Shown here in pieces: positions 1-64,000 of a stretch of DNA of 64,000 nucleotides. Below the pieces are notes generated by a model. That model was not told the DNA's origin. It made no database searches and saw nothing but the letters and a program-made list of their open reading frames with translations. This stretch comes from an uncultured bacterium (GTDB lineage: Bacteria; Bacteroidota; Bacteroidia; Chitinophagales; Chitinophagaceae). The translations under genes were made by a program, and so were the position numbers. The DNA lies in NCBI GenBank assembly GCA_964293305.1, contig CAXYYO010000011.1, positions 1-64,000 of the forward strand, written 5' to 3'. How positions within the stretch are numbered: the stretch's first letter is position 1; the number at the start of each line of letters is the position of its first letter.

Positions 1-72
1 TTTTTCAAGCAGCTGACATTCTGGGTCTTTACCTAAATTTCCACTTAGGATTACTTTATTAATGCTACGCAT
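1..72 (-). CDS. single-stranded DNA-binding protein, N-terminal fragment (gene runs off the window start)
   Basis: The reverse complement of 1-72 reads ATG CGT AGC ATT AAT AAA GTA ATC CTA AGT GGA AAT TTA GGT AAA GAC CCA GAA..., giving MRSINKVILSGNLGKDPECQLLEK. This resembles the canonical SSB N-terminus (NKVILVGNLGxDPE). Confidence 0.4.
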   Translation of the reverse strand, partial: MRSINKVILSGNLGKDPECQLLEK

Positions 73-139
73 AGTTTCCAATATTGTGCTTAATGAATCA
101 AATATAAATGGTGAAATTGACTGAACATCAATTTAAAGG

Positions 140-345
140 ATTTATGTGATTTGCCTCATTTGCGATTGCTTCGTTTCACTCGCAATGACGGATACTGCTT
201 AATCATTGCCCGTGGGGCTAATTGTCTGGATCTTGATTTATGGGATTGAATGATTTACATGATTTATTTTGCTTCGGTTCATTCGCAATAAAGGAGCGTG
301 CATCATCATTCCCCGAAGGGATATATTCCTGAATATCTTTTAAAA
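140..345. repeat. degenerate tandem duplication of a ~95-110-bp element (unit A ~140-252, unit B ~253-345) upstream of the ABC ATPase gene
   Basis: Aligning the two units by eye gives about 70% identity over ~75 nt: TGCTTCGTTTCACTCGCAATGACGGATACTGCTTAATCATTGCCCGTGGGGCTAATTGTCTGGA versus TGCTTCGGTTCATTCGCAATAAAGGAGCGTGCATCATCATTCCCCGAAGGGATATATTCCTGAA. Each unit carries a short GC-rich hairpin (GCCC-GTG-GGGC in A, CCC-GAA-GGG in B). Confidence 0.5.
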
Positions 346-470
346 TTACAGCACTAATTTGTTGCTACAGGTAAATGCAAGGGGGGTTTATGATGGATAT
401 GAAATGATTGGTGCAAATAGCTCCATTTATACTTATTGTTTATGACAATATATTTGTACAAATATTTTGA

Positions 471-1373
471 ATGAGTATTAGTGTGAGTAATTTAACCCTT
501 CAGTATGGTGCACAATATGCTATTAAGGAAATAAGTTTTGCAGTGGATAAGGCGGAGGTGGTTGGTTTTTTGGGGCCCAATGGTGCAGGTAAAAGTACTA
601 CTATGAAAATTCTTACCGGTTATCTTTCTGCTCAGGCTGGCCAAGCTCATATATGTGGGCTAAATGTACAGGAGCACCCTCTTGAAATTAAACAAAAAAT
701 TGGCTATCTGTCTGAGGCAAATCCTTTATATTATGATATGTATATCAGGGAATATTTGGGTTTTATAGCGGCTACATTTAATATATCAAATCCTAAAAAA
801 GCCATTGAGCAAGTTATTGATCTGACTGGGCTGGGGGTGGAGGCTCATAAACGCACAGGCCAGTTGAGTAAGGGTTATAAACAGCGTGTGGGCCTAGCTG
901 CTGCATTAATTCATGACCCGGAAGTGCTCATTTTGGATGAACCTACGAGTGGTCTTGACCCCAATCAAGTATTGGAAATAAGAGATATTATAAAAGAACA
1001 AGCACGTAGTAAAACCATATTATTTTCATCGCATATCCTCAGCGAAGTAGAAGCGGTGTGCAAAAGGGTACTCATTATAAATAAGGGCGTGATTGTAGCA
1101 GATGACACATTGGATAACCTCAAACAAAACTCATCTGTAGGCAGCCTGTATTTTAAATTTGATAGGATGATTACATTGGATTTTTTTGAAAGTATAAGAG
1201 GTATTTCTGCTGCGCAGAATGAAGGCAATGTTTGGGTGATATCCGGTAGCCCATTACCATTGCTTCGTAAACAAATTATTGAGAAAGCAATGCAACAAAA
1301 CATAGATATTGTATCCATAGAAAACAGGCAGCAGCAATTGGAAGATGTCTTTAGATCTTTGACGAATGTGTAG
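471..1373 (+). CDS. ABC transporter ATP-binding protein (ABC-2 type, possibly the GldA-like gliding-motility ATPase); no permease gene adjacent
   Basis: The 300-aa ORF has Walker A GPNGAGKST, an ABC signature LSKGYKQRV and Walker B LILDEPTSGLD. The N-terminus MSISVSNLTLQYG matches the GldA size and pattern. Confidence 0.85.
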   Translation: MSISVSNLTLQYGAQYAIKEISFAVDKAEVVGFLGPNGAGKSTTMKILTGYLSAQAGQAHICGLNVQEHPLEIKQKIGYLSEANPLYYDMYIREYLGFIAATFNISNPKKAIEQVIDLTGLGVEAHKRTGQLSKGYKQRVGLAAALIHDPEVLILDEPTSGLDPNQVLEIRDIIKEQARSKTILFSSHILSEVEAVCKRVLIINKGVIVADDTLDNLKQNSSVGSLYFKFDRMITLDFFESIRGISAAQNEGNVWVISGSPLPLLRKQIIEKAMQQNIDIVSIENRQQQLEDVFRSLTNV

Positions 1374-1426
1374 AAGGATTAGGCTTGTACATCAATATTT
1401 TTTCCTTATTTTATCATCCAATAAAT

Positions 1427-2998
1427 TTACTTTTTTACCATTTTGCGGGCATCTATTGCTACAAACCCTTCCTGCGAACTGAGGGTGTGTATGGCTTTAA
1501 TGTTTTCATCCCAAATGGGTAAGGTTTTGCTGATGCGTTTTTCCTGATAAGCTGTGGGTGTTAGCAGTTCAATTTCATTAAGATTGATGGCATAACCATA
1601 AGTACAGCTACAATCCTGAGATGGGCGTATCAGTTTGTTGTCTTCTATATACAAATTGCCGGCAGGCCTTGCAGTACGCACATCACTCACTAAAGGATTT
1701 TGGGTATGTGCAGTCCATTGATCTGTAAGAAAATGTGGGGCATGAAATACATAGAGTTCGTCCCAGGCACTGGCTCCATCATTCTCTTTTATGTTTGTAA
1801 ACAACCACCACTTGTCTTCATGAAAGTATAAGGTAGAATCCACTGCATGCAGGTTTTGCATAAGTACTTTTTCGAGCTCCCACCTATATGGAAAAGCAGT
1901 GGCTCTATATAGTTCTATCGTTTTGTTGGCACTGGATTCGGGTAGCATATAAATTTCGTCATTATGCTGAAAAATGAATGGATAAGAAAGGTGATAAGGT
2001 TTATCCAGTACAACCTGTGGTGAGGATGCCTGGCCCTCATCATCTATCGTTAATACACTGATATGTGCCTTCTTGGTGGCATATAAATATTCCTCAAAAA
2101 AAATGTATCGGGTGTTGTTATGAATGAATACTGAAGGGTCTGCCCAGAATGCTTTTTTTGGTGCAGTTATGCTTTTATACTTTGAAAAATCTGTGGATAC
2201 TTTTTTATCGGGTGCTGTATGATGTAGGAGTAGCCACTGCTGAAATTTTTTTCTTTTCTGAATATATCTTTTGCCTTCGGCCAATATTTTTTTGAGCAGA
2301 AACTGTAGCATCAATCCATTGCCCGGAGGGCGAAAATATCTGGTGGCTGTAAGTGCATCATTTTCTATTTTTTGTAAGGTGCCAGTACGCTGATAGGCGG
2401 CAATAACACGGCTTGCAAAAGCTGCTGCCTTCCAACAGGCTATATTTAAATTTCTATTAATATATGGCTGTGTGGAGGAATAACTTGCATACAATACTTC
2501 TGGCTTTTTAGCATTTGCATATTCTACCATTAAGCATACAGGTGTACTGCATTCTTGTTTGATAACTGCGTGTGCTACAGCACTGGCTGCCTGCGCATTA
2601 AAAAGATTTCCGGGGCCAAAATACCAAGTGCCCAGTACAGGAATTGCTTTGATCGATTCCGGTATTATTTTGCTGCTCAGATTTAAAATGCAGTGCGGCT
2701 GCCATTGTTTAATAATGGCTATATCCGTTTCGGCTGCTATAGGTAAATGTTGAATTGATGGTGGCCATTGTTTGGCAGCAAATGCATTGGGTTTGGGTTT
2801 GCTTATTTTATTTTCCAACTTTCGATACAACCTGTAAGTTAGTTCAGAAAATTGATGCGGTTTGCTATGTTTTTTTTGCTGGTGAATGATGCCTGCAAAT
2901 TTAACCCCCGGTTGTGCAGATAGCTTTTCTATACAAAGCAATAACCATGCAGGCAATTGTTTATCATACACATAAAATGCAATGGTGAAATCTGTCAT
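1427..2998 (-). CDS. hypothetical two-domain protein: N-terminal formyltransferase-like region plus C-terminal GH43/GH130-like β-propeller-like region (ADPSVF...YIFFEEY)
   Basis: The 523-aa ORF has zero intergenic distance to the upstream GT4 and is the last gene of a six-gene minus-strand operon. The C-terminal half starts with the DPS-type motif typical of 5-bladed propeller glycosidase and phosphorylase folds. Confidence 0.45.
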   Translation of the reverse strand: MTDFTIAFYVYDKQLPAWLLLCIEKLSAQPGVKFAGIIHQQKKHSKPHQFSELTYRLYRKLENKISKPKPNAFAAKQWPPSIQHLPIAAETDIAIIKQWQPHCILNLSSKIIPESIKAIPVLGTWYFGPGNLFNAQAASAVAHAVIKQECSTPVCLMVEYANAKKPEVLYASYSSTQPYINRNLNIACWKAAAFASRVIAAYQRTGTLQKIENDALTATRYFRPPGNGLMLQFLLKKILAEGKRYIQKRKKFQQWLLLHHTAPDKKVSTDFSKYKSITAPKKAFWADPSVFIHNNTRYIFFEEYLYATKKAHISVLTIDDEGQASSPQVVLDKPYHLSYPFIFQHNDEIYMLPESSANKTIELYRATAFPYRWELEKVLMQNLHAVDSTLYFHEDKWWLFTNIKENDGASAWDELYVFHAPHFLTDQWTAHTQNPLVSDVRTARPAGNLYIEDNKLIRPSQDCSCTYGYAINLNEIELLTPTAYQEKRISKTLPIWDENIKAIHTLSSQEGFVAIDARKMVKK

Positions 2999-4111
2999 TT
3001 ACCTTAATGCTTTATAAAGATCAATAATTTCATTTACCTGCTTGGTAAGTGAATAGTTATTTACAACAAATGCCCTTGCTTTATTGCTTTCTTCGAGGTA
3101 TCGTTGAGGTTCTTTTGTATAGGCACAAATAACTTGTGCAATGGCAGCAGCATTGTATGTATCAAACTTGTGGCCAATGCCGGGTATGTCTAATTGCTTG
3201 ATGCCTCCTACATTGCTTACCACTGGCACACAGCCACTACTCATGGCTTCCATAATGGCAAGTGGCAAGCCTTCAAAATCGCTGGTGAGGAGAAATATAT
3301 CAATGCGTTTATAGGCTTCTGCAGTGCTGCTCATTTTGCCAGGTAATTCAATTTTGCCAGACATACCTAATGCTTGTATTTTATTGCGCAGCATTTCATC
3401 ATCCGGTCCATCACCCACCATTAAAAATTCAATGTTAGGATTGAGTTTATGAATTTCAGCTGCTACTTCTGCCCATTTATCTACCCGCTTTTGTGGTCTA
3501 AATCTTGCTACCAAACCCACAGTAAGTTTTTCTGCAGCATTTACATTTTGCCGCTCCGGATTATGAAAAGTGGCCGTATCAATGCCATTCAATATAGTAA
3601 CTGGATGGTTGGTTTTATAAAACCATCCTTTTTGATTTTGCTTTATTATTTTACTTACTTCATGGCTTACAGAAATGATGCTATCATTTAAACCATAAGT
3701 ATAACCGCTGAGGTAGTAATTATACTTTGTATAGGAGGTTACCAGATTGTGCTCGCTGTAAATAAATTTTGTTTTACCTGCGGTAAATAATTTTGCCACA
3801 ATACCCATCCATCCGGCCACGGGTAAATGCATATGCACCATATCATATTTTCCCCTGGCGATATGTATTAAAAACCGAATGTATTCTATTAAAAATTTCC
3901 AATGTGTAATTTTATAATAATATACCTTATTGATATTTGGCGTTACATCTGGCACTAAGCCCAATTTGATATGATCTAAAATAAATAAATCACTATCCAC
4001 TTCCTTTTTAAATTCGGGTGTTTTAAAAAATTCTCGGAGCAATACTTCTGCGCCACCATAACTAAATACCCGAATAACGTGTGCTACTTTTATTTTTTTA
4101 TTCATGGACAA
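2999..4111 (-). CDS. glycosyltransferase family 4 (GT-B, retaining)
   Basis: The 370-aa ORF carries the C-terminal E-x7-E-type motif LTSDFEGLPLAIMEAMSSGCVPVVSNVGG, typical of GT4/GT1. Confidence 0.85.
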   Translation of the reverse strand: MSMNKKIKVAHVIRVFSYGGAEVLLREFFKTPEFKKEVDSDLFILDHIKLGLVPDVTPNINKVYYYKITHWKFLIEYIRFLIHIARGKYDMVHMHLPVAGWMGIVAKLFTAGKTKFIYSEHNLVTSYTKYNYYLSGYTYGLNDSIISVSHEVSKIIKQNQKGWFYKTNHPVTILNGIDTATFHNPERQNVNAAEKLTVGLVARFRPQKRVDKWAEVAAEIHKLNPNIEFLMVGDGPDDEMLRNKIQALGMSGKIELPGKMSSTAEAYKRIDIFLLTSDFEGLPLAIMEAMSSGCVPVVSNVGGIKQLDIPGIGHKFDTYNAAAIAQVICAYTKEPQRYLEESNKARAFVVNNYSLTKQVNEIIDLYKALR

Positions 4112-4125
4112 CAGCGTTAATAAAC

Positions 4126-5058
4126 TTACCTATTTACAATATCTAGGATGCGATTTTTGGTTTCATCACTAAATACCGTTTTTGTATTTTCGGCAGTATT
4201 TCTATTTTGTATTTTCATGTTGTCAATATATGCCTGCACATATTTGCTGGGTGGCAGCTCTGTAAAGTCAAGCATTTGTTGAATAAATATTTGGGGGTTG
4301 GCTACAAAATCTTCATAGCGCATTTCAAGCACATTCAAATTGAGCTTTTTGATTTCATAAGCAGCAGTATCCATCAGCTTTTTATATTGAAATGCAGTTA
4401 TTAAAGCGGGATCATTTTTTAATGTTTCTGCTTCTGCTATTTCAGCCTCGGAGTATGCACCCAGCCACCAAAGTTTGTTGATACCCATACGCTGCCAAAA
4501 ACCTACTTGAAGCCAGCTTCTTACAGTTGGAATAGGATCTCTGACGATATTGATAATTTTTGCATCGGGGAATACGCTGGTCAAAAATTCTAATCTTGCA
4601 GGGCCTGTAAATTTCATGAATAATCGCTGCCTGCCTTGGTATTTTACCATTTTTGAAAGATAGCTACGCATATAGGTTGCTTCTTCATTTGTAGCTTTTG
4701 TATCTAATAAAAATCCTCTTGAAAAATCAATGCGTGGGCCTGTAATTTTTTCCCAAAGGCCATAAAGTTCTACGGGATTAAAAATAAATAATTGGGTTAT
4801 AAAACTGCCCCAGCCTTGACGGGTGTTTTTTGAAAAACCTACATATTTCCAAAAGCGTGGAATACGCCAAATTTTATTATCAAAAAAATATCGCCACAGG
4901 CTAATGAGTGGTGTAAATTTTAGGACTTCATTATATTGGCTATGCCATCCTAACTGCTCATGCTGTATGATTATTTCAGATATGATGGTGGTACCGCTGC
5001 GTCCGCTACCAATAATGAGAATTGGCTTTTTTAGCACTGTATCTTTCACTTCATTCAT
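4126..5058 (-). CDS. sulfotransferase family protein (PAPS-dependent)
   Basis: The 310-aa ORF has an N-terminal 5'-PSB P-loop ILIIGSGRSGTTIIS. It is a paralogue of the adjacent gene. Confidence 0.75.
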   Translation of the reverse strand: MNEVKDTVLKKPILIIGSGRSGTTIISEIIIQHEQLGWHSQYNEVLKFTPLISLWRYFFDNKIWRIPRFWKYVGFSKNTRQGWGSFITQLFIFNPVELYGLWEKITGPRIDFSRGFLLDTKATNEEATYMRSYLSKMVKYQGRQRLFMKFTGPARLEFLTSVFPDAKIINIVRDPIPTVRSWLQVGFWQRMGINKLWWLGAYSEAEIAEAETLKNDPALITAFQYKKLMDTAAYEIKKLNLNVLEMRYEDFVANPQIFIQQMLDFTELPPSKYVQAYIDNMKIQNRNTAENTKTVFSDETKNRILDIVNR

Positions 5059-5073
5059 ACAACAATTGTACTT

Positions 5074-5988
5074 TTAATTGGAAGTATATGGAGCTACTAT
5101 CTCGAGAATTTTTTGTTTTGTTTCGTCTGAAATTGCTGTTTTTTCAGACTTAGCCTGTCGGTCATTTCTGTTTTTTACAGATATTTTTTCATCCATATAT
5201 TTATCAATGAGTCTGGATGATTGTAAACCTGTAAAATCTAGAATTTGGTTAATAACAGCCTTACTATCTTTTACAAAATCTTCATATCTTACAGTAAGCA
5301 TATTTGGATTCATTTTAGCTATTTCCAAATCAGTGGTTTCCATCAATTTTTTATACTGAAAAGCTGCAAATAATGCTGGGTCAGCAGCATATTTCTTTGC
5401 TTGTATGAGTTCTTCTTCATTATAAGCACCTGTCCACCAAAGTTGGTCAGTAATTTGAGTACTCCATACTACTTCCATCCAACTGCGTACTGTGGGCACC
5501 GGGCTTCTGGTAATATTTATAAAAATTGCATCTGGAAATAAGCTCATGAGGTATTCCATACGGGCTGGTCCTGTAAGTTTAAATGCAAGTCGCTTACGGT
5601 TTTGAAATTTTACTAACTTATTTAAGAAACTGCGTATAGGGCCACGCTCTTCATTGGTGGCTCTCTCATTCATCAAAAACCCTCTACTAAAATCAATGCG
5701 TGGACCAGTGAGTTTTTCCCAAAATGTATATCGCTCTATTGGTCGAAAACACATATAGTTGATGAACCCTTTATTGTTTTGGGTATTCATACCTATGTAT
5801 CTCCAATATTTGTTATCAAACAACCTACGGGCATAATTCACATAAGCGTTTTTTGGAAAAAGCTCCTGATAATTATTATGCCAAGCCAAATCTTCATGCT
5901 GAAATATGATATCACTAATAATGGTGGTACCACTGCGACCCGTACCAAATATGATGATGGGTTTTTGTAGAAATTGTTCTGTTGACAT
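5074..5988 (-). CDS. sulfotransferase family protein (PAPS-dependent), tandem paralogue
   Basis: The 304-aa ORF has IIIFGTGRSGTTIISD. It aligns along its whole length with 4126-5058 (shared RGF, KFTGPAR, PTVRSW, AFQYKKLM, RYEDFV and RN motifs). Confidence 0.75.
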   Translation of the reverse strand: MSTEQFLQKPIIIFGTGRSGTTIISDIIFQHEDLAWHNNYQELFPKNAYVNYARRLFDNKYWRYIGMNTQNNKGFINYMCFRPIERYTFWEKLTGPRIDFSRGFLMNERATNEERGPIRSFLNKLVKFQNRKRLAFKLTGPARMEYLMSLFPDAIFINITRSPVPTVRSWMEVVWSTQITDQLWWTGAYNEEELIQAKKYAADPALFAAFQYKKLMETTDLEIAKMNPNMLTVRYEDFVKDSKAVINQILDFTGLQSSRLIDKYMDEKISVKNRNDRQAKSEKTAISDETKQKILEIVAPYTSN

Positions 5989-6027
5989 AAATTGTTGCTT
6001 GATTTTTTTAGGACTTATAAATCATTA

Positions 6028-7101
6028 TTATTCTAATATTTTCCTTACTGGTTTCATACCCTCAAAGCGAAAAACACTATCCACTTTAAGGCTATCTTGA
6101 GGCCATATTGGAGAGAATTTCAAAATGTTTTTTCCTGCTTCATCCTGATCAAGATACTTCTTGATTTGTACAATAAAAGTATCCACAAATTTGCGAGCTC
6201 CTCTATCATTCATGTGTACATAATCATAAAAATAATCTGTCTTTAAAAACTCCGGATCAGATGCGTAGTGGAAATAGGGAACATTATATTGTTTCAATAT
6301 TTTCTTGAATTCCACCATAGATTTTGTATCTCCAAAAGGGGCAATATATAGGGGTGACATTACAGCTACTAATTTGATATTATTATCTAAAACTGTTGTT
6401 ATGAAGCGCTCAAACTGGTTGCGGGCAAAAGTGTCCATGTCTTTAGCATCATCAAATTCATAGGGTGGTGGTGGGCCGTCAATTCTTGTGCCTCTAAGTG
6501 CCAAGTAACCTTGTTTTACATCTGATGGATTTCCCATTTCTGTATTTGCAGACAATCCTTCAATAGTTGGAAGAATATAAGAATTGTAAGCATACAGTTT
6601 TGAAATTTGTGCTTTGCGTAGTTCCTCCGGAAAATTCATTTCTGCCACTTTTTTAAAGTCTTCATCCCTCCGAACATATGGCAAAATGGTGGAAGCCATA
6701 ACCAATCTACTGTTTTCACCACTTCTGAAAGTAAACTCCTTTGGTGTGATGTCCAATATGATTAACTTGGGTTTATACTTTGTTAATGCCATGGGCATAA
6801 TGGAAGAGTGATACAATATATTTGAATTTTGTCTGCTACAATTGAAGCAGCTTAATCCAAAACTATCTGTGAAAAGCTCTGTAACATAGGTATGCACACC
6901 TCGGCTACTACCATAAATAACAATATCTTCTTTGGGATCTTTTACACTATGGCGAAAATTTGCAATGTCACCCTGCGGTCTTTTATTATATAGTGTTTCT
7001 ACTAACGTTCCAAAAATGCGATCACACACAAAAAGAAGAACAAGAAATATAAATAACTTGAAGAAAAATTTTTTTACATCTTTTATTTCTGCTGCCGTCA
7101 T
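6028..7101 (-). CDS. DltD/AlgJ/AlgX-like SGNH-fold protein, partner of the MBOAT O-acyltransferase
   Basis: The 357-aa ORF has an N-terminal TM anchor and a C-terminal DYVHMNDRGARKF, resembling the DxxH motif of AlgJ/DltD. It lies immediately downstream of the MBOAT gene with a 18-nt gap. Confidence 0.65.
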   Translation of the reverse strand: MTAAEIKDVKKFFFKLFIFLVLLFVCDRIFGTLVETLYNKRPQGDIANFRHSVKDPKEDIVIYGSSRGVHTYVTELFTDSFGLSCFNCSRQNSNILYHSSIMPMALTKYKPKLIILDITPKEFTFRSGENSRLVMASTILPYVRRDEDFKKVAEMNFPEELRKAQISKLYAYNSYILPTIEGLSANTEMGNPSDVKQGYLALRGTRIDGPPPPYEFDDAKDMDTFARNQFERFITTVLDNNIKLVAVMSPLYIAPFGDTKSMVEFKKILKQYNVPYFHYASDPEFLKTDYFYDYVHMNDRGARKFVDTFIVQIKKYLDQDEAGKNILKFSPIWPQDSLKVDSVFRFEGMKPVRKILE

Positions 7102-7119
7102 GGAATAAATAATTATTTA

Positions 7120-8544
7120 TTAAAATTGAAAATAAAGAAATTGACTACCATTGAAAACACCAATCATTAAGATTAAAACCATAATGGCTAAATAGGATGA
7201 ATACCTAATTACAACATTATTGTTATTTAAACCCTTAACCTTCGGCAGGTATTCTTGAATTAGTTCAATTACCAAAAGAATGGCTCCTACATATAGACAA
7301 TAGTGAAATGTTATTGGTGGTTCACCCTTAAACATGTGCCCAAACTTTGCTGGATTAAATACTGTTTTGAATATATGCCAAGCGTCCTTCATGGATAAAG
7401 AGCGATAGAAAATAAGCATGGGGACATACATGAGCAGAGAAAATATTGTACCCGAAATTATTAGAGGAACTTTTGGAATCCATTTTTTTGGCTTCACCAA
7501 TTTCATATAGTATCTTTCTACAATTATCATCAAACCTGTATAAGCACCAGCACAGATATAGGTAAATGAAGGCCCATGCCAAAAACCGCTCAGTGTAAAA
7601 ATGAGCATTATGCCTACAAAAATTTTCGCCTGACTTTTTTTACCACTGGTGGTAAAAGGCAGGAAGACATAATCCCTAAACCAAGTGTAAAGAGAAATAT
7701 GCCAACGGATGACGCGTTCAGTAAAATTCTTTGCAAGTAGTGGTCTTCGGAAGTTTTCCATTAAATCGTACCCCATCACTTTGGCACTTCCAATAGCTAT
7801 ATCAGAATATCCGGAAAAATCACAATATGATTGTAGGATAAAAAAAATGCTAGCAACAAAAAGTGTAAGCCCACCGTGGTTGTAAGGATTATTGTAAACT
7901 GCATTCACATAGATTCCCATCCTGTCTGCAATTACTAATTTTTTAAAGAAACCCCACAACATTATTTTCAATCCTGCCACTACTCTGTTATATTCAAACT
8001 GTTTTTCTTCATAAAACTGGTGTATCATGTTTTGAGGGCGCTCTATCGGTCCTGCCACTAATTGTGGGAAAAACATGACATATAATGCGTAAATGCCAAA
8101 ATTTCTTTCGGGTTTATAGTTGCCACGATATATTTCGATAGTATAACTCATGGCTTGAAAAGTGTGAAATGAAAGACCTACTGGCAATGCCCACCCTATA
8201 TTTTTTATGGGATTCGTCATTTCAAAGACACCTAAAAAAGTAGATATGCCATCATTTATAAAATTGAAATATTTAAAAACACTTAAAATAAGCAGATTGG
8301 CCACGATACTGATGAGTAAATATAATTTTCGCTTTTTGCCCTTGGCATTTTCTATAAAAATACCCGCAAAATAGTCAACAATGATGGTAAAGAGCAGTAC
8401 AAAAATGTAATACCAAATGTAGTCCATATAGAAAATACAACTACTCACAAGCAGCAAAAGCCACCTGAATTTGTGGGGTATTAGAAAGTATAAACCAATA
8501 ACTATAATGAAGAAATAAATAAAAGTAAGCGAATTGAAAAGCAT
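7120..8544 (-). CDS. MBOAT family membrane-bound O-acyltransferase (AlgI/DltB-like)
   Basis: The ORF has the conserved His motif RVIRWHISLYTWFRDYVFLPF, like DltB/AlgI WHISLSTWFRDY. The likely true start is the internal Met at 8544 (MLFNSLTFIYFF, the typical MBOAT N-terminus), not the ORF-track start at 8649. Confidence 0.8.
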   Translation of the reverse strand: MLFNSLTFIYFFIIVIGLYFLIPHKFRWLLLLVSSCIFYMDYIWYYIFVLLFTIIVDYFAGIFIENAKGKKRKLYLLISIVANLLILSVFKYFNFINDGISTFLGVFEMTNPIKNIGWALPVGLSFHTFQAMSYTIEIYRGNYKPERNFGIYALYVMFFPQLVAGPIERPQNMIHQFYEEKQFEYNRVVAGLKIMLWGFFKKLVIADRMGIYVNAVYNNPYNHGGLTLFVASIFFILQSYCDFSGYSDIAIGSAKVMGYDLMENFRRPLLAKNFTERVIRWHISLYTWFRDYVFLPFTTSGKKSQAKIFVGIMLIFTLSGFWHGPSFTYICAGAYTGLMIIVERYYMKLVKPKKWIPKVPLIISGTIFSLLMYVPMLIFYRSLSMKDAWHIFKTVFNPAKFGHMFKGEPPITFHYCLYVGAILLVIELIQEYLPKVKGLNNNNVVIRYSSYLAIMVLILMIGVFNGSQFLYFQF

Positions 8545-8751
8545 GCCTATGTTTTTGGGGCGCAAACATAATGAATCTAACTCAATGAGTGAACATACGA
8601 TTTGTTTGAATGTAGCCAATATCGCCAGCCCTGTAAAGACAAACTCCAAATATCATAATACATGGAAAAAATAATTTGAAATCGATTCATTTACTTTCAA
8701 TTCCTCATTTCTCTGCATATTGCCATAATTTTTAATATAATTTATTGTAAT

Positions 8752-9552
8752 TTGTCTCTTAAACCATTAGTTAGCATATTAATTATTCATTATAACAGGC
8801 TGCATACGCTTAAAGAATGTATTGGGTTTGCCAGAACAAACATCCGATACCCCAATCTTGAATTCATCATTGCGGATGATGGCAGCCCTGCTGATGTGCA
8901 GGCAGCCATCAGACTCTTGCCTTTTGATAAATTTATACTTCCAGAAAAAAATGCCGGTCTTGGGGCCAATACAAACAATGGTTTAGCAGCTTGTAGTGGT
9001 GAATATATTTTTCAGATACAGGACGACCACTTTGTGCTTCCCGGTTTTGAAGATTTTGTAGAAAAAGCTATCAAGGTATTGCAACAGGAAAAAAATAAAG
9101 GCATCATCAGAGCATTAATCAATAAGGATTTTACATCCTTTACCATTAGCAGTGCCCATGGAATTTCTTATCGTGTTATAGATAAACCAATTTGGAAAAA
9201 TGGTTACAATGGATTTCACCAGCACTCAGAGTTGCCGCATTTTAAGCACAACAGTTATCATAAGGAGTTAGGATTATATACTGAAGGCACTGATATGATT
9301 TATATGGAAAATGAATTTTCTATTAGGTTTTTGAGAGCCAACGGATATCGCTTATTTTTTCTTATAGGATATGACAATATCTTTCATCATGCTACTGAGT
9401 TTAGTTTTAGACCTGCTATTTATAAAGGCATGACGGATTCCGGTGTATATGCCAACTTGAAAAAAACAATCAAGGAAAAGCTGCCCATACTTCGGCTTCT
9501 ACGTTTCTATTGGTGGATGATAAAATATGACCCAGTAAAAAGAAGGTATTAA
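8752..9552 (+). CDS. glycosyltransferase family 2
   Basis: The N-terminus VSILIIHYNRLHTLKEC...FIIADDGS is the GT-A DxD region. The ORF track implies a TTG start, so the start codon is uncertain. It is transcribed divergently from the minus-strand operon. Confidence 0.7.
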   Translation: MSLKPLVSILIIHYNRLHTLKECIGFARTNIRYPNLEFIIADDGSPADVQAAIRLLPFDKFILPEKNAGLGANTNNGLAACSGEYIFQIQDDHFVLPGFEDFVEKAIKVLQQEKNKGIIRALINKDFTSFTISSAHGISYRVIDKPIWKNGYNGFHQHSELPHFKHNSYHKELGLYTEGTDMIYMENEFSIRFLRANGYRLFFLIGYDNIFHHATEFSFRPAIYKGMTDSGVYANLKKTIKEKLPILRLLRFYWWMIKYDPVKRRY

Positions 9553-9824
9553 GGTTTGCCTTCTAAACTATTGCAATAAGCCAAAGAGCCTAATCTCAGC
9601 CTAATGGCTACCCCTGTTGCTTTCTCCAGTTTCCATTCTACAGCACATGCGCCTGTGAGCTTATTGGTATAAAAATTTTTAGGAAGGCTAAAAAAGGAAA
9701 AATTTTGTGGTAATGAATCCATAGCAGTTATAGGATGCATTATTGTACTATCACTTGTTCTTGATTGTGCAGTTAAACAAACTGTTGTAAAGAAAAAAAT
9801 ACAACTAAACATAAATTGCTTCAT
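9549..9824 (-). CDS. small secreted hypothetical protein with signal peptide
   Basis: The 91-aa ORF begins with a hydrophobic leader, MKQFMFSCIFFFTTVCLTAQ. It converges on the GT2 gene with a 4-nt overlap. Confidence 0.35.
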   Translation of the reverse strand: MKQFMFSCIFFFTTVCLTAQSRTSDSTIMHPITAMDSLPQNFSFFSLPKNFYTNKLTGACAVEWKLEKATGVAIRLRLGSLAYCNSLEGKP

Positions 9825-10401
9825 AGTGTAAAATTAGTGATTGGTATGCAATAGTTTTAATGAAAAATTGCAGTCATTATAAATTTTATGAAAAGATTTA
9901 AAAAAAATACGCCATCCATCCTTATGGCAGCTACTCCATTAATTACAAAAAAGAAGGATTTTTCGCCCTACGGGCAATGCCTACAAGGTAGAGATAGCTT
10001 AAAGACAAATGATTGATAAATATGATTATTACCGTTCCCACTTGAAAAGACCCGCTTGTGAAATGTTTTTATCCACACTTCATGTAGCTATTCTTTAACA
10101 TTTTGCCACTCATATATCTTTACACCTTTCAAATGGCCAATTAGGCTATAAACAATGAACGACTACACAAATTTTCTGCTTTTCCGCTTCAGACAAAGAG
10201 TAAAACCACCAGAGTTATTTACACTTTAAGTGGTCATCGATTCCAGTATTTAGATTCGTGTACACTACACAATTTCGCAGCTTTTCAGCAAACTGTTTTG
10301 CTTGGCATATAGCATATAGCCAAATGAAATCAGTCATAGCAATTTTTTAATTCATTGCACGAAAGTGCTATAAATCAAGTTTTTAAAATACCTTTTTTGT
10401 C

Positions 10402-10557
10402 ATGAAACCAATTCTCCTTATCATCATATTATCAGTAATGGGTATATGCATGATGCAAGAAATAAATCATCCCAAATTGAGCATACAATCGGTCAGCCAA
10501 AAAGAATGGGTACCGCTCATTCCTTCATCTACAGAACTCATACGCTGGCAGTGGTAA
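10402..10557 (+). CDS. candidate small ORF (51 aa) with N-terminal hydrophobic segment, upstream of the flotillin gene
   Basis: The ATG at 10402 reads MKPILLIIILSVMGICMMQEINHPKLSIQSVSQKEWVPLIPSSTELIRWQW and ends at a TAA at 10555-10557. It is absent from the ORF track and has no homology support. Confidence 0.2.
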   Translation: MKPILLIIILSVMGICMMQEINHPKLSIQSVSQKEWVPLIPSSTELIRWQW

Positions 10558-10652
10558 ATATTTTTATCAGCCAGCATAAAACTCTCTTTATTTGTATTTC
10601 TTTTTTATAACAATCAGAATAATCCATTTATTCTTCTTAAACAGTAACAATT

Positions 10653-12578
10653 ATGAATTTATTTGAAATGATTCAGTCTTATTGGTGGGTATTAGTAATT
10701 TTACTATCATTAGTATTCTACAAATTTATCCTCCGAGTTTTTTTTGGTATGGTCATAGTACCCGAGGACCGTATAGGTCTTGTAACCAAAAAATTTGTAC
10801 TTTTTGGTGCCAACAAAGAATTGCCCGATGGGCGCATTATTGCCACAAAAGGCGAAGCAGGTTTTCAGGCAAAAACTTTAGCACCGGGTCTATATTGGGG
10901 CATGTGGCCCTGGCAGTATGGTGTTGACATGCATCCATTTTCTGTTATTCCCGAAGGGAAAATAGGATTAGTATTAAGTAATGATGGCGCTGAATTGCCA
11001 ACGGGTAATATTCTAGGTAGAAAAGTTGATTGTGATAATTTTCAAGATACACAAAGGTTTCTTGAAAATAACGGTCAGAAAGGAAGGCAAACCCATTTAC
11101 TTACCCCAGGTACATATCGTATTAATTCATTTGCATTTAGTATTACACTAGCAGATATGACAATCATACAGGAAAATATGGTAGGCATAGTGACTAGTTT
11201 GGATGGTAATCCAATACGATCCGGACAAATAGCAGGTGAATCTGTTGAAGGCCATAATAACTTTCAGGATTTCGACGCTTTTCTATCAAAAAATGGTAAC
11301 AGAGGTTTACAGCCTCAGGTAATACTTGCGGGTAGTTATTTTCTCAATCCATGGGCTATTCAATTAGAACAAATACCTATGACAGATGTGTCTATTGGTC
11401 ATGTAGGTGTAATTATATCTTATATTGGTGAAGATGGTAAGGATCTTTCAGGAGATAGTTTTAAACATGGCAATATTGTAAGCAAAGGTTTTAGAGGTGT
11501 ATGGATGGATCCATTAGGGCCAGGTAAATATCCCATCAATAAATATACTATGAAATTAGAGTTGGTACCTACCACAAACTTAGTATTGAACTGGGCAAAT
11601 GCACGTAGTGAAGCACATACATTAGACAAAAATTTAAGCACCATTACCGTACGAAGTAAAGATGGATTCCCATTCAATTTAGATGTGGCACAAATTATTC
11701 ATATACCTGCAAATGAGGCACCAAAGGTGATAGCAAGATTTGGCAGTATGACAAATTTGGTGAGCCAAGTACTAGAGCCTACTATTGGTAACTATTTCCG
11801 TAATAGTGCACAGGATAGTGATGTAATTTCATTTTTAAGTACACGTAAAGAAAGACAGACCGCAGCAAAAGATCATATCCGTACCGTTTTGGATGAGTAC
11901 AATGTAAATGCAGTAGATACACTAATTGGAGATATTGTACCTCCAGAATCTCTTATGAAAACTTTAACTGATCGTAAGATTGCACAGGAGGAAGAAAAGA
12001 CTTACGAAACACAAAGAATGGCTCAAGAAAAAAGGCAGGGCATGGAGAAAGAAACTGCCATTGCAGACATGCAAAAAGAAATTGTAAAAGCACAACAAAG
12101 TGTAGAAATAGCCCAGCGTACTGCAGATGCTACCATTCGCAAGGCAGAAGGTGATGCCAGCAGTTTAAAGCTTAATGTAAGCGCAGAAGCAGAAGCTACA
12201 AAAATGCGTGCATTGGCAGAAGCAGAAGCTACAAAAGCTAGAGCGGCTGCACAAGCTGAAGCTACCAAATTGAATGCGGATGCGGATGCTACTCAAATTT
12301 CAAAAACTGGTTTGGCAGAGGCTGAAAAAATCATGGCTATTGGTAAGAGTACAGCAGAAGCATACCAACTACAAGTGGGTGCTATGGGAGGCGATAATTT
12401 CACAAAATATAAGATGATCGAAGAAATTGGTAAAGGAAATATTAAAATTATACCAGAAATACTTATAGGTGGGGGAAATAGTACTGATGGCAGCCTGAGT
12501 GGTTTGATGGGCATGCAATTGCTCCAAATGATTCAGGAAAAGAAAAAAGAGCAGGGAGAAGGAGAAGAAAAATCATAA
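10653..12578 (+). CDS. flotillin-like SPFH/band-7 family protein (YqiK/FloT-like)
   Basis: The 641-aa ORF has an N-terminal TM helix and an SPFH-like core. The C-terminal region is coiled-coil with Ala/Glu repeats (AEAEATKMRALAEAEATKARAAAQAEATK), characteristic of flotillins. Confidence 0.8.
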   Translation: MNLFEMIQSYWWVLVILLSLVFYKFILRVFFGMVIVPEDRIGLVTKKFVLFGANKELPDGRIIATKGEAGFQAKTLAPGLYWGMWPWQYGVDMHPFSVIPEGKIGLVLSNDGAELPTGNILGRKVDCDNFQDTQRFLENNGQKGRQTHLLTPGTYRINSFAFSITLADMTIIQENMVGIVTSLDGNPIRSGQIAGESVEGHNNFQDFDAFLSKNGNRGLQPQVILAGSYFLNPWAIQLEQIPMTDVSIGHVGVIISYIGEDGKDLSGDSFKHGNIVSKGFRGVWMDPLGPGKYPINKYTMKLELVPTTNLVLNWANARSEAHTLDKNLSTITVRSKDGFPFNLDVAQIIHIPANEAPKVIARFGSMTNLVSQVLEPTIGNYFRNSAQDSDVISFLSTRKERQTAAKDHIRTVLDEYNVNAVDTLIGDIVPPESLMKTLTDRKIAQEEEKTYETQRMAQEKRQGMEKETAIADMQKEIVKAQQSVEIAQRTADATIRKAEGDASSLKLNVSAEAEATKMRALAEAEATKARAAAQAEATKLNADADATQISKTGLAEAEKIMAIGKSTAEAYQLQVGAMGGDNFTKYKMIEEIGKGNIKIIPEILIGGGNSTDGSLSGLMGMQLLQMIQEKKKEQGEGEEKS

Positions 12579-12664
12579 ATATACATTCACTACCTGTTCG
12601 ATATTACCCTAATTAAAAACTGGCATACTATTCTATTGAGGAAAAGTAAATTTTAAAATTGAAA

Positions 12665-12949
12665 ATGAATAAAAACAGCAATTCTTCTTTGATACTTTGT
12701 ATCTTGATGGATATCATTGGATATGCCAGTTTTTCCTTACCCGGTTTAGCAGAATTTACAGATGTGGTATGGGCCCCCATTTCCGCTTTTGTTTTTTATA
12801 AAATTTTTGGTGGCACAAAAGGTATGCTGGGTGGTGCATTTAATTTCTTAGAAGAAATATTGCCGTTTACAGATTTCATTCCATCCTTTACTTTAATGTG
12901 GTTGTGGAATTACTTCACCAAAAAGGAAGTAGTGAAAATCGGAGAATAA
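12665..12949 (+). CDS. small membrane protein (2 predicted TM helices) co-oriented with flotillin
   Basis: The ORF is about 94 aa. An ATG at 12665 is more likely than the TTG at 12659. The hydrophobic stretches are LILCILMDIIGYASFSLPGLA and VVWAPISAFVFYKIFGG. Confidence 0.5.
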   Translation: MNKNSNSSLILCILMDIIGYASFSLPGLAEFTDVVWAPISAFVFYKIFGGTKGMLGGAFNFLEEILPFTDFIPSFTLMWLWNYFTKKEVVKIGE

Positions 12950-12962
12950 AAACCTAAAAATG

Positions 12963-12988
12963 GTCATCGATGAGGTGACTATTTTTTA
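12963..12988 (+). terminator. weak intrinsic terminator after the flotillin/small-protein pair
   Basis: A GTCATC / GATGA loop / GGTGAC stem (6 bp with one G·U) is followed by TATTTTTTATT. Confidence 0.35.
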
Positions 12989-13182
12989 TTATTCATCAAG
13001 TGTTTTCAGAATAAGTTTTTAAATATTTCAATTTCCTTTAGAAATAGTTGATTACCTATTTAGGTTGTATTTACATTTTAAAGTAGATTGATTTTTTTGA
13101 TAAATGGTTTGTTAACATTATAGATAGGCATTATTATTGTATTTGATGCCTAATTTTGCAAAAAGTATAAACATAAATTATT

Positions 13183-13884
13183 ATGAATTTTAAAAAAATC
13201 ATTTTGCCGATAGTGGCAGTAGTTTTTTCAGTTGCTTCTTATGCTCAAAGTACAGATGAAGTAATAACTAAATATCTAGCAGCTAAAGGTGGTGCAGATA
13301 ATTTGAAAAAAATCGAATCTCTTTTGATGAAAGGAAACTTAAATATCAATGGATTACAAATTCCAGTAACCATGTCAATGGTAAATGATGCAGGCATGAG
13401 AGTAGATTTTACCTTCAATGGCATGTCAGGTTTTCAAATTATTACTAAAGAAGCCGGATGGGATTTCAACCCATTTTCTGGCCAAACAAAACCCGAACCA
13501 TTAACTGCTGAAGATGTAAAAAGTAAGCAAGATGCTTTAGATATTAGGGATGATCTTTTGGATTATACTTTAAAAGGAACATCTGTAGAGTATCTAGGTA
13601 CTGAAGATGTAGAAGGAACTGAATGTCATAAGTTACTCCTCACTTTAAAGACGGGTAAACAAAAAACATATTTTATTGACGCTGATGGTTTCATGCTCGT
13701 AAAAAGCAGTGAAAAAACAACTGTAAATGGACAGGAAACAGAGGCAAATACAATGTATTCAAACTACAAAATGGTTGGTGATATTATGTTTGCACACAAT
13801 ATAGCAAGTGATATGGGGCCAATTGAAATGGAGAGTATAGAAATTAATACTCCTATTGATACATCAATGTTCAAACCAGAATAA
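13183..13884 (+). CDS. secreted hypothetical protein (signal peptide; possible LolA-like or β-sandwich fold)
   Basis: The 233-aa ORF starts MNFKKIILPIVAVVFSVASYAQ. Confidence 0.5.
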   Translation: MNFKKIILPIVAVVFSVASYAQSTDEVITKYLAAKGGADNLKKIESLLMKGNLNINGLQIPVTMSMVNDAGMRVDFTFNGMSGFQIITKEAGWDFNPFSGQTKPEPLTAEDVKSKQDALDIRDDLLDYTLKGTSVEYLGTEDVEGTECHKLLLTLKTGKQKTYFIDADGFMLVKSSEKTTVNGQETEANTMYSNYKMVGDIMFAHNIASDMGPIEMESIEINTPIDTSMFKPE

Positions 13885-13900
13885 ATTATCAAATAACAAA

Positions 13901-13935
13901 CACCCGCTTTCAAACTTCAGAAGCGGGTTTTTTGT
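13901..13935 (+). terminator. rho-independent terminator
   Basis: A CCCGCTT stem (CCCGCTTtcaaacttcagAAGCGGG) is followed by TTTTTTG. Confidence 0.8.
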
Positions 13936-13973
13936 TTCTATGTTTTCACTACTCAAACTTAAATTAAAATTTG

Positions 13974-16900
13974 ATGAAAAAATTATTACTTCTATTCTCA
14001 TTTGGTATATCGTTGACAGTAGGTGCACAAATTAATTCCAGTACATTTGGAATGATGGAGGCACGTACATTGGGCCCTGGAACCATGAGTGGGCGTATTT
14101 CAGCAATTGAAGGTGTAAATAGCGAACCTCGTATTCTATATATTGGTACAGCAGGTGGTGGAGTTTGGAAAAGCACAAATGCGGGTGCCTCATTTAAGCC
14201 TTTATTTGATAAATATTGCCAGAGTATTGGTGCTATAGCAATCGACCAAAAAAATCCCAAAAATATATATGTAGCCACAGGTGAGAGTAATATGAGAAAC
14301 TCCGTATCTATTGGTGATGGGATCTATAAATCAACAGATGGTGGCGATAACTGGACAAAAATTGGTTTAGATAGCACTGAGCATATTGCTAAAGTTGCCA
14401 TTGATCCTAATAACAGTAACATTGTTTATGTGGCAGCCCCAGGCCCTTTGTGGAGTGATAGTAAACATCGTGGTTTGTATAAAAGCAGTGATGCGGGTAA
14501 AACCTGGGAAAAAATTCTTTACATCAATGAGAAGGCCGGTTGTGCGGAAGTTGTAATAGATCCAAAAAATTCGAATATAATTTATGCCAGTACTTGGGAA
14601 TTTCGCCGTCAGCCATTTTCCTTTAATAGCGGCGGCACCGGAAGTGGCTTTTATAAGAGTACAGATGGAGGAAAAAACTGGAAAGAAATTTCAAATGGAT
14701 TGCCTGCTAAGCCCTTTGGGCGTATAGCTTTTAACATAGCACCATCAGATCCAAATAAATTGGTGGCCATTGTTGAAAGTAGCAGTACGGGTTTATATAT
14801 CAGTTCTGATGGAGGAGAAAGTTGGAAAAGCCAGAGTGCAATTCTCAATGTAGTAGCACGTCCTTTTTATTTTAGTACAATTGTAATTGATCCTAAAGAT
14901 GCAAAAAGGGTATATAGACCTGCATTTGAATTTTCATATAGTGACGATGGTGGTTATTCCTTTGCCACAGCAAGTAATGAAGGGGGATGGATACATAGCG
15001 ACATGCATGCACTATGGATAAACCCATCTAATACCAACAATATGTATGTGGGCACTGATGGAGGTGTATATATGAGTAACGACCGTGGTGCCACTTGGAT
15101 ATTCTGTGATAAATTACCTGTTGGTCAGTTTTATCATTTATCAGTTGATAACCAAAAGCCATATTATAGAGTGTATGGTGGTTTGCAGGATAATGGCAGT
15201 TGGGTAGCACCATCCTCATATCCTGGAGGAGTATCCAATGCTAAATGGGAATCATTTTATGGAGGAGATGGCTTCTGGACTCAGCCCGATCTTACTGACC
15301 CAAATATTGCTTATGCTGAGGCACAAGGTGGAAATATGGGTAGAACCGATTTAACTACCTTTAAAAGCACAAACATACAACCACAACAAGGCCCCAGCGA
15401 AGAAAAACTACGTTGGAATTGGAATACCCCAATTGTATTAGGGTTAAAGAATCCTCATAATTTATATACCGGTGCTCAATACCTTTATAAGAGTACAGAT
15501 CAAGGCCGCAATTGGACCAGAATAAGTGGCGACCTTAGCACTAATGATAAGAAAAAGCAAGAACAGGAAAAGAGTGGTGGATTAAGTGCAGACAATACAT
15601 CAGCAGAAAATCATTGTACTGTTTTTACAATAGCAGAATCACCCATTGATGAAAATATTGTATGGGCTGGCACTGATGATGGAAATATTCAATACACAAT
15701 TGATGGCGGAAAAAACTGGACTAATGTTTCTGCAAATTGGGCTGCTGCGGGAGCTGCCTCTCAAAGTTGGGTGAGCAGTATAGAACCAAGCAGGTATGAT
15801 AAGCAAACTGTTTATGTAAGCACAGAAAATCACATGTATGGTGATATGAATACTTATGCCGGTGTAAGTAGAGATATGGGTAAAACATGGACAATGTTTA
15901 AGAGCAAAGAGTTTACAGGATTTGCACATAAAGTAACAGAAGACCCTGTCAATAAAAATCTTCTTTTTCTGGGAACTGAAATGGGTCTTTTTGCATCTGT
16001 AGATGCAGGAGACAGCTGGTTTAGAATGAAAAATAATATACCTTGGCAAGCGTTAGTAAGAGATATAAAAATACATCCTTCAACCAGTGATCTAATCCTT
16101 GCCACACATGGCAGGGGTATTATTGTTGTAGATGATATCACTCTGATGCGTACACTTACACCTGAAATTGCTAAGAAAGACTTTATATTGTTTAATCAAC
16201 CTGATATGTTATTAAGAAATGGCATTTTGGGTGGAGTTGCTTTTCCACCGCAGGGTTGGGTTTCTGGCAATGCTCCTGATATTATTGCTATTCAATATTA
16301 CATGAAGGAAAGACTCAATTCAGGGGATGTTAGTATTGATATTTTAGATGCCTCCGGCAAATTGATTCAAAATATTCCTGGTAGTAAACGAAAAGGCTTA
16401 AATAAAGTATATTGGAATTTAAGGGGTAAAGGCCCTAAGACTGCAAGTGGCGGAAGTAAAGCAGATAATAGCAGCCTTATTGCTCCAATGGTACTGCCTG
16501 GTACCTATACCATAAAAGTGACCGCAGCAGGCAAATCCTATACTACTCCTGTTAAAGTAGTTCATGATGATATGAATAAAGATTTGTCTTTAGAAGGTCA
16601 AAAAGAGTTATATGAAAATGCTTTAAAACTTGCTTCATTTCATGAGCGGTTGGCTACTGTAGTAGAAGATGTTTCCAGAAAGCAATCTGTTTTAAGAATT
16701 GCTATAGATTCTTCAAAAGAAGCAAAACTAAAAAAAGCAGCTGGCGACTATTTGACTAGGCTAGAAACATTTCGTGCAACGCTATTACCCACCAGTAATA
16801 AATCTATTTTTGCTGATGAGAAAAGACTTCGTGAGGAAATAAGTGAAGTATATATCGCCCTTTGCTTTAAGGAAGCTGCTCTAAGTAATACTGAACTGCT

Positions 16901-17138
16901 ATCTGTAAGTCGCTTAGCTGATTCAATCAATGTAACAGAAACAAGGCACAAAACTCTGATGGCAGAATTGAATAGCAAATTGGGAAGTAAATTAGAGAAA
17001 GCGGGTTATAGTCTAGCTGTTTATCATTCGAACTATTTAAATCAAAATACGAATGAAGCTGCTGGTTTTGCACAAAATACATCAGCAAGTCAATCTGGAA
17101 TTTTGACTAGAAATTTTTTCAGAAATTTTCAATTTTAA
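13974..17138 (+). CDS. large secreted BNR/Asp-box repeat protein (sortilin/VPS10- or GH74-like double β-propeller)
   Basis: The ~1054-aa ORF has a signal peptide and at least nine S-x-D-x-G-x-x-W repeats (STDGGDNW, SSDAGKTW, STDGGKNW, SSDGGESW, SNDRGATW, STDQGRNW, TIDGGKNW, SRDMGKTW, SVDAGDSW). The start is probably the ATG at 13974. Confidence 0.75.
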   Translation: MKKLLLLFSFGISLTVGAQINSSTFGMMEARTLGPGTMSGRISAIEGVNSEPRILYIGTAGGGVWKSTNAGASFKPLFDKYCQSIGAIAIDQKNPKNIYVATGESNMRNSVSIGDGIYKSTDGGDNWTKIGLDSTEHIAKVAIDPNNSNIVYVAAPGPLWSDSKHRGLYKSSDAGKTWEKILYINEKAGCAEVVIDPKNSNIIYASTWEFRRQPFSFNSGGTGSGFYKSTDGGKNWKEISNGLPAKPFGRIAFNIAPSDPNKLVAIVESSSTGLYISSDGGESWKSQSAILNVVARPFYFSTIVIDPKDAKRVYRPAFEFSYSDDGGYSFATASNEGGWIHSDMHALWINPSNTNNMYVGTDGGVYMSNDRGATWIFCDKLPVGQFYHLSVDNQKPYYRVYGGLQDNGSWVAPSSYPGGVSNAKWESFYGGDGFWTQPDLTDPNIAYAEAQGGNMGRTDLTTFKSTNIQPQQGPSEEKLRWNWNTPIVLGLKNPHNLYTGAQYLYKSTDQGRNWTRISGDLSTNDKKKQEQEKSGGLSADNTSAENHCTVFTIAESPIDENIVWAGTDDGNIQYTIDGGKNWTNVSANWAAAGAASQSWVSSIEPSRYDKQTVYVSTENHMYGDMNTYAGVSRDMGKTWTMFKSKEFTGFAHKVTEDPVNKNLLFLGTEMGLFASVDAGDSWFRMKNNIPWQALVRDIKIHPSTSDLILATHGRGIIVVDDITLMRTLTPEIAKKDFILFNQPDMLLRNGILGGVAFPPQGWVSGNAPDIIAIQYYMKERLNSGDVSIDILDASGKLIQNIPGSKRKGLNKVYWNLRGKGPKTASGGSKADNSSLIAPMVLPGTYTIKVTAAGKSYTTPVKVVHDDMNKDLSLEGQKELYENALKLASFHERLATVVEDVSRKQSVLRIAIDSSKEAKLKKAAGDYLTRLETFRATLLPTSNKSIFADEKRLREEISEVYIALCFKEAALSNTELLSVSRLADSINVTETRHKTLMAELNSKLGSKLEKAGYSLAVYHSNYLNQNTNEAAGFAQNTSASQSGILTRNFFRNFQF

Positions 17139-17170
17139 ATCAAAAAATATTTTAAGTCAAACAATAAGAT

Positions 17171-17208
17171 AAAAAAAAAGCGGCTTCTATAGGGCCGCTT
17201 TTTTTTTA
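17171..17208 (+). terminator. rho-independent terminator (bidirectional-looking: A-run, hairpin, T-run)
   Basis: AAAAAAAAAGCGGCttctatagGGCCGCTTTTTTTTT. Confidence 0.8.
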
Positions 17209-17272
17209 TAATCAGACTGTAAAATAATATTTTAATCATGATATAAAAAATGAATCTTTAGCTTAGCCGCCA

Positions 17273-18505
17273 ATGCAGTTATCTTTTTTCCTTGCACAAA
17301 GGTTGTCGTTTAATAAACAGAAAAGTTTTAGTCGTTTCATTATACGATTAGCCACTGCTGCAACAGCTTTGAGTGTGGCTGCCATGATTCTTACCCTGAG
17401 TTTTGTAAATGGGTTTCAACAGGCCATCAGTGAAAAAGTATTTCATTTCTGGGGTCATTTGAGGGTGCAGGAATATGAACCAGATAAAGCACTTATTGCA
17501 GAAGAAACACCTGTGCCTTATAGTGACAGCATTTACAAAATTATCAAAACTCAAGATGGGATTTTATCGGTAAATGTGTTTGCTACTAAAAGTGCTGTTA
17601 TTGAAAATAAAAAGGATATTGAAGGTGTGCTACTCAAAGGTGTAAGCAACTCGTATAGCAGTAAACAAATGGAGCCTTTTTTTCAGTCAGGTAAATGGCT
17701 TGATTTTACAGATAGTTTTTATAGTCGGGATATTGTAATAAGCAGCTATATAGCCGATAGGCTACATATAAAAAAAGGAGATGCTATTCCTGTGTATTTT
17801 ATACAACCTGATGCGGGGAGTGCTACAGTTCGCTCCTTAAATGTATGTGGTATTTATAAGACAGGTATTGAAGAATATGATAAACTTTTTGCTATTTGTG
17901 ATATTAGATTGATTCAACAGATGTATCACTGGGAGAACAATGAAATTGGTGGTTTTGAAGTTTTGCTGAATGATTATACAAAAATAGACACTATAAATAG
18001 GCAATTGTATAGCAACCTGCCTGATAGATGGATAAGCCGTACTATAAAGGAAGTTTATCCAAACATTTTTGACTGGTTAGAAATAATGAATGTAAACAGG
18101 AATGTGATTTTTATTGTAATGGCAATTGTTGCTATCATCAACTTAGTAACCTGTTTGTTGATCTTAATTTTAGAAAGAACACGCATGATAGGGGTATTGA
18201 AATCATTAGGTGCCAGAGATGGTTTTATACAATCAGTGTTTTTATATAATGCATTATTCATTACCGGGTTTGGAACTTTTTTAGGATTATTGTTTGGTGT
18301 AGGTATAACGATGCTACAACAGGCTACAGGGTTTATAAAATTAGATGAGTCTGCCTATTATGTAAGCTCTGCACCAGTAGTTTTATATGCTTGGCAAGTA
18401 ATATTAGTATGCATAGCTACTATCGTGGTTTGTCTTCTTGCATTATTGCTTCCTTTAATTTTAATAAAGAAAGTATCTCCAGTAAAGGCCATTCAGTTTA
18501 GATAG
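17273..18505 (+). CDS. LolC/LolE-family (FtsX-like) ABC transporter permease
   Basis: The 410-aa ORF has an N-terminal TM helix, a large periplasmic domain and three C-terminal TM helices, with a MacB/FtsX-like end (...KKVSPVKAIQFR). Confidence 0.75.
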   Translation: MQLSFFLAQRLSFNKQKSFSRFIIRLATAATALSVAAMILTLSFVNGFQQAISEKVFHFWGHLRVQEYEPDKALIAEETPVPYSDSIYKIIKTQDGILSVNVFATKSAVIENKKDIEGVLLKGVSNSYSSKQMEPFFQSGKWLDFTDSFYSRDIVISSYIADRLHIKKGDAIPVYFIQPDAGSATVRSLNVCGIYKTGIEEYDKLFAICDIRLIQQMYHWENNEIGGFEVLLNDYTKIDTINRQLYSNLPDRWISRTIKEVYPNIFDWLEIMNVNRNVIFIVMAIVAIINLVTCLLILILERTRMIGVLKSLGARDGFIQSVFLYNALFITGFGTFLGLLFGVGITMLQQATGFIKLDESAYYVSSAPVVLYAWQVILVCIATIVVCLLALLLPLILIKKVSPVKAIQFR

Positions 18506-18514
18506 ATTATACAA

Positions 18515-18570
18515 GAGTGTAACACTCTAAAGAACATAGAATATTGCGAAGTCAGAGACTTCGCAATATT
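18515..18570. other. two consecutive stem-loops between lolE-like and mgtE; the second is a perfect 14-bp inverted repeat
   Basis: The first is AGAGTGTaACACTCT at 18515-18529. The second is AATATTGCGAAGTC-aga-GACTTCGCAATATT at 18540-18570. Neither is followed by a T-run. Confidence 0.5.
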
Positions 18571-18787
18571 TCACATTCCACCCAAATGATGCACCAGAAT
18601 TTTATTGCAAAGCCAAAACGCTTCATACCTATTCATTTGAAAACAATGGTTGACTTTTAAATAGATTACTATTCTTTCAGCCAAAAATTAACTTCGAGCA
18701 TTTATCTATATTGCCTTTCAACTTTTCCTAACAAAGTCAACTAGATCATCTTGGTGCAACATTCTCAATATCATTTACTTTGCATGC

Positions 18788-20194
18788 ATGAGTTTTGCAC
18801 CACTACCCATTTCCATTCAAGATCAGTTCATCAACCTGATGCAGATAAATGATGCTGCCGGCATTAGGGTATTTCTCAACAATCAGAATATTAGTGATGT
18901 AGCTATACTTGTCAATGACAATCCCGAATATGAAGCGCAGATTATGGGTAATATGTTTATCAATAGGGCGGCTAAAGTATTTAAGTTGTTAGATTTTGCG
19001 CAGCAAAAAGATATTATAAAAGCATTGCCTAATTTTAAAACAGCTGAGTTGCTAAATGAGTTACCTACAGATGACCGTACTGATTTTTTTGAAGATTTAC
19101 CCAAAGAAGTTATAAGGGATCTAATCAAATTATTAGAACCAGAAGAAAGAAAAATAGCCTTGCAATCACTTGGATATCCAGAGGATAGTGTAGGCAGGTT
19201 AATGACACCGGATTATGTATTTGTATATGTAAATGATAGTGTGGAGGATGTTTTTCAAACTATTCGTAGGCATGCCAGAGGTACTGAAACTATTGATGTA
19301 ATTTATGTAATTAATGAACAAGGTCAGTTAGTGGATGACCTGCGTATTAGAGATATTATTTTAGCATCACCCGACAAGCGAATTGAGCAATTAATAGACC
19401 ATCGTTTTGTAGCATTAAATGCCAATGCAGATCAGGAAGAAGCGGCTACTGTTTTTAAGATGAATAATAGGGTGGCACTGCCTGTAACCGATGATTACAA
19501 TATGCTATTGGGTATTGTTACCATAGATGATATGTTATGGGTTGCTGATGAGGAGTTTAGTGAAGACATACAAAAAATAGGTGGCACTGCGGCTTTGAAT
19601 GAGCCCTATTTAGATATCCCTTTTTTTACATTGATAAAGAAAAGAGTAGGCTGGTTGATTGTATTATTTATTGGTGAAATGCTTACTGCAACTGCCATGG
19701 CATTTTTTAGTGATGAAATAGAGAAGGCGGTGGTGTTGTCCATATTTGTTCCATTGATTATAAGTACGGGTGGCAACAGTGGTAGTCAAGCTTCTACATT
19801 AATTATACAAGCGCTGGCTTTAGGGGATATTGCTATTGATGACTGGTGGCGGGTGATGCGGCGGGAGATATATAGTGGGATAGTTTTGGGAGGTATATTA
19901 GGTATTGTAGGGTTTTTTAGAATTATGGTTTGGCATTATATGATGCAGCAAGGAATGATAGAAGATATATATGGTGCATATTGGCTGCCTGTTGGTTTTG
20001 TAGTGGGTTTGTCGTTAGTTGGTGTAGTACTTTGGGGTACTCTTACAGGGAGTATGTTGCCTATATTTTTAAAAAAATGTGGAGCGGATCCGGCGGTGTC
20101 ATCGGCACCATTTGTAGCAACATTGGTAGATGTAACTGGGTTACTCATCTACTTTTCGTTAGCGTGGGTATTTTTGAAGGGGCTGCTGCTGTAG
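18788..20194 (+). CDS. mgtE: magnesium transporter MgtE
   Basis: The 468-aa ORF has an N-terminal MgtE_N region, tandem CBS-like regions and a C-terminal 5-TM MgtE domain (GNSGSQ...DVTG). Confidence 0.85.
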   Translation: MSFAPLPISIQDQFINLMQINDAAGIRVFLNNQNISDVAILVNDNPEYEAQIMGNMFINRAAKVFKLLDFAQQKDIIKALPNFKTAELLNELPTDDRTDFFEDLPKEVIRDLIKLLEPEERKIALQSLGYPEDSVGRLMTPDYVFVYVNDSVEDVFQTIRRHARGTETIDVIYVINEQGQLVDDLRIRDIILASPDKRIEQLIDHRFVALNANADQEEAATVFKMNNRVALPVTDDYNMLLGIVTIDDMLWVADEEFSEDIQKIGGTAALNEPYLDIPFFTLIKKRVGWLIVLFIGEMLTATAMAFFSDEIEKAVVLSIFVPLIISTGGNSGSQASTLIIQALALGDIAIDDWWRVMRREIYSGIVLGGILGIVGFFRIMVWHYMMQQGMIEDIYGAYWLPVGFVVGLSLVGVVLWGTLTGSMLPIFLKKCGADPAVSSAPFVATLVDVTGLLIYFSLAWVFLKGLLL

Positions 20195-20318
20195 CAAGGT
20201 ATGGAAAGATATTGAAGTTGAATATTGTTTTTTTGCATTATAAGGATAAAGACTTCATTGAATAACTGAAAATAAAGAAGCACATAAAAATTTCAATTTT
20301 ACTCTAAGTGAAAAGAAA

Positions 20319-20795
20319 ATGAATATGTCGATAGAATATACTCCGGAGCAAATATGGAAAAAAATTACATGGTATTGTCAGTACCAAGAAAGATGTCATA
20401 CCGAGGTATTACAAAAATTAAAATTGATAGGTGTATGGCAAAAAGAACAGGATGCTATACTTTGTAAATTGATACAAGAAAATTATATCAATGAAGAAAG
20501 GTTTGCCATGCAGTATGCCGGTGGTAAATTTCGAATGAAGCAATGGGGAAAAGTAAAAATAAAATATGGGTTATTGCAGAAGGGAGTAAGTGTTTATAAT
20601 ATTCAAAAAGCTTTACTATCAATTTCCGATGATGATTATGAGGAAACAATACTCAAACTGGCTCAAAAAAAATGGAAGCTACAAAAAGGTGCTGTCCACA
20701 TTAGGAAAAGAAATTGCTATAGCTATTTACAACAGTGTGGATATGAAAACCAGCATATATTGAATGTTTTAGGGGTTATTGAAGCAACAAAATAA
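20319..20795 (+). CDS. recX: regulatory protein RecX
   Basis: The 158-aa ORF has the RecX-family helical repeat pattern (ITWYCQYQERCHTEVLQKL...). Confidence 0.7.
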   Translation: MNMSIEYTPEQIWKKITWYCQYQERCHTEVLQKLKLIGVWQKEQDAILCKLIQENYINEERFAMQYAGGKFRMKQWGKVKIKYGLLQKGVSVYNIQKALLSISDDDYEETILKLAQKKWKLQKGAVHIRKRNCYSYLQQCGYENQHILNVLGVIEATK

Positions 20796-21011
20796 AACAA
20801 GATTCGGGATGGACTTTTTTATTTCTGCCTTTTTTTATCTTCTCCAGAAACAACTAAAACCAACTGCTAAAATGGTAATGGCGATAAGAAAATCAGTACA
20901 CATACTTTAGATACATTTAGAGAAAGGTTATGTACTAAGCTCGGAGTGCAAACTATAGCAGGCATTATTCTGGAAGCCATCCGAAGAAAAATTATACAGC
21001 GCTAAGAAAAA

Positions 21012-21788
21012 TTATTTACCTGTAAACAAAGCTTTTCTTTTTTCCAAAAATGCAGATACACCTTCATGCATATCGGCAGTATTAAAACATTGGCCAAACA
21101 AGTTTATTTCTTTTTCAAAGCCATTTTCAGTTTCATCATATACTGCGTTTGCAGCTGCAATACAAGCAGCTATAGCAATTGGTGCTTTTGTGTTGATGAG
21201 TGTAAGCAATTCTTTTGCCTTTGGCAATAATTCTTCGGAAGTTGTTATATAGTTTATCAGTCCATATTGCAGTGCAGCTGTGGCATCTATCATACCTCCG
21301 CTCATTAATAATTCTAAAGCCCTTCCTTTACCTATAAGTTGAACTAAGCGCTGTGTGCCCCCATAGCCGGGTATTAATCCAAGATTGACCTCTGGTTGTC
21401 CAAATTTTGCTTGTGCCACAGCAATCCTGAAATGACAGCTCATAGCTAATTCACATCCGCCACCGAGAGTAAATCCATTGATAGCCGCCAATACCGGTTT
21501 ACTGCATTTCTCAATTTTAAAAAATGTTTCATGGCCACGTCGGCTCAATGCTTTTGCTTCTTCTACAGTATGATTACTAAATTCAGCAATATCAGCACCT
21601 GCTACAAATGCTTTTGGGCCGGCACCTGTTATGATTACTGAACGAATACTGCCATCAGATTCCACCTGATCAAAAGCGGTATTCAAATCATCAAATACAG
21701 CTTTGTTGAGTGCGTTTAATTTATCAGGACGATTAATAGTGATGGTGCAAATACTATTTTCAATTTCAACAAGTAGTGTAGTGTACAT
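21012..21788 (-). CDS. enoyl-CoA hydratase/isomerase (crotonase) family protein
   Basis: The 258-aa ORF has ITINRPDKLNALN, an AFVAGADI oxyanion-hole region and GGGCELAM. Confidence 0.9.
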   Translation of the reverse strand: MYTTLLVEIENSICTITINRPDKLNALNKAVFDDLNTAFDQVESDGSIRSVIITGAGPKAFVAGADIAEFSNHTVEEAKALSRRGHETFFKIEKCSKPVLAAINGFTLGGGCELAMSCHFRIAVAQAKFGQPEVNLGLIPGYGGTQRLVQLIGKGRALELLMSGGMIDATAALQYGLINYITTSEELLPKAKELLTLINTKAPIAIAACIAAANAVYDETENGFEKEINLFGQCFNTADMHEGVSAFLEKRKALFTGK

Positions 21789-22042
21789 AAAAATTTATTC
21801 TGGTCAAAAATAATGGAATGTAAATGGCAAGTACAGCAAATTTTTTTATTGATTGTTCAGCTAACTGCTAAACTATTGTTGAAGTGCAATATTGATAACT
21901 ATTTTAATTTTCTTGGCTCAGGAAATGGAAAACATTATTTGGAAAATATTGATTACATAAAATAGCCACTCAGCATTTATTTTTGATGATAGATTTCCAT
22001 CTAAAAAATTGATGGTATAAAACATTTCTCTATTTTCACGCA

Positions 22043-22606
22043 GTGAAAGAAAATTCCTCTATTATATTAGCTATTGATCCCGGTACGGTCATAATGGGAT
22101 ACGCCATTTTAGAAGAAAAACAAAAAAAACCTGTTTTGGTTACAATGGGTGTTTTAAAACTAGCAAGTACAAAAGACATTTATGCAAGACTAGAAAAAAT
22201 TTATAGTTTAGTGTCTGACCTTATAAAAAAATATAACCCTACAAGCTTTGCAATAGAAGCTCCATTTTTTGGAAAAAATGTACAGAGTATGTTAAAGCTA
22301 GGACGTGCTCAGGGTGTGGCCATAGCAGCTTCAATGCAAGCCGGTATTGGTGTGTCTGAATATTCTCCAAAGAAAGTAAAGTTAGCTGTTACCGGTAATG
22401 GAAATGCGGCAAAAGAGCAGGTGTGGAAAATGCTGCAACACCAAATGAATATTGAAGAAAAGCCACAATATTTTGATGCTACAGACGCACTTGCTGTGGC
22501 ACTTTGTCATTACTACGAACTCAATGGACCACTAGCCAAGCAAGGAAAAGGATTTAAAAGTTGGGATGATTTTATCCAGAAAAACAGCCACAGAATTTCA
22601 TCATAG
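22043..22606 (+). CDS. ruvC: crossover junction endodeoxyribonuclease RuvC
   Basis: It carries ILAIDPGTVIMGYAIL at the catalytic Asp region. The ORF-track start at 22043 is GTG. Confidence 0.85.
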   Translation: MKENSSIILAIDPGTVIMGYAILEEKQKKPVLVTMGVLKLASTKDIYARLEKIYSLVSDLIKKYNPTSFAIEAPFFGKNVQSMLKLGRAQGVAIAASMQAGIGVSEYSPKKVKLAVTGNGNAAKEQVWKMLQHQMNIEEKPQYFDATDALAVALCHYYELNGPLAKQGKGFKSWDDFIQKNSHRISS

Positions 22607-23038
22607 TGCTGCTATAGCTGCTATGATTTTTTGCTGGGTAGCCAGCATTTCTTCCTGAGATAATTTTAATTTAGACCTTGTAAAATTCAAATCATCTGCA
22701 CTATTTATTGGCACCAAATGTACATGCGCATGTGGTACTTCAAGACCAATAACAGCAATGCCACACCGGCGGCAAGGCATGGTAAGTTCAATGGCTTTAG
22801 CAATCGGTTTTGCAAATGCAAATAATTTTGCAAGTGTATCATCAGACACATCAAAAATTTTATCTGTTTCTACTTTTGGTACCACTAAAACATGTCCATT
22901 AACCAGTGGAAAAATATCTAAGAAAGCATAAAATAATTCATCTTCCGCTATATTGTAAGATGGAATTTCTCCGCTAATAATTTTTGAAAATATACTCATC
23001 TTGATTTTGCTTACTGCTTTATAAACTGATATCTTCAA
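22601..23038 (-). CDS. HIT family (histidine triad) hydrolase
   Basis: It has the HAHVHLVP histidine triad. It overlaps the ruvC 3' end by 6 nt (convergent) and the greA 3' end by 20 nt. Confidence 0.85.
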   Translation of the reverse strand: MKISVYKAVSKIKMSIFSKIISGEIPSYNIAEDELFYAFLDIFPLVNGHVLVVPKVETDKIFDVSDDTLAKLFAFAKPIAKAIELTMPCRRCGIAVIGLEVPHAHVHLVPINSADDLNFTRSKLKLSQEEMLATQQKIIAAIAAL

Positions 23039-23492
23039 TTTTAAATTTTAGCATACCATTGGGCACCTGCACCTCCGCAATTTCCCCTTTCTGCTTTCCC
23101 ATTAAACCCTTGCCAATAGGAGAGGAGGCAGATATTTTTCCCGCTTTTAAGTCTGCTTCCTTTTCACCAACCACCTGATAGGTAATCGTTTTTTTGGTAC
23201 CCAAATTTGTGATGGTTACTTTGGTTAATAAAGAAACTTTACTCGTATCAATATTGCTACTATCTACGATGCGTGCATTGGCAATCTGGCTTTCTAATAA
23301 TTTAATTTTTGCTTCCAGCATACCCTGTGCTTCTTTTGCGGCATCATATTCTGCATTCTCTTTTAAGTCCCCTTTTTCTCTTGCTTCTGCTATTGCCCTA
23401 GAGGCAGCAGGACGTTCTACCCCTTTCATTCGTTGTAAGTCTTCACGCATTTTTTCGAATGCTTCTTCTGACACATATACTGCATCACTCAT
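23019..23492 (-). CDS. greA: transcription elongation factor GreA
   Basis: The 157-aa product from the internal Met reads MSDAVYVSEEAFEKMREDL... The ORF-track N-terminal extension (MQRCKTIVALYFFCHFKDRKI) is rejected. Confidence 0.85.
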   Translation of the reverse strand: MSDAVYVSEEAFEKMREDLQRMKGVERPAASRAIAEAREKGDLKENAEYDAAKEAQGMLEAKIKLLESQIANARIVDSSNIDTSKVSLLTKVTITNLGTKKTITYQVVGEKEADLKAGKISASSPIGKGLMGKQKGEIAEVQVPNGMLKFKIEDISL

Positions 23493-23515
23493 AATCTTTC
23501 TATCTTTAAAATGAC

Positions 23516-23551
23516 AAAAAAAATACAACGCTACAATTGTTTTGCAGCGTT
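23516..23551 (-). terminator. intrinsic terminator on the minus strand, ~24 nt upstream of the greA start (candidate greA leader attenuator and/or rsmE terminator)
   Basis: On the plus strand the sequence is AAAAAAA(23516-23522)TACAACGCTacaattgttttgcAGCGTTG. On the minus strand this is a 7-bp stem, CAACGCT/AGCGTTG, followed by U7. Confidence 0.6.
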
Positions 23552-23625
23552 GCACTTAAACAAAAATAGGATTTTAGCAATTGTATCCAAAAAAAAATAC
23601 AGATGTTAGCATTTGATTTAATGCT

Positions 23626-24330
23626 TTATAATTTTGATAAACATATAATTGCGGTAAGCGCAGCCGTTTCTGTGCGTAGTCTATTCGTTCCAAAATGTAT
23701 CGGTTCAAAATTGTGCTCAATAGCGAGTTGTGTTTCTTCTAAAGTAAAATCGCCCTCCGGTCCAATAGCAATCATTATCGCCGCAGGCATACCTATTTCA
23801 TGTATATGTTTTTTATTCCCATCATTACAATGTGCAATCAGTTTTTGCCCTTGAAAATCATTACTACAAAAAAATGCTTTAGTGCTTTGCGGCATGGATA
23901 ATACTGGCAGACGTACTTGTTTGCTTTGTAGCATTGCAGATATAATAATCTGCTTAAACCGATCTACTTTAAAATGTTGTTTTTCGGTTCTATTACATAT
24001 AAGGGGAATGAATTGTTGGATGCCAATTTCAGTTGCTTTTTCTATCAACCATTCAATTCTGCTTTGGTTTTTTAGTAAGGAAACAGCCAGCACAATATTT
24101 TGATTGGGTGCTTCTGTAAATGATGATTTGATAATACTAACTGTTCCGGTTTTTTTTGCTGCTGATACTACTACACAAGTATGTAAAAAACCTCGACCAT
24201 CCGTTAATTCTATTTGGTCTTTTGCTTGCAAACGCAATACCTGAAATGCATGTTTTGCTGTAAGTTCACTCAATTCAAAAATTGTATTTGAAGGAGTTAT
24301 GTCCGGTTCATAAAATATTGGTAAAGACAT
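23626..24330 (-). CDS. rsmE: 16S rRNA (uracil1498-N3)-methyltransferase RsmE
   Basis: The 234-aa ORF shows the RsmE family pattern, with N-terminal PUA-like and C-terminal SPOUT regions (...IAIGPEGDFT). Confidence 0.8.
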   Translation of the reverse strand: MSLPIFYEPDITPSNTIFELSELTAKHAFQVLRLQAKDQIELTDGRGFLHTCVVVSAAKKTGTVSIIKSSFTEAPNQNIVLAVSLLKNQSRIEWLIEKATEIGIQQFIPLICNRTEKQHFKVDRFKQIIISAMLQSKQVRLPVLSMPQSTKAFFCSNDFQGQKLIAHCNDGNKKHIHEIGMPAAIMIAIGPEGDFTLEETQLAIEHNFEPIHFGTNRLRTETAALTAIICLSKL

Positions 24331-24464
24331 GTATAATGTTATGTTGGTATTAGATTCATTTTTCCGAATTGGGTAAAATTTATATAAAAATAACTATGTA
24401 AGCAACGGATAAAACTAGCTAAAATCACCAAAAAATATTTGACCATCAGCTTGCCTGCTCCTTT

Positions 24465-24971
24465 TTAAAATAAAGTCTGAATGCCATTTTTTATACGAAA
24501 TTCATGTTGTAGCAGCCACTTTTTTCGCATCAATCCACCTGCATATCCTGTTAAAGATTTATTACTACCTATCACCCTGTGGCAGGGTACAATAATGGCA
24601 ATTTTATTTTTGCCATTCGTAGTGCCTACTGCACGTACTGCTTTTTCATCACCTACTTGTTTAGCTATTTGAAGATAAGATGTTGTAGTGCCAAAAGGTA
24701 TGCTGAGTAACTCACCCCAAACCTTTTGTTGAAATGATGTGCCTTCTTGGTGTACCGGTATAGAAAACGCTCTTCTTTTCCCATTAAAATATTCAATCAA
24801 TTGTTCCGTACATTGATGTATTACTTCGCTTACACCAGGCTCACCATGTATCATTTGCTGCATGGTATCTACAAATGAAATTTCTGTAATATAATGTTCT
24901 GTAGCACCTATCAGTAGCAATCCCGCCGGACTTTGATAATAGGTGTAGTACACTCCGGTTATTGTTTGCAT
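24465..24971 (-). CDS. ogt: methylated-DNA--protein-cysteine methyltransferase (Ogt/MGMT)
   Basis: It has the active-site PCHRVIG motif. Confidence 0.85.
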   Translation of the reverse strand: MQTITGVYYTYYQSPAGLLLIGATEHYITEISFVDTMQQMIHGEPGVSEVIHQCTEQLIEYFNGKRRAFSIPVHQEGTSFQQKVWGELLSIPFGTTTSYLQIAKQVGDEKAVRAVGTTNGKNKIAIIVPCHRVIGSNKSLTGYAGGLMRKKWLLQHEFRIKNGIQTLF

Positions 24972-24977
24972 AAAATA

Positions 24978-25307
24978 TTATCCCATTTTACTTCCATTTG
25001 GCACACTACGCTCAGGCTGCAGCAATACTACTTCATTTGCATCATCATATAAACCAAGTACCAAACATTCACTATAAAAATTTGCTATTTGTTTTACAGG
25101 AAAATTAACGACTGCTATTACTTGCCTTTGTAGCAAGCTGTTAGTATCGTAATATTTAGTGATTTGTGCTGATGATTTTTTTACACCCATTGCCCCAAAG
25201 TCAATTGTGAGTTGATATGCAGGTTTTCTAGCTTTTGGAAAAGTTTCCACTGCTATGATAGTACCACAACGAATATCCACTTTTTCAAAATCTGCCCATT
25301 CAATCAT
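24978..25307 (-). CDS. tRNA-binding protein (CsaA/EMAP-II-like OB-fold domain)
   Basis: The 109-aa ORF has DIRCGTIIAVETFPKARKPAYQLTIDFG, typical of the CsaA/MetG C-terminal tRNA-binding domain. Confidence 0.75.
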   Translation of the reverse strand: MIEWADFEKVDIRCGTIIAVETFPKARKPAYQLTIDFGAMGVKKSSAQITKYYDTNSLLQRQVIAVVNFPVKQIANFYSECLVLGLYDDANEVVLLQPERSVPNGSKMG

Positions 25308-25376
25308 TTTATTTGTTTATTCTGTTTTTTATTTTCATTTTGCGGGCTCAATGTACAAACAAATAAATATTTTTTT

Positions 25377-25790
25377 ATGATAAGACATGCTACAGCCGTG
25401 TGGATGGGAACCGGAAAAGAAGGTAATGGTAATTTAAGTACCCAAAGTGGTACCCTCACAAATACGCATTATTCCTATAAAAGCAGATTTGAAGATGGAG
25501 ATGGTACCAATCCTGAAGAGTTAATAGCAGCAGCGCATGCCGGTTGCTTTTGTATGAAGTTAAGTTTTGTACTTGGTGCCGCTGGTTTTACACCGGAAAA
25601 GCTACAATGCACAGCTCATATTACTTTAGAAAATGGGGCCGTTACTGCATCACATTTGGTGCTACAAGCAGCGGTGCCGGGTATAAGCAAGGAAGCGTTT
25701 GACACCTGTGCTACTGAAGCCAAGGAAAATTGTCCAATTAGTAAATTATTAAATGCGGCAATTAGTTTGGACGCTACGCTAAATGCTTAA
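25377..25790 (+). CDS. OsmC/Ohr family peroxiredoxin-like protein
   Basis: The 137-aa product starts at the internal ATG at 25377 (MIRHATAVWMGTG...). It has conserved Cys residues in HAGCF and ENCPIS. The ORF-track 5' extension overlaps the upstream convergent gene and is rejected. Confidence 0.8.
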   Translation: MIRHATAVWMGTGKEGNGNLSTQSGTLTNTHYSYKSRFEDGDGTNPEELIAAAHAGCFCMKLSFVLGAAGFTPEKLQCTAHITLENGAVTASHLVLQAAVPGISKEAFDTCATEAKENCPISKLLNAAISLDATLNA

Positions 25791-25798
25791 TATTTTCT

Positions 25799-26248
25799 AT
25801 GTCCAATGAAATTATTATAAGAAAAGCTGGTTTTGCTGATGCAGCTGAAGCAGCTTTTCTATTTGATCAATATCGCATGTTTTATGAGCAGCCCACTGAT
25901 ATAAAAGGTGCTAAGCGATTTATCAGTGAAAGGCTGCAACTCAAGGACAGCGCAGTATTTCTAGCCTATATAGGAGGACAGGCTGTTGCGTTTACACAGT
26001 TATATCCCATCTTTACATCAGTTGGCATGCAGCGCAGTTGGCTTTTGAATGATTTATTTGTAATGGAATCTGCAAGAGGGAACAAAGTAGCTACGCATTT
26101 ATTAGAAGCTGCCAAGCTTTTTGCAAAAAGTACCAACAGCAAATGGCTGCTATTACAAACTGCTGACAATAACTTCAATGCACAGGCATTGTATGAAAAA
26201 GACGGTTGGAAAAAACAATCTGATTTTTTCTATCAATATGATTTATAA
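25799..26248 (+). CDS. GNAT family N-acetyltransferase
   Basis: The 149-aa ORF has an acetyl-CoA binding-type core (LLLQTADNNFNAQALYEKDGW). Confidence 0.7.
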   Translation: MSNEIIIRKAGFADAAEAAFLFDQYRMFYEQPTDIKGAKRFISERLQLKDSAVFLAYIGGQAVAFTQLYPIFTSVGMQRSWLLNDLFVMESARGNKVATHLLEAAKLFAKSTNSKWLLLQTADNNFNAQALYEKDGWKKQSDFFYQYDL

Positions 26249-26405
26249 ACAGCATGTACGTTCATATTGATTTTGTTTTATTTGAGACATTTGTAAATGT
26301 TCAAACCCCCTTCAAATAGTTTTGGAAATACTTATCATCAGTTAGAAGTATTTATTGTATTTGTTTAAATTCATATTTATATGAAAAACAGTGATAAGCT
26401 TTTTT

Positions 26406-26421
26406 TATACCAATTGGTATA
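26406..26421. promoter_or_regulatory. perfect 16-bp palindrome TATACCAATTGGTATA in the 690-bp AT-rich intergenic region
   Basis: It is seen directly in the sequence. It is a candidate dimeric-regulator operator about 520 bp upstream of 26941. Confidence 0.3.
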
Positions 26422-26940
26422 GCAAAGAGTGAATAGGTCAAAATAGCTGAAATCCAATTTTTGGGCTTGGAGGCAACCATAAAACTCACATCTTTACTAC
26501 CGCACTTGGGCATTGCATCAGGTTTTTTTTCTTGCCCCCTCTGTTTCTATATTAGCAATTGATTTTGTATAATCACTTTCGCAGGCCTGAAGCTTTCATA
26601 ACGTATTTATTTTCTTCAGGTATGGATTGTTAAGCAATGAAAATGCAGAAGATAACTGCCGAATATGAATAACATTTGTCAGCATGATGATTTGCAAATT
26701 GTCAGAAAAAAATGAGTTGTTGGTATATAAAACGAAAGGATAAATAATGCTCAACAATTAGTAAATCTAATTATTTTATATACGAAAAGGAGTAGCTAAA
26801 ATAACTCGATGTTTTGAACATTAACTATGAAAGAACTTACAGCTTGGGTAAGAAAAATATGCTATATGAAATGTTTCATTTAAAGTCAACTATTATTGTA
26901 AATATTAATTCTTTATTTCGCAAAACTAAATTTTTTAAAA

Positions 26941-27369
26941 ATGAAAAAAATTTCTTCTCAATGCTTACTCTTATTAATGGCAGTTTCATTGTTTTTTTCT
27001 CAATCTGGCTATGCAGCTACAGCAGGGTTTGTAACCGAAACTATAGGGGATCAAACAAAACAAACTTCTAGCAGTAATGAGCAGGTAACAACAGATGCCA
27101 AAACTTATTTTAAAAATCTCTCTGCTAAAGAAAAAAAACTTAAAACAAAAGAAGCTAAGCAGGCACTAAAAGAGTATAAAAAAGAAAAAAAAGCAGGAAG
27201 TAAAAAGGAAACTGACCAACTATTATTGATTTTAATTGCTATCCTTATACCGCCACTTGCAGTCTATTTACATGAAGATGAAATCAATGGAAAATTTTGG
27301 TTGGATCTAATTCTTACATTATTGTTCTACATACCTGGATTGATTTATGCGCTGATTGTAATTTTATAA
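26941..27369 (+). CDS. signal peptide plus Lys/Glu-rich linker fused to a C-terminal YqaE/Pmp3 (UPF0057) proteolipid domain
   Basis: The 142-aa ORF has the leader MKKISSQCLLLLMAVSLFFSQSGYA and a KEKKLKTKEAKQALKEYKKEKKAGSKKE linker. Two C-terminal TM helices (LLILIAILIPPLAVYLH...FWLDLILTLLFYIPGLIYALIVIL) match the Pmp3 pattern. Confidence 0.6.
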   Translation: MKKISSQCLLLLMAVSLFFSQSGYAATAGFVTETIGDQTKQTSSSNEQVTTDAKTYFKNLSAKEKKLKTKEAKQALKEYKKEKKAGSKKETDQLLLILIAILIPPLAVYLHEDEINGKFWLDLILTLLFYIPGLIYALIVIL

Positions 27370-27386
27370 GCAAAACATAATACACT

Positions 27387-27419
27387 GGAGGCTCATAAAT
27401 TTGAGCCTCTATGTTTTTC
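27387..27419 (+). terminator. rho-independent terminator
   Basis: GGAGGCTCAtaaatttGAGCCTCtatgTTTTT. Confidence 0.7.
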
Positions 27420-27628
27420 TACTATCATCCAAAAAAATCATTTCGTATTTTTATTTTATTGCAGATATTGGTATAATGCATAAAAGCCAACTGCTTTACA
27501 GACAGAATATAAAAATAACATGGAAACATGAAATAATTGGAGTCTGATTCAAAACTTATAAATCATTTACAGACCACTTTAGAAACTTACTAATATTAAT
27601 TATTTCATCTCACTATCTTCGTGCTTGA

Positions 27629-28555
27629 ATGAAAGCAGTTGTATATAAATCAACAGGAAGTTGGTATGTGGTAAAAACGGAGGACACAAAATTTTTTAAG
27701 GCAAGGATTAAAGGTGTATTAAAATTGGATGCCATTACAAGTACAAATCCAATTGCTGTGGGTGACTGGGTAAATATAGAACCCGAAGATACTGCCGAAC
27801 AAACCATGATCATTACTGAAATTTTTGATCGGCATAACTATGTAGTAAGAAGTAGCCCCCAGCAGCATAGGGAGCGTCACATAGTGGCAAGCAATATAGA
27901 TCAGGCTTTATTAATTGCCACACTACGAGAACCCAAAACATCTACAGGATTCATAGATCGCTTTTTAATATCCTGCGAAGCAAGCCATATACCTGCACAA
28001 ATTATTCTGAATAAAATTGATGTGCAAAGAGAAAAAGAAAAACAACTTGCCACTTATATAAAATCTGTATATGAACCATTGGGCTATCCCGTTCATTTTG
28101 CCTCCTTTCAATTGAAGCAGGGTACTGAAAACTTACTGCATTTATTGCAAGATAAAACAACACTTTTAAGTGGTCCAAGCGGTGTGGGCAAATCAACATT
28201 TATTAACCTGATTTTGCCGGGCACATCTATTAGAACGATGGAAGTAAGCAATTGGAGTGGAAAAGGTATGCATACTACCACATTTGCCGAAATGTATGAC
28301 CTGCCAAGTGGAGGTAAAATCATTGACACACCCGGCCTTAGGGAGTTTGGTATTACAGATTTAGATAAGAGAGAACTGAGTCATTATTTTCCCGAAATGA
28401 GGTCAATACTTCAGAATTGCCAATTCAATAATTGTATCCATGTTAATGAGCCTGATTGTGCCATACAAAAAGCAGTTTATAGTAAAACAATTGCAGTAGA
28501 GCGGTATATTAGTTATCGCAATATTTTGGATTCAATGGAAGAAAAGAAATATTAA
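27629..28555 (+). CDS. rsgA: ribosome small subunit-dependent GTPase A (RsgA/YjeQ)
   Basis: The ORF has an N-terminal OB fold, a circularly permuted GTPase (NKIDV...LSGPSGVGKST...DTPG) and a C-terminal zinc finger CQFNNCIHVNEPDC. Confidence 0.9.
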   Translation: MKAVVYKSTGSWYVVKTEDTKFFKARIKGVLKLDAITSTNPIAVGDWVNIEPEDTAEQTMIITEIFDRHNYVVRSSPQQHRERHIVASNIDQALLIATLREPKTSTGFIDRFLISCEASHIPAQIILNKIDVQREKEKQLATYIKSVYEPLGYPVHFASFQLKQGTENLLHLLQDKTTLLSGPSGVGKSTFINLILPGTSIRTMEVSNWSGKGMHTTTFAEMYDLPSGGKIIDTPGLREFGITDLDKRELSHYFPEMRSILQNCQFNNCIHVNEPDCAIQKAVYSKTIAVERYISYRNILDSMEEKKY

Positions 28556-28571
28556 TTGATGATTCCAATAA

Positions 28572-31526
28572 CTATTCATCATTCGATTTATTAATATCCA
28601 CCTGCAATAAAAATTGGAACAAATCCTCTTTTGCGGGTATCTCCAATTTCTTTCTCAATCTGTACCTGCCAATTTCTACTCCCCGTACAGATATACTCAT
28701 AAGGTGGGCTATTTCTTTGGTAGATAAATTCATTCTTAAATAGGCACATAGTTTTAATTCATGGGCAGTAATGCCGGGGTATTTTTTCTTTAGGGTTAAT
28801 AAATAATCCCTATGCAATTTATTAAAAAGTAATGAGAATTGTTCCCATTCATCCCCTTCGTTTAACTGCTCTGCAAGGCTCCGCAATAGTTTATTGATAT
28901 CAGCAGTTTCTATACTTCCCAAACCTGATGCCTGTGGCTGTTTGAGTCTGTTTAATTCATCTTTAAACTTTACAAGAAATTCTTTTTTCTGTACTAAATT
29001 CATAGCAGTAGATGCCAACTCGGCATTCTTAAATTCAATTTCTGCTTCTAATTTCTCATTTCGTATGCGAATCATTTCTTTCTCAGATTGCTCCAATTCA
29101 AGTTGGTGCATAGTAGTAATCTGTTTTTGTTCTTCTTCATATTTTTTTCGCTGCGCAATCATTTTCAACTCCTGTTTACGCTTAAGCTTTGTCTCTCTCC
29201 ATTTCCAAAAATAATAAAGTGCAAAAATGAAAGCTAATACATATACAATCCATGCTAGCACGCTATCGTACCATGCAGGTGAGATTGTTATTGGATACAC
29301 AGCAATAGCAGATTCTGCACCCAGATTATTTCTGGCTTTCACCATAAATGAATAATCACCAGGTGGAATATTGGTATAATCTTTAAAAGTTGTTTTTGAC
29401 CAACCGCTCCAATCATCATCAAATCCTTCTAACTGAAAGCTATATTCCATATTGTCTGCAGTTTCAAACGCAGCAGATGCATATTCGAAATGAAATGAAT
29501 TCCATTTATATGATATTTTACTTTCAAGTATTTGCTTTGGATCATTGAGGTATTCGAAACCACTAAATAATAATGAATCTTTAATATTTTTTGCCACTGC
29601 TTTACTTATAAATACTTCTGGCTTGTATGCATTTGCAGTGTACTTTTCAAAATTGATATGAAAAAATCCGTCAGCGCTAGCTACAATAATATTTTTCCTG
29701 TTCATAGGGAAAATATTTTCAAAACCACTCAGTACTTTACCGGTAAGCTCAGAGATATAGACAATTTCATTTTTATCTTTCTCTACCATTCCCAATTGTT
29801 TTTCATGTACAAACCAAAGGTTTCCCTCTGCGTCCACATTGATATATCGAATGCTAATGTTTCCAAAAATCTTTTTAAAAAAGGGAGAAGCTTCAAATTT
29901 GTTTGTTGAAGTATTGTAAGTGTATATGCCTTCTGTGGTGGCTACCACTGTTTGATTGGCTATTGAGAAAACATGATTATCAAGATTAGATGGCAATCCA
30001 TTTTCAGCCGTATAAACTTTTACAGACTTATCAATTAAATTGATTTTAAACACACCTCTGTAAGGATGCGAAACCCAAACTGCATTTAATGTGGAATCAT
30101 AGACTACAAAGCGAGATGAAGCATTTACTTGAAGGGATGTAGCGGCCAATTGAAACCCATTATCACTTTCAGTAAAAAAGGAAATACCCTCATAATTACC
30201 ACCAACAATACTATAAGGCTCTGCATTTATCGTCATTGGCTTAACCATCCAATAGCCAGAATTTCCATCCAATTGAATTAAGCTATTATTTACAACTTCG
30301 TACAGTCCATTATCAGTACCTAAAAATAAATGATTCTTTATTGTATCCAAATGCCAGCTAAGGCCATCAGTAAGTTTTGTGGGTGATGCCGTATATTGGC
30401 TTATGTCATCATTGGCATTTACTGACAAATGATAAACCCCATTTGCTAGGGCAAAATATAATTGATTTTTGAAGCATGCACTCGAATATCCGGCCGCTCC
30501 ATTAAACACATTTGGGCTTATCTTTTTTACAGCATCATTCCAGCCTAAAAAAGAAATACCATTGTCTAAGGCAGCCCAAATATTTTGATGTCTATCTGCA
30601 AAAACATATTTTACATCATTACTCAATAAATTATTTCCTTTTGTGTAAGTGCCAACCACGTTGCCAGATTTATCTGCTTGTATAATGCCATTATCATAAG
30701 TGCCTACAAGAATGTTATCATTTGAAATTTCAATACTGCTTGTAAAATATTGATTATTACTTACACCATTTCCGTTTAGTAAAAATGGCACCAATGTAGA
30801 TTGTGAAAATAGGAAAAGCCCATTTTGTACAGTAGTAATAAGGCTACCTGCCAAGTAGGGAGTTATGCTGGTAATTTTAAAATTAGTGGGTAAGTTCTCC
30901 TTAGCATTTATTGTACTCCAACCACCACTACGAAATACAACTATGCCTTTTGATTTATCTTGTGCTATTACTTGATTGCCATCAATTCCTAAAAAATCCC
31001 ATCCTGCTGCACTAGTGTACACAGATACTTTGCCATCATGAAAATGAAATATTCTCGTGGTTGATCTAAAAAAAACTTCCTCATCTACAATGGCAATATT
31101 CCAGATATCTGCAAAATCAAGATCATTTTTAGGTATAAGTTTTAGGAGTGAAGTGTAAATTAACTGTCCCTGATTCCCTGGTTCAAAATAGCCAAGCTCA
31201 TCCTGCCCCCCGGCATATAATCTACCCTTCTTATCAAAGGCAATAAACCTAACAATTGTTTTGTTAGGAAGAGGAATTGTTTTCCAGGATACCCCATCAT
31301 ACACCAATACGCCTTCATTGTTGGCAAAATACATACGCCCCTTCTTGTCTTGGCAGGCTACCCAGTTTTGAGTACCTGCGTTGTAATCATATTTTGTATA
31401 ATGATTTGAGTTTATCGTTCCTAACAATGCTTGACTGCTTATTGAGGTATATAAAAGTAAAAAAAGAATTAAAAAAATGGATGAAAGCCATTTTTGAAAC
31501 CCGAATAAAAACAGTTTTATATGCAT
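28572..31526 (-). CDS. membrane-bound regulator with two periplasmic β-propellers, a Y_Y_Y domain, one TM helix and a LuxR-type HTH (Bacteroidota 'two-component regulator propeller' family)
   Basis: The 984-aa ORF has a signal peptide and a TM helix (AWIVYVLAFIFALYYFWKW) followed by a coiled coil. The C-terminal GerE/LuxR HTH reads ELKLCAYLRMNLSTKEIAHLMSISVRGVEIGRYRLRKKL. It is divergent from the β-glucan locus. Confidence 0.8.
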   Translation of the reverse strand: MHIKLFLFGFQKWLSSIFLILFLLLYTSISSQALLGTINSNHYTKYDYNAGTQNWVACQDKKGRMYFANNEGVLVYDGVSWKTIPLPNKTIVRFIAFDKKGRLYAGGQDELGYFEPGNQGQLIYTSLLKLIPKNDLDFADIWNIAIVDEEVFFRSTTRIFHFHDGKVSVYTSAAGWDFLGIDGNQVIAQDKSKGIVVFRSGGWSTINAKENLPTNFKITSITPYLAGSLITTVQNGLFLFSQSTLVPFLLNGNGVSNNQYFTSSIEISNDNILVGTYDNGIIQADKSGNVVGTYTKGNNLLSNDVKYVFADRHQNIWAALDNGISFLGWNDAVKKISPNVFNGAAGYSSACFKNQLYFALANGVYHLSVNANDDISQYTASPTKLTDGLSWHLDTIKNHLFLGTDNGLYEVVNNSLIQLDGNSGYWMVKPMTINAEPYSIVGGNYEGISFFTESDNGFQLAATSLQVNASSRFVVYDSTLNAVWVSHPYRGVFKINLIDKSVKVYTAENGLPSNLDNHVFSIANQTVVATTEGIYTYNTSTNKFEASPFFKKIFGNISIRYINVDAEGNLWFVHEKQLGMVEKDKNEIVYISELTGKVLSGFENIFPMNRKNIIVASADGFFHINFEKYTANAYKPEVFISKAVAKNIKDSLLFSGFEYLNDPKQILESKISYKWNSFHFEYASAAFETADNMEYSFQLEGFDDDWSGWSKTTFKDYTNIPPGDYSFMVKARNNLGAESAIAVYPITISPAWYDSVLAWIVYVLAFIFALYYFWKWRETKLKRKQELKMIAQRKKYEEEQKQITTMHQLELEQSEKEMIRIRNEKLEAEIEFKNAELASTAMNLVQKKEFLVKFKDELNRLKQPQASGLGSIETADINKLLRSLAEQLNEGDEWEQFSLLFNKLHRDYLLTLKKKYPGITAHELKLCAYLRMNLSTKEIAHLMSISVRGVEIGRYRLRKKLEIPAKEDLFQFLLQVDINKSNDE

Positions 31527-31806
31527 GATGTACCCATGATGTAGTTGAAATTGGTCAAAAATAAGGGCATTAGTTAAATGTTGTAGATGGGTTGTAGCCT
31601 ATTTTTTGGTAGTAGCATACGTTGAATTTTAAGTTTGCAGCCTAATATTATTTAAAATATTAAACAAACGATTGCAGCATTTCCTACACGGTTACTTTCA
31701 CAACATCAATATGGCAGCTATACATATTGATGGATAATGTAAAGTCCAATTGTCATGCTTGTTGTATGTTTTAGATAAAACTAAATTATTAAAAATTACT
31801 CCTTTT

Positions 31807-34800
31807 ATGAAGAAGATTTCGACGCTTGTTTGTCTCCTAGTATGTACTCAAATGCTATTTGCTCAGCAAGATATTATTACTGTCAAACATGGTGCCGATG
31901 GCCACCGATTAACAGTAAATGGAAAAGATTTTATTGTTAATGGTATGAACTGGGATTATTTTCCAATTGGTACTAACTTCACCTATAGTCTTTGGAATCA
32001 ACCTGCAGATATCATCAAAGCTGCTTTAGATTATGAAATGCCCTTGCTAAAAAATATGGGTATAAATACTATTCGTCAATATACAGGAGTACCAGCAAAG
32101 TGGATTAAATATATATATGAAGAATATGGAATTTATACAATGCTCAATCACAGTTTTGGAAGATATGGTCTTACTCTAAGCGGAGCTTGGTTTCCAAATA
32201 CAAACTACTCTGATCCAAGAGTAAGTGAATTATTAATTAAAGAAGTAAAAGCAATGACTGAGGAATATAAAAATACTCCTGGTTTATTATTATTTCTATT
32301 GGGCAATGAAAATAACTATGGTCTTTTTTGGAGAGGGGCTGAAACAGAAGATATGCCGCAGGAAGACAGGCAATCTACAAAAGATGCCTTCTATCTATAT
32401 AAACTATTTAACGATGCCGTTAAGGAAATGAAATCTATCGACAAAAACCATCCAATGGCTATTTGTAATGGAGATTTACTCTTCTCAGAAATTATAGCAA
32501 AAGAGTGTACTGACATTGATATACTTGGTATTAACTCATATAGAGGAATCAGTTTTACAGATTTATACCAAAAGGCAGCAAAAACAATCAACAAACCTGT
32601 TGTATTAACTGAGTTTGGCGCAGATGCCTACAATGCACAAGGCAATAGCGAAGACCAAGAATACCAAGCAAAAGTTTTGGTGAAAAACTGGAAAGAAATA
32701 TATGCTAATGTGGCCGGTATGGGAAATGCCGGAAACAGTATTGGAGGATTTACCTTTCAGTTTAGCGATGGCTGGTGGAAAACAGGACAAACTGTAAACT
32801 TAGATGAGCATGATCCAGCAGCTTCTTGGTCAAATGGTGGATATCAAAATGACTTTGTAAAAGGTGAAAACAATATGAATGAGGAGTGGTTTGGTATCTG
32901 TGCAAAAGGACCAAACAACGAAAGAGGTATATATCAATTATATCCTCGTGCTGCATATTATGCATTGAAAGAATTACATGAGTTTAATCCATACAGTGAT
33001 GCTGCAAAAACGCAGATTAATGTCATTGATAATATACAAATTACTGATGCAGCTTTAAGAGCCAGAGGTGATAAAGCAGCTCTAGATGCAGAACAAAAAA
33101 GTAAAGTCTATTTAAGTGATTTGCAAGCAAATTTTACAACTTATAACACAGGCGGTTCTTTGATTTCAACACCAAAGGAAGCTGACCCTGCAAACAACGG
33201 TTATCCAAACCGTTTGGGCTTTGACCATATGCAGTCATTCAATATTGGTATTACAGCCAAACCTGCTCCAAACATGACAGCTAATGTACAGTTTAATGTA
33301 TTGGGAAATGTAGCTGAAAATCCAATAGATGAAGTATTTTATGAGAATAGAGGAAGAAGAATAACAGTAAGTACTCCAACTGGCCCTCAACAAATAAATT
33401 CTAACAATAGGGTGCAGTTATATAGAGCAAGTTATACTTGGGATACCAAGTATTTTAACGTAAATGGTTTTTATCGTACCGGTCATTATCATTGGGGATA
33501 TGAAGGGGATTTCTTTGGTCTTTATCCGGAAGCAAACTACGGACCAAATATTGATATATATAATGGCGATGCCCCTTCTGGTTTTGAAATAAAAGGCAAG
33601 AAATTTTTAGACGGTTTTAAATTAGCTTTTGGACCTGAATTGTGGTGGGGAGCAAACCCGGCAGTATTATTGAAATATTCCAAAAAACTGGCTGGATTTC
33701 AGGTGTCAACAGTTTTTCATGAAGACCTTACTCAGCGTTCTGGCATTCAAAGTTCCATAGCAATACCGCAACCCAAAACAAGAAGACTTTCTCTGGCTAT
33801 CGAAAGAAAAGCAGGTAAAGTTGGTGTATCAGTTGGTGGCTTATGGGCAGGCCAACCATTGAATGGCCGCACTTTCCAAGTGGTAAGAGGCACAAAAGAT
33901 AATTATGAAATATTTCAAGACCAGATAAAAGCAGAGGATAATTTTGGTGGTAAGGTAAAATTGACCTACGAAGGTGGAGTTTTCAAATGGTATGCATCAG
34001 GAGCTGCAATGGGTTTAGTAGCAAATGGTGGTTATGATAATACAAAAACATATACCGGATGGAGATTGAAAGATAATGGAAGCGGAAATATGTATAATTT
34101 CCTTTCTGGCTTTACAGTTAATGTGGGTAAAATTCAAATAGCTCCAAATTTCTTATGGCAGAAACCAATTGAAGGACCTATTCCAACAGACGTGCCTGCT
34201 CCGGGTCGTGCAAGAAATATTCAAGATGATCCTTTTTCTGTAAGAATAAATAGAGAAACAGTAGCTGGAGAACTATTATTGACTTATGATCCAACCCCTG
34301 GTACTTGGATGTATGAATGGGATAATGACAGAGCAGAAGATGCAAAATTTGCTATGAGTCTTGACTTTGTATATAGACATTTACCAACTACTCAAGATGC
34401 TGCTATTGGTATTCTTGCAAATGGACGTACCACATTCGCATTTCCCGGTGCTGCACCGGCTTTAGACCTTTGGGAAACAAACCTGAGAATGGTATCTAAA
34501 ATAAATCCCGAATTTGGTATAATAGGGAATATTTATGTAGGAAATGGTCAAGCAAATGGTAGCAATGCCAGAACCATTGATAGGTTTGGTGGAGACATTA
34601 GAACTATTTATAAAAAAGTAAAATTAATGGGTGTAGCAAAGTTCAATGATTGGGGCCCTTTTGACTATCATAGGGACTTTAACCTTACATTCCCATTACA
34701 GCTAATGTTAGATTTATCTACCGAATTGGGCAAGCCAGATTGGTTTCTTTTACCAGGCACTCGCCTAGGAGTAAGAGGTACATACAGAACACTTGATAAA

Positions 34801-34935
34801 TATTCACCACGATACGCACCTACATACACAGTAGGCCCAGACGGAAACCCTGTACCAGATCCAAATGCAATAGGCTACCCCAATGGCAATGAGTGGGAAA
34901 TAAGGACTTACATACAAATAAACATAGGCAAATAA
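31807..34935 (+). CDS. secreted clan GH-A (GH5-like, TIM-barrel) glycoside hydrolase domain fused to a ~640-aa C-terminal β-strand-rich, porin-like region
   Basis: The start is at the internal Met (MKKISTLVCLLVCTQMLFAQ signal). The catalytic-acid motif is LLFLLGNENNYG and the nucleophile motif is VVLTEFGADAY. The C-terminal half is Gly/Asn/Tyr-rich with alternating amphipathic strands (KVKLTYEGGVFKWYASG, RLSLAIERKAGKVGVSVGG). Confidence 0.6.
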   Translation: MKKISTLVCLLVCTQMLFAQQDIITVKHGADGHRLTVNGKDFIVNGMNWDYFPIGTNFTYSLWNQPADIIKAALDYEMPLLKNMGINTIRQYTGVPAKWIKYIYEEYGIYTMLNHSFGRYGLTLSGAWFPNTNYSDPRVSELLIKEVKAMTEEYKNTPGLLLFLLGNENNYGLFWRGAETEDMPQEDRQSTKDAFYLYKLFNDAVKEMKSIDKNHPMAICNGDLLFSEIIAKECTDIDILGINSYRGISFTDLYQKAAKTINKPVVLTEFGADAYNAQGNSEDQEYQAKVLVKNWKEIYANVAGMGNAGNSIGGFTFQFSDGWWKTGQTVNLDEHDPAASWSNGGYQNDFVKGENNMNEEWFGICAKGPNNERGIYQLYPRAAYYALKELHEFNPYSDAAKTQINVIDNIQITDAALRARGDKAALDAEQKSKVYLSDLQANFTTYNTGGSLISTPKEADPANNGYPNRLGFDHMQSFNIGITAKPAPNMTANVQFNVLGNVAENPIDEVFYENRGRRITVSTPTGPQQINSNNRVQLYRASYTWDTKYFNVNGFYRTGHYHWGYEGDFFGLYPEANYGPNIDIYNGDAPSGFEIKGKKFLDGFKLAFGPELWWGANPAVLLKYSKKLAGFQVSTVFHEDLTQRSGIQSSIAIPQPKTRRLSLAIERKAGKVGVSVGGLWAGQPLNGRTFQVVRGTKDNYEIFQDQIKAEDNFGGKVKLTYEGGVFKWYASGAAMGLVANGGYDNTKTYTGWRLKDNGSGNMYNFLSGFTVNVGKIQIAPNFLWQKPIEGPIPTDVPAPGRARNIQDDPFSVRINRETVAGELLLTYDPTPGTWMYEWDNDRAEDAKFAMSLDFVYRHLPTTQDAAIGILANGRTTFAFPGAAPALDLWETNLRMVSKINPEFGIIGNIYVGNGQANGSNARTIDRFGGDIRTIYKKVKLMGVAKFNDWGPFDYHRDFNLTFPLQLMLDLSTELGKPDWFLLPGTRLGVRGTYRTLDKYSPRYAPTYTVGPDGNPVPDPNAIGYPNGNEWEIRTYIQINIGK

Positions 34936-34942
34936 TTTCTAT

Positions 34943-36805
34943 ATGAAAAAGAACATAAATAAACATTTCATCGTATTAGCACTGCTAGCTCTGACCATAG
35001 GATGTAAAAGAGAGCTGTCCGACTTAGAATCTGCAGCATATCCAACAACATCCGCAGTTTTCTTGGACGATTTTACCGGAGACCTTATCTATGCTGCATT
35101 TGGTGGCTCAGATGTAAGAGCATTTCAAGTAGTAAAAGAAGATACTTATGGCGGTTCTGCTGCCGCAATGCGTTTTGATGTGCCGGATGAAAATAGCCCA
35201 AAAGGCGCATTTGCAGGAGGTGCATTCTTTAGCAGAACAGGAAGGGACCTCACGGGATACAATGCACTTACATTTTATGTAAGAGCATCACAACCGGTAA
35301 ATATTGGTGTAGTTGGATTTGGTAATGATTTTGGCGAATCAAAATATGTAACTTCCATTAGTGGGGTACCTGCAAATACAAACTGGCAGAAGGTAATTAT
35401 TCCAATTCCAGACGCTTCAAAACTTTCTGCGGAAAGAGGTTTGTTTTATATTTCAGCAGGTGCATTAAATGGAAGAGGTTATACCATTTGGGTGGATGAA
35501 TTACAATTTGAAAACCTTTCAAATCTTTCACCTGTTACAGGTCTGATTGCATTGGGTAAGGATAGTGTAATAAATGGTGCAGAAAATGAAAGCACATATA
35601 GCACTGGCGCTTTTCAAGCAAGCGCTAATTTACCTTCAGGTATCAACCAAGTTGTAAATACTACCGCAAATTTTTTCACTCTAATTGCTTCAAACTCAAG
35701 TGTAGCAAGTGTAACAGAGAACGGTATAATTACAGTACTTGATTCAGGTCAATCCATCATCACTGCAAAACTTGGTGATCAAGACGCAAAAGGTAGCATT
35801 ACTATCAATGGTGTTGGTGCGGGAATAAAGCCTGCCACAATTGCTCCTGTGCCTTCTTATGATCCGGCAAATGTCATATCAATGTATTCAAATGTTTATC
35901 CAAATGAACCGATAGATACTTGGAATACAAGATGGTTGTATTCTACTGCTGAAAATGATTTCATCAGCCTATATGGTGATGATGTAATCAAATACAGAAG
36001 TTTGAATTTTGTAGGTATAGAATTTACATCCCAACCAATAGATGCTACTGAAATGACAAATTTCCGTATGAATATATGGACACCAGACCCTACTAATTTA
36101 CCAAATAATTTTAAAGTATTGTTAGTTGATTTTGGTGCAAATGGTGTGTTTGGCGGAGGTGATGATGCATCCTCGGAGCTTACATTTACAAGTCCTCTAT
36201 TAGTAACAAATAATTGGGTTACTATTGATGTGCCATTAAGTAGTTTTACTACATTAACTACAAGAGCACATTTAGCACAGTTAGTACTTTCAGGTACTTT
36301 ACCAAACGTTTTTGTAGACAACGTATTGTTCCATAAAATTTCATCAGAACCTACAGTTGCTGCACCTGTTCCAACTTATAATTCAGCAGACCTATTATCC
36401 ATTTTAAGTGATAGTTATACAAATCTGGCTGGAACAGATTTCAATCCAAATTGGGGTCAGGCTACTGTAGTTTCTCAAAAACCTATTGCAGGAAATAATA
36501 CACTTGTATATAAAGGATTAAACTATCAAGGTACACAGTTTGCCTCTGCACAAAATGTATCCGATAAAACATATCTGCACCTTGACTATTATACTACAAA
36601 TTCAACCAGTTTGAAAGTATATTTGATTAGTGCAGGTCCTGCGGAAAAACCCTATACACTCACAGTGCCATCAGGGTCTGGATGGAGAAGCGTTGATATA
36701 CCGTTATCATCATTTGCACCCACCGTGGATTTAACCAAGGTGATACAGATGAAATTTGATGGCAATGGAGATATTTACCTAGACAATATCTTATTTAGAA
36801 AATAA
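34943..36805 (+). CDS. surface lipoprotein with an N-terminal β-sandwich domain, a Big_2-like Ig domain and two CBM-like repeats (candidate surface glycan-binding protein)
   Basis: It has a lipoprotein signal ending in a Cys (LALLALTIGCKRE). Two internal repeats share ...Y(D/N)xA(N/D)(V/L)(I/L)S(M/I)(Y/L)S(N/D)xY...W...IEF(T)...(M/H)...W. It is homologous to 49810-52158 throughout. Confidence 0.65.
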   Translation: MKKNINKHFIVLALLALTIGCKRELSDLESAAYPTTSAVFLDDFTGDLIYAAFGGSDVRAFQVVKEDTYGGSAAAMRFDVPDENSPKGAFAGGAFFSRTGRDLTGYNALTFYVRASQPVNIGVVGFGNDFGESKYVTSISGVPANTNWQKVIIPIPDASKLSAERGLFYISAGALNGRGYTIWVDELQFENLSNLSPVTGLIALGKDSVINGAENESTYSTGAFQASANLPSGINQVVNTTANFFTLIASNSSVASVTENGIITVLDSGQSIITAKLGDQDAKGSITINGVGAGIKPATIAPVPSYDPANVISMYSNVYPNEPIDTWNTRWLYSTAENDFISLYGDDVIKYRSLNFVGIEFTSQPIDATEMTNFRMNIWTPDPTNLPNNFKVLLVDFGANGVFGGGDDASSELTFTSPLLVTNNWVTIDVPLSSFTTLTTRAHLAQLVLSGTLPNVFVDNVLFHKISSEPTVAAPVPTYNSADLLSILSDSYTNLAGTDFNPNWGQATVVSQKPIAGNNTLVYKGLNYQGTQFASAQNVSDKTYLHLDYYTTNSTSLKVYLISAGPAEKPYTLTVPSGSGWRSVDIPLSSFAPTVDLTKVIQMKFDGNGDIYLDNILFRK

Positions 36806-36832
36806 TTTTCATCATAGCAAATAATCATTCAA

Positions 36833-37675
36833 ATGAAAGCAATTTATAAAATTTTTAATCGTACACATGCACTACAATATACATTATTGTTTGCATTAGT
36901 TGGCTTATTTTCAAACTGTAAAAAAGAAAGCAAACAAACATTACTTGAAAGATCATACAAATTAGTGTGGAGTGATGATTTTGATGGAATAGCTGGCACG
37001 GCCCCTGATGGTGCAAAATGGACTTATGATATCGGTGCAGGGGGTTGGGGAAATCAAGAGTTACAGTATTATAGTAATAGTACAGAAAACGTATCTCATG
37101 ATGGATTTGGCAACTTACTTATAACAGCTACAAACAAAGGTACTGGTGGTGCTCCATTCACTTCTGGGCGAATAAAAACACAAGGTTTGTTTGGCCAAGC
37201 TTATGGAAGAATTGAGGCAAGATTAAAAACTCCGTCTGGCCCAGGTATTTGGCCTGCTTTCTGGATGCTTGGTGAAGATATCACAACAAATCCATGGCCG
37301 GCATGTGGGGAAATAGATATCATGGAATTAAGGGGTCAAGAGCCATATATCATAAATGGTACTTTACATGGTCCCGGCTATTCTGGTGGCAATTCTGTAA
37401 CAAAAACATATACACTTACAGAAGGCAGATTTGATACAGACTATCACATTTATGCCGTAGAATGGGGCACAGACTATATTGATTTCTTTGTGGATGATTA
37501 TTTATATAATCGTCTTACCCCAGCTGATCTTGCAGGTGAGTGGGTGTATAATAAACCATTCTTTTTAATTTTAAATATAGCAGTGGGCGGTACTTATGTT
37601 GGCTTCCCCACTTCAGGCACATCATTCCCTCAATCTATGGTTATAGACTATGTAAGGGTTTATGATGAACAATAA
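36833..37675 (+). CDS. GH16 family β-glucanase (laminarinase-like) lipoprotein
   Basis: It has the GH16 catalytic motif E-I-D-I-M-E (CGEIDIMELRG) and a lipoprotein signal (LFALVGLFSNCKKE). Confidence 0.85.
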   Translation: MKAIYKIFNRTHALQYTLLFALVGLFSNCKKESKQTLLERSYKLVWSDDFDGIAGTAPDGAKWTYDIGAGGWGNQELQYYSNSTENVSHDGFGNLLITATNKGTGGAPFTSGRIKTQGLFGQAYGRIEARLKTPSGPGIWPAFWMLGEDITTNPWPACGEIDIMELRGQEPYIINGTLHGPGYSGGNSVTKTYTLTEGRFDTDYHIYAVEWGTDYIDFFVDDYLYNRLTPADLAGEWVYNKPFFLILNIAVGGTYVGFPTSGTSFPQSMVIDYVRVYDEQ

Positions 37676-37797
37676 ATCCTGTTAAAAACTTTAGGAGTTG
37701 ATAAGATACTTTTCAACTCCTTTTTTATGAATTAATTTTTCAACCCTATTCTCTTAACTATCTCTTCTCTAACAAAAATTACACTGACGAATATTAA

Positions 37798-40700
37798 TTG
37801 TACATGACCACTACGATGCTTGAAACAGTTGAAATAAACAACGAAGCGTTTTTTAAAATTTCTGATACGGATGCTATGCGCCCATTCTTTATGAGCATTG
37901 TGAGCAATTCGGATCATTGGATGTTTGTATCTAGCAATGGAGGAATTTCCGCAGGAAGAAAAAATCCTGACAATGCATTCTTCCCTTATTATACAGATGA
38001 TAAAATAACCGAGCATGCAGAAAACACAGGCAGCAAAACGATATTTCAAATCAGTAAAGGAGGCACTACCTATTTATGGGAGCCATTTTCCAATCGGGGC
38101 GAAGGCCGTTATGATATTACCAGAAATATTTATCAAAATAAGTGGACAAATAAGGTACTCTTTGAAGAAATAAATCTTGACCTTCATCTTACATTCCAAT
38201 ATGAATGGAACAGTAGTAATCTATTTGGATTTGTAAAACAATCTAGGTTATTTAATAACTCCACTGAAACCATAGATGTAAAATTGGTAGATGGTTTTCA
38301 GAATATCATTCCAGCTGGTGTACCCTGCGATTTACAAACAAAAACCAGTAATCTGGCTGATGCTTATAAACGGTCAGAACTACTGCCAGCATTGGGTATT
38401 GGCATTTTTGCATTGAGTGCAATCATAGTTGATAAAGCTGAACCAGCAGAAGCACTTAAAGCAAATATTGCATGGAGTGTAGGTTTAGATAATGCGGTTT
38501 ATCTTCTTTCCCCCAACCAACTCAAAGCTTTCAGACAAAATCAAAATATATATCAAGAAGAGGATATAAAAGGAGAGAAGGGAAGCTATTTGGTAGTAAG
38601 TAATTTATCCCTTGAAGCAGGAGTACAAAAGCACTGGATGGTGATTGGTAACCTGAACCAAAATCATTCCGCGTTAGCGGCATTGTCAAACCAAATTTCT
38701 ACTGACAATGATCTGAAACATAAAATACTTGCAGATATTGAAGCGGGTACACATCAGTTAAAACAGTTGACTGGAGCGGCAGACAGTTTTCAATATACCG
38801 CTGATAAACTAAATGATACTAGGCATTTTTCCAATGTATTATTCAATATAATGCGTGGGGGTATCTTTGACAATAATTATCAAATACACAAAAAAGATTT
38901 TTTACAATATCTCCAAAAAGCAAATAAAATAGTATATCAAACTGTACAACCTGAGTTATCAAATCTTGCGGATGAATTTTCACTTTTTGGATTAAAAAAT
39001 ATTGCAGCAGCTTCGTTAAATCCTGATTTTATTAGACTGGCCACAGAATATCTGCCTCTAAAATTTAGCCGCAGACATGGTGACCCAAGTAGACCATGGA
39101 ACCAGTTTTCAATAAATATTAAAAACGAAAATGATGGGTCAGAAATATTAGATTATCAGGGTAATTGGCGAGACCTATTTCAAAATTGGGAGGCACTGGC
39201 CTACTCCTATCCCTCTTTTATTGAAGGCATGATTTCTAAGTTTTTAAATGCCACTACTTTTGAAGGGTATAATCCATATCGTGTTACAAAAGATGGCTTT
39301 GACTGGGAAACGATAGAACCTGATAATCCCTGGAGTTATATTGGCTACTGGGGCGATCATCAAATTATTTATTTATTAAAATTTTTAGAATTTTCAGAAC
39401 AACTGGATGCAGGTTCAATATCAAAAATGTTGGCAAAAAGGAATTTTGTATATGCCAATGTGCCTTATAAAATTAAGGCATATCAAGACATTGTAAAGCA
39501 TCCAAAAGACACTATCGAATTTGATCACCTTAATGAGAAAAATATACATGTAAGGATACAAGCAATGGGAGCAGACGGGGCATTGCTACAAAATCTTTCC
39601 GGTGAAATATATCGGGTAAATTTCCTAGAGAAAATACTGGCAACGCTACTCTCAAAATTATCGAATTTTATACCGGAAGCTGGCATTTGGATGAATACAC
39701 AAAGGCCAGAAGGGAATGATGCCAACAATGCATTAGTGGGCAATGGAGTATCCATGGTTACTCTATGCTATCTCCGAAGATTTTTAAAATTTTTACAGCC
39801 TGTACTTGCCAATATTGCAAAGCAAAATATTCCAATATCAAAAGAGCTTTATACGCTCTTTAATGATCTATCAAATATCTTTTCAAACAACCTAACATTA
39901 CTCTCTGCGCCTATTTCTGATAAGGATAGAAAAATCATAACTGATGCATTGGGTGAAGCAGGAAGTGCATATCGAATCCAGATTTATGAGCATGGTTTTT
40001 CTGCTGAAATGAAGGAAGTATCCGGTGCTGAACTCATTTCACTTGTTAATCATTCAATACAATTTGCAGAGCACACAATAAGAGCTAATAAAAGAAAGGA
40101 TGGTTTATATCATGCCTACAATCTTTTGAGTTTTGATGGAGAAGCAGTTCGCATTGCTTACCTCAGTGAAATGTTAGAAGGGCAGGTGGCTGTGCTAAGT
40201 TCAGGTCTGCTTTCTCCAAAAGAAAATGCTGAAGTATTAGAAGCATTAAAGAATAGTGCATTATACAGAGCAGAGCAAAACAGCTATATCCTATATCCCA
40301 ATAAATCATTACTAAAATTTTCAGAAAGAAATACGATACCCAATACAGCTGTACAAAATTCAGAGCTACTTAAGAAACTATTAAATGACAATAGTACGGC
40401 TATCCTAGAAAAAGATATAAATGGCCAGTATCATTTCAATGGCAATTTTAAAAATGCAGGCGATTTATTGATTGGTTTAAATAGACTAAGTGCAAAATAT
40501 CAATTGCTTGTAGCCAAGGAAAAAAGCATTGTTCTACAAATATTTGAAGACGTTTTCAATCACAAAGAATTTACTGGAAGGTCGGGTACATTCTATGGTT
40601 ATGAAGGCTTGGGTTCTATATACTGGCATATGGTTTCAAAATTGGGAGTGGCGGCTATGGAAGTTTGTTTGCAGGCCATTCAAGATAATGCAGATGGGGA

Positions 40701-41223
40701 GATTGTATCAAAACTCATTGCTCAGTATTATGATGTAAAAGCCGGAATTGGTGTGCACAAATCTCCACAGGTTTTTGGAGCATTTCCTATTACTCCTTAT
40801 TCGCATACGCCTTTTAATAAAGGTGCACAACAACCGGGCATGACTGGTCAGGTAAAAGAAGATATTTTATGCCGCATTGGCGAACTTGGTATAAAACTTA
40901 AAGATGGTTATCTCAAATTTGAACCACGATTATTATTTGCAGCCGAATTTTTGACACCTAAAAGTACCGCTACATTTGTACTTTCTGATGGTAGTATAAA
41001 AGAGATTTCAATGCCAGAAAATAGTTTGGCTTTTTCTATTTGTCAGCTGCCTGTTATCTATACAAAATCCCAACAAAATAAAATAGAAGTACATCATTCA
41101 AATGGTGCCATAGAATCATTTGAAGGTAATACATTGAATGCAGATATCAGTACTAAGATCTTTCAAAGAACTGGAGAAATTATTACACTCATTGTTCACA
41201 TCAATACAGACATTTTGCGATAA
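37798..41223 (+). CDS. large (1141 aa) signal-less, predicted cytoplasmic protein; candidate glycoside phosphorylase (GH94/GH149/GH161-like), function unverified
   Basis: No N-terminal hydrophobic segment is present. It sits inside the β-glucan locus and its stop overlaps the downstream GH17 start (TAATG). No family signature was confidently recognised by eye. Confidence 0.35.
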   Translation: MYMTTTMLETVEINNEAFFKISDTDAMRPFFMSIVSNSDHWMFVSSNGGISAGRKNPDNAFFPYYTDDKITEHAENTGSKTIFQISKGGTTYLWEPFSNRGEGRYDITRNIYQNKWTNKVLFEEINLDLHLTFQYEWNSSNLFGFVKQSRLFNNSTETIDVKLVDGFQNIIPAGVPCDLQTKTSNLADAYKRSELLPALGIGIFALSAIIVDKAEPAEALKANIAWSVGLDNAVYLLSPNQLKAFRQNQNIYQEEDIKGEKGSYLVVSNLSLEAGVQKHWMVIGNLNQNHSALAALSNQISTDNDLKHKILADIEAGTHQLKQLTGAADSFQYTADKLNDTRHFSNVLFNIMRGGIFDNNYQIHKKDFLQYLQKANKIVYQTVQPELSNLADEFSLFGLKNIAAASLNPDFIRLATEYLPLKFSRRHGDPSRPWNQFSINIKNENDGSEILDYQGNWRDLFQNWEALAYSYPSFIEGMISKFLNATTFEGYNPYRVTKDGFDWETIEPDNPWSYIGYWGDHQIIYLLKFLEFSEQLDAGSISKMLAKRNFVYANVPYKIKAYQDIVKHPKDTIEFDHLNEKNIHVRIQAMGADGALLQNLSGEIYRVNFLEKILATLLSKLSNFIPEAGIWMNTQRPEGNDANNALVGNGVSMVTLCYLRRFLKFLQPVLANIAKQNIPISKELYTLFNDLSNIFSNNLTLLSAPISDKDRKIITDALGEAGSAYRIQIYEHGFSAEMKEVSGAELISLVNHSIQFAEHTIRANKRKDGLYHAYNLLSFDGEAVRIAYLSEMLEGQVAVLSSGLLSPKENAEVLEALKNSALYRAEQNSYILYPNKSLLKFSERNTIPNTAVQNSELLKKLLNDNSTAILEKDINGQYHFNGNFKNAGDLLIGLNRLSAKYQLLVAKEKSIVLQIFEDVFNHKEFTGRSGTFYGYEGLGSIYWHMVSKLGVAAMEVCLQAIQDNADGEIVSKLIAQYYDVKAGIGVHKSPQVFGAFPITPYSHTPFNKGAQQPGMTGQVKEDILCRIGELGIKLKDGYLKFEPRLLFAAEFLTPKSTATFVLSDGSIKEISMPENSLAFSICQLPVIYTKSQQNKIEVHHSNGAIESFEGNTLNADISTKIFQRTGEIITLIVHINTDILR

Positions 41224-42473
41224 TGAGCAAACTGTCATCCATCATATTAATTTGCATAATGGCCTGCGCTTGCGGCTATGGTTCAAAGATTGATTCTGTA
41301 GAAAGAACGGCTGCAGAAATTTTGGGCGATAAAAACTATCAAGCAATATGTTATGGAGGATACAGATCCACCACAAGAGATGTAGCCCCAACAGTGGCAG
41401 AAATAAAAGAAGATTTAAAAATATTATCCGCACTAAACTTTAAGATTTTAAGAACATACAATGTCTATTTGCCAGAGATAAATAACCTGCTTCAAGCCAT
41501 TGCGGAGCTAAAAAAAGAAATCTCAAATTTTGAAATGTATGTAATGATGGGTACATGGATTGATTGTAAAAATGCATGGACAAGTGCAGCTCCTATTCAT
41601 ACAGAAGAAAGTGATAAAAACGCAACAGAAATAGCAACAGCTGTACAGTTGGCCAATCAATACCCTGATATTGTAAAAATTATTGCCGTAGGCAATGAAG
41701 CAATGGTAAACTGGGCTACAGGATATTATGTTACTCCAGATATCATCCTAAAATGGGTTACCCATTTACAAACACTGAAACAGGAAAATAAGTTGCCAAA
41801 AGATTTATGGATAACTAGTTCTGACAATTTTGCCTCTTGGGGTGGCGGTGGAAATGAATATCATGTACCTGCATTGGAGGCGCTTGTAAAAGCTGTTGAT
41901 TATATATCTGTGCATACCTACCCCATGCATGATACACATTACAACCCTGCCTTTTGGGGCGTAAAAGTATCTGAGCAAAAGCTTAGTAATAAACAGCAGA
42001 TTGATGCTGCTATGCTGCGTGCAAAATGGTATGCAGTAGCACAATATGACAGTGTAGTATCTTACATAAAGTCAATAGGTGTAGAAAAACCTGTACATAT
42101 TGGAGAAACGGGCTGGGCATCAGTATGTAATGAACTGTATGGTCCAAATGGTTCAATGGCTGTGGATGAATACAAATCTGCACAGTATTATCATTTAATA
42201 AGGGACTGGTCAAATGCAAATAATATAAGTTGTTTTTTCTTTGAAGCTTTTGATGAAAGCTGGAAGAATAGTGCAAATCCAATGCATTCAGAAAATCATT
42301 TTGGTTTAATCAATTTACAATCCGAAGCAAAATATGCTCTTTGGCACCAGGTAGATGCAGGAGCGTTAAAAGGCTTAAGTAGAAATGGCATGCCCATTTC
42401 CAAAACATATAATGGTAATGATACCCTTTTATGGAAAGATGTACTAACGCCAAAAAAAATATTAAATGATTAA
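41223..42473 (+). CDS. GH17 family β-1,3-glucanase/transglycosylase lipoprotein
   Basis: It has a lipoprotein signal (IILICIMACACGYGSK). The GH17 catalytic motifs are IAVGNEAMVNW (acid/base) and HIGETGWAS (nucleophile). Confidence 0.8.
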   Translation: MSKLSSIILICIMACACGYGSKIDSVERTAAEILGDKNYQAICYGGYRSTTRDVAPTVAEIKEDLKILSALNFKILRTYNVYLPEINNLLQAIAELKKEISNFEMYVMMGTWIDCKNAWTSAAPIHTEESDKNATEIATAVQLANQYPDIVKIIAVGNEAMVNWATGYYVTPDIILKWVTHLQTLKQENKLPKDLWITSSDNFASWGGGGNEYHVPALEALVKAVDYISVHTYPMHDTHYNPAFWGVKVSEQKLSNKQQIDAAMLRAKWYAVAQYDSVVSYIKSIGVEKPVHIGETGWASVCNELYGPNGSMAVDEYKSAQYYHLIRDWSNANNISCFFFEAFDESWKNSANPMHSENHFGLINLQSEAKYALWHQVDAGALKGLSRNGMPISKTYNGNDTLLWKDVLTPKKILND

Positions 42474-44019
42474 AATGCTAAAAGTCCAACACTACCATAA
42501 AAAAATTGTATCGTATTTAATTTTTGTGTTTATGATGATCACTACAATTACAAGCTGCACCGGTAATGAAACATTCACAACAGAAGTATATGAAACAGCT
42601 GCAAATGGTAATGCCTTAACGCTAATCACTGATCAATCTTCAAAGGAAGCACCAATAGAAATAACCATAAACCCAGAAGAAAAATATCAAACCATTACAG
42701 GATTTGGTGGTTCGTTTACACAAGCTACTGCTACCCTGCTCAATCAAATGAGTGATACAAATCGTAAAAAAATTTTAGCAGCATATTTTGGTGATGATGG
42801 TGCAAGATATTCATTAACCAGAACCCATATCAACTCCTGCGATTTCTCTACTCACAATTATGCCTATGCTAATGAGCCCGGAGATACTGCACTCAATAGC
42901 TTTTCCATTGATGAGGATAGAAAAGCATTAATCCCAATAATTAAACAAGCTATGAGCCTTTCAACCGAAGGGTTTAAAATAATATCATCACCTTGGTCAG
43001 CACCACCTTGGATGAAAGATAATAATGATTGGAGAGGTGGAAAACTATTGCCACAATACAACAATACATGGGCCAAGTACTTTGCAAAGTATTTAGATGC
43101 CTATAAAAAAGAGGGTATTGATATATGGGGTATCACTGTAGAAAACGAGCCCTTGGGTAATGGAAAGAATTGGGAAAGTATGGATTTTTCTCCTGAGGAA
43201 ATGACAGCATTTGTAAAAGATTTTCTAGGTCCCTATCTCGAAAACAATGGCCATGCCTCCGTAAAGATTTTAGGCTATGATCAAAACCGTGGGGATGCTT
43301 TAAAACAATGGGCAGATGTAATGTATGCTACTGAATCGTCTTCAAAATATTTTTCAGGAATGGCGGTACATTGGTATGCCAGTACTTATGATGTATTTCC
43401 TGAATCATTACAACATACTTATGAAAAAGCCCCACAAAAATATATCATCAATACAGAGGCTTGCATAGATGCCGATGTACCACATTGGAAAGATGACAAT
43501 TGGTATTGGAGCAAGGAAGCCACAGATTGGGGTTGGGATTGGGCAAGTGAAGCAGAAAAATATTTGCATCCAAAGTATGCCCCAGTATTTCGATATGCCA
43601 ATGATATAATCGGGTGTTTAAACAACAGGGTAGATGGATGGATAGATTGGAATATGGTTTTAGATAAACAGGGTGGCCCAAACTGGTTTAAGAACTGGTG
43701 TACAGCTCCTGTAATTGTAGATACAACCACAGATGAAGTTTATTTTACACCACTATTTTATACCCTTTCCCATTTTAGTAAATTCATAAGACCCGGTGCT
43801 GTAAGAATTGGGTTCACAAATCAAGATAGTTCATTACAAGTTACTGCTGCGCAGAATCCGGATGGCTCCATGGCCATTGTACTTTTTAACCCAACAGAAA
43901 ACGATAAAAATTATAATATCACCTTCGGTGAAAAAAAAATAGCTAGCATCATTCACGGAAAAGCAATACAAACCGTAGTCATAAAAAAATCAAATCAAAC
44001 AAGCAATGACAAAAAGTAA
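42466..44019 (+). CDS. GH30 family glycoside hydrolase (β-1,6-glucanase-like) lipoprotein
   Basis: It has the GH30 hallmarks TITGFGGSFT and SPWSAPPWMK, the acid/base ITVENEP and a lipoprotein signal (ITTITSCTG). It overlaps the neighbouring genes by 8 nt and 14 nt. Confidence 0.8.
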   Translation: MIKMLKVQHYHKKIVSYLIFVFMMITTITSCTGNETFTTEVYETAANGNALTLITDQSSKEAPIEITINPEEKYQTITGFGGSFTQATATLLNQMSDTNRKKILAAYFGDDGARYSLTRTHINSCDFSTHNYAYANEPGDTALNSFSIDEDRKALIPIIKQAMSLSTEGFKIISSPWSAPPWMKDNNDWRGGKLLPQYNNTWAKYFAKYLDAYKKEGIDIWGITVENEPLGNGKNWESMDFSPEEMTAFVKDFLGPYLENNGHASVKILGYDQNRGDALKQWADVMYATESSSKYFSGMAVHWYASTYDVFPESLQHTYEKAPQKYIINTEACIDADVPHWKDDNWYWSKEATDWGWDWASEAEKYLHPKYAPVFRYANDIIGCLNNRVDGWIDWNMVLDKQGGPNWFKNWCTAPVIVDTTTDEVYFTPLFYTLSHFSKFIRPGAVRIGFTNQDSSLQVTAAQNPDGSMAIVLFNPTENDKNYNITFGEKKIASIIHGKAIQTVVIKKSNQTSNDKK

Positions 44020-45448
44020 AACAGATCCAAAAGACATTGTGCCTTTTGGGCAGAAAGTAGCTTTTGGTGCCGGCAATCTTACCAATCAACTATTACCGGC
44101 GGCCTTAGGTGTATTTATGTTTTTCTTAGTAGTAGGCTTTGGTATGAATCCTACAAAAGCTGGTATCCTTGCTGCCATACCAAGATTTATTGATGCCATT
44201 CTCGATCCTATCATGGGATATATCTCAGACAATACAAGGTCCAAATGGGGTCGTAGAAAACCTTATATTTTTGGAGGTGCTATCATTACGGGATTGTCTT
44301 TTATACTCATGTGGCAATTAAAAATACCTGTAGAAGGAAATAATAATGAAACGTATAATTTCATTTACTTCCTTATCATGTCTGTGGTTTTTTATTTAGG
44401 GTATACTGTTTTTGCAGCACCATTAATAGGGTTAGGATATGAAATGACACCAGACTATAATGAGCGTACTCGGTTAATGGCCATGAGCCAAATTATGGGT
44501 CAAATAGCATGGATGATTGCACCTTGGTTTTGGTTTCTTATTTCTAGGCCTGAAATATTTCCAAATGCCCCTACAGGTGTAAGACAACTCTCTGTTTGGG
44601 TAGGTGTATTGTGTTTGATAATGGGTATAATGCCAGCTATCTTTTGCAAAGAGGTTGATCAAGCTAATCTACAGGGTCAAACAAAATTATCTATGAAAGA
44701 TTTAGTTGCCAATATGAAACATTTTTTTGGCGACATTAAAAAAACAATCACTAACAAACCATTCTTACGACTATGTGGAGCTACTTTTTTAGTATTTAAT
44801 GGATTTCAAATAGTGGCACAGTTTGCCTTCTTCATCATTATCTTTTATATGTATAATGGAGATCAGGCAGCGGCAGGTCAGTGGCCAGCATGGTTTGGAA
44901 CTGTAAGTGCTTTAGTTACTGCTACTTTGGTTATTCCAATCATCACATACATGTCCACAAAAATTGGTAAGAGAAACGCATTTATTGTTTCTACTATTAT
45001 ATCCATTGTTGGATATTCACTTAAATGGTTTGGATTTTCACCGGGCAATCCTTGGTTAATGTTTATGCCCATACCATTGATGTCATTTGGTATAGGTGGT
45101 TTATTCACTTTAATGATGAGTATGACTGCTGATGTATGTGATTATGATGAATTAAAAAATGGAATGCCACGCAAAGAAGCATTGTTTGGCGCAGTGTACT
45201 GGTGGATGGTTAAATTAGGAACATCATTAGCATTGTTTATAAGTGGAGTGGTACTGAGCAGCGTTGGGTTTGATCAAAACGCCAAAGAACAATCAGCATC
45301 TGCTATAACTGCACTGCGTATGGCTGATGTTATTGTGCCATCAATAGCAGGGCTGCTTGCCATTGTAGTAATGTGGGGATATAATATTTCTGAAAAAAGA
45401 GCCATTGAAATCAGAGAAGAATTAATCATTAGAAGAGGTAAATTATAA
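44006..45448 (+). CDS. GPH family (MFS_2; glycoside-pentoside-hexuronide:cation) symporter
   Basis: The 480-aa ORF has about 12 TM helices. The GPH signature is DPIMGYISDNTRSKWGRRKPYIFGGA (D-x3-R...GRR-P). Confidence 0.8.
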   Translation: MTKSKTDPKDIVPFGQKVAFGAGNLTNQLLPAALGVFMFFLVVGFGMNPTKAGILAAIPRFIDAILDPIMGYISDNTRSKWGRRKPYIFGGAIITGLSFILMWQLKIPVEGNNNETYNFIYFLIMSVVFYLGYTVFAAPLIGLGYEMTPDYNERTRLMAMSQIMGQIAWMIAPWFWFLISRPEIFPNAPTGVRQLSVWVGVLCLIMGIMPAIFCKEVDQANLQGQTKLSMKDLVANMKHFFGDIKKTITNKPFLRLCGATFLVFNGFQIVAQFAFFIIIFYMYNGDQAAAGQWPAWFGTVSALVTATLVIPIITYMSTKIGKRNAFIVSTIISIVGYSLKWFGFSPGNPWLMFMPIPLMSFGIGGLFTLMMSMTADVCDYDELKNGMPRKEALFGAVYWWMVKLGTSLALFISGVVLSSVGFDQNAKEQSASAITALRMADVIVPSIAGLLAIVVMWGYNISEKRAIEIREELIIRRGKL

Positions 45449-45470
45449 ATTTAAAATAAATTTTCAATAC

Positions 45471-47813
45471 ATGTCAAACCATACAGGATCAGTTGCTAAA
45501 GTACCCATGATTCAAAAAATAGCTTTCGGACTTGGCATGCTTGCCAATCAAATGTTTCCGGCAGCTTTGGGCATATTCATGGTAGTGCTGGTAGAAGATT
45601 TAAAATTTCCTGCATGGATGTGGGGTTTCTTATTTTTTGTACCACGCATATTTGATGCTTTTGTAGATCCCATCATGGGTTTTATAACTGACAATACCAA
45701 GTCAAAGTGGGGAAGAAGAAGGCAGTATGTATTTGCTGGTGCCATTCTAATGGGCATTTCATTTATTGCCATGTGGCAGCTATACAGAGAAAATGGTATT
45801 GATTATAATTTCATTTATTTCCTCATCTGGTCTTTTCTGTTTTATTTAGGATTATCAATATTCAGTGTACCTTATGTAGCCATGGGATATGAAATGAGTG
45901 ACGATTTTCATGAGCGCACAAGTATCATGGCCATTTCCCAATGGATTGGTCATTGGGCTTGGGTTATAGCACCTTGGTTTTGGGTGGTTATGTATGATAA
46001 AGGGTGGTTTGTAAATGCCGATACAGCCACAAGAACGCTGGCTATATGGGTAGGTGTGGTTTGTATGCTACTCGCCATGACGCCTGCCTTTTTTATTAAA
46101 AGTAAATCTACATTAAACGAAGAGAGTTATACACCATTAAGTATGAAAACAATTGGTGGTAGTCTCAAAGAAATATTTGAAAGTTTTAAAGAAGCATTCA
46201 AGCTTAAAGCATTTAGAAAACTCTGTATAGCTACATTTTTTATCTTCAATGCATTCAACACAGTAGCAGGGTTTACTTTCTTCATTGTTGTATATCATTT
46301 GTTTGGCGGCAAAGCAGAAGATGCGGGTATCTGGCCTACATTATTTGGTAGTGTGGGTGCATTGGTTACTACATTTATTGTTATTCCAATAGTCTCTTTT
46401 ATTTCAAAGAAAATGGGTAAAAAATCTGCGTTCTTGTTATGTCAGGGCATATCCATTCTTGGTTATATTATGTTGTGGTTTTTCTTTATCCCGGGCAAGC
46501 CATATATGTTTCTTTTTGCATTACCATTTTTCTCTTTTGGCATAGGAAGTTTATTTACTTTGATGATGAGTATGACCGCAGATGTATGCGATATGGATGA
46601 ACTTTCATCAGGAAAAAGAAGGGAAGGAATTTTTGGTGCTATCTATTGGTGGATGGTGAAATTTGGGTTTGCCATTGCAGGTTTATTAACCGGAGTTATT
46701 ATGTCTGGGGTTGGCTTTGTGCCGGGTGCAGACACACAGGCAGATGGCGCTATTACAGGGCTACGATTATTTTTCTCAGGCATACCCATTGCAGGTACAT
46801 TAATAGCCATGTGGGTAATGCGAAATTATGATTTGAATGAAGAAAAAGCTAGAGAAATAAAAGCAGAATTAGATAGAAGAAAAGCTAGTCCAAAAATATC
46901 TTCTGGATACCAGGCCGGAAATTTGTGGCAGAGAGCAAGCCATCTTCAACTGCCTCATTTTACAGGAGCCCCCTTACAGCAAATGACTGAAGATAAAATT
47001 AAAGAAATGTTTGCCTTTCAACTAAAAAAAGGAGTACATGGTCTATGTTTTAGTCCTTATCTTGAAGGTCAAGATGCAGGGGATATATTGATTGAATCAG
47101 AAACAAAAGCAAGGGTGGAAATTGTGGCGCCTCATACCCAGTGGGTCCGTTCTTTCTCAACTACAGCAGGTCATGAAATCATTCCATCATTTGCAAAAGA
47201 AAAAGGACTGAAAACAGTAGCCGGGGCATGGATAAGTAATGATAAATTGCAAAATGAAAAAGAAATTGCAAACCTTATACAACTTGCAAAAGCGGGTAAA
47301 GTTGATATAGCAACAGTAGGCAATGAAGTTTTGCTGCGCAATGAATTAAATACAGCTGATCTTGTAGCATATATTAACAAGGTAAAGGAAGCAGTACATC
47401 CGGTGCCGGTTAGTTATGTTGATGCCTATTTTCAATGGATAGAACATCCGGAGTTGATAGATGCTTGCGATATGGTGATGATAAATTGCTATCCATTCTG
47501 GGAGGGTTCATCAATCGAAAATAGCTTGGATGATTTACGAAAAATGTATTTACTGATGAAGCAATCTGCTCCAAATAAAAAAGTTATTATTGCAGAAACC
47601 GGATGGCCAAGTGAAGGGGATAATATAAATAATGCAACACCCTCTACGCTGAATGCTCAAAAATATTTTCTAGCAGTACAGGAATGGGCTATCAAAGAAA
47701 ATATTGAGCTCTTCTATTTTTCATCTTTTGATGAAACATGGAAAATAAAACAAGAAGGAGCATTGGGAGCTAGATGGGGCATTTGGAATAAGGATGAAAA
47801 ATTAAAATATTAA
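45471..47813 (+). CDS. GPH family symporter (aa ~1-470) fused in frame to a C-terminal GH17 domain (aa ~490-780)
   Basis: The N-terminal half has ~12 TM helices and the signature DPIMGFITDNTKSKWGRRRQYVFAGA. The C-terminal half has the GH17 motifs ATVGNEVLLRN and IIAETGWPSEGD. It is closely paralogous to 47828-48724, and both end ...WGIW(N/D)K.E.LKY. Confidence 0.75.
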   Translation: MSNHTGSVAKVPMIQKIAFGLGMLANQMFPAALGIFMVVLVEDLKFPAWMWGFLFFVPRIFDAFVDPIMGFITDNTKSKWGRRRQYVFAGAILMGISFIAMWQLYRENGIDYNFIYFLIWSFLFYLGLSIFSVPYVAMGYEMSDDFHERTSIMAISQWIGHWAWVIAPWFWVVMYDKGWFVNADTATRTLAIWVGVVCMLLAMTPAFFIKSKSTLNEESYTPLSMKTIGGSLKEIFESFKEAFKLKAFRKLCIATFFIFNAFNTVAGFTFFIVVYHLFGGKAEDAGIWPTLFGSVGALVTTFIVIPIVSFISKKMGKKSAFLLCQGISILGYIMLWFFFIPGKPYMFLFALPFFSFGIGSLFTLMMSMTADVCDMDELSSGKRREGIFGAIYWWMVKFGFAIAGLLTGVIMSGVGFVPGADTQADGAITGLRLFFSGIPIAGTLIAMWVMRNYDLNEEKAREIKAELDRRKASPKISSGYQAGNLWQRASHLQLPHFTGAPLQQMTEDKIKEMFAFQLKKGVHGLCFSPYLEGQDAGDILIESETKARVEIVAPHTQWVRSFSTTAGHEIIPSFAKEKGLKTVAGAWISNDKLQNEKEIANLIQLAKAGKVDIATVGNEVLLRNELNTADLVAYINKVKEAVHPVPVSYVDAYFQWIEHPELIDACDMVMINCYPFWEGSSIENSLDDLRKMYLLMKQSAPNKKVIIAETGWPSEGDNINNATPSTLNAQKYFLAVQEWAIKENIELFYFSSFDETWKIKQEGALGARWGIWNKDEKLKY

Positions 47814-47827
47814 ATCAACACATATAT

Positions 47828-48724
47828 ATGTCATTTAGAAAAGAAAACATATTATCACTTCGGCCAGATTCAGCAAGTAGCTATGTAGCCGGTGAATCAG
47901 AAGATACGCTTAAAGATTTATTTGCAGAAATAATGCAAAATGGGGTACATGGATTTTGTTTCAGTTTATATGAAGATGGACAAAAACCGGGTGATATCAT
48001 TTCTGAGGCACAGGTGCGTCGCCGCATGAATATCTTAAAGCCGCATACAAAATGGATACGTTCATTTTCCTGCACAGAGGGAAATGAATGGATACCTCGA
48101 ATAGCTAAAGAAATGGGCATTAAAACCCTAGTAGGTGCATGGCTTGGCAATGATCCTGAAATTAATAAAAGAGAAATTGAAGGATTACTTCAGTTAGCCA
48201 AAGAAGGTTTGGTAGATATTGCTGCGGTGGGCAATGAAGTGATGTACAGAAAAGATCTTACCGAAGATGAATTACTCGAATTCATCCACCATGTAAAATC
48301 TGAAATACCACATATACCCGTTGGCTATGTAGATGCATATTATGAGTTTTCTCATAGACATAGAATTACAGAAGCTTGCGATGTTATACTCTGCAATTGT
48401 TATCCATTCTGGGAAGGATGCCCCATTGATAATTCATTGGATTATATGAAGCAAATGTATTATCAAGCCAAAGCGGCAGCCAATGGAAAGGAAGTAATCA
48501 TAACAGAAACGGGCTGGCCAAGTATGGGTGAAACGCTCAAAGGCTCTGTACCATCAGAAAAAAGTTCAAGAGATTATTTTATTAATACACAATTATGGTC
48601 AGCCAATGATAATATACCCACATTCTATTTTTCATCTTTTGATGAGTCTTGGAAGGTAGGGGCGGAAGGTGTGGTAGGCGCTTACTGGGGCATTTGGGAT
48701 AAGCATGAAAATCTGAAATACTAA
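47828..48724 (+). CDS. GH17 family protein without signal peptide (predicted cytoplasmic)
   Basis: The 298-aa ORF has AAVGNEVMYRK and IITETGWPSMGE. The N-terminus MSFRKENILSLRPDSASSYVAGESED has no hydrophobic leader. Confidence 0.8.
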   Translation: MSFRKENILSLRPDSASSYVAGESEDTLKDLFAEIMQNGVHGFCFSLYEDGQKPGDIISEAQVRRRMNILKPHTKWIRSFSCTEGNEWIPRIAKEMGIKTLVGAWLGNDPEINKREIEGLLQLAKEGLVDIAAVGNEVMYRKDLTEDELLEFIHHVKSEIPHIPVGYVDAYYEFSHRHRITEACDVILCNCYPFWEGCPIDNSLDYMKQMYYQAKAAANGKEVIITETGWPSMGETLKGSVPSEKSSRDYFINTQLWSANDNIPTFYFSSFDESWKVGAEGVVGAYWGIWDKHENLKY

Positions 48725-48726
48725 GC

Positions 48727-49668
48727 ATGAATTTTTTTGATCAATATGGCTTGAAGCCTGCAAAAGCAATTTGCTATTCCGGGTTTAGAAATGGGCAGCA
48801 GCCGGGCAGCATCTATCCGTCTTATGAGGAGGTGAAAGAAGATTTGTTATTACTTCAAAACGAATGGAAATATCTTCGCTTATATGATTGTGATACTCAT
48901 GCGCAAACAGTTCTTGATGTTATTCATAAAGAACAGTTTGATTTTAAAATAATGCTTGGGGCGTATATAGAAGCTGAAATGAATAATTTTGGTTGCCCTT
49001 GGGGGGGTGGTGTTTTTGAGGAAAAGCAATTGGAAGTAAATGCTCTACGCAATGAGCAGAAAATAAAACAACTCATTGAATACGCAAATCAGTTTCCCGA
49101 TATTATTTTTTCCTTATCTGTGGGCAATGAGGCTTGTGTTGATTGGACAGATCATTTTGTGCCTGTAAGCAAAGTAGCTGAGTATGCCAATTTGGTAAAG
49201 AAAAATGCCAAACAGCCAGTTACATTCTGCGAAAACTATTTGCCTTGGATCAATCAATTGAAGCCTGCCATTGAAGCATTTGATTTTATATCCATACATA
49301 CTTACCCAGTATGGGAGTATAAGCATATTCATGAATCAATAGAATATACAAAGCAAAATTATTATGCTGTAGCTAATCAATTTCCTGATAAAATTGTTAC
49401 CATAACAGAAGCTGGATGGGCTACCAATTCAAATGGAAGAGGTATAAACCCAGAGCATGTGAATGAAGAAAATCAAAAGATATATTTTGAAAGTCTGATG
49501 GAATGGAGTGAAAAGGAAAAAATATTGACCTGTTTTTTTGAAGCATTTGATGAACCTTGGAAAGGCTCAAATCATCCTATGGAACCAGAAAAGCACTGGG
49601 GATTATTTAGGGAAAATAGAAGTCCTAAGTTGTCAATGCAGCACAAAAATATCCTCACTTTTAATTAA
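48727..49668 (+). CDS. GH17 family protein without signal peptide (predicted cytoplasmic)
   Basis: The 313-aa ORF has LSVGNEACVDW and TITEAGWATNS. The N-terminus MNFFDQYGLKPAKAICYSGFRNGQQPG has no leader. There is a 2-nt gap from the upstream gene. Confidence 0.75.
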   Translation: MNFFDQYGLKPAKAICYSGFRNGQQPGSIYPSYEEVKEDLLLLQNEWKYLRLYDCDTHAQTVLDVIHKEQFDFKIMLGAYIEAEMNNFGCPWGGGVFEEKQLEVNALRNEQKIKQLIEYANQFPDIIFSLSVGNEACVDWTDHFVPVSKVAEYANLVKKNAKQPVTFCENYLPWINQLKPAIEAFDFISIHTYPVWEYKHIHESIEYTKQNYYAVANQFPDKIVTITEAGWATNSNGRGINPEHVNEENQKIYFESLMEWSEKEKILTCFFEAFDEPWKGSNHPMEPEKHWGLFRENRSPKLSMQHKNILTFN

Positions 49669-49809
49669 ATATTTTTATGAAATATTTTCTACAAACAGAA
49701 GCATCAAAATGCTTAGAAAAAATTGGAAAGGCTCCGCCTTAATTGTCTTTCTGCAATTATCGAACCCTCTGTACTTAAAAACGTTTTTCCACTATTTAAA
49801 AAATAAACT

Positions 49810-52158
49810 ATGTTTAAAAAATTTACATGCATGCTCAGCCTTCTGGTATTTGCCTTATCAGCAAATGCACAGTTGGTAGTATTTTCGGATGATTATGCTC
49901 CAGGCGTAACATTCGCAGCTTTTGGTGGCTCCACCAACACACTTTCTATTGACAATAGTCAAAGTTATTCAGGTACTTCTTCTCTAAAAATACCTGTTAC
50001 TGCCGGCTATACAGGTGGTGCATTAGTAGCCCCTGCACCCACAGATTTAAGCGCTTACACAGCACTCACATTTTGGGCAAAAAATGATAATCCAGCATTC
50101 AAATTAGATGGTGTGGGTATTGCCAACAATGCAACCACTACCGTATATGCAGTAGAGCGCAATGGTGTAGTGCTATCAGCTACATGGACCAAGTATTATA
50201 TCCCAATTCCTGTTGCTTCAAAGCTTACTGCAGAAACTGGTCTATTCCATTTTGCAGAAGGAGCTGGTGAGGGTGCATATAATATTTGGATAGATGATAT
50301 TCAATATGAAAATGTATCAAGTATCCTCTTAGGAACCCCAACTGCAGCATTTGCTACTGAATCAATTACAAAAGCTGCCGGAGAAGGATTTAATCCAAAT
50401 GGTACCGTTTCTACTTATCCTATTGTAGCAGAAGGTGCCATGCAAACTGCTAGACCTTATTTTACATGGATGAGTTCAAATAGTGCTGTAGCAACCATCG
50501 ACAACTTAGGAGCTGGTACAGCAGTAGCACAAGGTACAGCTACCATATCAGCCATGCTGGGAACTATTGCCGCAGCAGGCAGTCTTACTGTAAATGTTAC
50601 AGCTCCATTGGAACAACCTTCAGCACCTGCGCCTACTCCTCCTGCTAGAAATACTACTGATGTAATTTCACTTTTCAGTAATGCATATTCAAATAACGCG
50701 GTGGATACTTGGTCAACAGGTTGGAGTAGTGGCAATCATAAATACACAGAATTGCAGATAGCTGGTAACGATACAAAAAAATATGAACTCTATCATTTTG
50801 CCGGAATTGAATTCTTTGCAGCTCCAGTTGATGCTACAAATATGGAATTTATGCATTTAGATGTTTGGACATCTAATGGTACAAGCCTTGATGTTAGGTT
50901 GGTAGATTTTACTGGTGTTTCACCCACCGAAGCTACAGTTACAAGTGCAACAGCAACTGGTCAATGGGTTGCTTTAGATATTCCGCTTAGCAGTTTCACA
51001 ACACTAAGTTCAAGATCAAAATTGTCCCAAATGCTTTTATTGGTTCCACCAAGCACTTCGGCAACATATTTTGTAGATAACATATACTTCTACAAGGGAG
51101 GTGGTTCTATGGGTTCTGAACCAACAACAGCAGCCCCAACACCTACAGGAAACCCAGAAGGTGTTATATCTTTATTTAGCAACGCCTATACAAATGAACC
51201 GGTAGATACATGGTCTGCACCATGGGATCAAGCTGATGTAGCTGATGTACAAGTGGCAGGTGATGATACAAAAAAATACACCAATCTAACATTTGCAGGT
51301 ATAGAGTTTACAACTAATCAAATTGATGCTTCAACAATGGATTATTATCATGTTGATATCTGGACACCAGATGCTACAAATTTTAATATCAAGTTAGTTG
51401 ATTTTGGTGCTGATGGAGCTTATGCCGGTGGAGATGATACTGAATCTGAATTATCTTTTACACCTACACTTAGTGGATGGGTTAGTTATGATATTCCTTT
51501 GGCAGACTTTACCGCACTAGCATCAAGAGCACACCTTGCACAGATGTTATTTATATCTTCTACCAGCACAGTTTATGTAGATAATGTTTACTTCTATAAC
51601 AAACTACTTCCTGTAAGCTTTAGCGGCTTTAATGTAAGTAAGAAAGGAAACACTTCATTACTAAAATGGAGTACCGCTACTGAAATAAATAATAAAGGAT
51701 TTGCAGTAGAAAGAAGTACAGATGGCAATAGTTGGAAAGAAATATTATTTGTAAAATCAACTGTTGTAAACAGTACTTCAACAAATAACTATACTGCTAC
51801 AGATGCTTTACCAATACAAGGCAAGAATTATTATCGTATCAAACAAGTAGATCTTGATGGAAAGTCAACCATCACCAATGTACAGAGTTTAGACTTCGAT
51901 AAAATTGGAAACATTTTCTCTGTATATCCAAATCCGGTTAGAAATATCATGAATATCAAACTGGGTCAGATACAAAATAATGCAGTGAGTTACCAATTGA
52001 TGAGCAGTAATGGTAAAGTAGTATTGAATGGTAAATTTGATAAGCAACTGTCCCTTACAAGCCAAACTTTAAATGTAAGTAATTTGGCACACGGCACATA
52101 TATCATGATGCTTGCTGATGGTAGTCAAAAACAAACAATGACAATCATTATCAATTAA
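49810..52158 (+). CDS. T9SS-secreted paralogue of the 34943-36805 glycan-binding protein (β-sandwich + Big_2 + two CBM-like repeats + T9SS type-A C-terminal sorting domain)
   Basis: It has a signal peptide (MFKKFTCMLSLLVFALSANAQ). The repeats are RNTTDVISLFSNAYSNNAVDTWS... and NPEGVISLFSNAYTNEPVDTWS... The C-terminal ~80 aa carry the T9SS CTD hallmark SVYPNPVRN and end ...GTYIMMLADGSQKQTMTIIIN. Confidence 0.75.
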   Translation: MFKKFTCMLSLLVFALSANAQLVVFSDDYAPGVTFAAFGGSTNTLSIDNSQSYSGTSSLKIPVTAGYTGGALVAPAPTDLSAYTALTFWAKNDNPAFKLDGVGIANNATTTVYAVERNGVVLSATWTKYYIPIPVASKLTAETGLFHFAEGAGEGAYNIWIDDIQYENVSSILLGTPTAAFATESITKAAGEGFNPNGTVSTYPIVAEGAMQTARPYFTWMSSNSAVATIDNLGAGTAVAQGTATISAMLGTIAAAGSLTVNVTAPLEQPSAPAPTPPARNTTDVISLFSNAYSNNAVDTWSTGWSSGNHKYTELQIAGNDTKKYELYHFAGIEFFAAPVDATNMEFMHLDVWTSNGTSLDVRLVDFTGVSPTEATVTSATATGQWVALDIPLSSFTTLSSRSKLSQMLLLVPPSTSATYFVDNIYFYKGGGSMGSEPTTAAPTPTGNPEGVISLFSNAYTNEPVDTWSAPWDQADVADVQVAGDDTKKYTNLTFAGIEFTTNQIDASTMDYYHVDIWTPDATNFNIKLVDFGADGAYAGGDDTESELSFTPTLSGWVSYDIPLADFTALASRAHLAQMLFISSTSTVYVDNVYFYNKLLPVSFSGFNVSKKGNTSLLKWSTATEINNKGFAVERSTDGNSWKEILFVKSTVVNSTSTNNYTATDALPIQGKNYYRIKQVDLDGKSTITNVQSLDFDKIGNIFSVYPNPVRNIMNIKLGQIQNNAVSYQLMSSNGKVVLNGKFDKQLSLTSQTLNVSNLAHGTYIMMLADGSQKQTMTIIIN

Positions 52159-52226
52159 GTTAGAAAATAAAATTCACCATTTTTTGGTGAAAAAATATTG
52201 CTGAAATAGATTCAGATAATATGTAG

Positions 52227-52258
52227 AGAGGCTGTCTTTTTAGGCAGCCTCTTTTTTT
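52227..52258 (+). terminator. rho-independent terminator closing the β-glucan locus
   Basis: AGAGGCTGtctttttaggCAGCCTCTTTTTTT. Confidence 0.8.
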
Positions 52259-52352
52259 ACTGATTAATGAGTTGTATGGTATAAATTTATAATTCATTGA
52301 GAAAAATCTCATCATAATTTTTTTTACTTTTATTTTATCCTAATATAACAAG

Positions 52353-52853
52353 ATGGAAACAATTAAACTTAGACCCTGGCATATGGAAGATGCAGGCCCA
52401 CTTTCAATTATGGCCAATAATAAAAAGATATGGGATAATGTGAGAGATCGACTTCCAAACCCCTACACCCTAGAGGATGCAAAAGCATGGATTGCCTCCA
52501 CAAAAAAAGAAAAACCAGCCTTGAATTTTTGTATTGAATATGATGGATGGATAGCTGGTAGTGCAGGTATTCTTTTACAGGATGATATATATAGAAAATC
52601 TGCAGAGGTGGGCTATTTTATTGCAGAGCCATACTGGGGTAAGGGAATAGCAACAAAAGCGCTACAGATATTGCTGGAATATACACAAAATAATTTTGAT
52701 TTCGTTCGGATTTATGCAACCACCTTTGCTCACAATCATGCGTCTCAACAAGTGCTTCGCAAGAATAATTTTTATTTAGAATCTATTCGCAGAAAAGCAA
52801 CCTTTAAGAATGATACTTTAATGGATGATATGGTTTGGGTAAAGTGGTTATAA
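52353..52853 (+). CDS. GNAT family N-acetyltransferase (RimJ/RimL-like)
   Basis: The 166-aa ORF has GYFIAEPYWGKGIATKAL, a typical GNAT motif A region. Confidence 0.75.
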   Translation: METIKLRPWHMEDAGPLSIMANNKKIWDNVRDRLPNPYTLEDAKAWIASTKKEKPALNFCIEYDGWIAGSAGILLQDDIYRKSAEVGYFIAEPYWGKGIATKALQILLEYTQNNFDFVRIYATTFAHNHASQQVLRKNNFYLESIRRKATFKNDTLMDDMVWVKWL

Positions 52854-52880
52854 AATGTTGAAATCAAATATTACAGGTTG

Positions 52881-53369
52881 TCAAATCTGGTCATCTTTAT
52901 ATGACCATAAACGAAACTGTACCAAGTGGTGTAATGCGTGTTTATAAAGTAAATGAACATTGTCTTCATAATTGAGCCACCCAAAAATTGGATTAAGTGT
53001 GATGTGGTTTTTGTCAGACTTAAAACTATTAAAAAATAGATCAGATTCTACAATCAATGCTGCCAAAGCAAGTTCCATATTTTTATGCTTCACAGGAGCG
53101 GGTTCATCAGGCAGAAAAGCGCTTTTTGTATTTTCCCGAAATGGCTTGTTGTTTCTTAAAAATGATTGCATTTTTTCAATATGATCTTCCGATGTCAATA
53201 AAACTATATTGGGCATAGTACCAGATGCTATGCGATATGCATCAGAAAAATGCTCCACCATTTGCTGTGCATTCAATACACCCCAAGTACCTTTTGCAGT
53301 GGGTGATAATGATGATAAAAGCCTGCTGAAGTCATTTTGCAGAAAACCAGTTTTGGCTATTACATCCAT
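52881..53369 (-). CDS. hypothetical protein (DinB/YfiT-like four-helix-bundle family possible)
   Basis: The 162-aa ORF has no signal peptide and carries an HxxxH-type pair (YKHALHHLVQF). Confidence 0.35.
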   Translation of the reverse strand: MDVIAKTGFLQNDFSRLLSSLSPTAKGTWGVLNAQQMVEHFSDAYRIASGTMPNIVLLTSEDHIEKMQSFLRNNKPFRENTKSAFLPDEPAPVKHKNMELALAALIVESDLFFNSFKSDKNHITLNPIFGWLNYEDNVHLLYKHALHHLVQFRLWSYKDDQI

Positions 53370-53381
53370 TTATATGTTTAT

Positions 53382-54302
53382 TTAACGTAGCAGTTCACAA
53401 GGTTTAATACCAGTATATTTTTTAAATGCTGCTGAAAAATGTGATATTGAAGAGTATCCCAGCATGATGGAAACTTCCGTAACATTACATCCTTTCTCAT
53501 TTAATAAAGTTTGTGCATACTCCATTCTTTTTTGCTGATAAAAATCAAAAATGGTGGTGCCATAAATTTCTTTAAATCCTTTTTTTAGATAACATTCATT
53601 CATTGCCACCTTCCGGCTCAATTCTTTTATAGTGATAGGATCGCCTAAATTATTTAATAATATATCTTTTGCTTTGTAGATCCGGTTTCTGCCTTCCTGA
53701 TCTGAAAGAAATTTGCAGGTAAACTGAATTTCTTTTTTTTCTTGGATACATTCTAAACTATACAACAATAACTCTTGAGATTTACCCAATAGAAATATCT
53801 TTTCTAAAGCTCCTTCATATTGATGAGTATCCAACTGCTGAAGCAATGTGCGCTTTCGCTGGCAAAGCAAAAAAGTTTTTGAAAAGGATTGATGATGTTT
53901 AAATGACAATAATTGCTCTCTTTCATCATCAAGATTGGGCTGCTGAAAAAATTGTATTAAAGTATTTGCAGTAAAGCGGAACGAATATAGATTGATGCTT
54001 TCCTGATGATGTGTACAAATCTTATTCGAATCTGCGCAATAATGACATACTTCTGCGTCACAATATTTATTGCCTAAAAGGCAGTACCTAATTTCTAAAT
54101 AATTCTTAGATTTATCTGTTGGATGTGTAGAATAGATCAATAAGCCCATGTCAATAGGAGCAGGTTCATTTTTTCTGGCACTTAATTTATTTAATGCATA
54201 ATGAGGGCCTCCAGGTATTATCATTTCATCCTGCTTTAATACAATGTACTTTTCCTCTATATGTGGAAAGCTTATATTGTATAACAAGTGTAATTGAGCC
54301 AT
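53382..54302 (-). CDS. AraC family transcriptional regulator
   Basis: The C-terminal AraC HTH pair reads ...IKELSRKVAMNECYLKKGFKEIYGTT...LGYSSISHFSAAFKKYTGIKPCELLR. Confidence 0.85.
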   Translation of the reverse strand: MAQLHLLYNISFPHIEEKYIVLKQDEMIIPGGPHYALNKLSARKNEPAPIDMGLLIYSTHPTDKSKNYLEIRYCLLGNKYCDAEVCHYCADSNKICTHHQESINLYSFRFTANTLIQFFQQPNLDDEREQLLSFKHHQSFSKTFLLCQRKRTLLQQLDTHQYEGALEKIFLLGKSQELLLYSLECIQEKKEIQFTCKFLSDQEGRNRIYKAKDILLNNLGDPITIKELSRKVAMNECYLKKGFKEIYGTTIFDFYQQKRMEYAQTLLNEKGCNVTEVSIMLGYSSISHFSAAFKKYTGIKPCELLR

Positions 54303-54516
54303 AATGATGCAAAAATAATTACATAATCTAAGATATAATGAATGACGGGTAAGCTAATTGTCATAAATTCATACACCTTCTACTTTTAGTGGAACTAATA
54401 GAATATTTCTTACGTAAAAGATGAACAATTCATCTTGTAGCTATACAAAACATGAATTGAGAATTCATCTGTTGGTTTTAGAAGATGAATGTATTTACCA
54501 AAATTTAATATATCCT

Positions 54517-54978
54517 TTACATGCCTGGAAACATAGGTCTTGCAATACCCTCTCTAAATGGCCAAGGCACAACTGCTAAAATAAGAATCAATGCCAATAT
54601 ATAAAACACTGCCGTACGTTTTGCATTGCCCGATTTTTTTAAACTTATATGTCCTACTGTTATAAAAATTATTGCAAGTAGCATACCTGTTATATGCTCT
54701 ACAGCCCAAAATCTGGAGAAAGAATCTTGCATAATAGCACCAAAACTTCCTTTTTGCTCTAGCATAACTTTTAGACCTACAGTTTCACTAAAATAATATT
54801 GATACAATCCTATAATCAAAGTAATATGAGAAAAGATAAGCAGGTATTTGCTGAGGTTTAGTTTTACTTTATCTCTAAATAGACCAGCTATGTTTACAAT
54901 TAAAAGAATAAGAATAATCCAGCGTAAAATGTTGTGTAAATGCAATAATCCAGTCGCCATATTTTTTTTTGCAAACAT
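54517..54978 (-). CDS. hypothetical integral membrane protein (4 predicted TM helices)
   Basis: It is hydrophobic throughout. The start is either the Met at 54978 or the one at 54960 (MATGLL...). Confidence 0.45.
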   Translation of the reverse strand: MFAKKNMATGLLHLHNILRWIILILLIVNIAGLFRDKVKLNLSKYLLIFSHITLIIGLYQYYFSETVGLKVMLEQKGSFGAIMQDSFSRFWAVEHITGMLLAIIFITVGHISLKKSGNAKRTAVFYILALILILAVVPWPFREGIARPMFPGM

Positions 54979-55290
54979 AGAGTATTACATAATTCGTATG
55001 ATCATGTTTTTAGATATAAGACATCAAACCCAAAACCATATATTATAATATAGTTTTAATTCTTAAAATTTAAATCAATCATCTTTCATTATTAAGGCCA
55101 AATTGAAGCAACAAATCATACATTTAATGAGTATATGAAAACTTTAATTTTAATACCGATAGGAGAAAAGCTCTTGCCTTCATAATTTTTTTGAGTTCTT
55201 GAATCTTTAAGAAATTAATCATATTATAGATTTATATTGCCCAACTCCGCACTACTAGAAAACAAATAATTATTCATTCAAAAAAATTAA

Positions 55291-56727
55291 ATGATGAAAA
55301 AAGTACATGCACTGCACTTGGCCTCCACAATGTGGTTGTGTTTAATGGCATTGATTACAAATGCACAGACTCCCACCGTTTCGCTTCCACTTTTTATAAG
55401 CGGGCTTGCCTCCCCTGTTAAGCTTACAAACGCAAACGACAACAGTAATCGCCTGTTTGTAGTAGAACAGGATGGCAAAATAAAAATCATTAGGAATGGG
55501 GTTGTACAATCAAAGCCTTTTCTTGATATTTCCAGTAAAACTAATGAGAATGGCGAACAGGGTTTATTGAGCTTGGCCTTTCCTCCAAAGTACAAACAGC
55601 ATGGTTATTTTTTCATTTATTATACTGACTTAAGTGGCAATGTTACTGTGGCCCGGTATCAGGTAAGCAAAGCAAATGCAGACTCTGCATTATTGAGTTC
55701 GGAACGAATTCTATTTAATCTTCCAAAGCCGGGTGGTTTTACAAATCACAATGGTGGCGATATATTCTTTGGGAAGGACAATTTTCTATACATCACAATA
55801 GGCGATGGTGGAGATGGTGGAGATCCATTTAATAATGCTCAGAATGGCAATGTTTTTTTTGGCAAAATGCTTAGGGTAAATGTAGCTACCAATACTGCAC
55901 CATACTATACCATACCCGCAAGTAATCCCTATATAAATGATCCTAACGTAAAAGATGAAATTTATGCAGTAGGCTTACGCAATCCATGGAGGTGGAGTTT
56001 TGATAGGCTTACCGGAGATGTATGGATTGCTGATGTAGGTCAGGATAAGAGGGAAGAAGTGAATTTTTTGACAGCTGCAAATGCAAAGGGTGCTAACTAT
56101 GGATGGCGTTGCTACGAAGGAAGTATAGGTTATAACCTTACGGGATGTGGCTCAAGTACTAATTATGTATTTCCGATTTTTGACTATTCACACAACCTGA
56201 GTACAGGTGGATTTAGCATCACCGGAGGTTTTGTATATAGAGGTACACAGTATCCTGCTTTGCAGGGATATTATTTGTGTGCTGATTATATCACTTCAAA
56301 GCTTTGGAAAATAAATCCAAATGGTAGTGGTGGATGGAATGTAGTTCGTCAAAACTGTCCTAGTGGTATAGCGAGCTTTGGCGAAGATGAAGATGGTGAA
56401 ATGTATGCTGTAAGTACTAGTGGCAAAATTTATAAGGTAACTGTCATTCCTGAACCTTTAGTAGCTGCACAAACAGGAATCTTCGGCTCAACACAACAAT
56501 TAATATATCCTACCCTTATTCAAAACAATCAGGTGAATATTTTGCTGAATGGTAGTTTTCAAAATGTTCGCATTACAAACATGAATGGACAAATTGTTTT
56601 ACAGCAGAATATTGCCCATCAAACTGGTGTATTGAAGTTAATATTGCCCAACTTAAATAAAGGAGTTTATATCGTTCAACTGATTGGTGAAAACGCCATT
56701 AAGCAAGAGAAAGTAATAGTGGAATAA
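55291..56727 (+). CDS. PQQ-dependent sugar dehydrogenase (soluble glucose/sorbosone dehydrogenase-like β-propeller) with T9SS C-terminal sorting domain
   Basis: It has a signal peptide and the sGDH-type motifs EQGLLSLAFPP, HNGGDIFFGKDNFLYITIGDGGDGGDP and GLRNPWRWSFD. The C-terminal ~75 aa (IYPTLIQNN...VYIVQL...) are T9SS CTD-like. Confidence 0.75.
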   Translation: MMKKVHALHLASTMWLCLMALITNAQTPTVSLPLFISGLASPVKLTNANDNSNRLFVVEQDGKIKIIRNGVVQSKPFLDISSKTNENGEQGLLSLAFPPKYKQHGYFFIYYTDLSGNVTVARYQVSKANADSALLSSERILFNLPKPGGFTNHNGGDIFFGKDNFLYITIGDGGDGGDPFNNAQNGNVFFGKMLRVNVATNTAPYYTIPASNPYINDPNVKDEIYAVGLRNPWRWSFDRLTGDVWIADVGQDKREEVNFLTAANAKGANYGWRCYEGSIGYNLTGCGSSTNYVFPIFDYSHNLSTGGFSITGGFVYRGTQYPALQGYYLCADYITSKLWKINPNGSGGWNVVRQNCPSGIASFGEDEDGEMYAVSTSGKIYKVTVIPEPLVAAQTGIFGSTQQLIYPTLIQNNQVNILLNGSFQNVRITNMNGQIVLQQNIAHQTGVLKLILPNLNKGVYIVQLIGENAIKQEKVIVE

Positions 56728-56826
56728 TGCGTTTAGAAAACATAGCATTGAAATTAGATATTTATGGATGATTTATATAATAGTTATAATATTATTTTTC
56801 TATTACCCCATACAAAGTTATCTCCA

Positions 56827-56868
56827 CAAAAAAATCGCCCATCGATTAAGATGGGCGATTTATATTTT
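56827..56868. terminator. bidirectional intrinsic terminator between the convergent genes
   Basis: AAAAAAATCGCCCATCgattaaGATGGGCGATTTATATTTT, a perfect 10-bp stem. Confidence 0.8.
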
Positions 56869-56888
56869 AAGGGTTAAACTATAAAATC

Positions 56889-58295
56889 TTACTTTGTCAT
56901 ATCTAACATTGTCCAACCTTTCCACCAATCAGCATTATCAGTTCCACATGCACCTCTGTAAGCAACTGGTGTAAGTGTAGATAATTTTGAACTGGTAAAT
57001 GAAGCACCCGAAAGAAGAGGACTTCCTACCTTTGGAGTAAAGTCAGGATTGGTATAATTAAAAGCATTGGTTAATGCTACTTCATCATTCGTTGTGTAAA
57101 TTGTATTACTGTTTGAAACATCAGTAAACCAGTTTGTAAAATCTTGTGTAGTCCATCCAGTGGGCGATGAGGAACTAGCAGCATAACTTAATGGCGTATT
57201 GCTTCCTGCTATCACATTATTTTGTAGTAGCATAGAACCAGTGCCAATATTCAAATCAGTAGGTGTGCCCTTACTACCATCTAACAAGATACCGGTTGGA
57301 TATCCCATAAATACTGAATTGAAAATAGAAATGCTTGTATTACGACGTAAATGTGCGCCAGAGCCGTAGTTTGAACTACCCACATTTGTCAAAGATTGGC
57401 GTGGTCCTATAATGGTGATATTACTATATACCGCAGTGGTAAGCGGCGTTATTGTACTACCATTAGCATCATTATCACTCTCAAAACCATTACTTTTTGA
57501 AATATCTGCTACAGCACTATCTCTTAATACGATAACCCATTGTACAGTTCCACTGTAACCATTGTCAGTATCTAAATCATCATCTAATGTACTTGCAATC
57601 ACCAAATGTCTTAAATCTACCGAACCTCCAAAGCATTCAACACCATCATCATTTGCTTTGAATATTTCTACATAATCAATACTGGTTCCTTTACCTACAC
57701 CAGCCAATGTAAGGCTATTGATTTCATTATCTGGCAAATAGGCGTATCCAGCATATTCAATCCTTACATAACGTTGTATTCCACTGTTGTCGTTATTGTC
57801 TACACCGCCATACACACCAAGTTGTTCGGCATTATTAATGCCACCTTCAATAGAACCAATACCCTGTGTGCCATTAAAAGATGCGTTGGTAGTGGCATTA
57901 CCCAATATTATAATACCACCCCAGTCACCACGGCTAGGTAAGGATTCATCACTTGTAAAAATGATGGGCTTATCTTTTGTGCCGTCTGCAATGATTTTTG
58001 CACCTCTAGTAATCACCAATGTACCTCTGGAAGTAACACCTTTTTCTCCATGAATTTCTGTACCTGGCTCTATCGTTAATGTAGCTCCATTGATTACATA
58101 CACAATGCCACGTATTTGGTAGATATTTCCTGCTTTCAAAGTACGATCAGCAGAAATTTTTCCTTCTAATACTAATTGCTCTTCAATTTCATTGCCACCT
58201 CCGTTATCTGGAGTGCCATCTACTTCAATTTTTCTGCAACTCCACTGCATCGTGATAATGCTAAGAATCAAAGAATAAATAATTGTTTTTTTCAT
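56889..58295 (-). CDS. lipoprotein with parallel β-helix-like repeats, encoded immediately downstream of the TonB-dependent receptor
   Basis: The 468-aa ORF has a lipobox (ITMQWSCRK) and repetitive short β-strand segments (NITIIG, NNVIAG, Gly/Asn/Thr/Asp-rich). Confidence 0.5.
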   Translation of the reverse strand: MKKTIIYSLILSIITMQWSCRKIEVDGTPDNGGGNEIEEQLVLEGKISADRTLKAGNIYQIRGIVYVINGATLTIEPGTEIHGEKGVTSRGTLVITRGAKIIADGTKDKPIIFTSDESLPSRGDWGGIIILGNATTNASFNGTQGIGSIEGGINNAEQLGVYGGVDNNDNSGIQRYVRIEYAGYAYLPDNEINSLTLAGVGKGTSIDYVEIFKANDDGVECFGGSVDLRHLVIASTLDDDLDTDNGYSGTVQWVIVLRDSAVADISKSNGFESDNDANGSTITPLTTAVYSNITIIGPRQSLTNVGSSNYGSGAHLRRNTSISIFNSVFMGYPTGILLDGSKGTPTDLNIGTGSMLLQNNVIAGSNTPLSYAASSSSPTGWTTQDFTNWFTDVSNSNTIYTTNDEVALTNAFNYTNPDFTPKVGSPLLSGASFTSSKLSTLTPVAYRGACGTDNADWWKGWTMLDMTK

Positions 58296-58327
58296 TTTTC
58301 TAGTCTATAATTTTATTTTATATATTT

Positions 58328-61138
58328 CTATTTGATAGTATAAGCAAAACTGATGGAAACATTAGTGCCATATACTCTGCGTAATGCCAAGGCATCAAGA
58401 TCTGGAGAATAAGTTTTGGTGTTATCTAAGTCATGATAAAAGTTTGCGGGTCTGTTGAAAATATCAGAGATATTCAATTTTATTTCACCATTTCCCTGCA
58501 TTAATTTCTTCGAAACTTGTAAGTCTAATAAAGGACGTGGTGCTTCCCAAATAGGAGGAAGCTGTTCATTACCCACGTACAATATTCTTCTTCCTACTAC
58601 ATTAAATAATGCTGTGGTATATAATCCGAGTTCTTCTACATCATATTGCAAACCTGCGTTTATCAAGTAAGGACTTTGACCCTGCATTGGTCTATTCAAT
58701 GTTTGTTCATCAAACTTTACTCTGTTATACATATATGATACGTTACCTTGTACTGTAAATCGTTTAAATGATGGCCACATATCTAATTTTTTTCTAAATT
58801 CTAACTCTGCACCATAAGTAGTAGCAGACGCTGCATTTAAGAAATTAAATGTACTGCTGCTACCTGCTCCACTTTGATTAAAGGCAACTTCGATTGGGTT
58901 TTGAAAATATTTATAAAAAAGACCTACAGTAATCATTTCACCTGCACGTGGGTACCATTCATACCTCAAATCGACATTTGTAATTCTTGTACGCTTGATG
59001 GATGGATTTCCTATGATGGTGGCACCTACTTCAAAATCGTAGAATGCAAGGTTCGTAAGCTCTCTAAACTCCGGACGAACAACGGTTTGAGATAAGGCCA
59101 ATCTCAAATTGGTTTGCTGATTCAATTTTGCAGTAGCATTTATGGCGGGTAAAAAATCACCTACTTTGCTATATGAGTATCGAGGGTCAGATGACTGAGT
59201 GCTGCCTACCAACTGGTCATAATTTTCGTAACGGAGGCCCCATACTATACGCAGCCAATCAGTAAAATTGTTGTCCAATTGAATATATCCAGCATTCATG
59301 ATTGTATTTGCTAAATATCTGAAGTTGATGTCTGTATTCAAATCAAAATGAAACTGATTGGCATCTGTTCCAAAATTTTCTGGAGCAAAAATTTCATTTT
59401 CCGGAAGACTAAGTAATGATTTATTATCCTGTGGCAAATAAATACTGAAAGGTTTAGAATCAAACAAACGATCTTTTACCAATAGCGAATACCCTGCTTT
59501 TATGCTTTGCTTATTGTTTAGCCAATTGAAATTCTTTACAATGTCAGCACCTGCACTATAGTTGTATTCATTTAAGAATGAATAAAATACATTTCCTGAT
59601 TTTTGTGATAAGGCTGGGCCTAGAAATGCATAATAAGGACTTCCCGCTGCGGTTATATCTTGATTGTATTGTAAGCGTTGTTGTCTAGGAATATATTGGT
59701 CTAATATGGTAAAACTACCATACCAATTTAGCTGAAATTTTAAGTTTGGAATATTATGCTCCCCTTTTAATTGAGTATTAAAAAAAGTATTTGACTTAAA
59801 ACCTGTTTCCGTTGCTTTAATATTTTCACCATTGATAGGATCTCTTTCAAAATCTTTACCTGTACGCAATATGGTATAATCTGTAGCATTTACGTTTATC
59901 AAATTTTTAAAACTAATCTTATTATAATTATTGAGTTTTAAAGAAAAATTAGCCAATGCTCCTGCTAATACATCTGTTGCATATTTGTTATTAAAATAAT
60001 CAAAACTAGCATCAGGTTTACCGTCGTTGATATTAAAAAATCTGTTCTCAAATTCGAGATTTTTCACACTTCTATTGTAAGTGATGGCAGCTATGCCACC
60101 TAAATCTTTGCCAAAAAGACGGGTACTGAACCCACCACTCATTTGTAAATTTTGGCCAAGGGCAGACGCTGCATTATTTTTTGATTGTGTATTCCAGCTA
60201 TTACCCACAATACCTACACCCAAATTATTTTTATCTTGCTGTGATAGGTTTGCAAACGCTGTCTTAGTAGGAAAATCTGGGGATAGACCACGAAGGCCGT
60301 TATCATATCCTAAAAAATCTGTGGATGCACCTGGGTAGGTATAAAAATCTTTACCCAAAGTGTTGGTATTAATACTTGTGCCCAAAAGAATGGTGAAAAA
60401 ATTACGTGTAGGCACATCTTTAGTATTTATCTGTACCAACCCACCTGCCCATTCTGCTGAGTATTCCGGTATAAAAGTTTTATTTACTATAATATTATCA
60501 ACCATGGTGGCTGGAAAAATATCATAGGAAAATGTTTTGCGATCCGGCTCGGTGCTACTTAATAATATACCATTTAGCATTGCTTGATTATAACGGTCTC
60601 CTAAGCCACGAATTACAAGATAACGGCCTTCCTGTATGGACAAACCGGTTACTCTTTTTAAGGCATCGGCAGTACTTTTATCTGGTGATCTCTTAATAGA
60701 TTCTGCACTGATAACCTGCGCAACGGCATTGGTGTTTTTCTGGAAAGTTATCAATGCATTTGTGGTCTCTTTTTTTGCTGAAGATGATTTTACAGTTACA
60801 TCGGTTAAATTATTTCCTGCTTGTACAAGTACAATGTCCAATGTTTGTTCTTCGGTAGTCTTAATCTCTATTCCACTTATTTTCTTAGTGGCAAAACCTA
60901 CATAACTTACTTCAAGTTCATAATTTGTACCTACAGGCAATTTTAGCGTATAGCGTCCTTCAATATCTGTAGTGGTGCCACGTTTGGTGGTTGCTTCCTT
61001 AACACTTACCCCGGCTAAAGGCTTATTATTATTGTCTAAAATTTTTCCGGTAAGAATACCGTTTGTTGATTGAGAAAAGGTAGATAAGGATATAAATAGA
61101 AAACTAAAAATACCTATCATTTGTATTAATCTTAACAT
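58328..61138 (-). CDS. TonB-dependent outer-membrane receptor with an N-terminal carboxypeptidase-regulatory-like domain (SusC-type architecture, no SusD partner)
   Basis: The 936-aa ORF has a signal peptide, a CarbopepD_reg-like region (ILTGKILDNNNKPLAGVSVKE...DIEGRYTL), a plug region and a long β-barrel. Confidence 0.8.
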   Translation of the reverse strand: MLRLIQMIGIFSFLFISLSTFSQSTNGILTGKILDNNNKPLAGVSVKEATTKRGTTTDIEGRYTLKLPVGTNYELEVSYVGFATKKISGIEIKTTEEQTLDIVLVQAGNNLTDVTVKSSSAKKETTNALITFQKNTNAVAQVISAESIKRSPDKSTADALKRVTGLSIQEGRYLVIRGLGDRYNQAMLNGILLSSTEPDRKTFSYDIFPATMVDNIIVNKTFIPEYSAEWAGGLVQINTKDVPTRNFFTILLGTSINTNTLGKDFYTYPGASTDFLGYDNGLRGLSPDFPTKTAFANLSQQDKNNLGVGIVGNSWNTQSKNNAASALGQNLQMSGGFSTRLFGKDLGGIAAITYNRSVKNLEFENRFFNINDGKPDASFDYFNNKYATDVLAGALANFSLKLNNYNKISFKNLINVNATDYTILRTGKDFERDPINGENIKATETGFKSNTFFNTQLKGEHNIPNLKFQLNWYGSFTILDQYIPRQQRLQYNQDITAAGSPYYAFLGPALSQKSGNVFYSFLNEYNYSAGADIVKNFNWLNNKQSIKAGYSLLVKDRLFDSKPFSIYLPQDNKSLLSLPENEIFAPENFGTDANQFHFDLNTDINFRYLANTIMNAGYIQLDNNFTDWLRIVWGLRYENYDQLVGSTQSSDPRYSYSKVGDFLPAINATAKLNQQTNLRLALSQTVVRPEFRELTNLAFYDFEVGATIIGNPSIKRTRITNVDLRYEWYPRAGEMITVGLFYKYFQNPIEVAFNQSGAGSSSTFNFLNAASATTYGAELEFRKKLDMWPSFKRFTVQGNVSYMYNRVKFDEQTLNRPMQGQSPYLINAGLQYDVEELGLYTTALFNVVGRRILYVGNEQLPPIWEAPRPLLDLQVSKKLMQGNGEIKLNISDIFNRPANFYHDLDNTKTYSPDLDALALRRVYGTNVSISFAYTIK

Positions 61139-61378
61139 AGCATGTTATTTGGCCGCAAAGGTCAAATTCCATTGTTATCAAATTGTTAAGCAATTGTTAC
61201 CAAAACATTATAAAACGGTTTATTCACAATGTGAAGAAATTAAAATATGTGTTATGATAAGTGCCTGAAATGCATACCAACAAAGGGGATTCTCTTTAAT
61301 GAATGCATTCAGACTTAAGCAGAAATGCATGATTTCTAATTCATCAAAAAATAAAGAAAAATTGGTTTTTTGATTAAA

Positions 61379-63319
61379 CTAAATTCTGCCAGCTACTATT
61401 TCATCTACCACCGAAGGATCTAGCAATGTGGTGATATCACCCAGATTTGTAATATCCTGTTCGGCAATCTTCCGCAATATGCGGCGCATTATTTTTCCAC
61501 TTCTTGTTTTTGGTAGCCCGGTTACAAACTGTATTTTATCAGGTTTGGCAATGGGCCCTATAATTTTTGAAACGGTATGAGCAATATCCTGTTTGCCCAA
61601 TCCTTCATTGCCATGATGCCCCGTGTAAATTACAAACGCATAAATGCCCTGACCTTTTATATCATGAGGGTATCCTACTACAGCACTTTCTACAACTCCT
61701 GCATGCATGTTTATGGCATTTTCTACCTCTGCTGTGCCAATACGATGGCCACTTACATTTAGAACATCATCCACTCGGCCTGTAATTCTGTAATTACCAT
61801 TTATATCTCTCAAGGCACCATCACCCGTAAAATATAATTGCTCATAGGTAGCAAAATAATTTTGCTTGCACCGCTCATGATTGCCATATGTGGTACGTAG
61901 TATGCCAGGCCATGGTGCTTTAATACAAAGGTTGCCCCTTGTAATACCATCATCATCTGGAATCGTTATTTCTTCCCCTTTTTCATTCACCAAAATGGGT
62001 TGTACTCCGGGCATGGGTAAACTGGCCCATGAGGGTATGCCAGGAGTAACACCTGCCATATTTGAAATCATGATACCACCAGTTTCCGTTTGCCACCAAG
62101 TATCTACTATTGGGCAATTTTTTCTTCCTATATTTTCATCATACCAATGCCATGCTTCTTCATTGATAGGTTCTCCTACGGTGCCTAATGTGGTTAGTGA
62201 ATTCAAGTTTTTATCCGTGAGTGGCTCTTTTCCAAAACACATTAAACTTCTGATGGCAGTGGGTGCTGTGTATAAAATATTTACTTTATGCTTCTGTACT
62301 ATTTCCCAAAATCTTCCTGCATCCGGCCAAGTAGGAATTCCTTCAAACATCATTGTGGTGGCACCTGCACAAAGAGGGCCATACAAGATATAACTATGCC
62401 CGGTAATCCAACCAATATCTGCTGTGCAGAAATGTACTGAACCCGGCTTATACTGAAATACGTTTACGAAAGTATAAGTAGCCCACACCATGTATCCTGC
62501 ACAGGTATGTACTACACCTTTTGGCTTACCGGTAGAGCCACTGGTATATAAAATAAATAGTGGGTCCTCGGCATCCATTGTGGCTGCTATGAGTGCACCG
62601 GCATTAGAATCTGCATTTAGCATTTCTTCTGCATGTTCCATTTCGTCTTCCCACCAAATGTCTCTCCCTTTTATCATACTAACAGGAGTACGGGTACGGG
62701 TGTACACTATTACCTTGCTCACTGTTTTATTTCCTATTAAGGCAGTGTCAATGGTGTCTTTAAGAGGAATAATTTTATTACCTCTGTAAGCTCCATCGCA
62801 TGTTATAATACAGGTAGCGGCTGCATCTTCAAGCCTATCAGCAATACTCTGTGCGCTAAAGCCGCCAAATATTACGGAATGAATAGCCCCAATACGTGCA
62901 CAGCCTAAAATGGCATAAGCCAGTTCCGGCACCATCCCCATATAAATACATACACGGTCACCTTTTTTTACCCCATTATTTAATAGCATTTGAGCTACCT
63001 GGCAAACCCTCAAGTGAAGCCTTCTATATGTTACTGTACGCACCCTTTCACTAGGATCATTCGATTCCCATATAATGGCAGGTTCATCAGCTTTATCATG
63101 TAAATGTCTGTCAATACAATTTTCTGTAATATTCAGTTTGGCATCCTTAAACCATTCTACTTTTGGATCTGTAAAATTCCAATCTAACACTTTGGACCAA
63201 GGTGCTTTCCAATGAAATGATTCAGCAACTTTAGCCCAAAATTGCTCCGGGTTTTCAATGCTATCTTGATAATCTTTTTTGTATGCCTCAAGAGATGTTA
63301 TCTGAAATGGATAGGCCAT
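61379..63319 (-). CDS. acs: acetyl-coenzyme A synthetase (acetate--CoA ligase)
   Basis: The 646-aa ORF has the Acs N-terminus YKKDYQDSIENPEQFW, the AMP-binding motif YTSGSTGKPKGV and a C-terminal PKTRSGKIMRR. Confidence 0.9.
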   Translation of the reverse strand: MAYPFQITSLEAYKKDYQDSIENPEQFWAKVAESFHWKAPWSKVLDWNFTDPKVEWFKDAKLNITENCIDRHLHDKADEPAIIWESNDPSERVRTVTYRRLHLRVCQVAQMLLNNGVKKGDRVCIYMGMVPELAYAILGCARIGAIHSVIFGGFSAQSIADRLEDAAATCIITCDGAYRGNKIIPLKDTIDTALIGNKTVSKVIVYTRTRTPVSMIKGRDIWWEDEMEHAEEMLNADSNAGALIAATMDAEDPLFILYTSGSTGKPKGVVHTCAGYMVWATYTFVNVFQYKPGSVHFCTADIGWITGHSYILYGPLCAGATTMMFEGIPTWPDAGRFWEIVQKHKVNILYTAPTAIRSLMCFGKEPLTDKNLNSLTTLGTVGEPINEEAWHWYDENIGRKNCPIVDTWWQTETGGIMISNMAGVTPGIPSWASLPMPGVQPILVNEKGEEITIPDDDGITRGNLCIKAPWPGILRTTYGNHERCKQNYFATYEQLYFTGDGALRDINGNYRITGRVDDVLNVSGHRIGTAEVENAINMHAGVVESAVVGYPHDIKGQGIYAFVIYTGHHGNEGLGKQDIAHTVSKIIGPIAKPDKIQFVTGLPKTRSGKIMRRILRKIAEQDITNLGDITTLLDPSVVDEIVAGRI

Positions 63320-63522
63320 TTTTTTTTGGGTAAATGTAAGTGGGATATGTAGATATTTTAAAAGACTTATTATTGATTTTTGCTAAACCGAATTTCTATT
63401 TCGCATTCAGTCGAAAATTGTGTGCAATTGTATCATGCAATCATGAAACTTGAATAATTGCCTTAAATCAAAATATAGTTCTATTTTTACTTTTCCTTAA
63501 TTATAAAAGCAGATTAAATAAT

Positions 63523-64000
63523 ATGAATAGAATAGTAATTTTTTTTTTGCTATGCGCAATGAATACATATTCTCAAACAATTGATCCATCCTATGTATCC
63601 TTTGATTTTCAGCCAGGTGAAAAAACTTTATTTGAGGATAAGTTTCTATATACAGCTAACGAAAAAATTACCGACCATTGGGATTTTATGGATGGTGGTG
63701 GTGCAGCATCACTAAAAATAGTAGATAGTGAGTTTGTAATGAGTTTTGATGCTTACTATACTAGGCTTAAGCCAAAAATATTTGGCAACAAAACTTTGCC
63801 AGATGATTTTACAATTGAATATGATGCCTGGTTGGATGAAGCATATGATAGTAACCCCAGTGTATATATTACTTTTGAATTGGCTGATGGTACTAGGCTA
63901 CCCATTGTTACACCAAGTCGGGATGGACTTAGAGTAATATTACCCAATAACGAAGTCATAAGTAAAGAAAATCCTGCTGAATATTATTCCTCAAAATTTT
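63523..64000 (+). CDS. secreted hypothetical protein, 5' partial (runs off the window end)
   Basis: The ATG at 63523 is followed by the signal peptide MNRIVIFFLLCAMNTYSQ, and the frame stays open to position 64000. The overlapping track ORFs 63746-63937(+) and 63756-63959(-) are in other frames and are rejected. Confidence 0.55.
   Translation, partial: MNRIVIFFLLCAMNTYSQTIDPSYVSFDFQPGEKTLFEDKFLYTANEKITDHWDFMDGGGAASLKIVDSEFVMSFDAYYTRLKPKIFGNKTLPDDFTIEYDAWLDEAYDSNPSVYITFELADGTRLPIVTPSRDGLRVILPNNEVISKENPAEYYSSKF

Follow-up and report, generated by a model that had tools for sequence, protein, structure and literature searches.

The 64,000-nucleotide stretch of DNA analysed here (the window) raises the question of why an 18-kb locus of co-directional beta-1,3-glucan utilisation genes should carry at its end two stand-alone GH17 genes, ORF1 and ORF2, that lack signal peptides. 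Laminarin-type beta-1,3-glucans rank with the largest organic-carbon fluxes, and models of their consumption by Bacteroidota mostly end at the periplasm. We propose that ORF1 and ORF2 are probably two different cytoplasmic GH17 enzymes that finish the utilisation of a beta-1,3-glucan, whether laminarin, chrysolaminarin or fungal glucan. Given as many as three cytoplasmic GH17 active sites plus a phosphorylase, the last steps would look more elaborate than hydrolysis to glucose.

Gene structure, predicted location and family of ORF1 and ORF2

The two genes are arranged as follows:
47828-48724, plus strand: ORF1, stand-alone GH17 gene without signal peptide, 298 aa, putatively of the MlGH17B/RmBgt17A type; product begins MSFRKENILSLRPDSAS
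48727-49668, plus strand: ORF2, stand-alone GH17 gene without signal peptide, 313 aa; product begins MNFFDQYGLKPAKAICYSG

The stop codon of ORF1 and the start of ORF2 are spaced by 2 nt. The closest in-frame stop 5' of ORF1 lies at 47795, 10 codons before its ATG, and that of ORF2 at 48706, 6 codons ahead of its start; scanning of both intervals revealed no ATG, GTG or TTG. In the absence of an alternative start codon, a signal peptide beginning further upstream is impossible unless a frameshift is invoked. Such an upstream in-frame start, named beforehand in the preliminary description as the finding that would speak against a cytoplasmic location, is thus excluded by the two stops. Localisation was next judged from hydropathy and from motif inspection of the sequences. 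The peak 10-residue Kyte-Doolittle mean within the first 40-45 residues was 0.81 for ORF1 and 0.54 for ORF2, compared to 3.23 for the lipoprotein GH17A encoded by the same predicted operon, and motif and domain inspection of ORF1 and ORF2 yielded neither a twin-arginine motif nor a T9SS C-terminal domain. No hydrophobic stretch was present at the N-terminus of any homologue examined (78 for ORF1, 79 for ORF2); the N-termini were short, hydrophilic and of the same length and character in some 78 homologues from independent assemblies. In contrast, all GH17A homologues displayed lipoprotein-type N-termini. A mis-called start or a frameshift hiding a signal peptide was ruled out on the strength of the upstream stops and of the homologues' N-termini. 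These observations support a cytoplasmic location of both proteins and bear out the hydrophilic, signal-peptide-free N-termini originally described.

Characterised GH17 enzymes being mostly extracytoplasmic, one may still ask whether ORF1 and ORF2 reach the periplasm and work there, either because the start was mis-called or a frameshift arose in sequencing, or by a non-classical export route; the study of the Formosa fusion protein discussed below left open on which side of the membrane its GH17 domain resides. Not only the in-frame stops and the uniform N-termini argue against export, but also the co-conserved partners, which are without signal peptide too (GH149 at this locus, a GH161 fusion elsewhere), and the C-terminus of the MFS half of the upstream fusion, which is cytoplasmic by homology to MelB. 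Export is largely refuted in silico and strikes us as hardly credible.

Both proteins belong to CAZy family GH17 (clan GH-A, retaining) on similarity, fold and catalytic glutamates. ORF1 scored 39.3 bits against Pfam PF00332, above the cut-off of 28.2, and ORF2 23.4 bits, below it; no NCBIfam model matched ORF1, ORF2 or GH17A. In sequence searches ORF1 matched the RmBgt17A structure 4WTP (E 7.9e-33), and ORF2 matched the GH17 crystal structure 6FCG (E 1.7e-25) as well as 4WTP (E 1.8e-7). An AF2 model of ORF2 (pLDDT 81.2, pTM 0.85) had the GH17 entries 6FCG, 8AKP and 4WTR as its best PDB folds, with a Foldseek E of 1.2e-15 and a TMq of 0.79 against 6FCG. The AF2 model of ORF1, built with 27 close homologues, was poor (pLDDT 62.6), its best folds still being 4WTR and 4WTP. 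A (beta/alpha)8 barrel is accordingly modelled for both proteins, weakly so for ORF1. The residues of interest, with the acid/base sought in an NE motif and the nucleophile in E-x-GW, are:
48236-48238, plus strand: ORF1 acid/base E137
48245-48247, plus strand: ORF1 Tyr140
48410-48415, plus strand: ORF1 Trp195-Glu196
48506-48508, plus strand: ORF1 nucleophile E227
49129-49131, plus strand: ORF2 acid/base E135, followed at residue 138 by Val138
49312-49317, plus strand: ORF2 Trp196-Glu197
49408-49410, plus strand: ORF2 nucleophile E228

E227 of ORF1 lines up with the nucleophile mutated in the RmBgt17A active-site mutant 4WTR. The GH17 catalytic motifs are intact in both ORFs, as first noted from the letters of the sequence, and the two catalytic glutamates are unchanged in 78/78 ORF1 and 79/79 ORF2 homologues.

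The surrounding beta-1,3-glucan locus and its transporter fusion

The remainder of the locus comprises:
28572-31526, minus strand: divergent regulator of BguR architecture (N-terminal hydrophobic segment, Reg_prop, Y_Y_Y, C-terminal GerE)
31750-34935, plus strand: exported GH2-like TIM-barrel protein, first operon gene
34943-36805, plus strand: CBM/Ig-like lipoprotein, second operon gene
36833-37675, plus strand: GH16 lipoprotein, 280 aa
37798-41223, plus strand: GH149 beta-1,3-glucan phosphorylase, 1141 aa, no signal peptide
41223-42473, plus strand: GH17A-type lipoprotein, 416 aa, putative exported endo-laminarinase resembling FbGH17A/MlGH17A
42466-44019, plus strand: GH30 lipoprotein, 517 aa, by family a debranching beta-1,6-glucosidase
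44006-45448, plus strand: plain GPH/MFS_2 sugar importer, 480 aa (PF13347, 230 bits)
45471-47813, plus strand: MFS(GPH)-GH17 fusion of the FbGH17B type, 780 aa, with the transporter at about residues 11-474
46983-47813, plus strand: GH17 domain of the fusion, about residues 505-780, with E619, Leu622 at the Tyr position, W677-E678 and nucleophile E709
49810-52158, plus strand: secreted CBM/Big_2 protein bearing a T9SS C-terminal sorting domain, with no further gene ahead of the hairpin
52225-52254: strong terminator-like hairpin

The regulator was matched against the published description of BguR (bioRxiv 10.64898/2026.01.10.698779), and no kinase or receiver domain was detected between 28572 and 31526. 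GH149, with which ORF1 and ORF2 probably cooperate in the cytoplasm, aligned to 6HQ6 with an E of 0 (1431 bits) and scored 1688 bits against the equivalog model NF058639 (cut-off 1150). From GH149 through ORF2 the genes are separated by -14 to +22 nt, and the first strong terminator is reached only at 52225; from these gaps, the shared direction and the position of the terminator we infer an operon. A sigma-70 promoter scan showed no enrichment over shuffles; its consensus is also ill-suited to Bacteroidota. The gene order agrees with that published for laminarin loci from Muricauda and Formosa, and the combination of GH16, GH17, GH30, GH149, an MFS importer and a BguR-type regulator marks this as a predicted laminarin/beta-glucan locus. 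No SusC/SusD-like genes were found within 28572-52158, and the nearest TonB-dependent receptor (58328-61138, on the opposite strand) has weak SusC-type features. Since no SusC/SusD pair is adjacent, the locus is better termed a CAZyme gene cluster than a strict PUL.

This context bears on the functional precedent chosen in the preliminary description, namely the GH17 domain of NdvB, according to which ORF1 and ORF2 would be transglycosylases in the biosynthesis or remodelling of cyclic or osmoregulated beta-glucans. The proteobacterial GH17 domains Glt1, Glt3, Glt7 and Glt20 are indeed transglycosylases with 27-31% identity to MlGH17B, and Glt1, Glt3 and Glt7, but not MlGH17B, cut from the non-reducing end (PMC11005184). 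ORF1 moreover harbors the transferase triad, so that an intracellular location and a transglycosylase chemistry, the latter predicted here, may be common to both groups. NdvB-type GH17 domains, however, are biosynthetic and fused to a GT2 glucan synthase, whereas ORF1 and ORF2 are stand-alone, soluble, without a GT2 synthase fused or adjacent, and sit in a catabolic operon that also encodes importers and exported glucanases and lies next to a catabolic regulator of the BguR type, an architecture that related loci share. A Pfam scan of all larger ORFs of the window revealed no GT2 glucan synthase near the locus; the only GT2 (266 aa, 8752-9552) lies at a distance of 38 kb and forms part of an unrelated polysaccharide cluster (1427-9552), the sole region of the window with GT4 and GT2 genes. 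The NdvB precedent did not survive this comparison, and a biosynthetic role appears highly improbable.

The fusion protein provides a third GH17 domain. Its transporter half scored 217 bits against PF13347 (MFS_2; residues 19-457) and 196.7 bits against TIGR00792 (GPH symporter), below the cut-off of 231.35, and aligned to residues 2-454 of the 485 of MelB, that is, over all twelve helices. GPH/MFS transporters have an N-in/C-in topology, which together with the homology to MelB places the fused GH17 domain on the cytoplasmic side. That domain matched 4WTP with an E of 9.8e-31 and shares 50% identity with ORF1. The initial suggestion of three consecutive cytoplasmic GH17 active sites is thus consistent with both the domain assignment and the topology inferred from MelB. 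The closest precedent is FbGH17B from Formosa sp. Hel1_33_131 (FORMB_24740), an exo-beta-1,3-glucosidase fused to an MFS transporter (PMC6246565) in which the transferase Tyr is replaced with Met (PMC11005184); FbGH17B is 53% identical to MlGH17B, and its reported product is glucose. Similar to FbGH17B, gene 45471-47813 combines a 12-helix GPH/MFS N-terminal half with a C-terminal GH17 domain in which the Tyr is replaced, here by Leu, and Trp-Glu is retained, features that assign it to the same predicted type. Among 40 fused domains, the residue at the Tyr position was His in 20, Leu in nine, Phe in seven, Tyr in two, and Met and Gln in one each. Devoid of the acceptor-platform Tyr, the fused domain would represent a hydrolytic, FbGH17B-like version of the enzyme.

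Two GH17 types in a fixed gene pair

MlGH17B is a cytoplasmic beta-1,3-glucanosyltransglycosylase from a laminarin locus of Muricauda lutaonensis (GenBank WIW39500; PMC11005184, PMC13188888). When ORF1 was compared with it solely by the published MlGH17B residue numbering, 20 of the 21 substrate-contact residues were identical at a constant +4 offset, the sole change being Ser275 to Ala279. The MlGH17B triad Tyr136/Trp191/Glu192 corresponds to Y140/W195/E196 of ORF1 and to Tyr102/Trp157/Glu158 of RmBgt17A, an enzyme in which alanine substitution of the triad abolishes transfer (PMC11005184). Trp and Glu were conserved in 78/78 sequences grouped as stand-alone ORF1 homologues and Tyr in 76 of them, the two Tyr-less members being contig-truncated MFS fusions. 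ORF1 further resembles MlGH17B in being stand-alone, of similar size (~295-298 aa) and free of a signal peptide. The triad and the other contacts thus point to ORF1 being an MlGH17B-type beta-1,3-glucanosyltransglycosylase which, by analogy, would cleave a short fragment, for instance laminaribiose, off the reducing end and pass the remainder on to another chain.

ORF2 departs from this type. Relative to the MlGH17B contacts it has Val138 for Tyr, Asp for Arg137, His for Asn186 and His for Glu276, retaining only Trp-Glu and the Phe, Glu, Trp and Lys of the glycone site, such that its residues do not place it among the MlGH17B/RmBgt17A-type enzymes. Val138 and Trp196-Glu197 were invariant in its 79 homologues. 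Among solved structures 6FCG is its best match in sequence and fold, which likens ORF2 to FbGH17A/MlGH17A, as does the Val three residues past the acid/base Glu. Identity to GH17A is only 25-29%, however, and ORF2 lacks the lipoprotein signal peptide, is shorter (313 vs 416 aa), is without insertions after strand 6, carries Trp-Glu (YPVWE) where GH17A has His-Asp (YPMHD) after that strand, and at residues 82-94 displays an invariant loop of its own, EAEMNNFGCPWGG, not that of GH17A. It therefore does not group with the exported endo-laminarinases as judged from these features. Trp-Glu was also considered as a transferase signature of ORF2 and dropped, as exported ORF2-like relatives carry it too; in distant cytoplasmic ORF2-like relatives the Glu varies. 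ORF2 apparently belongs to an uncharacterised GH17 branch and may be regarded as a separate retaining GH17, for which sequence alone cannot tell hydrolysis from transfer. Our literature search retrieved no ORF2-type enzyme, no characterised member of the branch and no GH161-GH17 fusion.

The two genes are consistently found together. ORF1 was immediately 5' of ORF2 in 78/78 informative loci, the two most often lying 1-2 nt apart, in Chitinophagaceae, Saprospiraceae/Lewinellaceae, Spirosomataceae and Flavobacterium croceum, cultured carriers being F. croceum DSM 17960, Foetidibacter luteolus YG09 and Ferruginibacter sp. SUN002; as the same pair occurs in every informative related locus, it is not a chance pattern. 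The locus type was present in at least 78 genomes, mainly of non-marine Chitinophagaceae, Saprospiraceae/Lewinellaceae and Spirosomataceae, and in a modified form in another lineage. Links to phosphorylases recur in other lineages: one locus, whose regulator is of another type, encodes GH149, an ORF1-like GH17, an ORF2-like GH17 and GH3; elsewhere a GH161-like protein adjoins an ORF2-like GH17; and GH161 and GH17 also occur naturally fused in a single protein that has no signal peptide. Natural ORF1-ORF2 fusions, sought as a sign of a complex, were absent from the 80 loci and the listed homologues. In one divergent locus the ORF1-like partner carries Leu instead of Tyr, indicating that Tyr is not needed for the pairing. 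In 45 of 49 loci, no other enzyme encoded there was as well conserved as ORF1 and ORF2. The ORF2 branch, which has no NCBIfam model and falls below threshold in Pfam, is a defined target for further work.

This conservation helps in weighing the reading that the three cytoplasmic GH17s are no more than beta-1,3-glucosidases or glucanases, redundant or specialised by chain length, that hydrolyse imported oligosaccharides to glucose, any transfer being an in-vitro side reaction of no physiological relevance. The glucose-producing exo-activity reported for FbGH17B despite its similarity to MlGH17B is in keeping with such redundancy, as are the hydrolase nature of 6FCG, the structure nearest to ORF2, and the source-database labels of both families (exo-beta-1,3-glucanase or glucan 1,3-beta-glucosidase). 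Yet the Tyr/Trp/Glu triad is strictly maintained in the free ORF1 lineage, and the Tyr has been lost from the fused copies of these loci, a contrast that points to two distinct activities. Nearly every locus also retains ORF1 and ORF2 together, often along with the fused domain, as its best-conserved enzymes, which speaks against redundancy. We thus consider plain redundancy unlikely, though not negligible. The split between free (Tyr) and fused (no Tyr) copies is a natural experiment on what distinguishes GH17 transferases from hydrolases.

A putative cytoplasmic pathway and its precedents

Under the preferred reading of two distinct cytoplasmic enzymes, the exported GH16, GH17A and GH30 lipoproteins would cleave the polymer and remove its branches outside the cytoplasm, and two GPH-type symporters, one of them bearing its own cytoplasmic GH17 domain, would bring in the resulting oligosaccharides for processing by the fused domain, ORF1, ORF2 and the GH149 phosphorylase. 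These activities and their order are read from family assignments and gene context. The constant pairing of ORF2 with ORF1 and its association with beta-1,3-glucan phosphorylases suggest that it may reshape imported oligosaccharides so that the phosphorylase can convert them to glucose-1-phosphate. A point against the scheme is that, by analogy, ORF1 might find little to act on, since MlGH17B is weak on oligosaccharides shorter than DP5 and the exported GH17A homologue yields DP2-4 (PMC13188888).

The same size preference bears on a different reading, in which GH149 would run in reverse on glucose-1-phosphate, ORF1 would branch and ORF2 would mobilise a transient laminarin-like glucan stored in the cell. 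Imported DP2-4 alone would not supply the DP5 or longer chains favoured by MlGH17B, GH149 enzymes lengthen acceptors to DP 11 in vitro (PMC5827456), and MlGH17B forms beta-1,6-branched products for which its authors put forward a storage role (PMC11005184, PMC13188888). Against storage stand the layout of the locus as a catabolic operon with a periplasmic-sensor regulator and the literature, which, as far as searched, reports no beta-1,3-glucan granules or pools for these bacteria. High cellular phosphate, in addition, usually favours phosphorolysis. Storage of this kind seems improbable. By the same token, it would be a long shot to see in the invariant ORF1-ORF2 couple and the phosphorylase a nucleotide-sugar-independent route to build, branch and re-mobilise a cytoplasmic laminarin-like glucan; if true, Bacteroidota feeding on blooms or fungi could bank imported sugar.

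The catabolic scheme, with ORF1, ORF2 and GH149 acting on imported oligosaccharides, would instead parallel the use of maltodextrins. In E. coli, the oligosaccharides taken up by the maltodextrin importer are passed in the cytoplasm to the transglycosylase MalQ, the phosphorylase MalP and the glucosidase MalZ. The protein families are unrelated to those found here, and the linkage there is alpha-1,4. A further difference is that the characterised GH149 Pro_7066 already phosphorolyses laminaribiose (PMC5827456), so that the need for MalQ-type chain lengthening would be weaker than with maltodextrin.

Cytoplasmic GH17 enzymes, regarded as unusual in the preliminary description, prove less so: they have been published in such loci (PMC11005184, PMC13188888), 'cytoplasmic GH17' genes having been noted in GH149 clusters in 2018 (PMC5827456). 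As in the MlGH17B locus, where it is the last GH17 gene, the stand-alone GH17B-type gene follows GH17A, GH30 and MFS, and GH2, GH16, GH149 and a LuxR-type regulator are present. Unlike Muricauda, the bacterium carrying the present locus is non-marine and of Chitinophagaceae type, with an uncultured Parafilimonas MAG as its nearest match. Here ORF1 is accompanied by an MFS-GH17 fusion and invariably precedes ORF2, a gene missing from the Muricauda locus as described. In Formosa no GH17B-type copy other than the fusion has been described, whereas fused and free copies coexist here, and neither ORF1 nor ORF2 carries a transporter as FbGH17B does.

Gene structure and predicted location of the tandem GH17 enzymes

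The two tandem GH17 genes named in the preliminary description were found as follows:

47828-48724, plus strand, ORF1, GH17, 298 aa, no export signal
48727-49668, plus strand, ORF2, GH17, 313 aa, no export signal

The genes are 2 nt apart. In-frame stop codons lie 10 codons before the ATG of ORF1 and 6 codons before that of ORF2, with no alternative start codon between stop and ATG in either case, thus excluding an upstream in-frame start that would add a signal peptide. The maximum 10-residue Kyte-Doolittle mean at the N-terminus was 0.81 for ORF1 and 0.54 for ORF2, versus 3.23 for the lipoprotein GH17A, the exported endo-laminarinase-type GH17 of the same locus. No hydrophobic N-terminal core by this measure, no twin-arginine motif and, by Pfam, no T9SS sorting domain was found in ORF1 or ORF2, in agreement with the earlier statement that neither carries a signal peptide. 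Export of ORF1 and ORF2 by a hidden route is an unlikely alternative to cytoplasmic location; a hydrophobic N-terminus was absent from all ORF1 and ORF2 homologues compared and present in all GH17A homologues.

ORF1 passed the Pfam GH17 threshold and ORF2 fell below it (23.4 vs 28.2 bits). ORF2 matched the GH17 crystal structure 6FCG with an E-value of 1.7e-25, and the best folds for its AlphaFold model (pLDDT 81.2) were 6FCG, 8AKP and 4WTR, all GH17. The catalytic motifs were intact, as previously described, with glutamates E137/E227 in ORF1 and E135/E228 in ORF2; the residue mutated in 4WTR, an active-site mutant of the fungal β-1,3-glucanosyltransferase RmBgt17A, aligns with E227 of ORF1. 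These glutamates were invariant across all four GH17 groups (homologues of ORF1, ORF2, GH17A and the GH17 domain fused to a transporter).

Organization and conservation of the locus

ORF1 and ORF2 stand at the end of a co-directional block (31750-52158), followed by a CBM/T9SS gene. Gaps from GH149 through ORF2 range from -14 to +22 nt, and a strong terminator-like hairpin was found only at 52225-52254.

Other genes of the β-glucan locus (block genes on the plus strand)
28572-31526, minus strand (divergent), BguR-architecture regulator (Reg_prop, Y_Y_Y, GerE)
31750-34935, GH2-like protein, signal peptide
34943-36805, CBM/Ig protein, lipoprotein
36833-37675, GH16, lipoprotein
37798-41223, GH149 β-1,3-glucan phosphorylase, no export signal (6HQ6, 1431 bits; NCBIfam equivalog, 1688 bits)
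41223-42473, GH17A, lipoprotein
42466-44019, GH30, lipoprotein
44006-45448, GPH/MFS_2 importer, membrane
45471-47813, MFS-GH17 fusion, membrane
49810-52158, CBM protein with T9SS tail, signal peptide

The transporter half of the MFS-GH17 fusion aligned to MelB residues 2-454 of 485, covering all twelve helices. Since both termini of GPH/MFS transporters are cytoplasmic, the fused GH17 domain should face the cytoplasm, and this alignment and topology make the proposed run of three consecutive cytoplasmic GH17 sites a reasonable inference. Laminarin loci with the same gene order have been published from Muricauda (PMC13188888) and Formosa (PMC6246565).

The preliminary description had also drawn on the NdvB GH17 domain of cyclic glucan synthesis as a precedent. 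A scan of the window found no GT2 glucan synthase near the locus, and NdvB-like biosynthesis thus failed the test of genomic context. Separately, a polysaccharide-biosynthesis-type cluster at 1427-9552 (GT4, MBOAT acyltransferase, GINT1_N-like protein and small GT2) includes two sulfotransferase-family genes (4126-5058 and 5074-5988) and may make a sulfated glycan.

The divergent regulator has the one-component architecture of BguR: its domains are a β-propeller, Y_Y_Y and GerE, it has a single transmembrane segment, and it contains neither a kinase nor a receiver domain. BguR was recently described from marine Bacteroidota (bioRxiv 10.64898/2026.01.10.698779), whereas the present genome is of a non-marine Chitinophagaceae type. 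No SusC/SusD pair adjoins the locus (28572-52158); a TonB-dependent receptor at 58328-61138 (minus strand; CarboxypepD_reg and Plug, weak SusC match) is the nearest, and it is followed by a 468-aa ORF (region 56889-61138) for which neither Pfam nor NCBIfam gave a match. The protein at 13971-17138 (plus strand, 1055 aa), which has Sortilin/Vps10 and BNR/Asp-box repeats, is unrelated to the GH17 pair.

Close homologues, mostly labeled Chitinophagaceae, numbered in the thousands for each ORF and were uniform in length (298 aa for ORF1, 305-320 aa for ORF2). A genome scan with ORF2 returned 388 relatives, the nearest (87%) in an uncultured Parafilimonas MAG, and the best 80 of the 388 loci (Chitinophagaceae, Saprospiraceae/Lewinellaceae, Spirosomataceae and Flavobacterium croceum) were compared. 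Within this set, an ORF1 homologue lay directly upstream of the ORF2 homologue in 78 of the 78 loci with upstream sequence, as a rule with a gap of 1-2 nt; ORF1 was preceded in 38 loci by an MFS-GH17 fusion gene and in 25 by a plain MFS gene, with GH30, GH149 and often GH17A further upstream. ORF1 and ORF2 were the two best-conserved enzymes in 45 of 49 loci (mean identity across loci 74% and 71%, with 60% for GH149 and 65% for GH30).

ORF1 and the fused domain against characterized relatives

Identity is 27% between ORF1 and ORF2, 50% between ORF1 and the fused GH17 domain, and 29% between ORF2 and GH17A; judged from sequence, ORF1 and ORF2 are two different enzymes and not duplicates. That the three GH17s are plain redundant glucosidases is a rival, less probable reading. 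The closest solved relative of ORF1 is RmBgt17A (E 7.9e-33). Its characterized bacterial relative, MlGH17B of Muricauda lutaonensis (295 aa, no signal peptide), whose gene occupies the corresponding position in the Muricauda locus, removes laminaribiose at the reducing end of its substrate and transfers the rest, forming β-1,6 links (PMC11005184). ORF1 matches 20/21 of the MlGH17B substrate-contact residues listed in that paper exactly, with residue numbers offset by +4 throughout, including Tyr136, Trp191 and Glu192, at whose equivalents in RmBgt17A alanine substitutions abolish transfer (PMC11005184). A transglycosylase of the MlGH17B type is thus the most likely identity of ORF1.

The fused domain has Leu622 at the Tyr position, where FbGH17B, the MFS-fused exo-glucosidase of Formosa, has Met (PMC11005184), and is predicted to be a hydrolytic variant of the ORF1 type. 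Of the 78 sequences assigned to the stand-alone ORF1 group, 76 kept Tyr and the other two are contig-truncated fusions; only 2/40 fused domains had it, the others having His (20), Leu (9), Phe (7), Met (1) or Gln (1). As a side observation, the GH17 half of the fusions in the compared loci was much less conserved (~53-64% identity) than the transporter half (~81-90% in the nearest subtype) and also less conserved than free ORF1 (~80-85%).

The ORF2 branch and a proposed catabolic role

At the Tyr position ORF2 resembles GH17A in having Val, and several further contact positions also differ; Trp-Glu is kept, the GH17A insertions and lipoprotein signal are absent, and an invariant loop, EAEMNNFGCPWGG, is peculiar to ORF2. 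Among the representatives of a library clustered at 50% identity, only 122 scored at E <=1e-30; the branch includes exported members (lipoprotein signals, CBM-like tails) and others devoid of a signal peptide. One relative (55% identity), from a locus with a histidine kinase and a LytTR regulator, lies in the order GH149 (44% identical), ORF1-like GH17 (53% identical; Leu at the Tyr position), ORF2-like GH17 (8-nt overlap) and GH3 (L082, 4587-12216); the module of GH149 and a GH17 pair therefore exists outside the Chitinophagaceae-type locus. Another (42% identity) adjoins a GH161-like phosphorylase, GH16 and a LacI regulator. In a third, P0256 (L081, 8001-12104; 1367 aa; no signal peptide), a GH161 β-1,3-glucan phosphorylase (9QQK, E 4.5e-238) is naturally fused to a C-terminal ORF2-like GH17, and the genes clustered around it encode ABC permeases, two GH16 enzymes and one GH94 enzyme; no description of such a fusion was found in the searched literature. 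Across these three contexts, ORF2-like enzymes are repeatedly partnered with cytoplasmic β-1,3-glucan phosphorylases of two families.

Other fusions were also seen. In P0260 (626 aa), a Ser/Thr protein kinase domain and an ORF2-like GH17 domain occur in one chain with a single membrane segment; the protein may be a glucan-sensing kinase. GH2-like TIM-barrel proteins were fused to an ORF2-like domain in P0254 and to a GH17A-type domain in the ~820-aa ORFs of L016 and L028.

The best-supported reading of the sequence evidence is a catabolic one, in which the two ORFs would act together with GH149 and the fused domain on imported β-1,3-gluco-oligosaccharides in the cytoplasm. Intracellular glucan storage is a further, improbable rival. 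The catabolic reading is weakened by the preference of MlGH17B for DP5 or longer, versus the DP2-4 products of the exported GH17A homologue (PMC13188888), by the ability of Pro_7066, a characterized GH149, to cleave laminaribiose already (PMC5827456), and by the fact that not every ORF1-like partner outside Bacteroidota has the Tyr.

In its core the finding was already known: a 2018 paper noted that GH149 clusters contain genes for cytoplasmic GH17s (PMC5827456), the transporter-GH17 fusion was described in the same year (PMC6246565), and MlGH17B was characterized in 2024 (PMC11005184), its locus context following in 2026 (PMC13188888). Three points are new as far as the searched literature shows: ORF2 represents a distinct branch of GH17, strongly conserved and lacking a signal peptide; it is invariably coupled to ORF1; and ORF2-type enzymes recur in association with β-1,3-glucan phosphorylases, including by fusion. 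These genomic partnerships suggest that ORF2 may ready substrates for phosphorolysis, in a scheme that would loosely parallel that of MalQ, MalP and MalZ.
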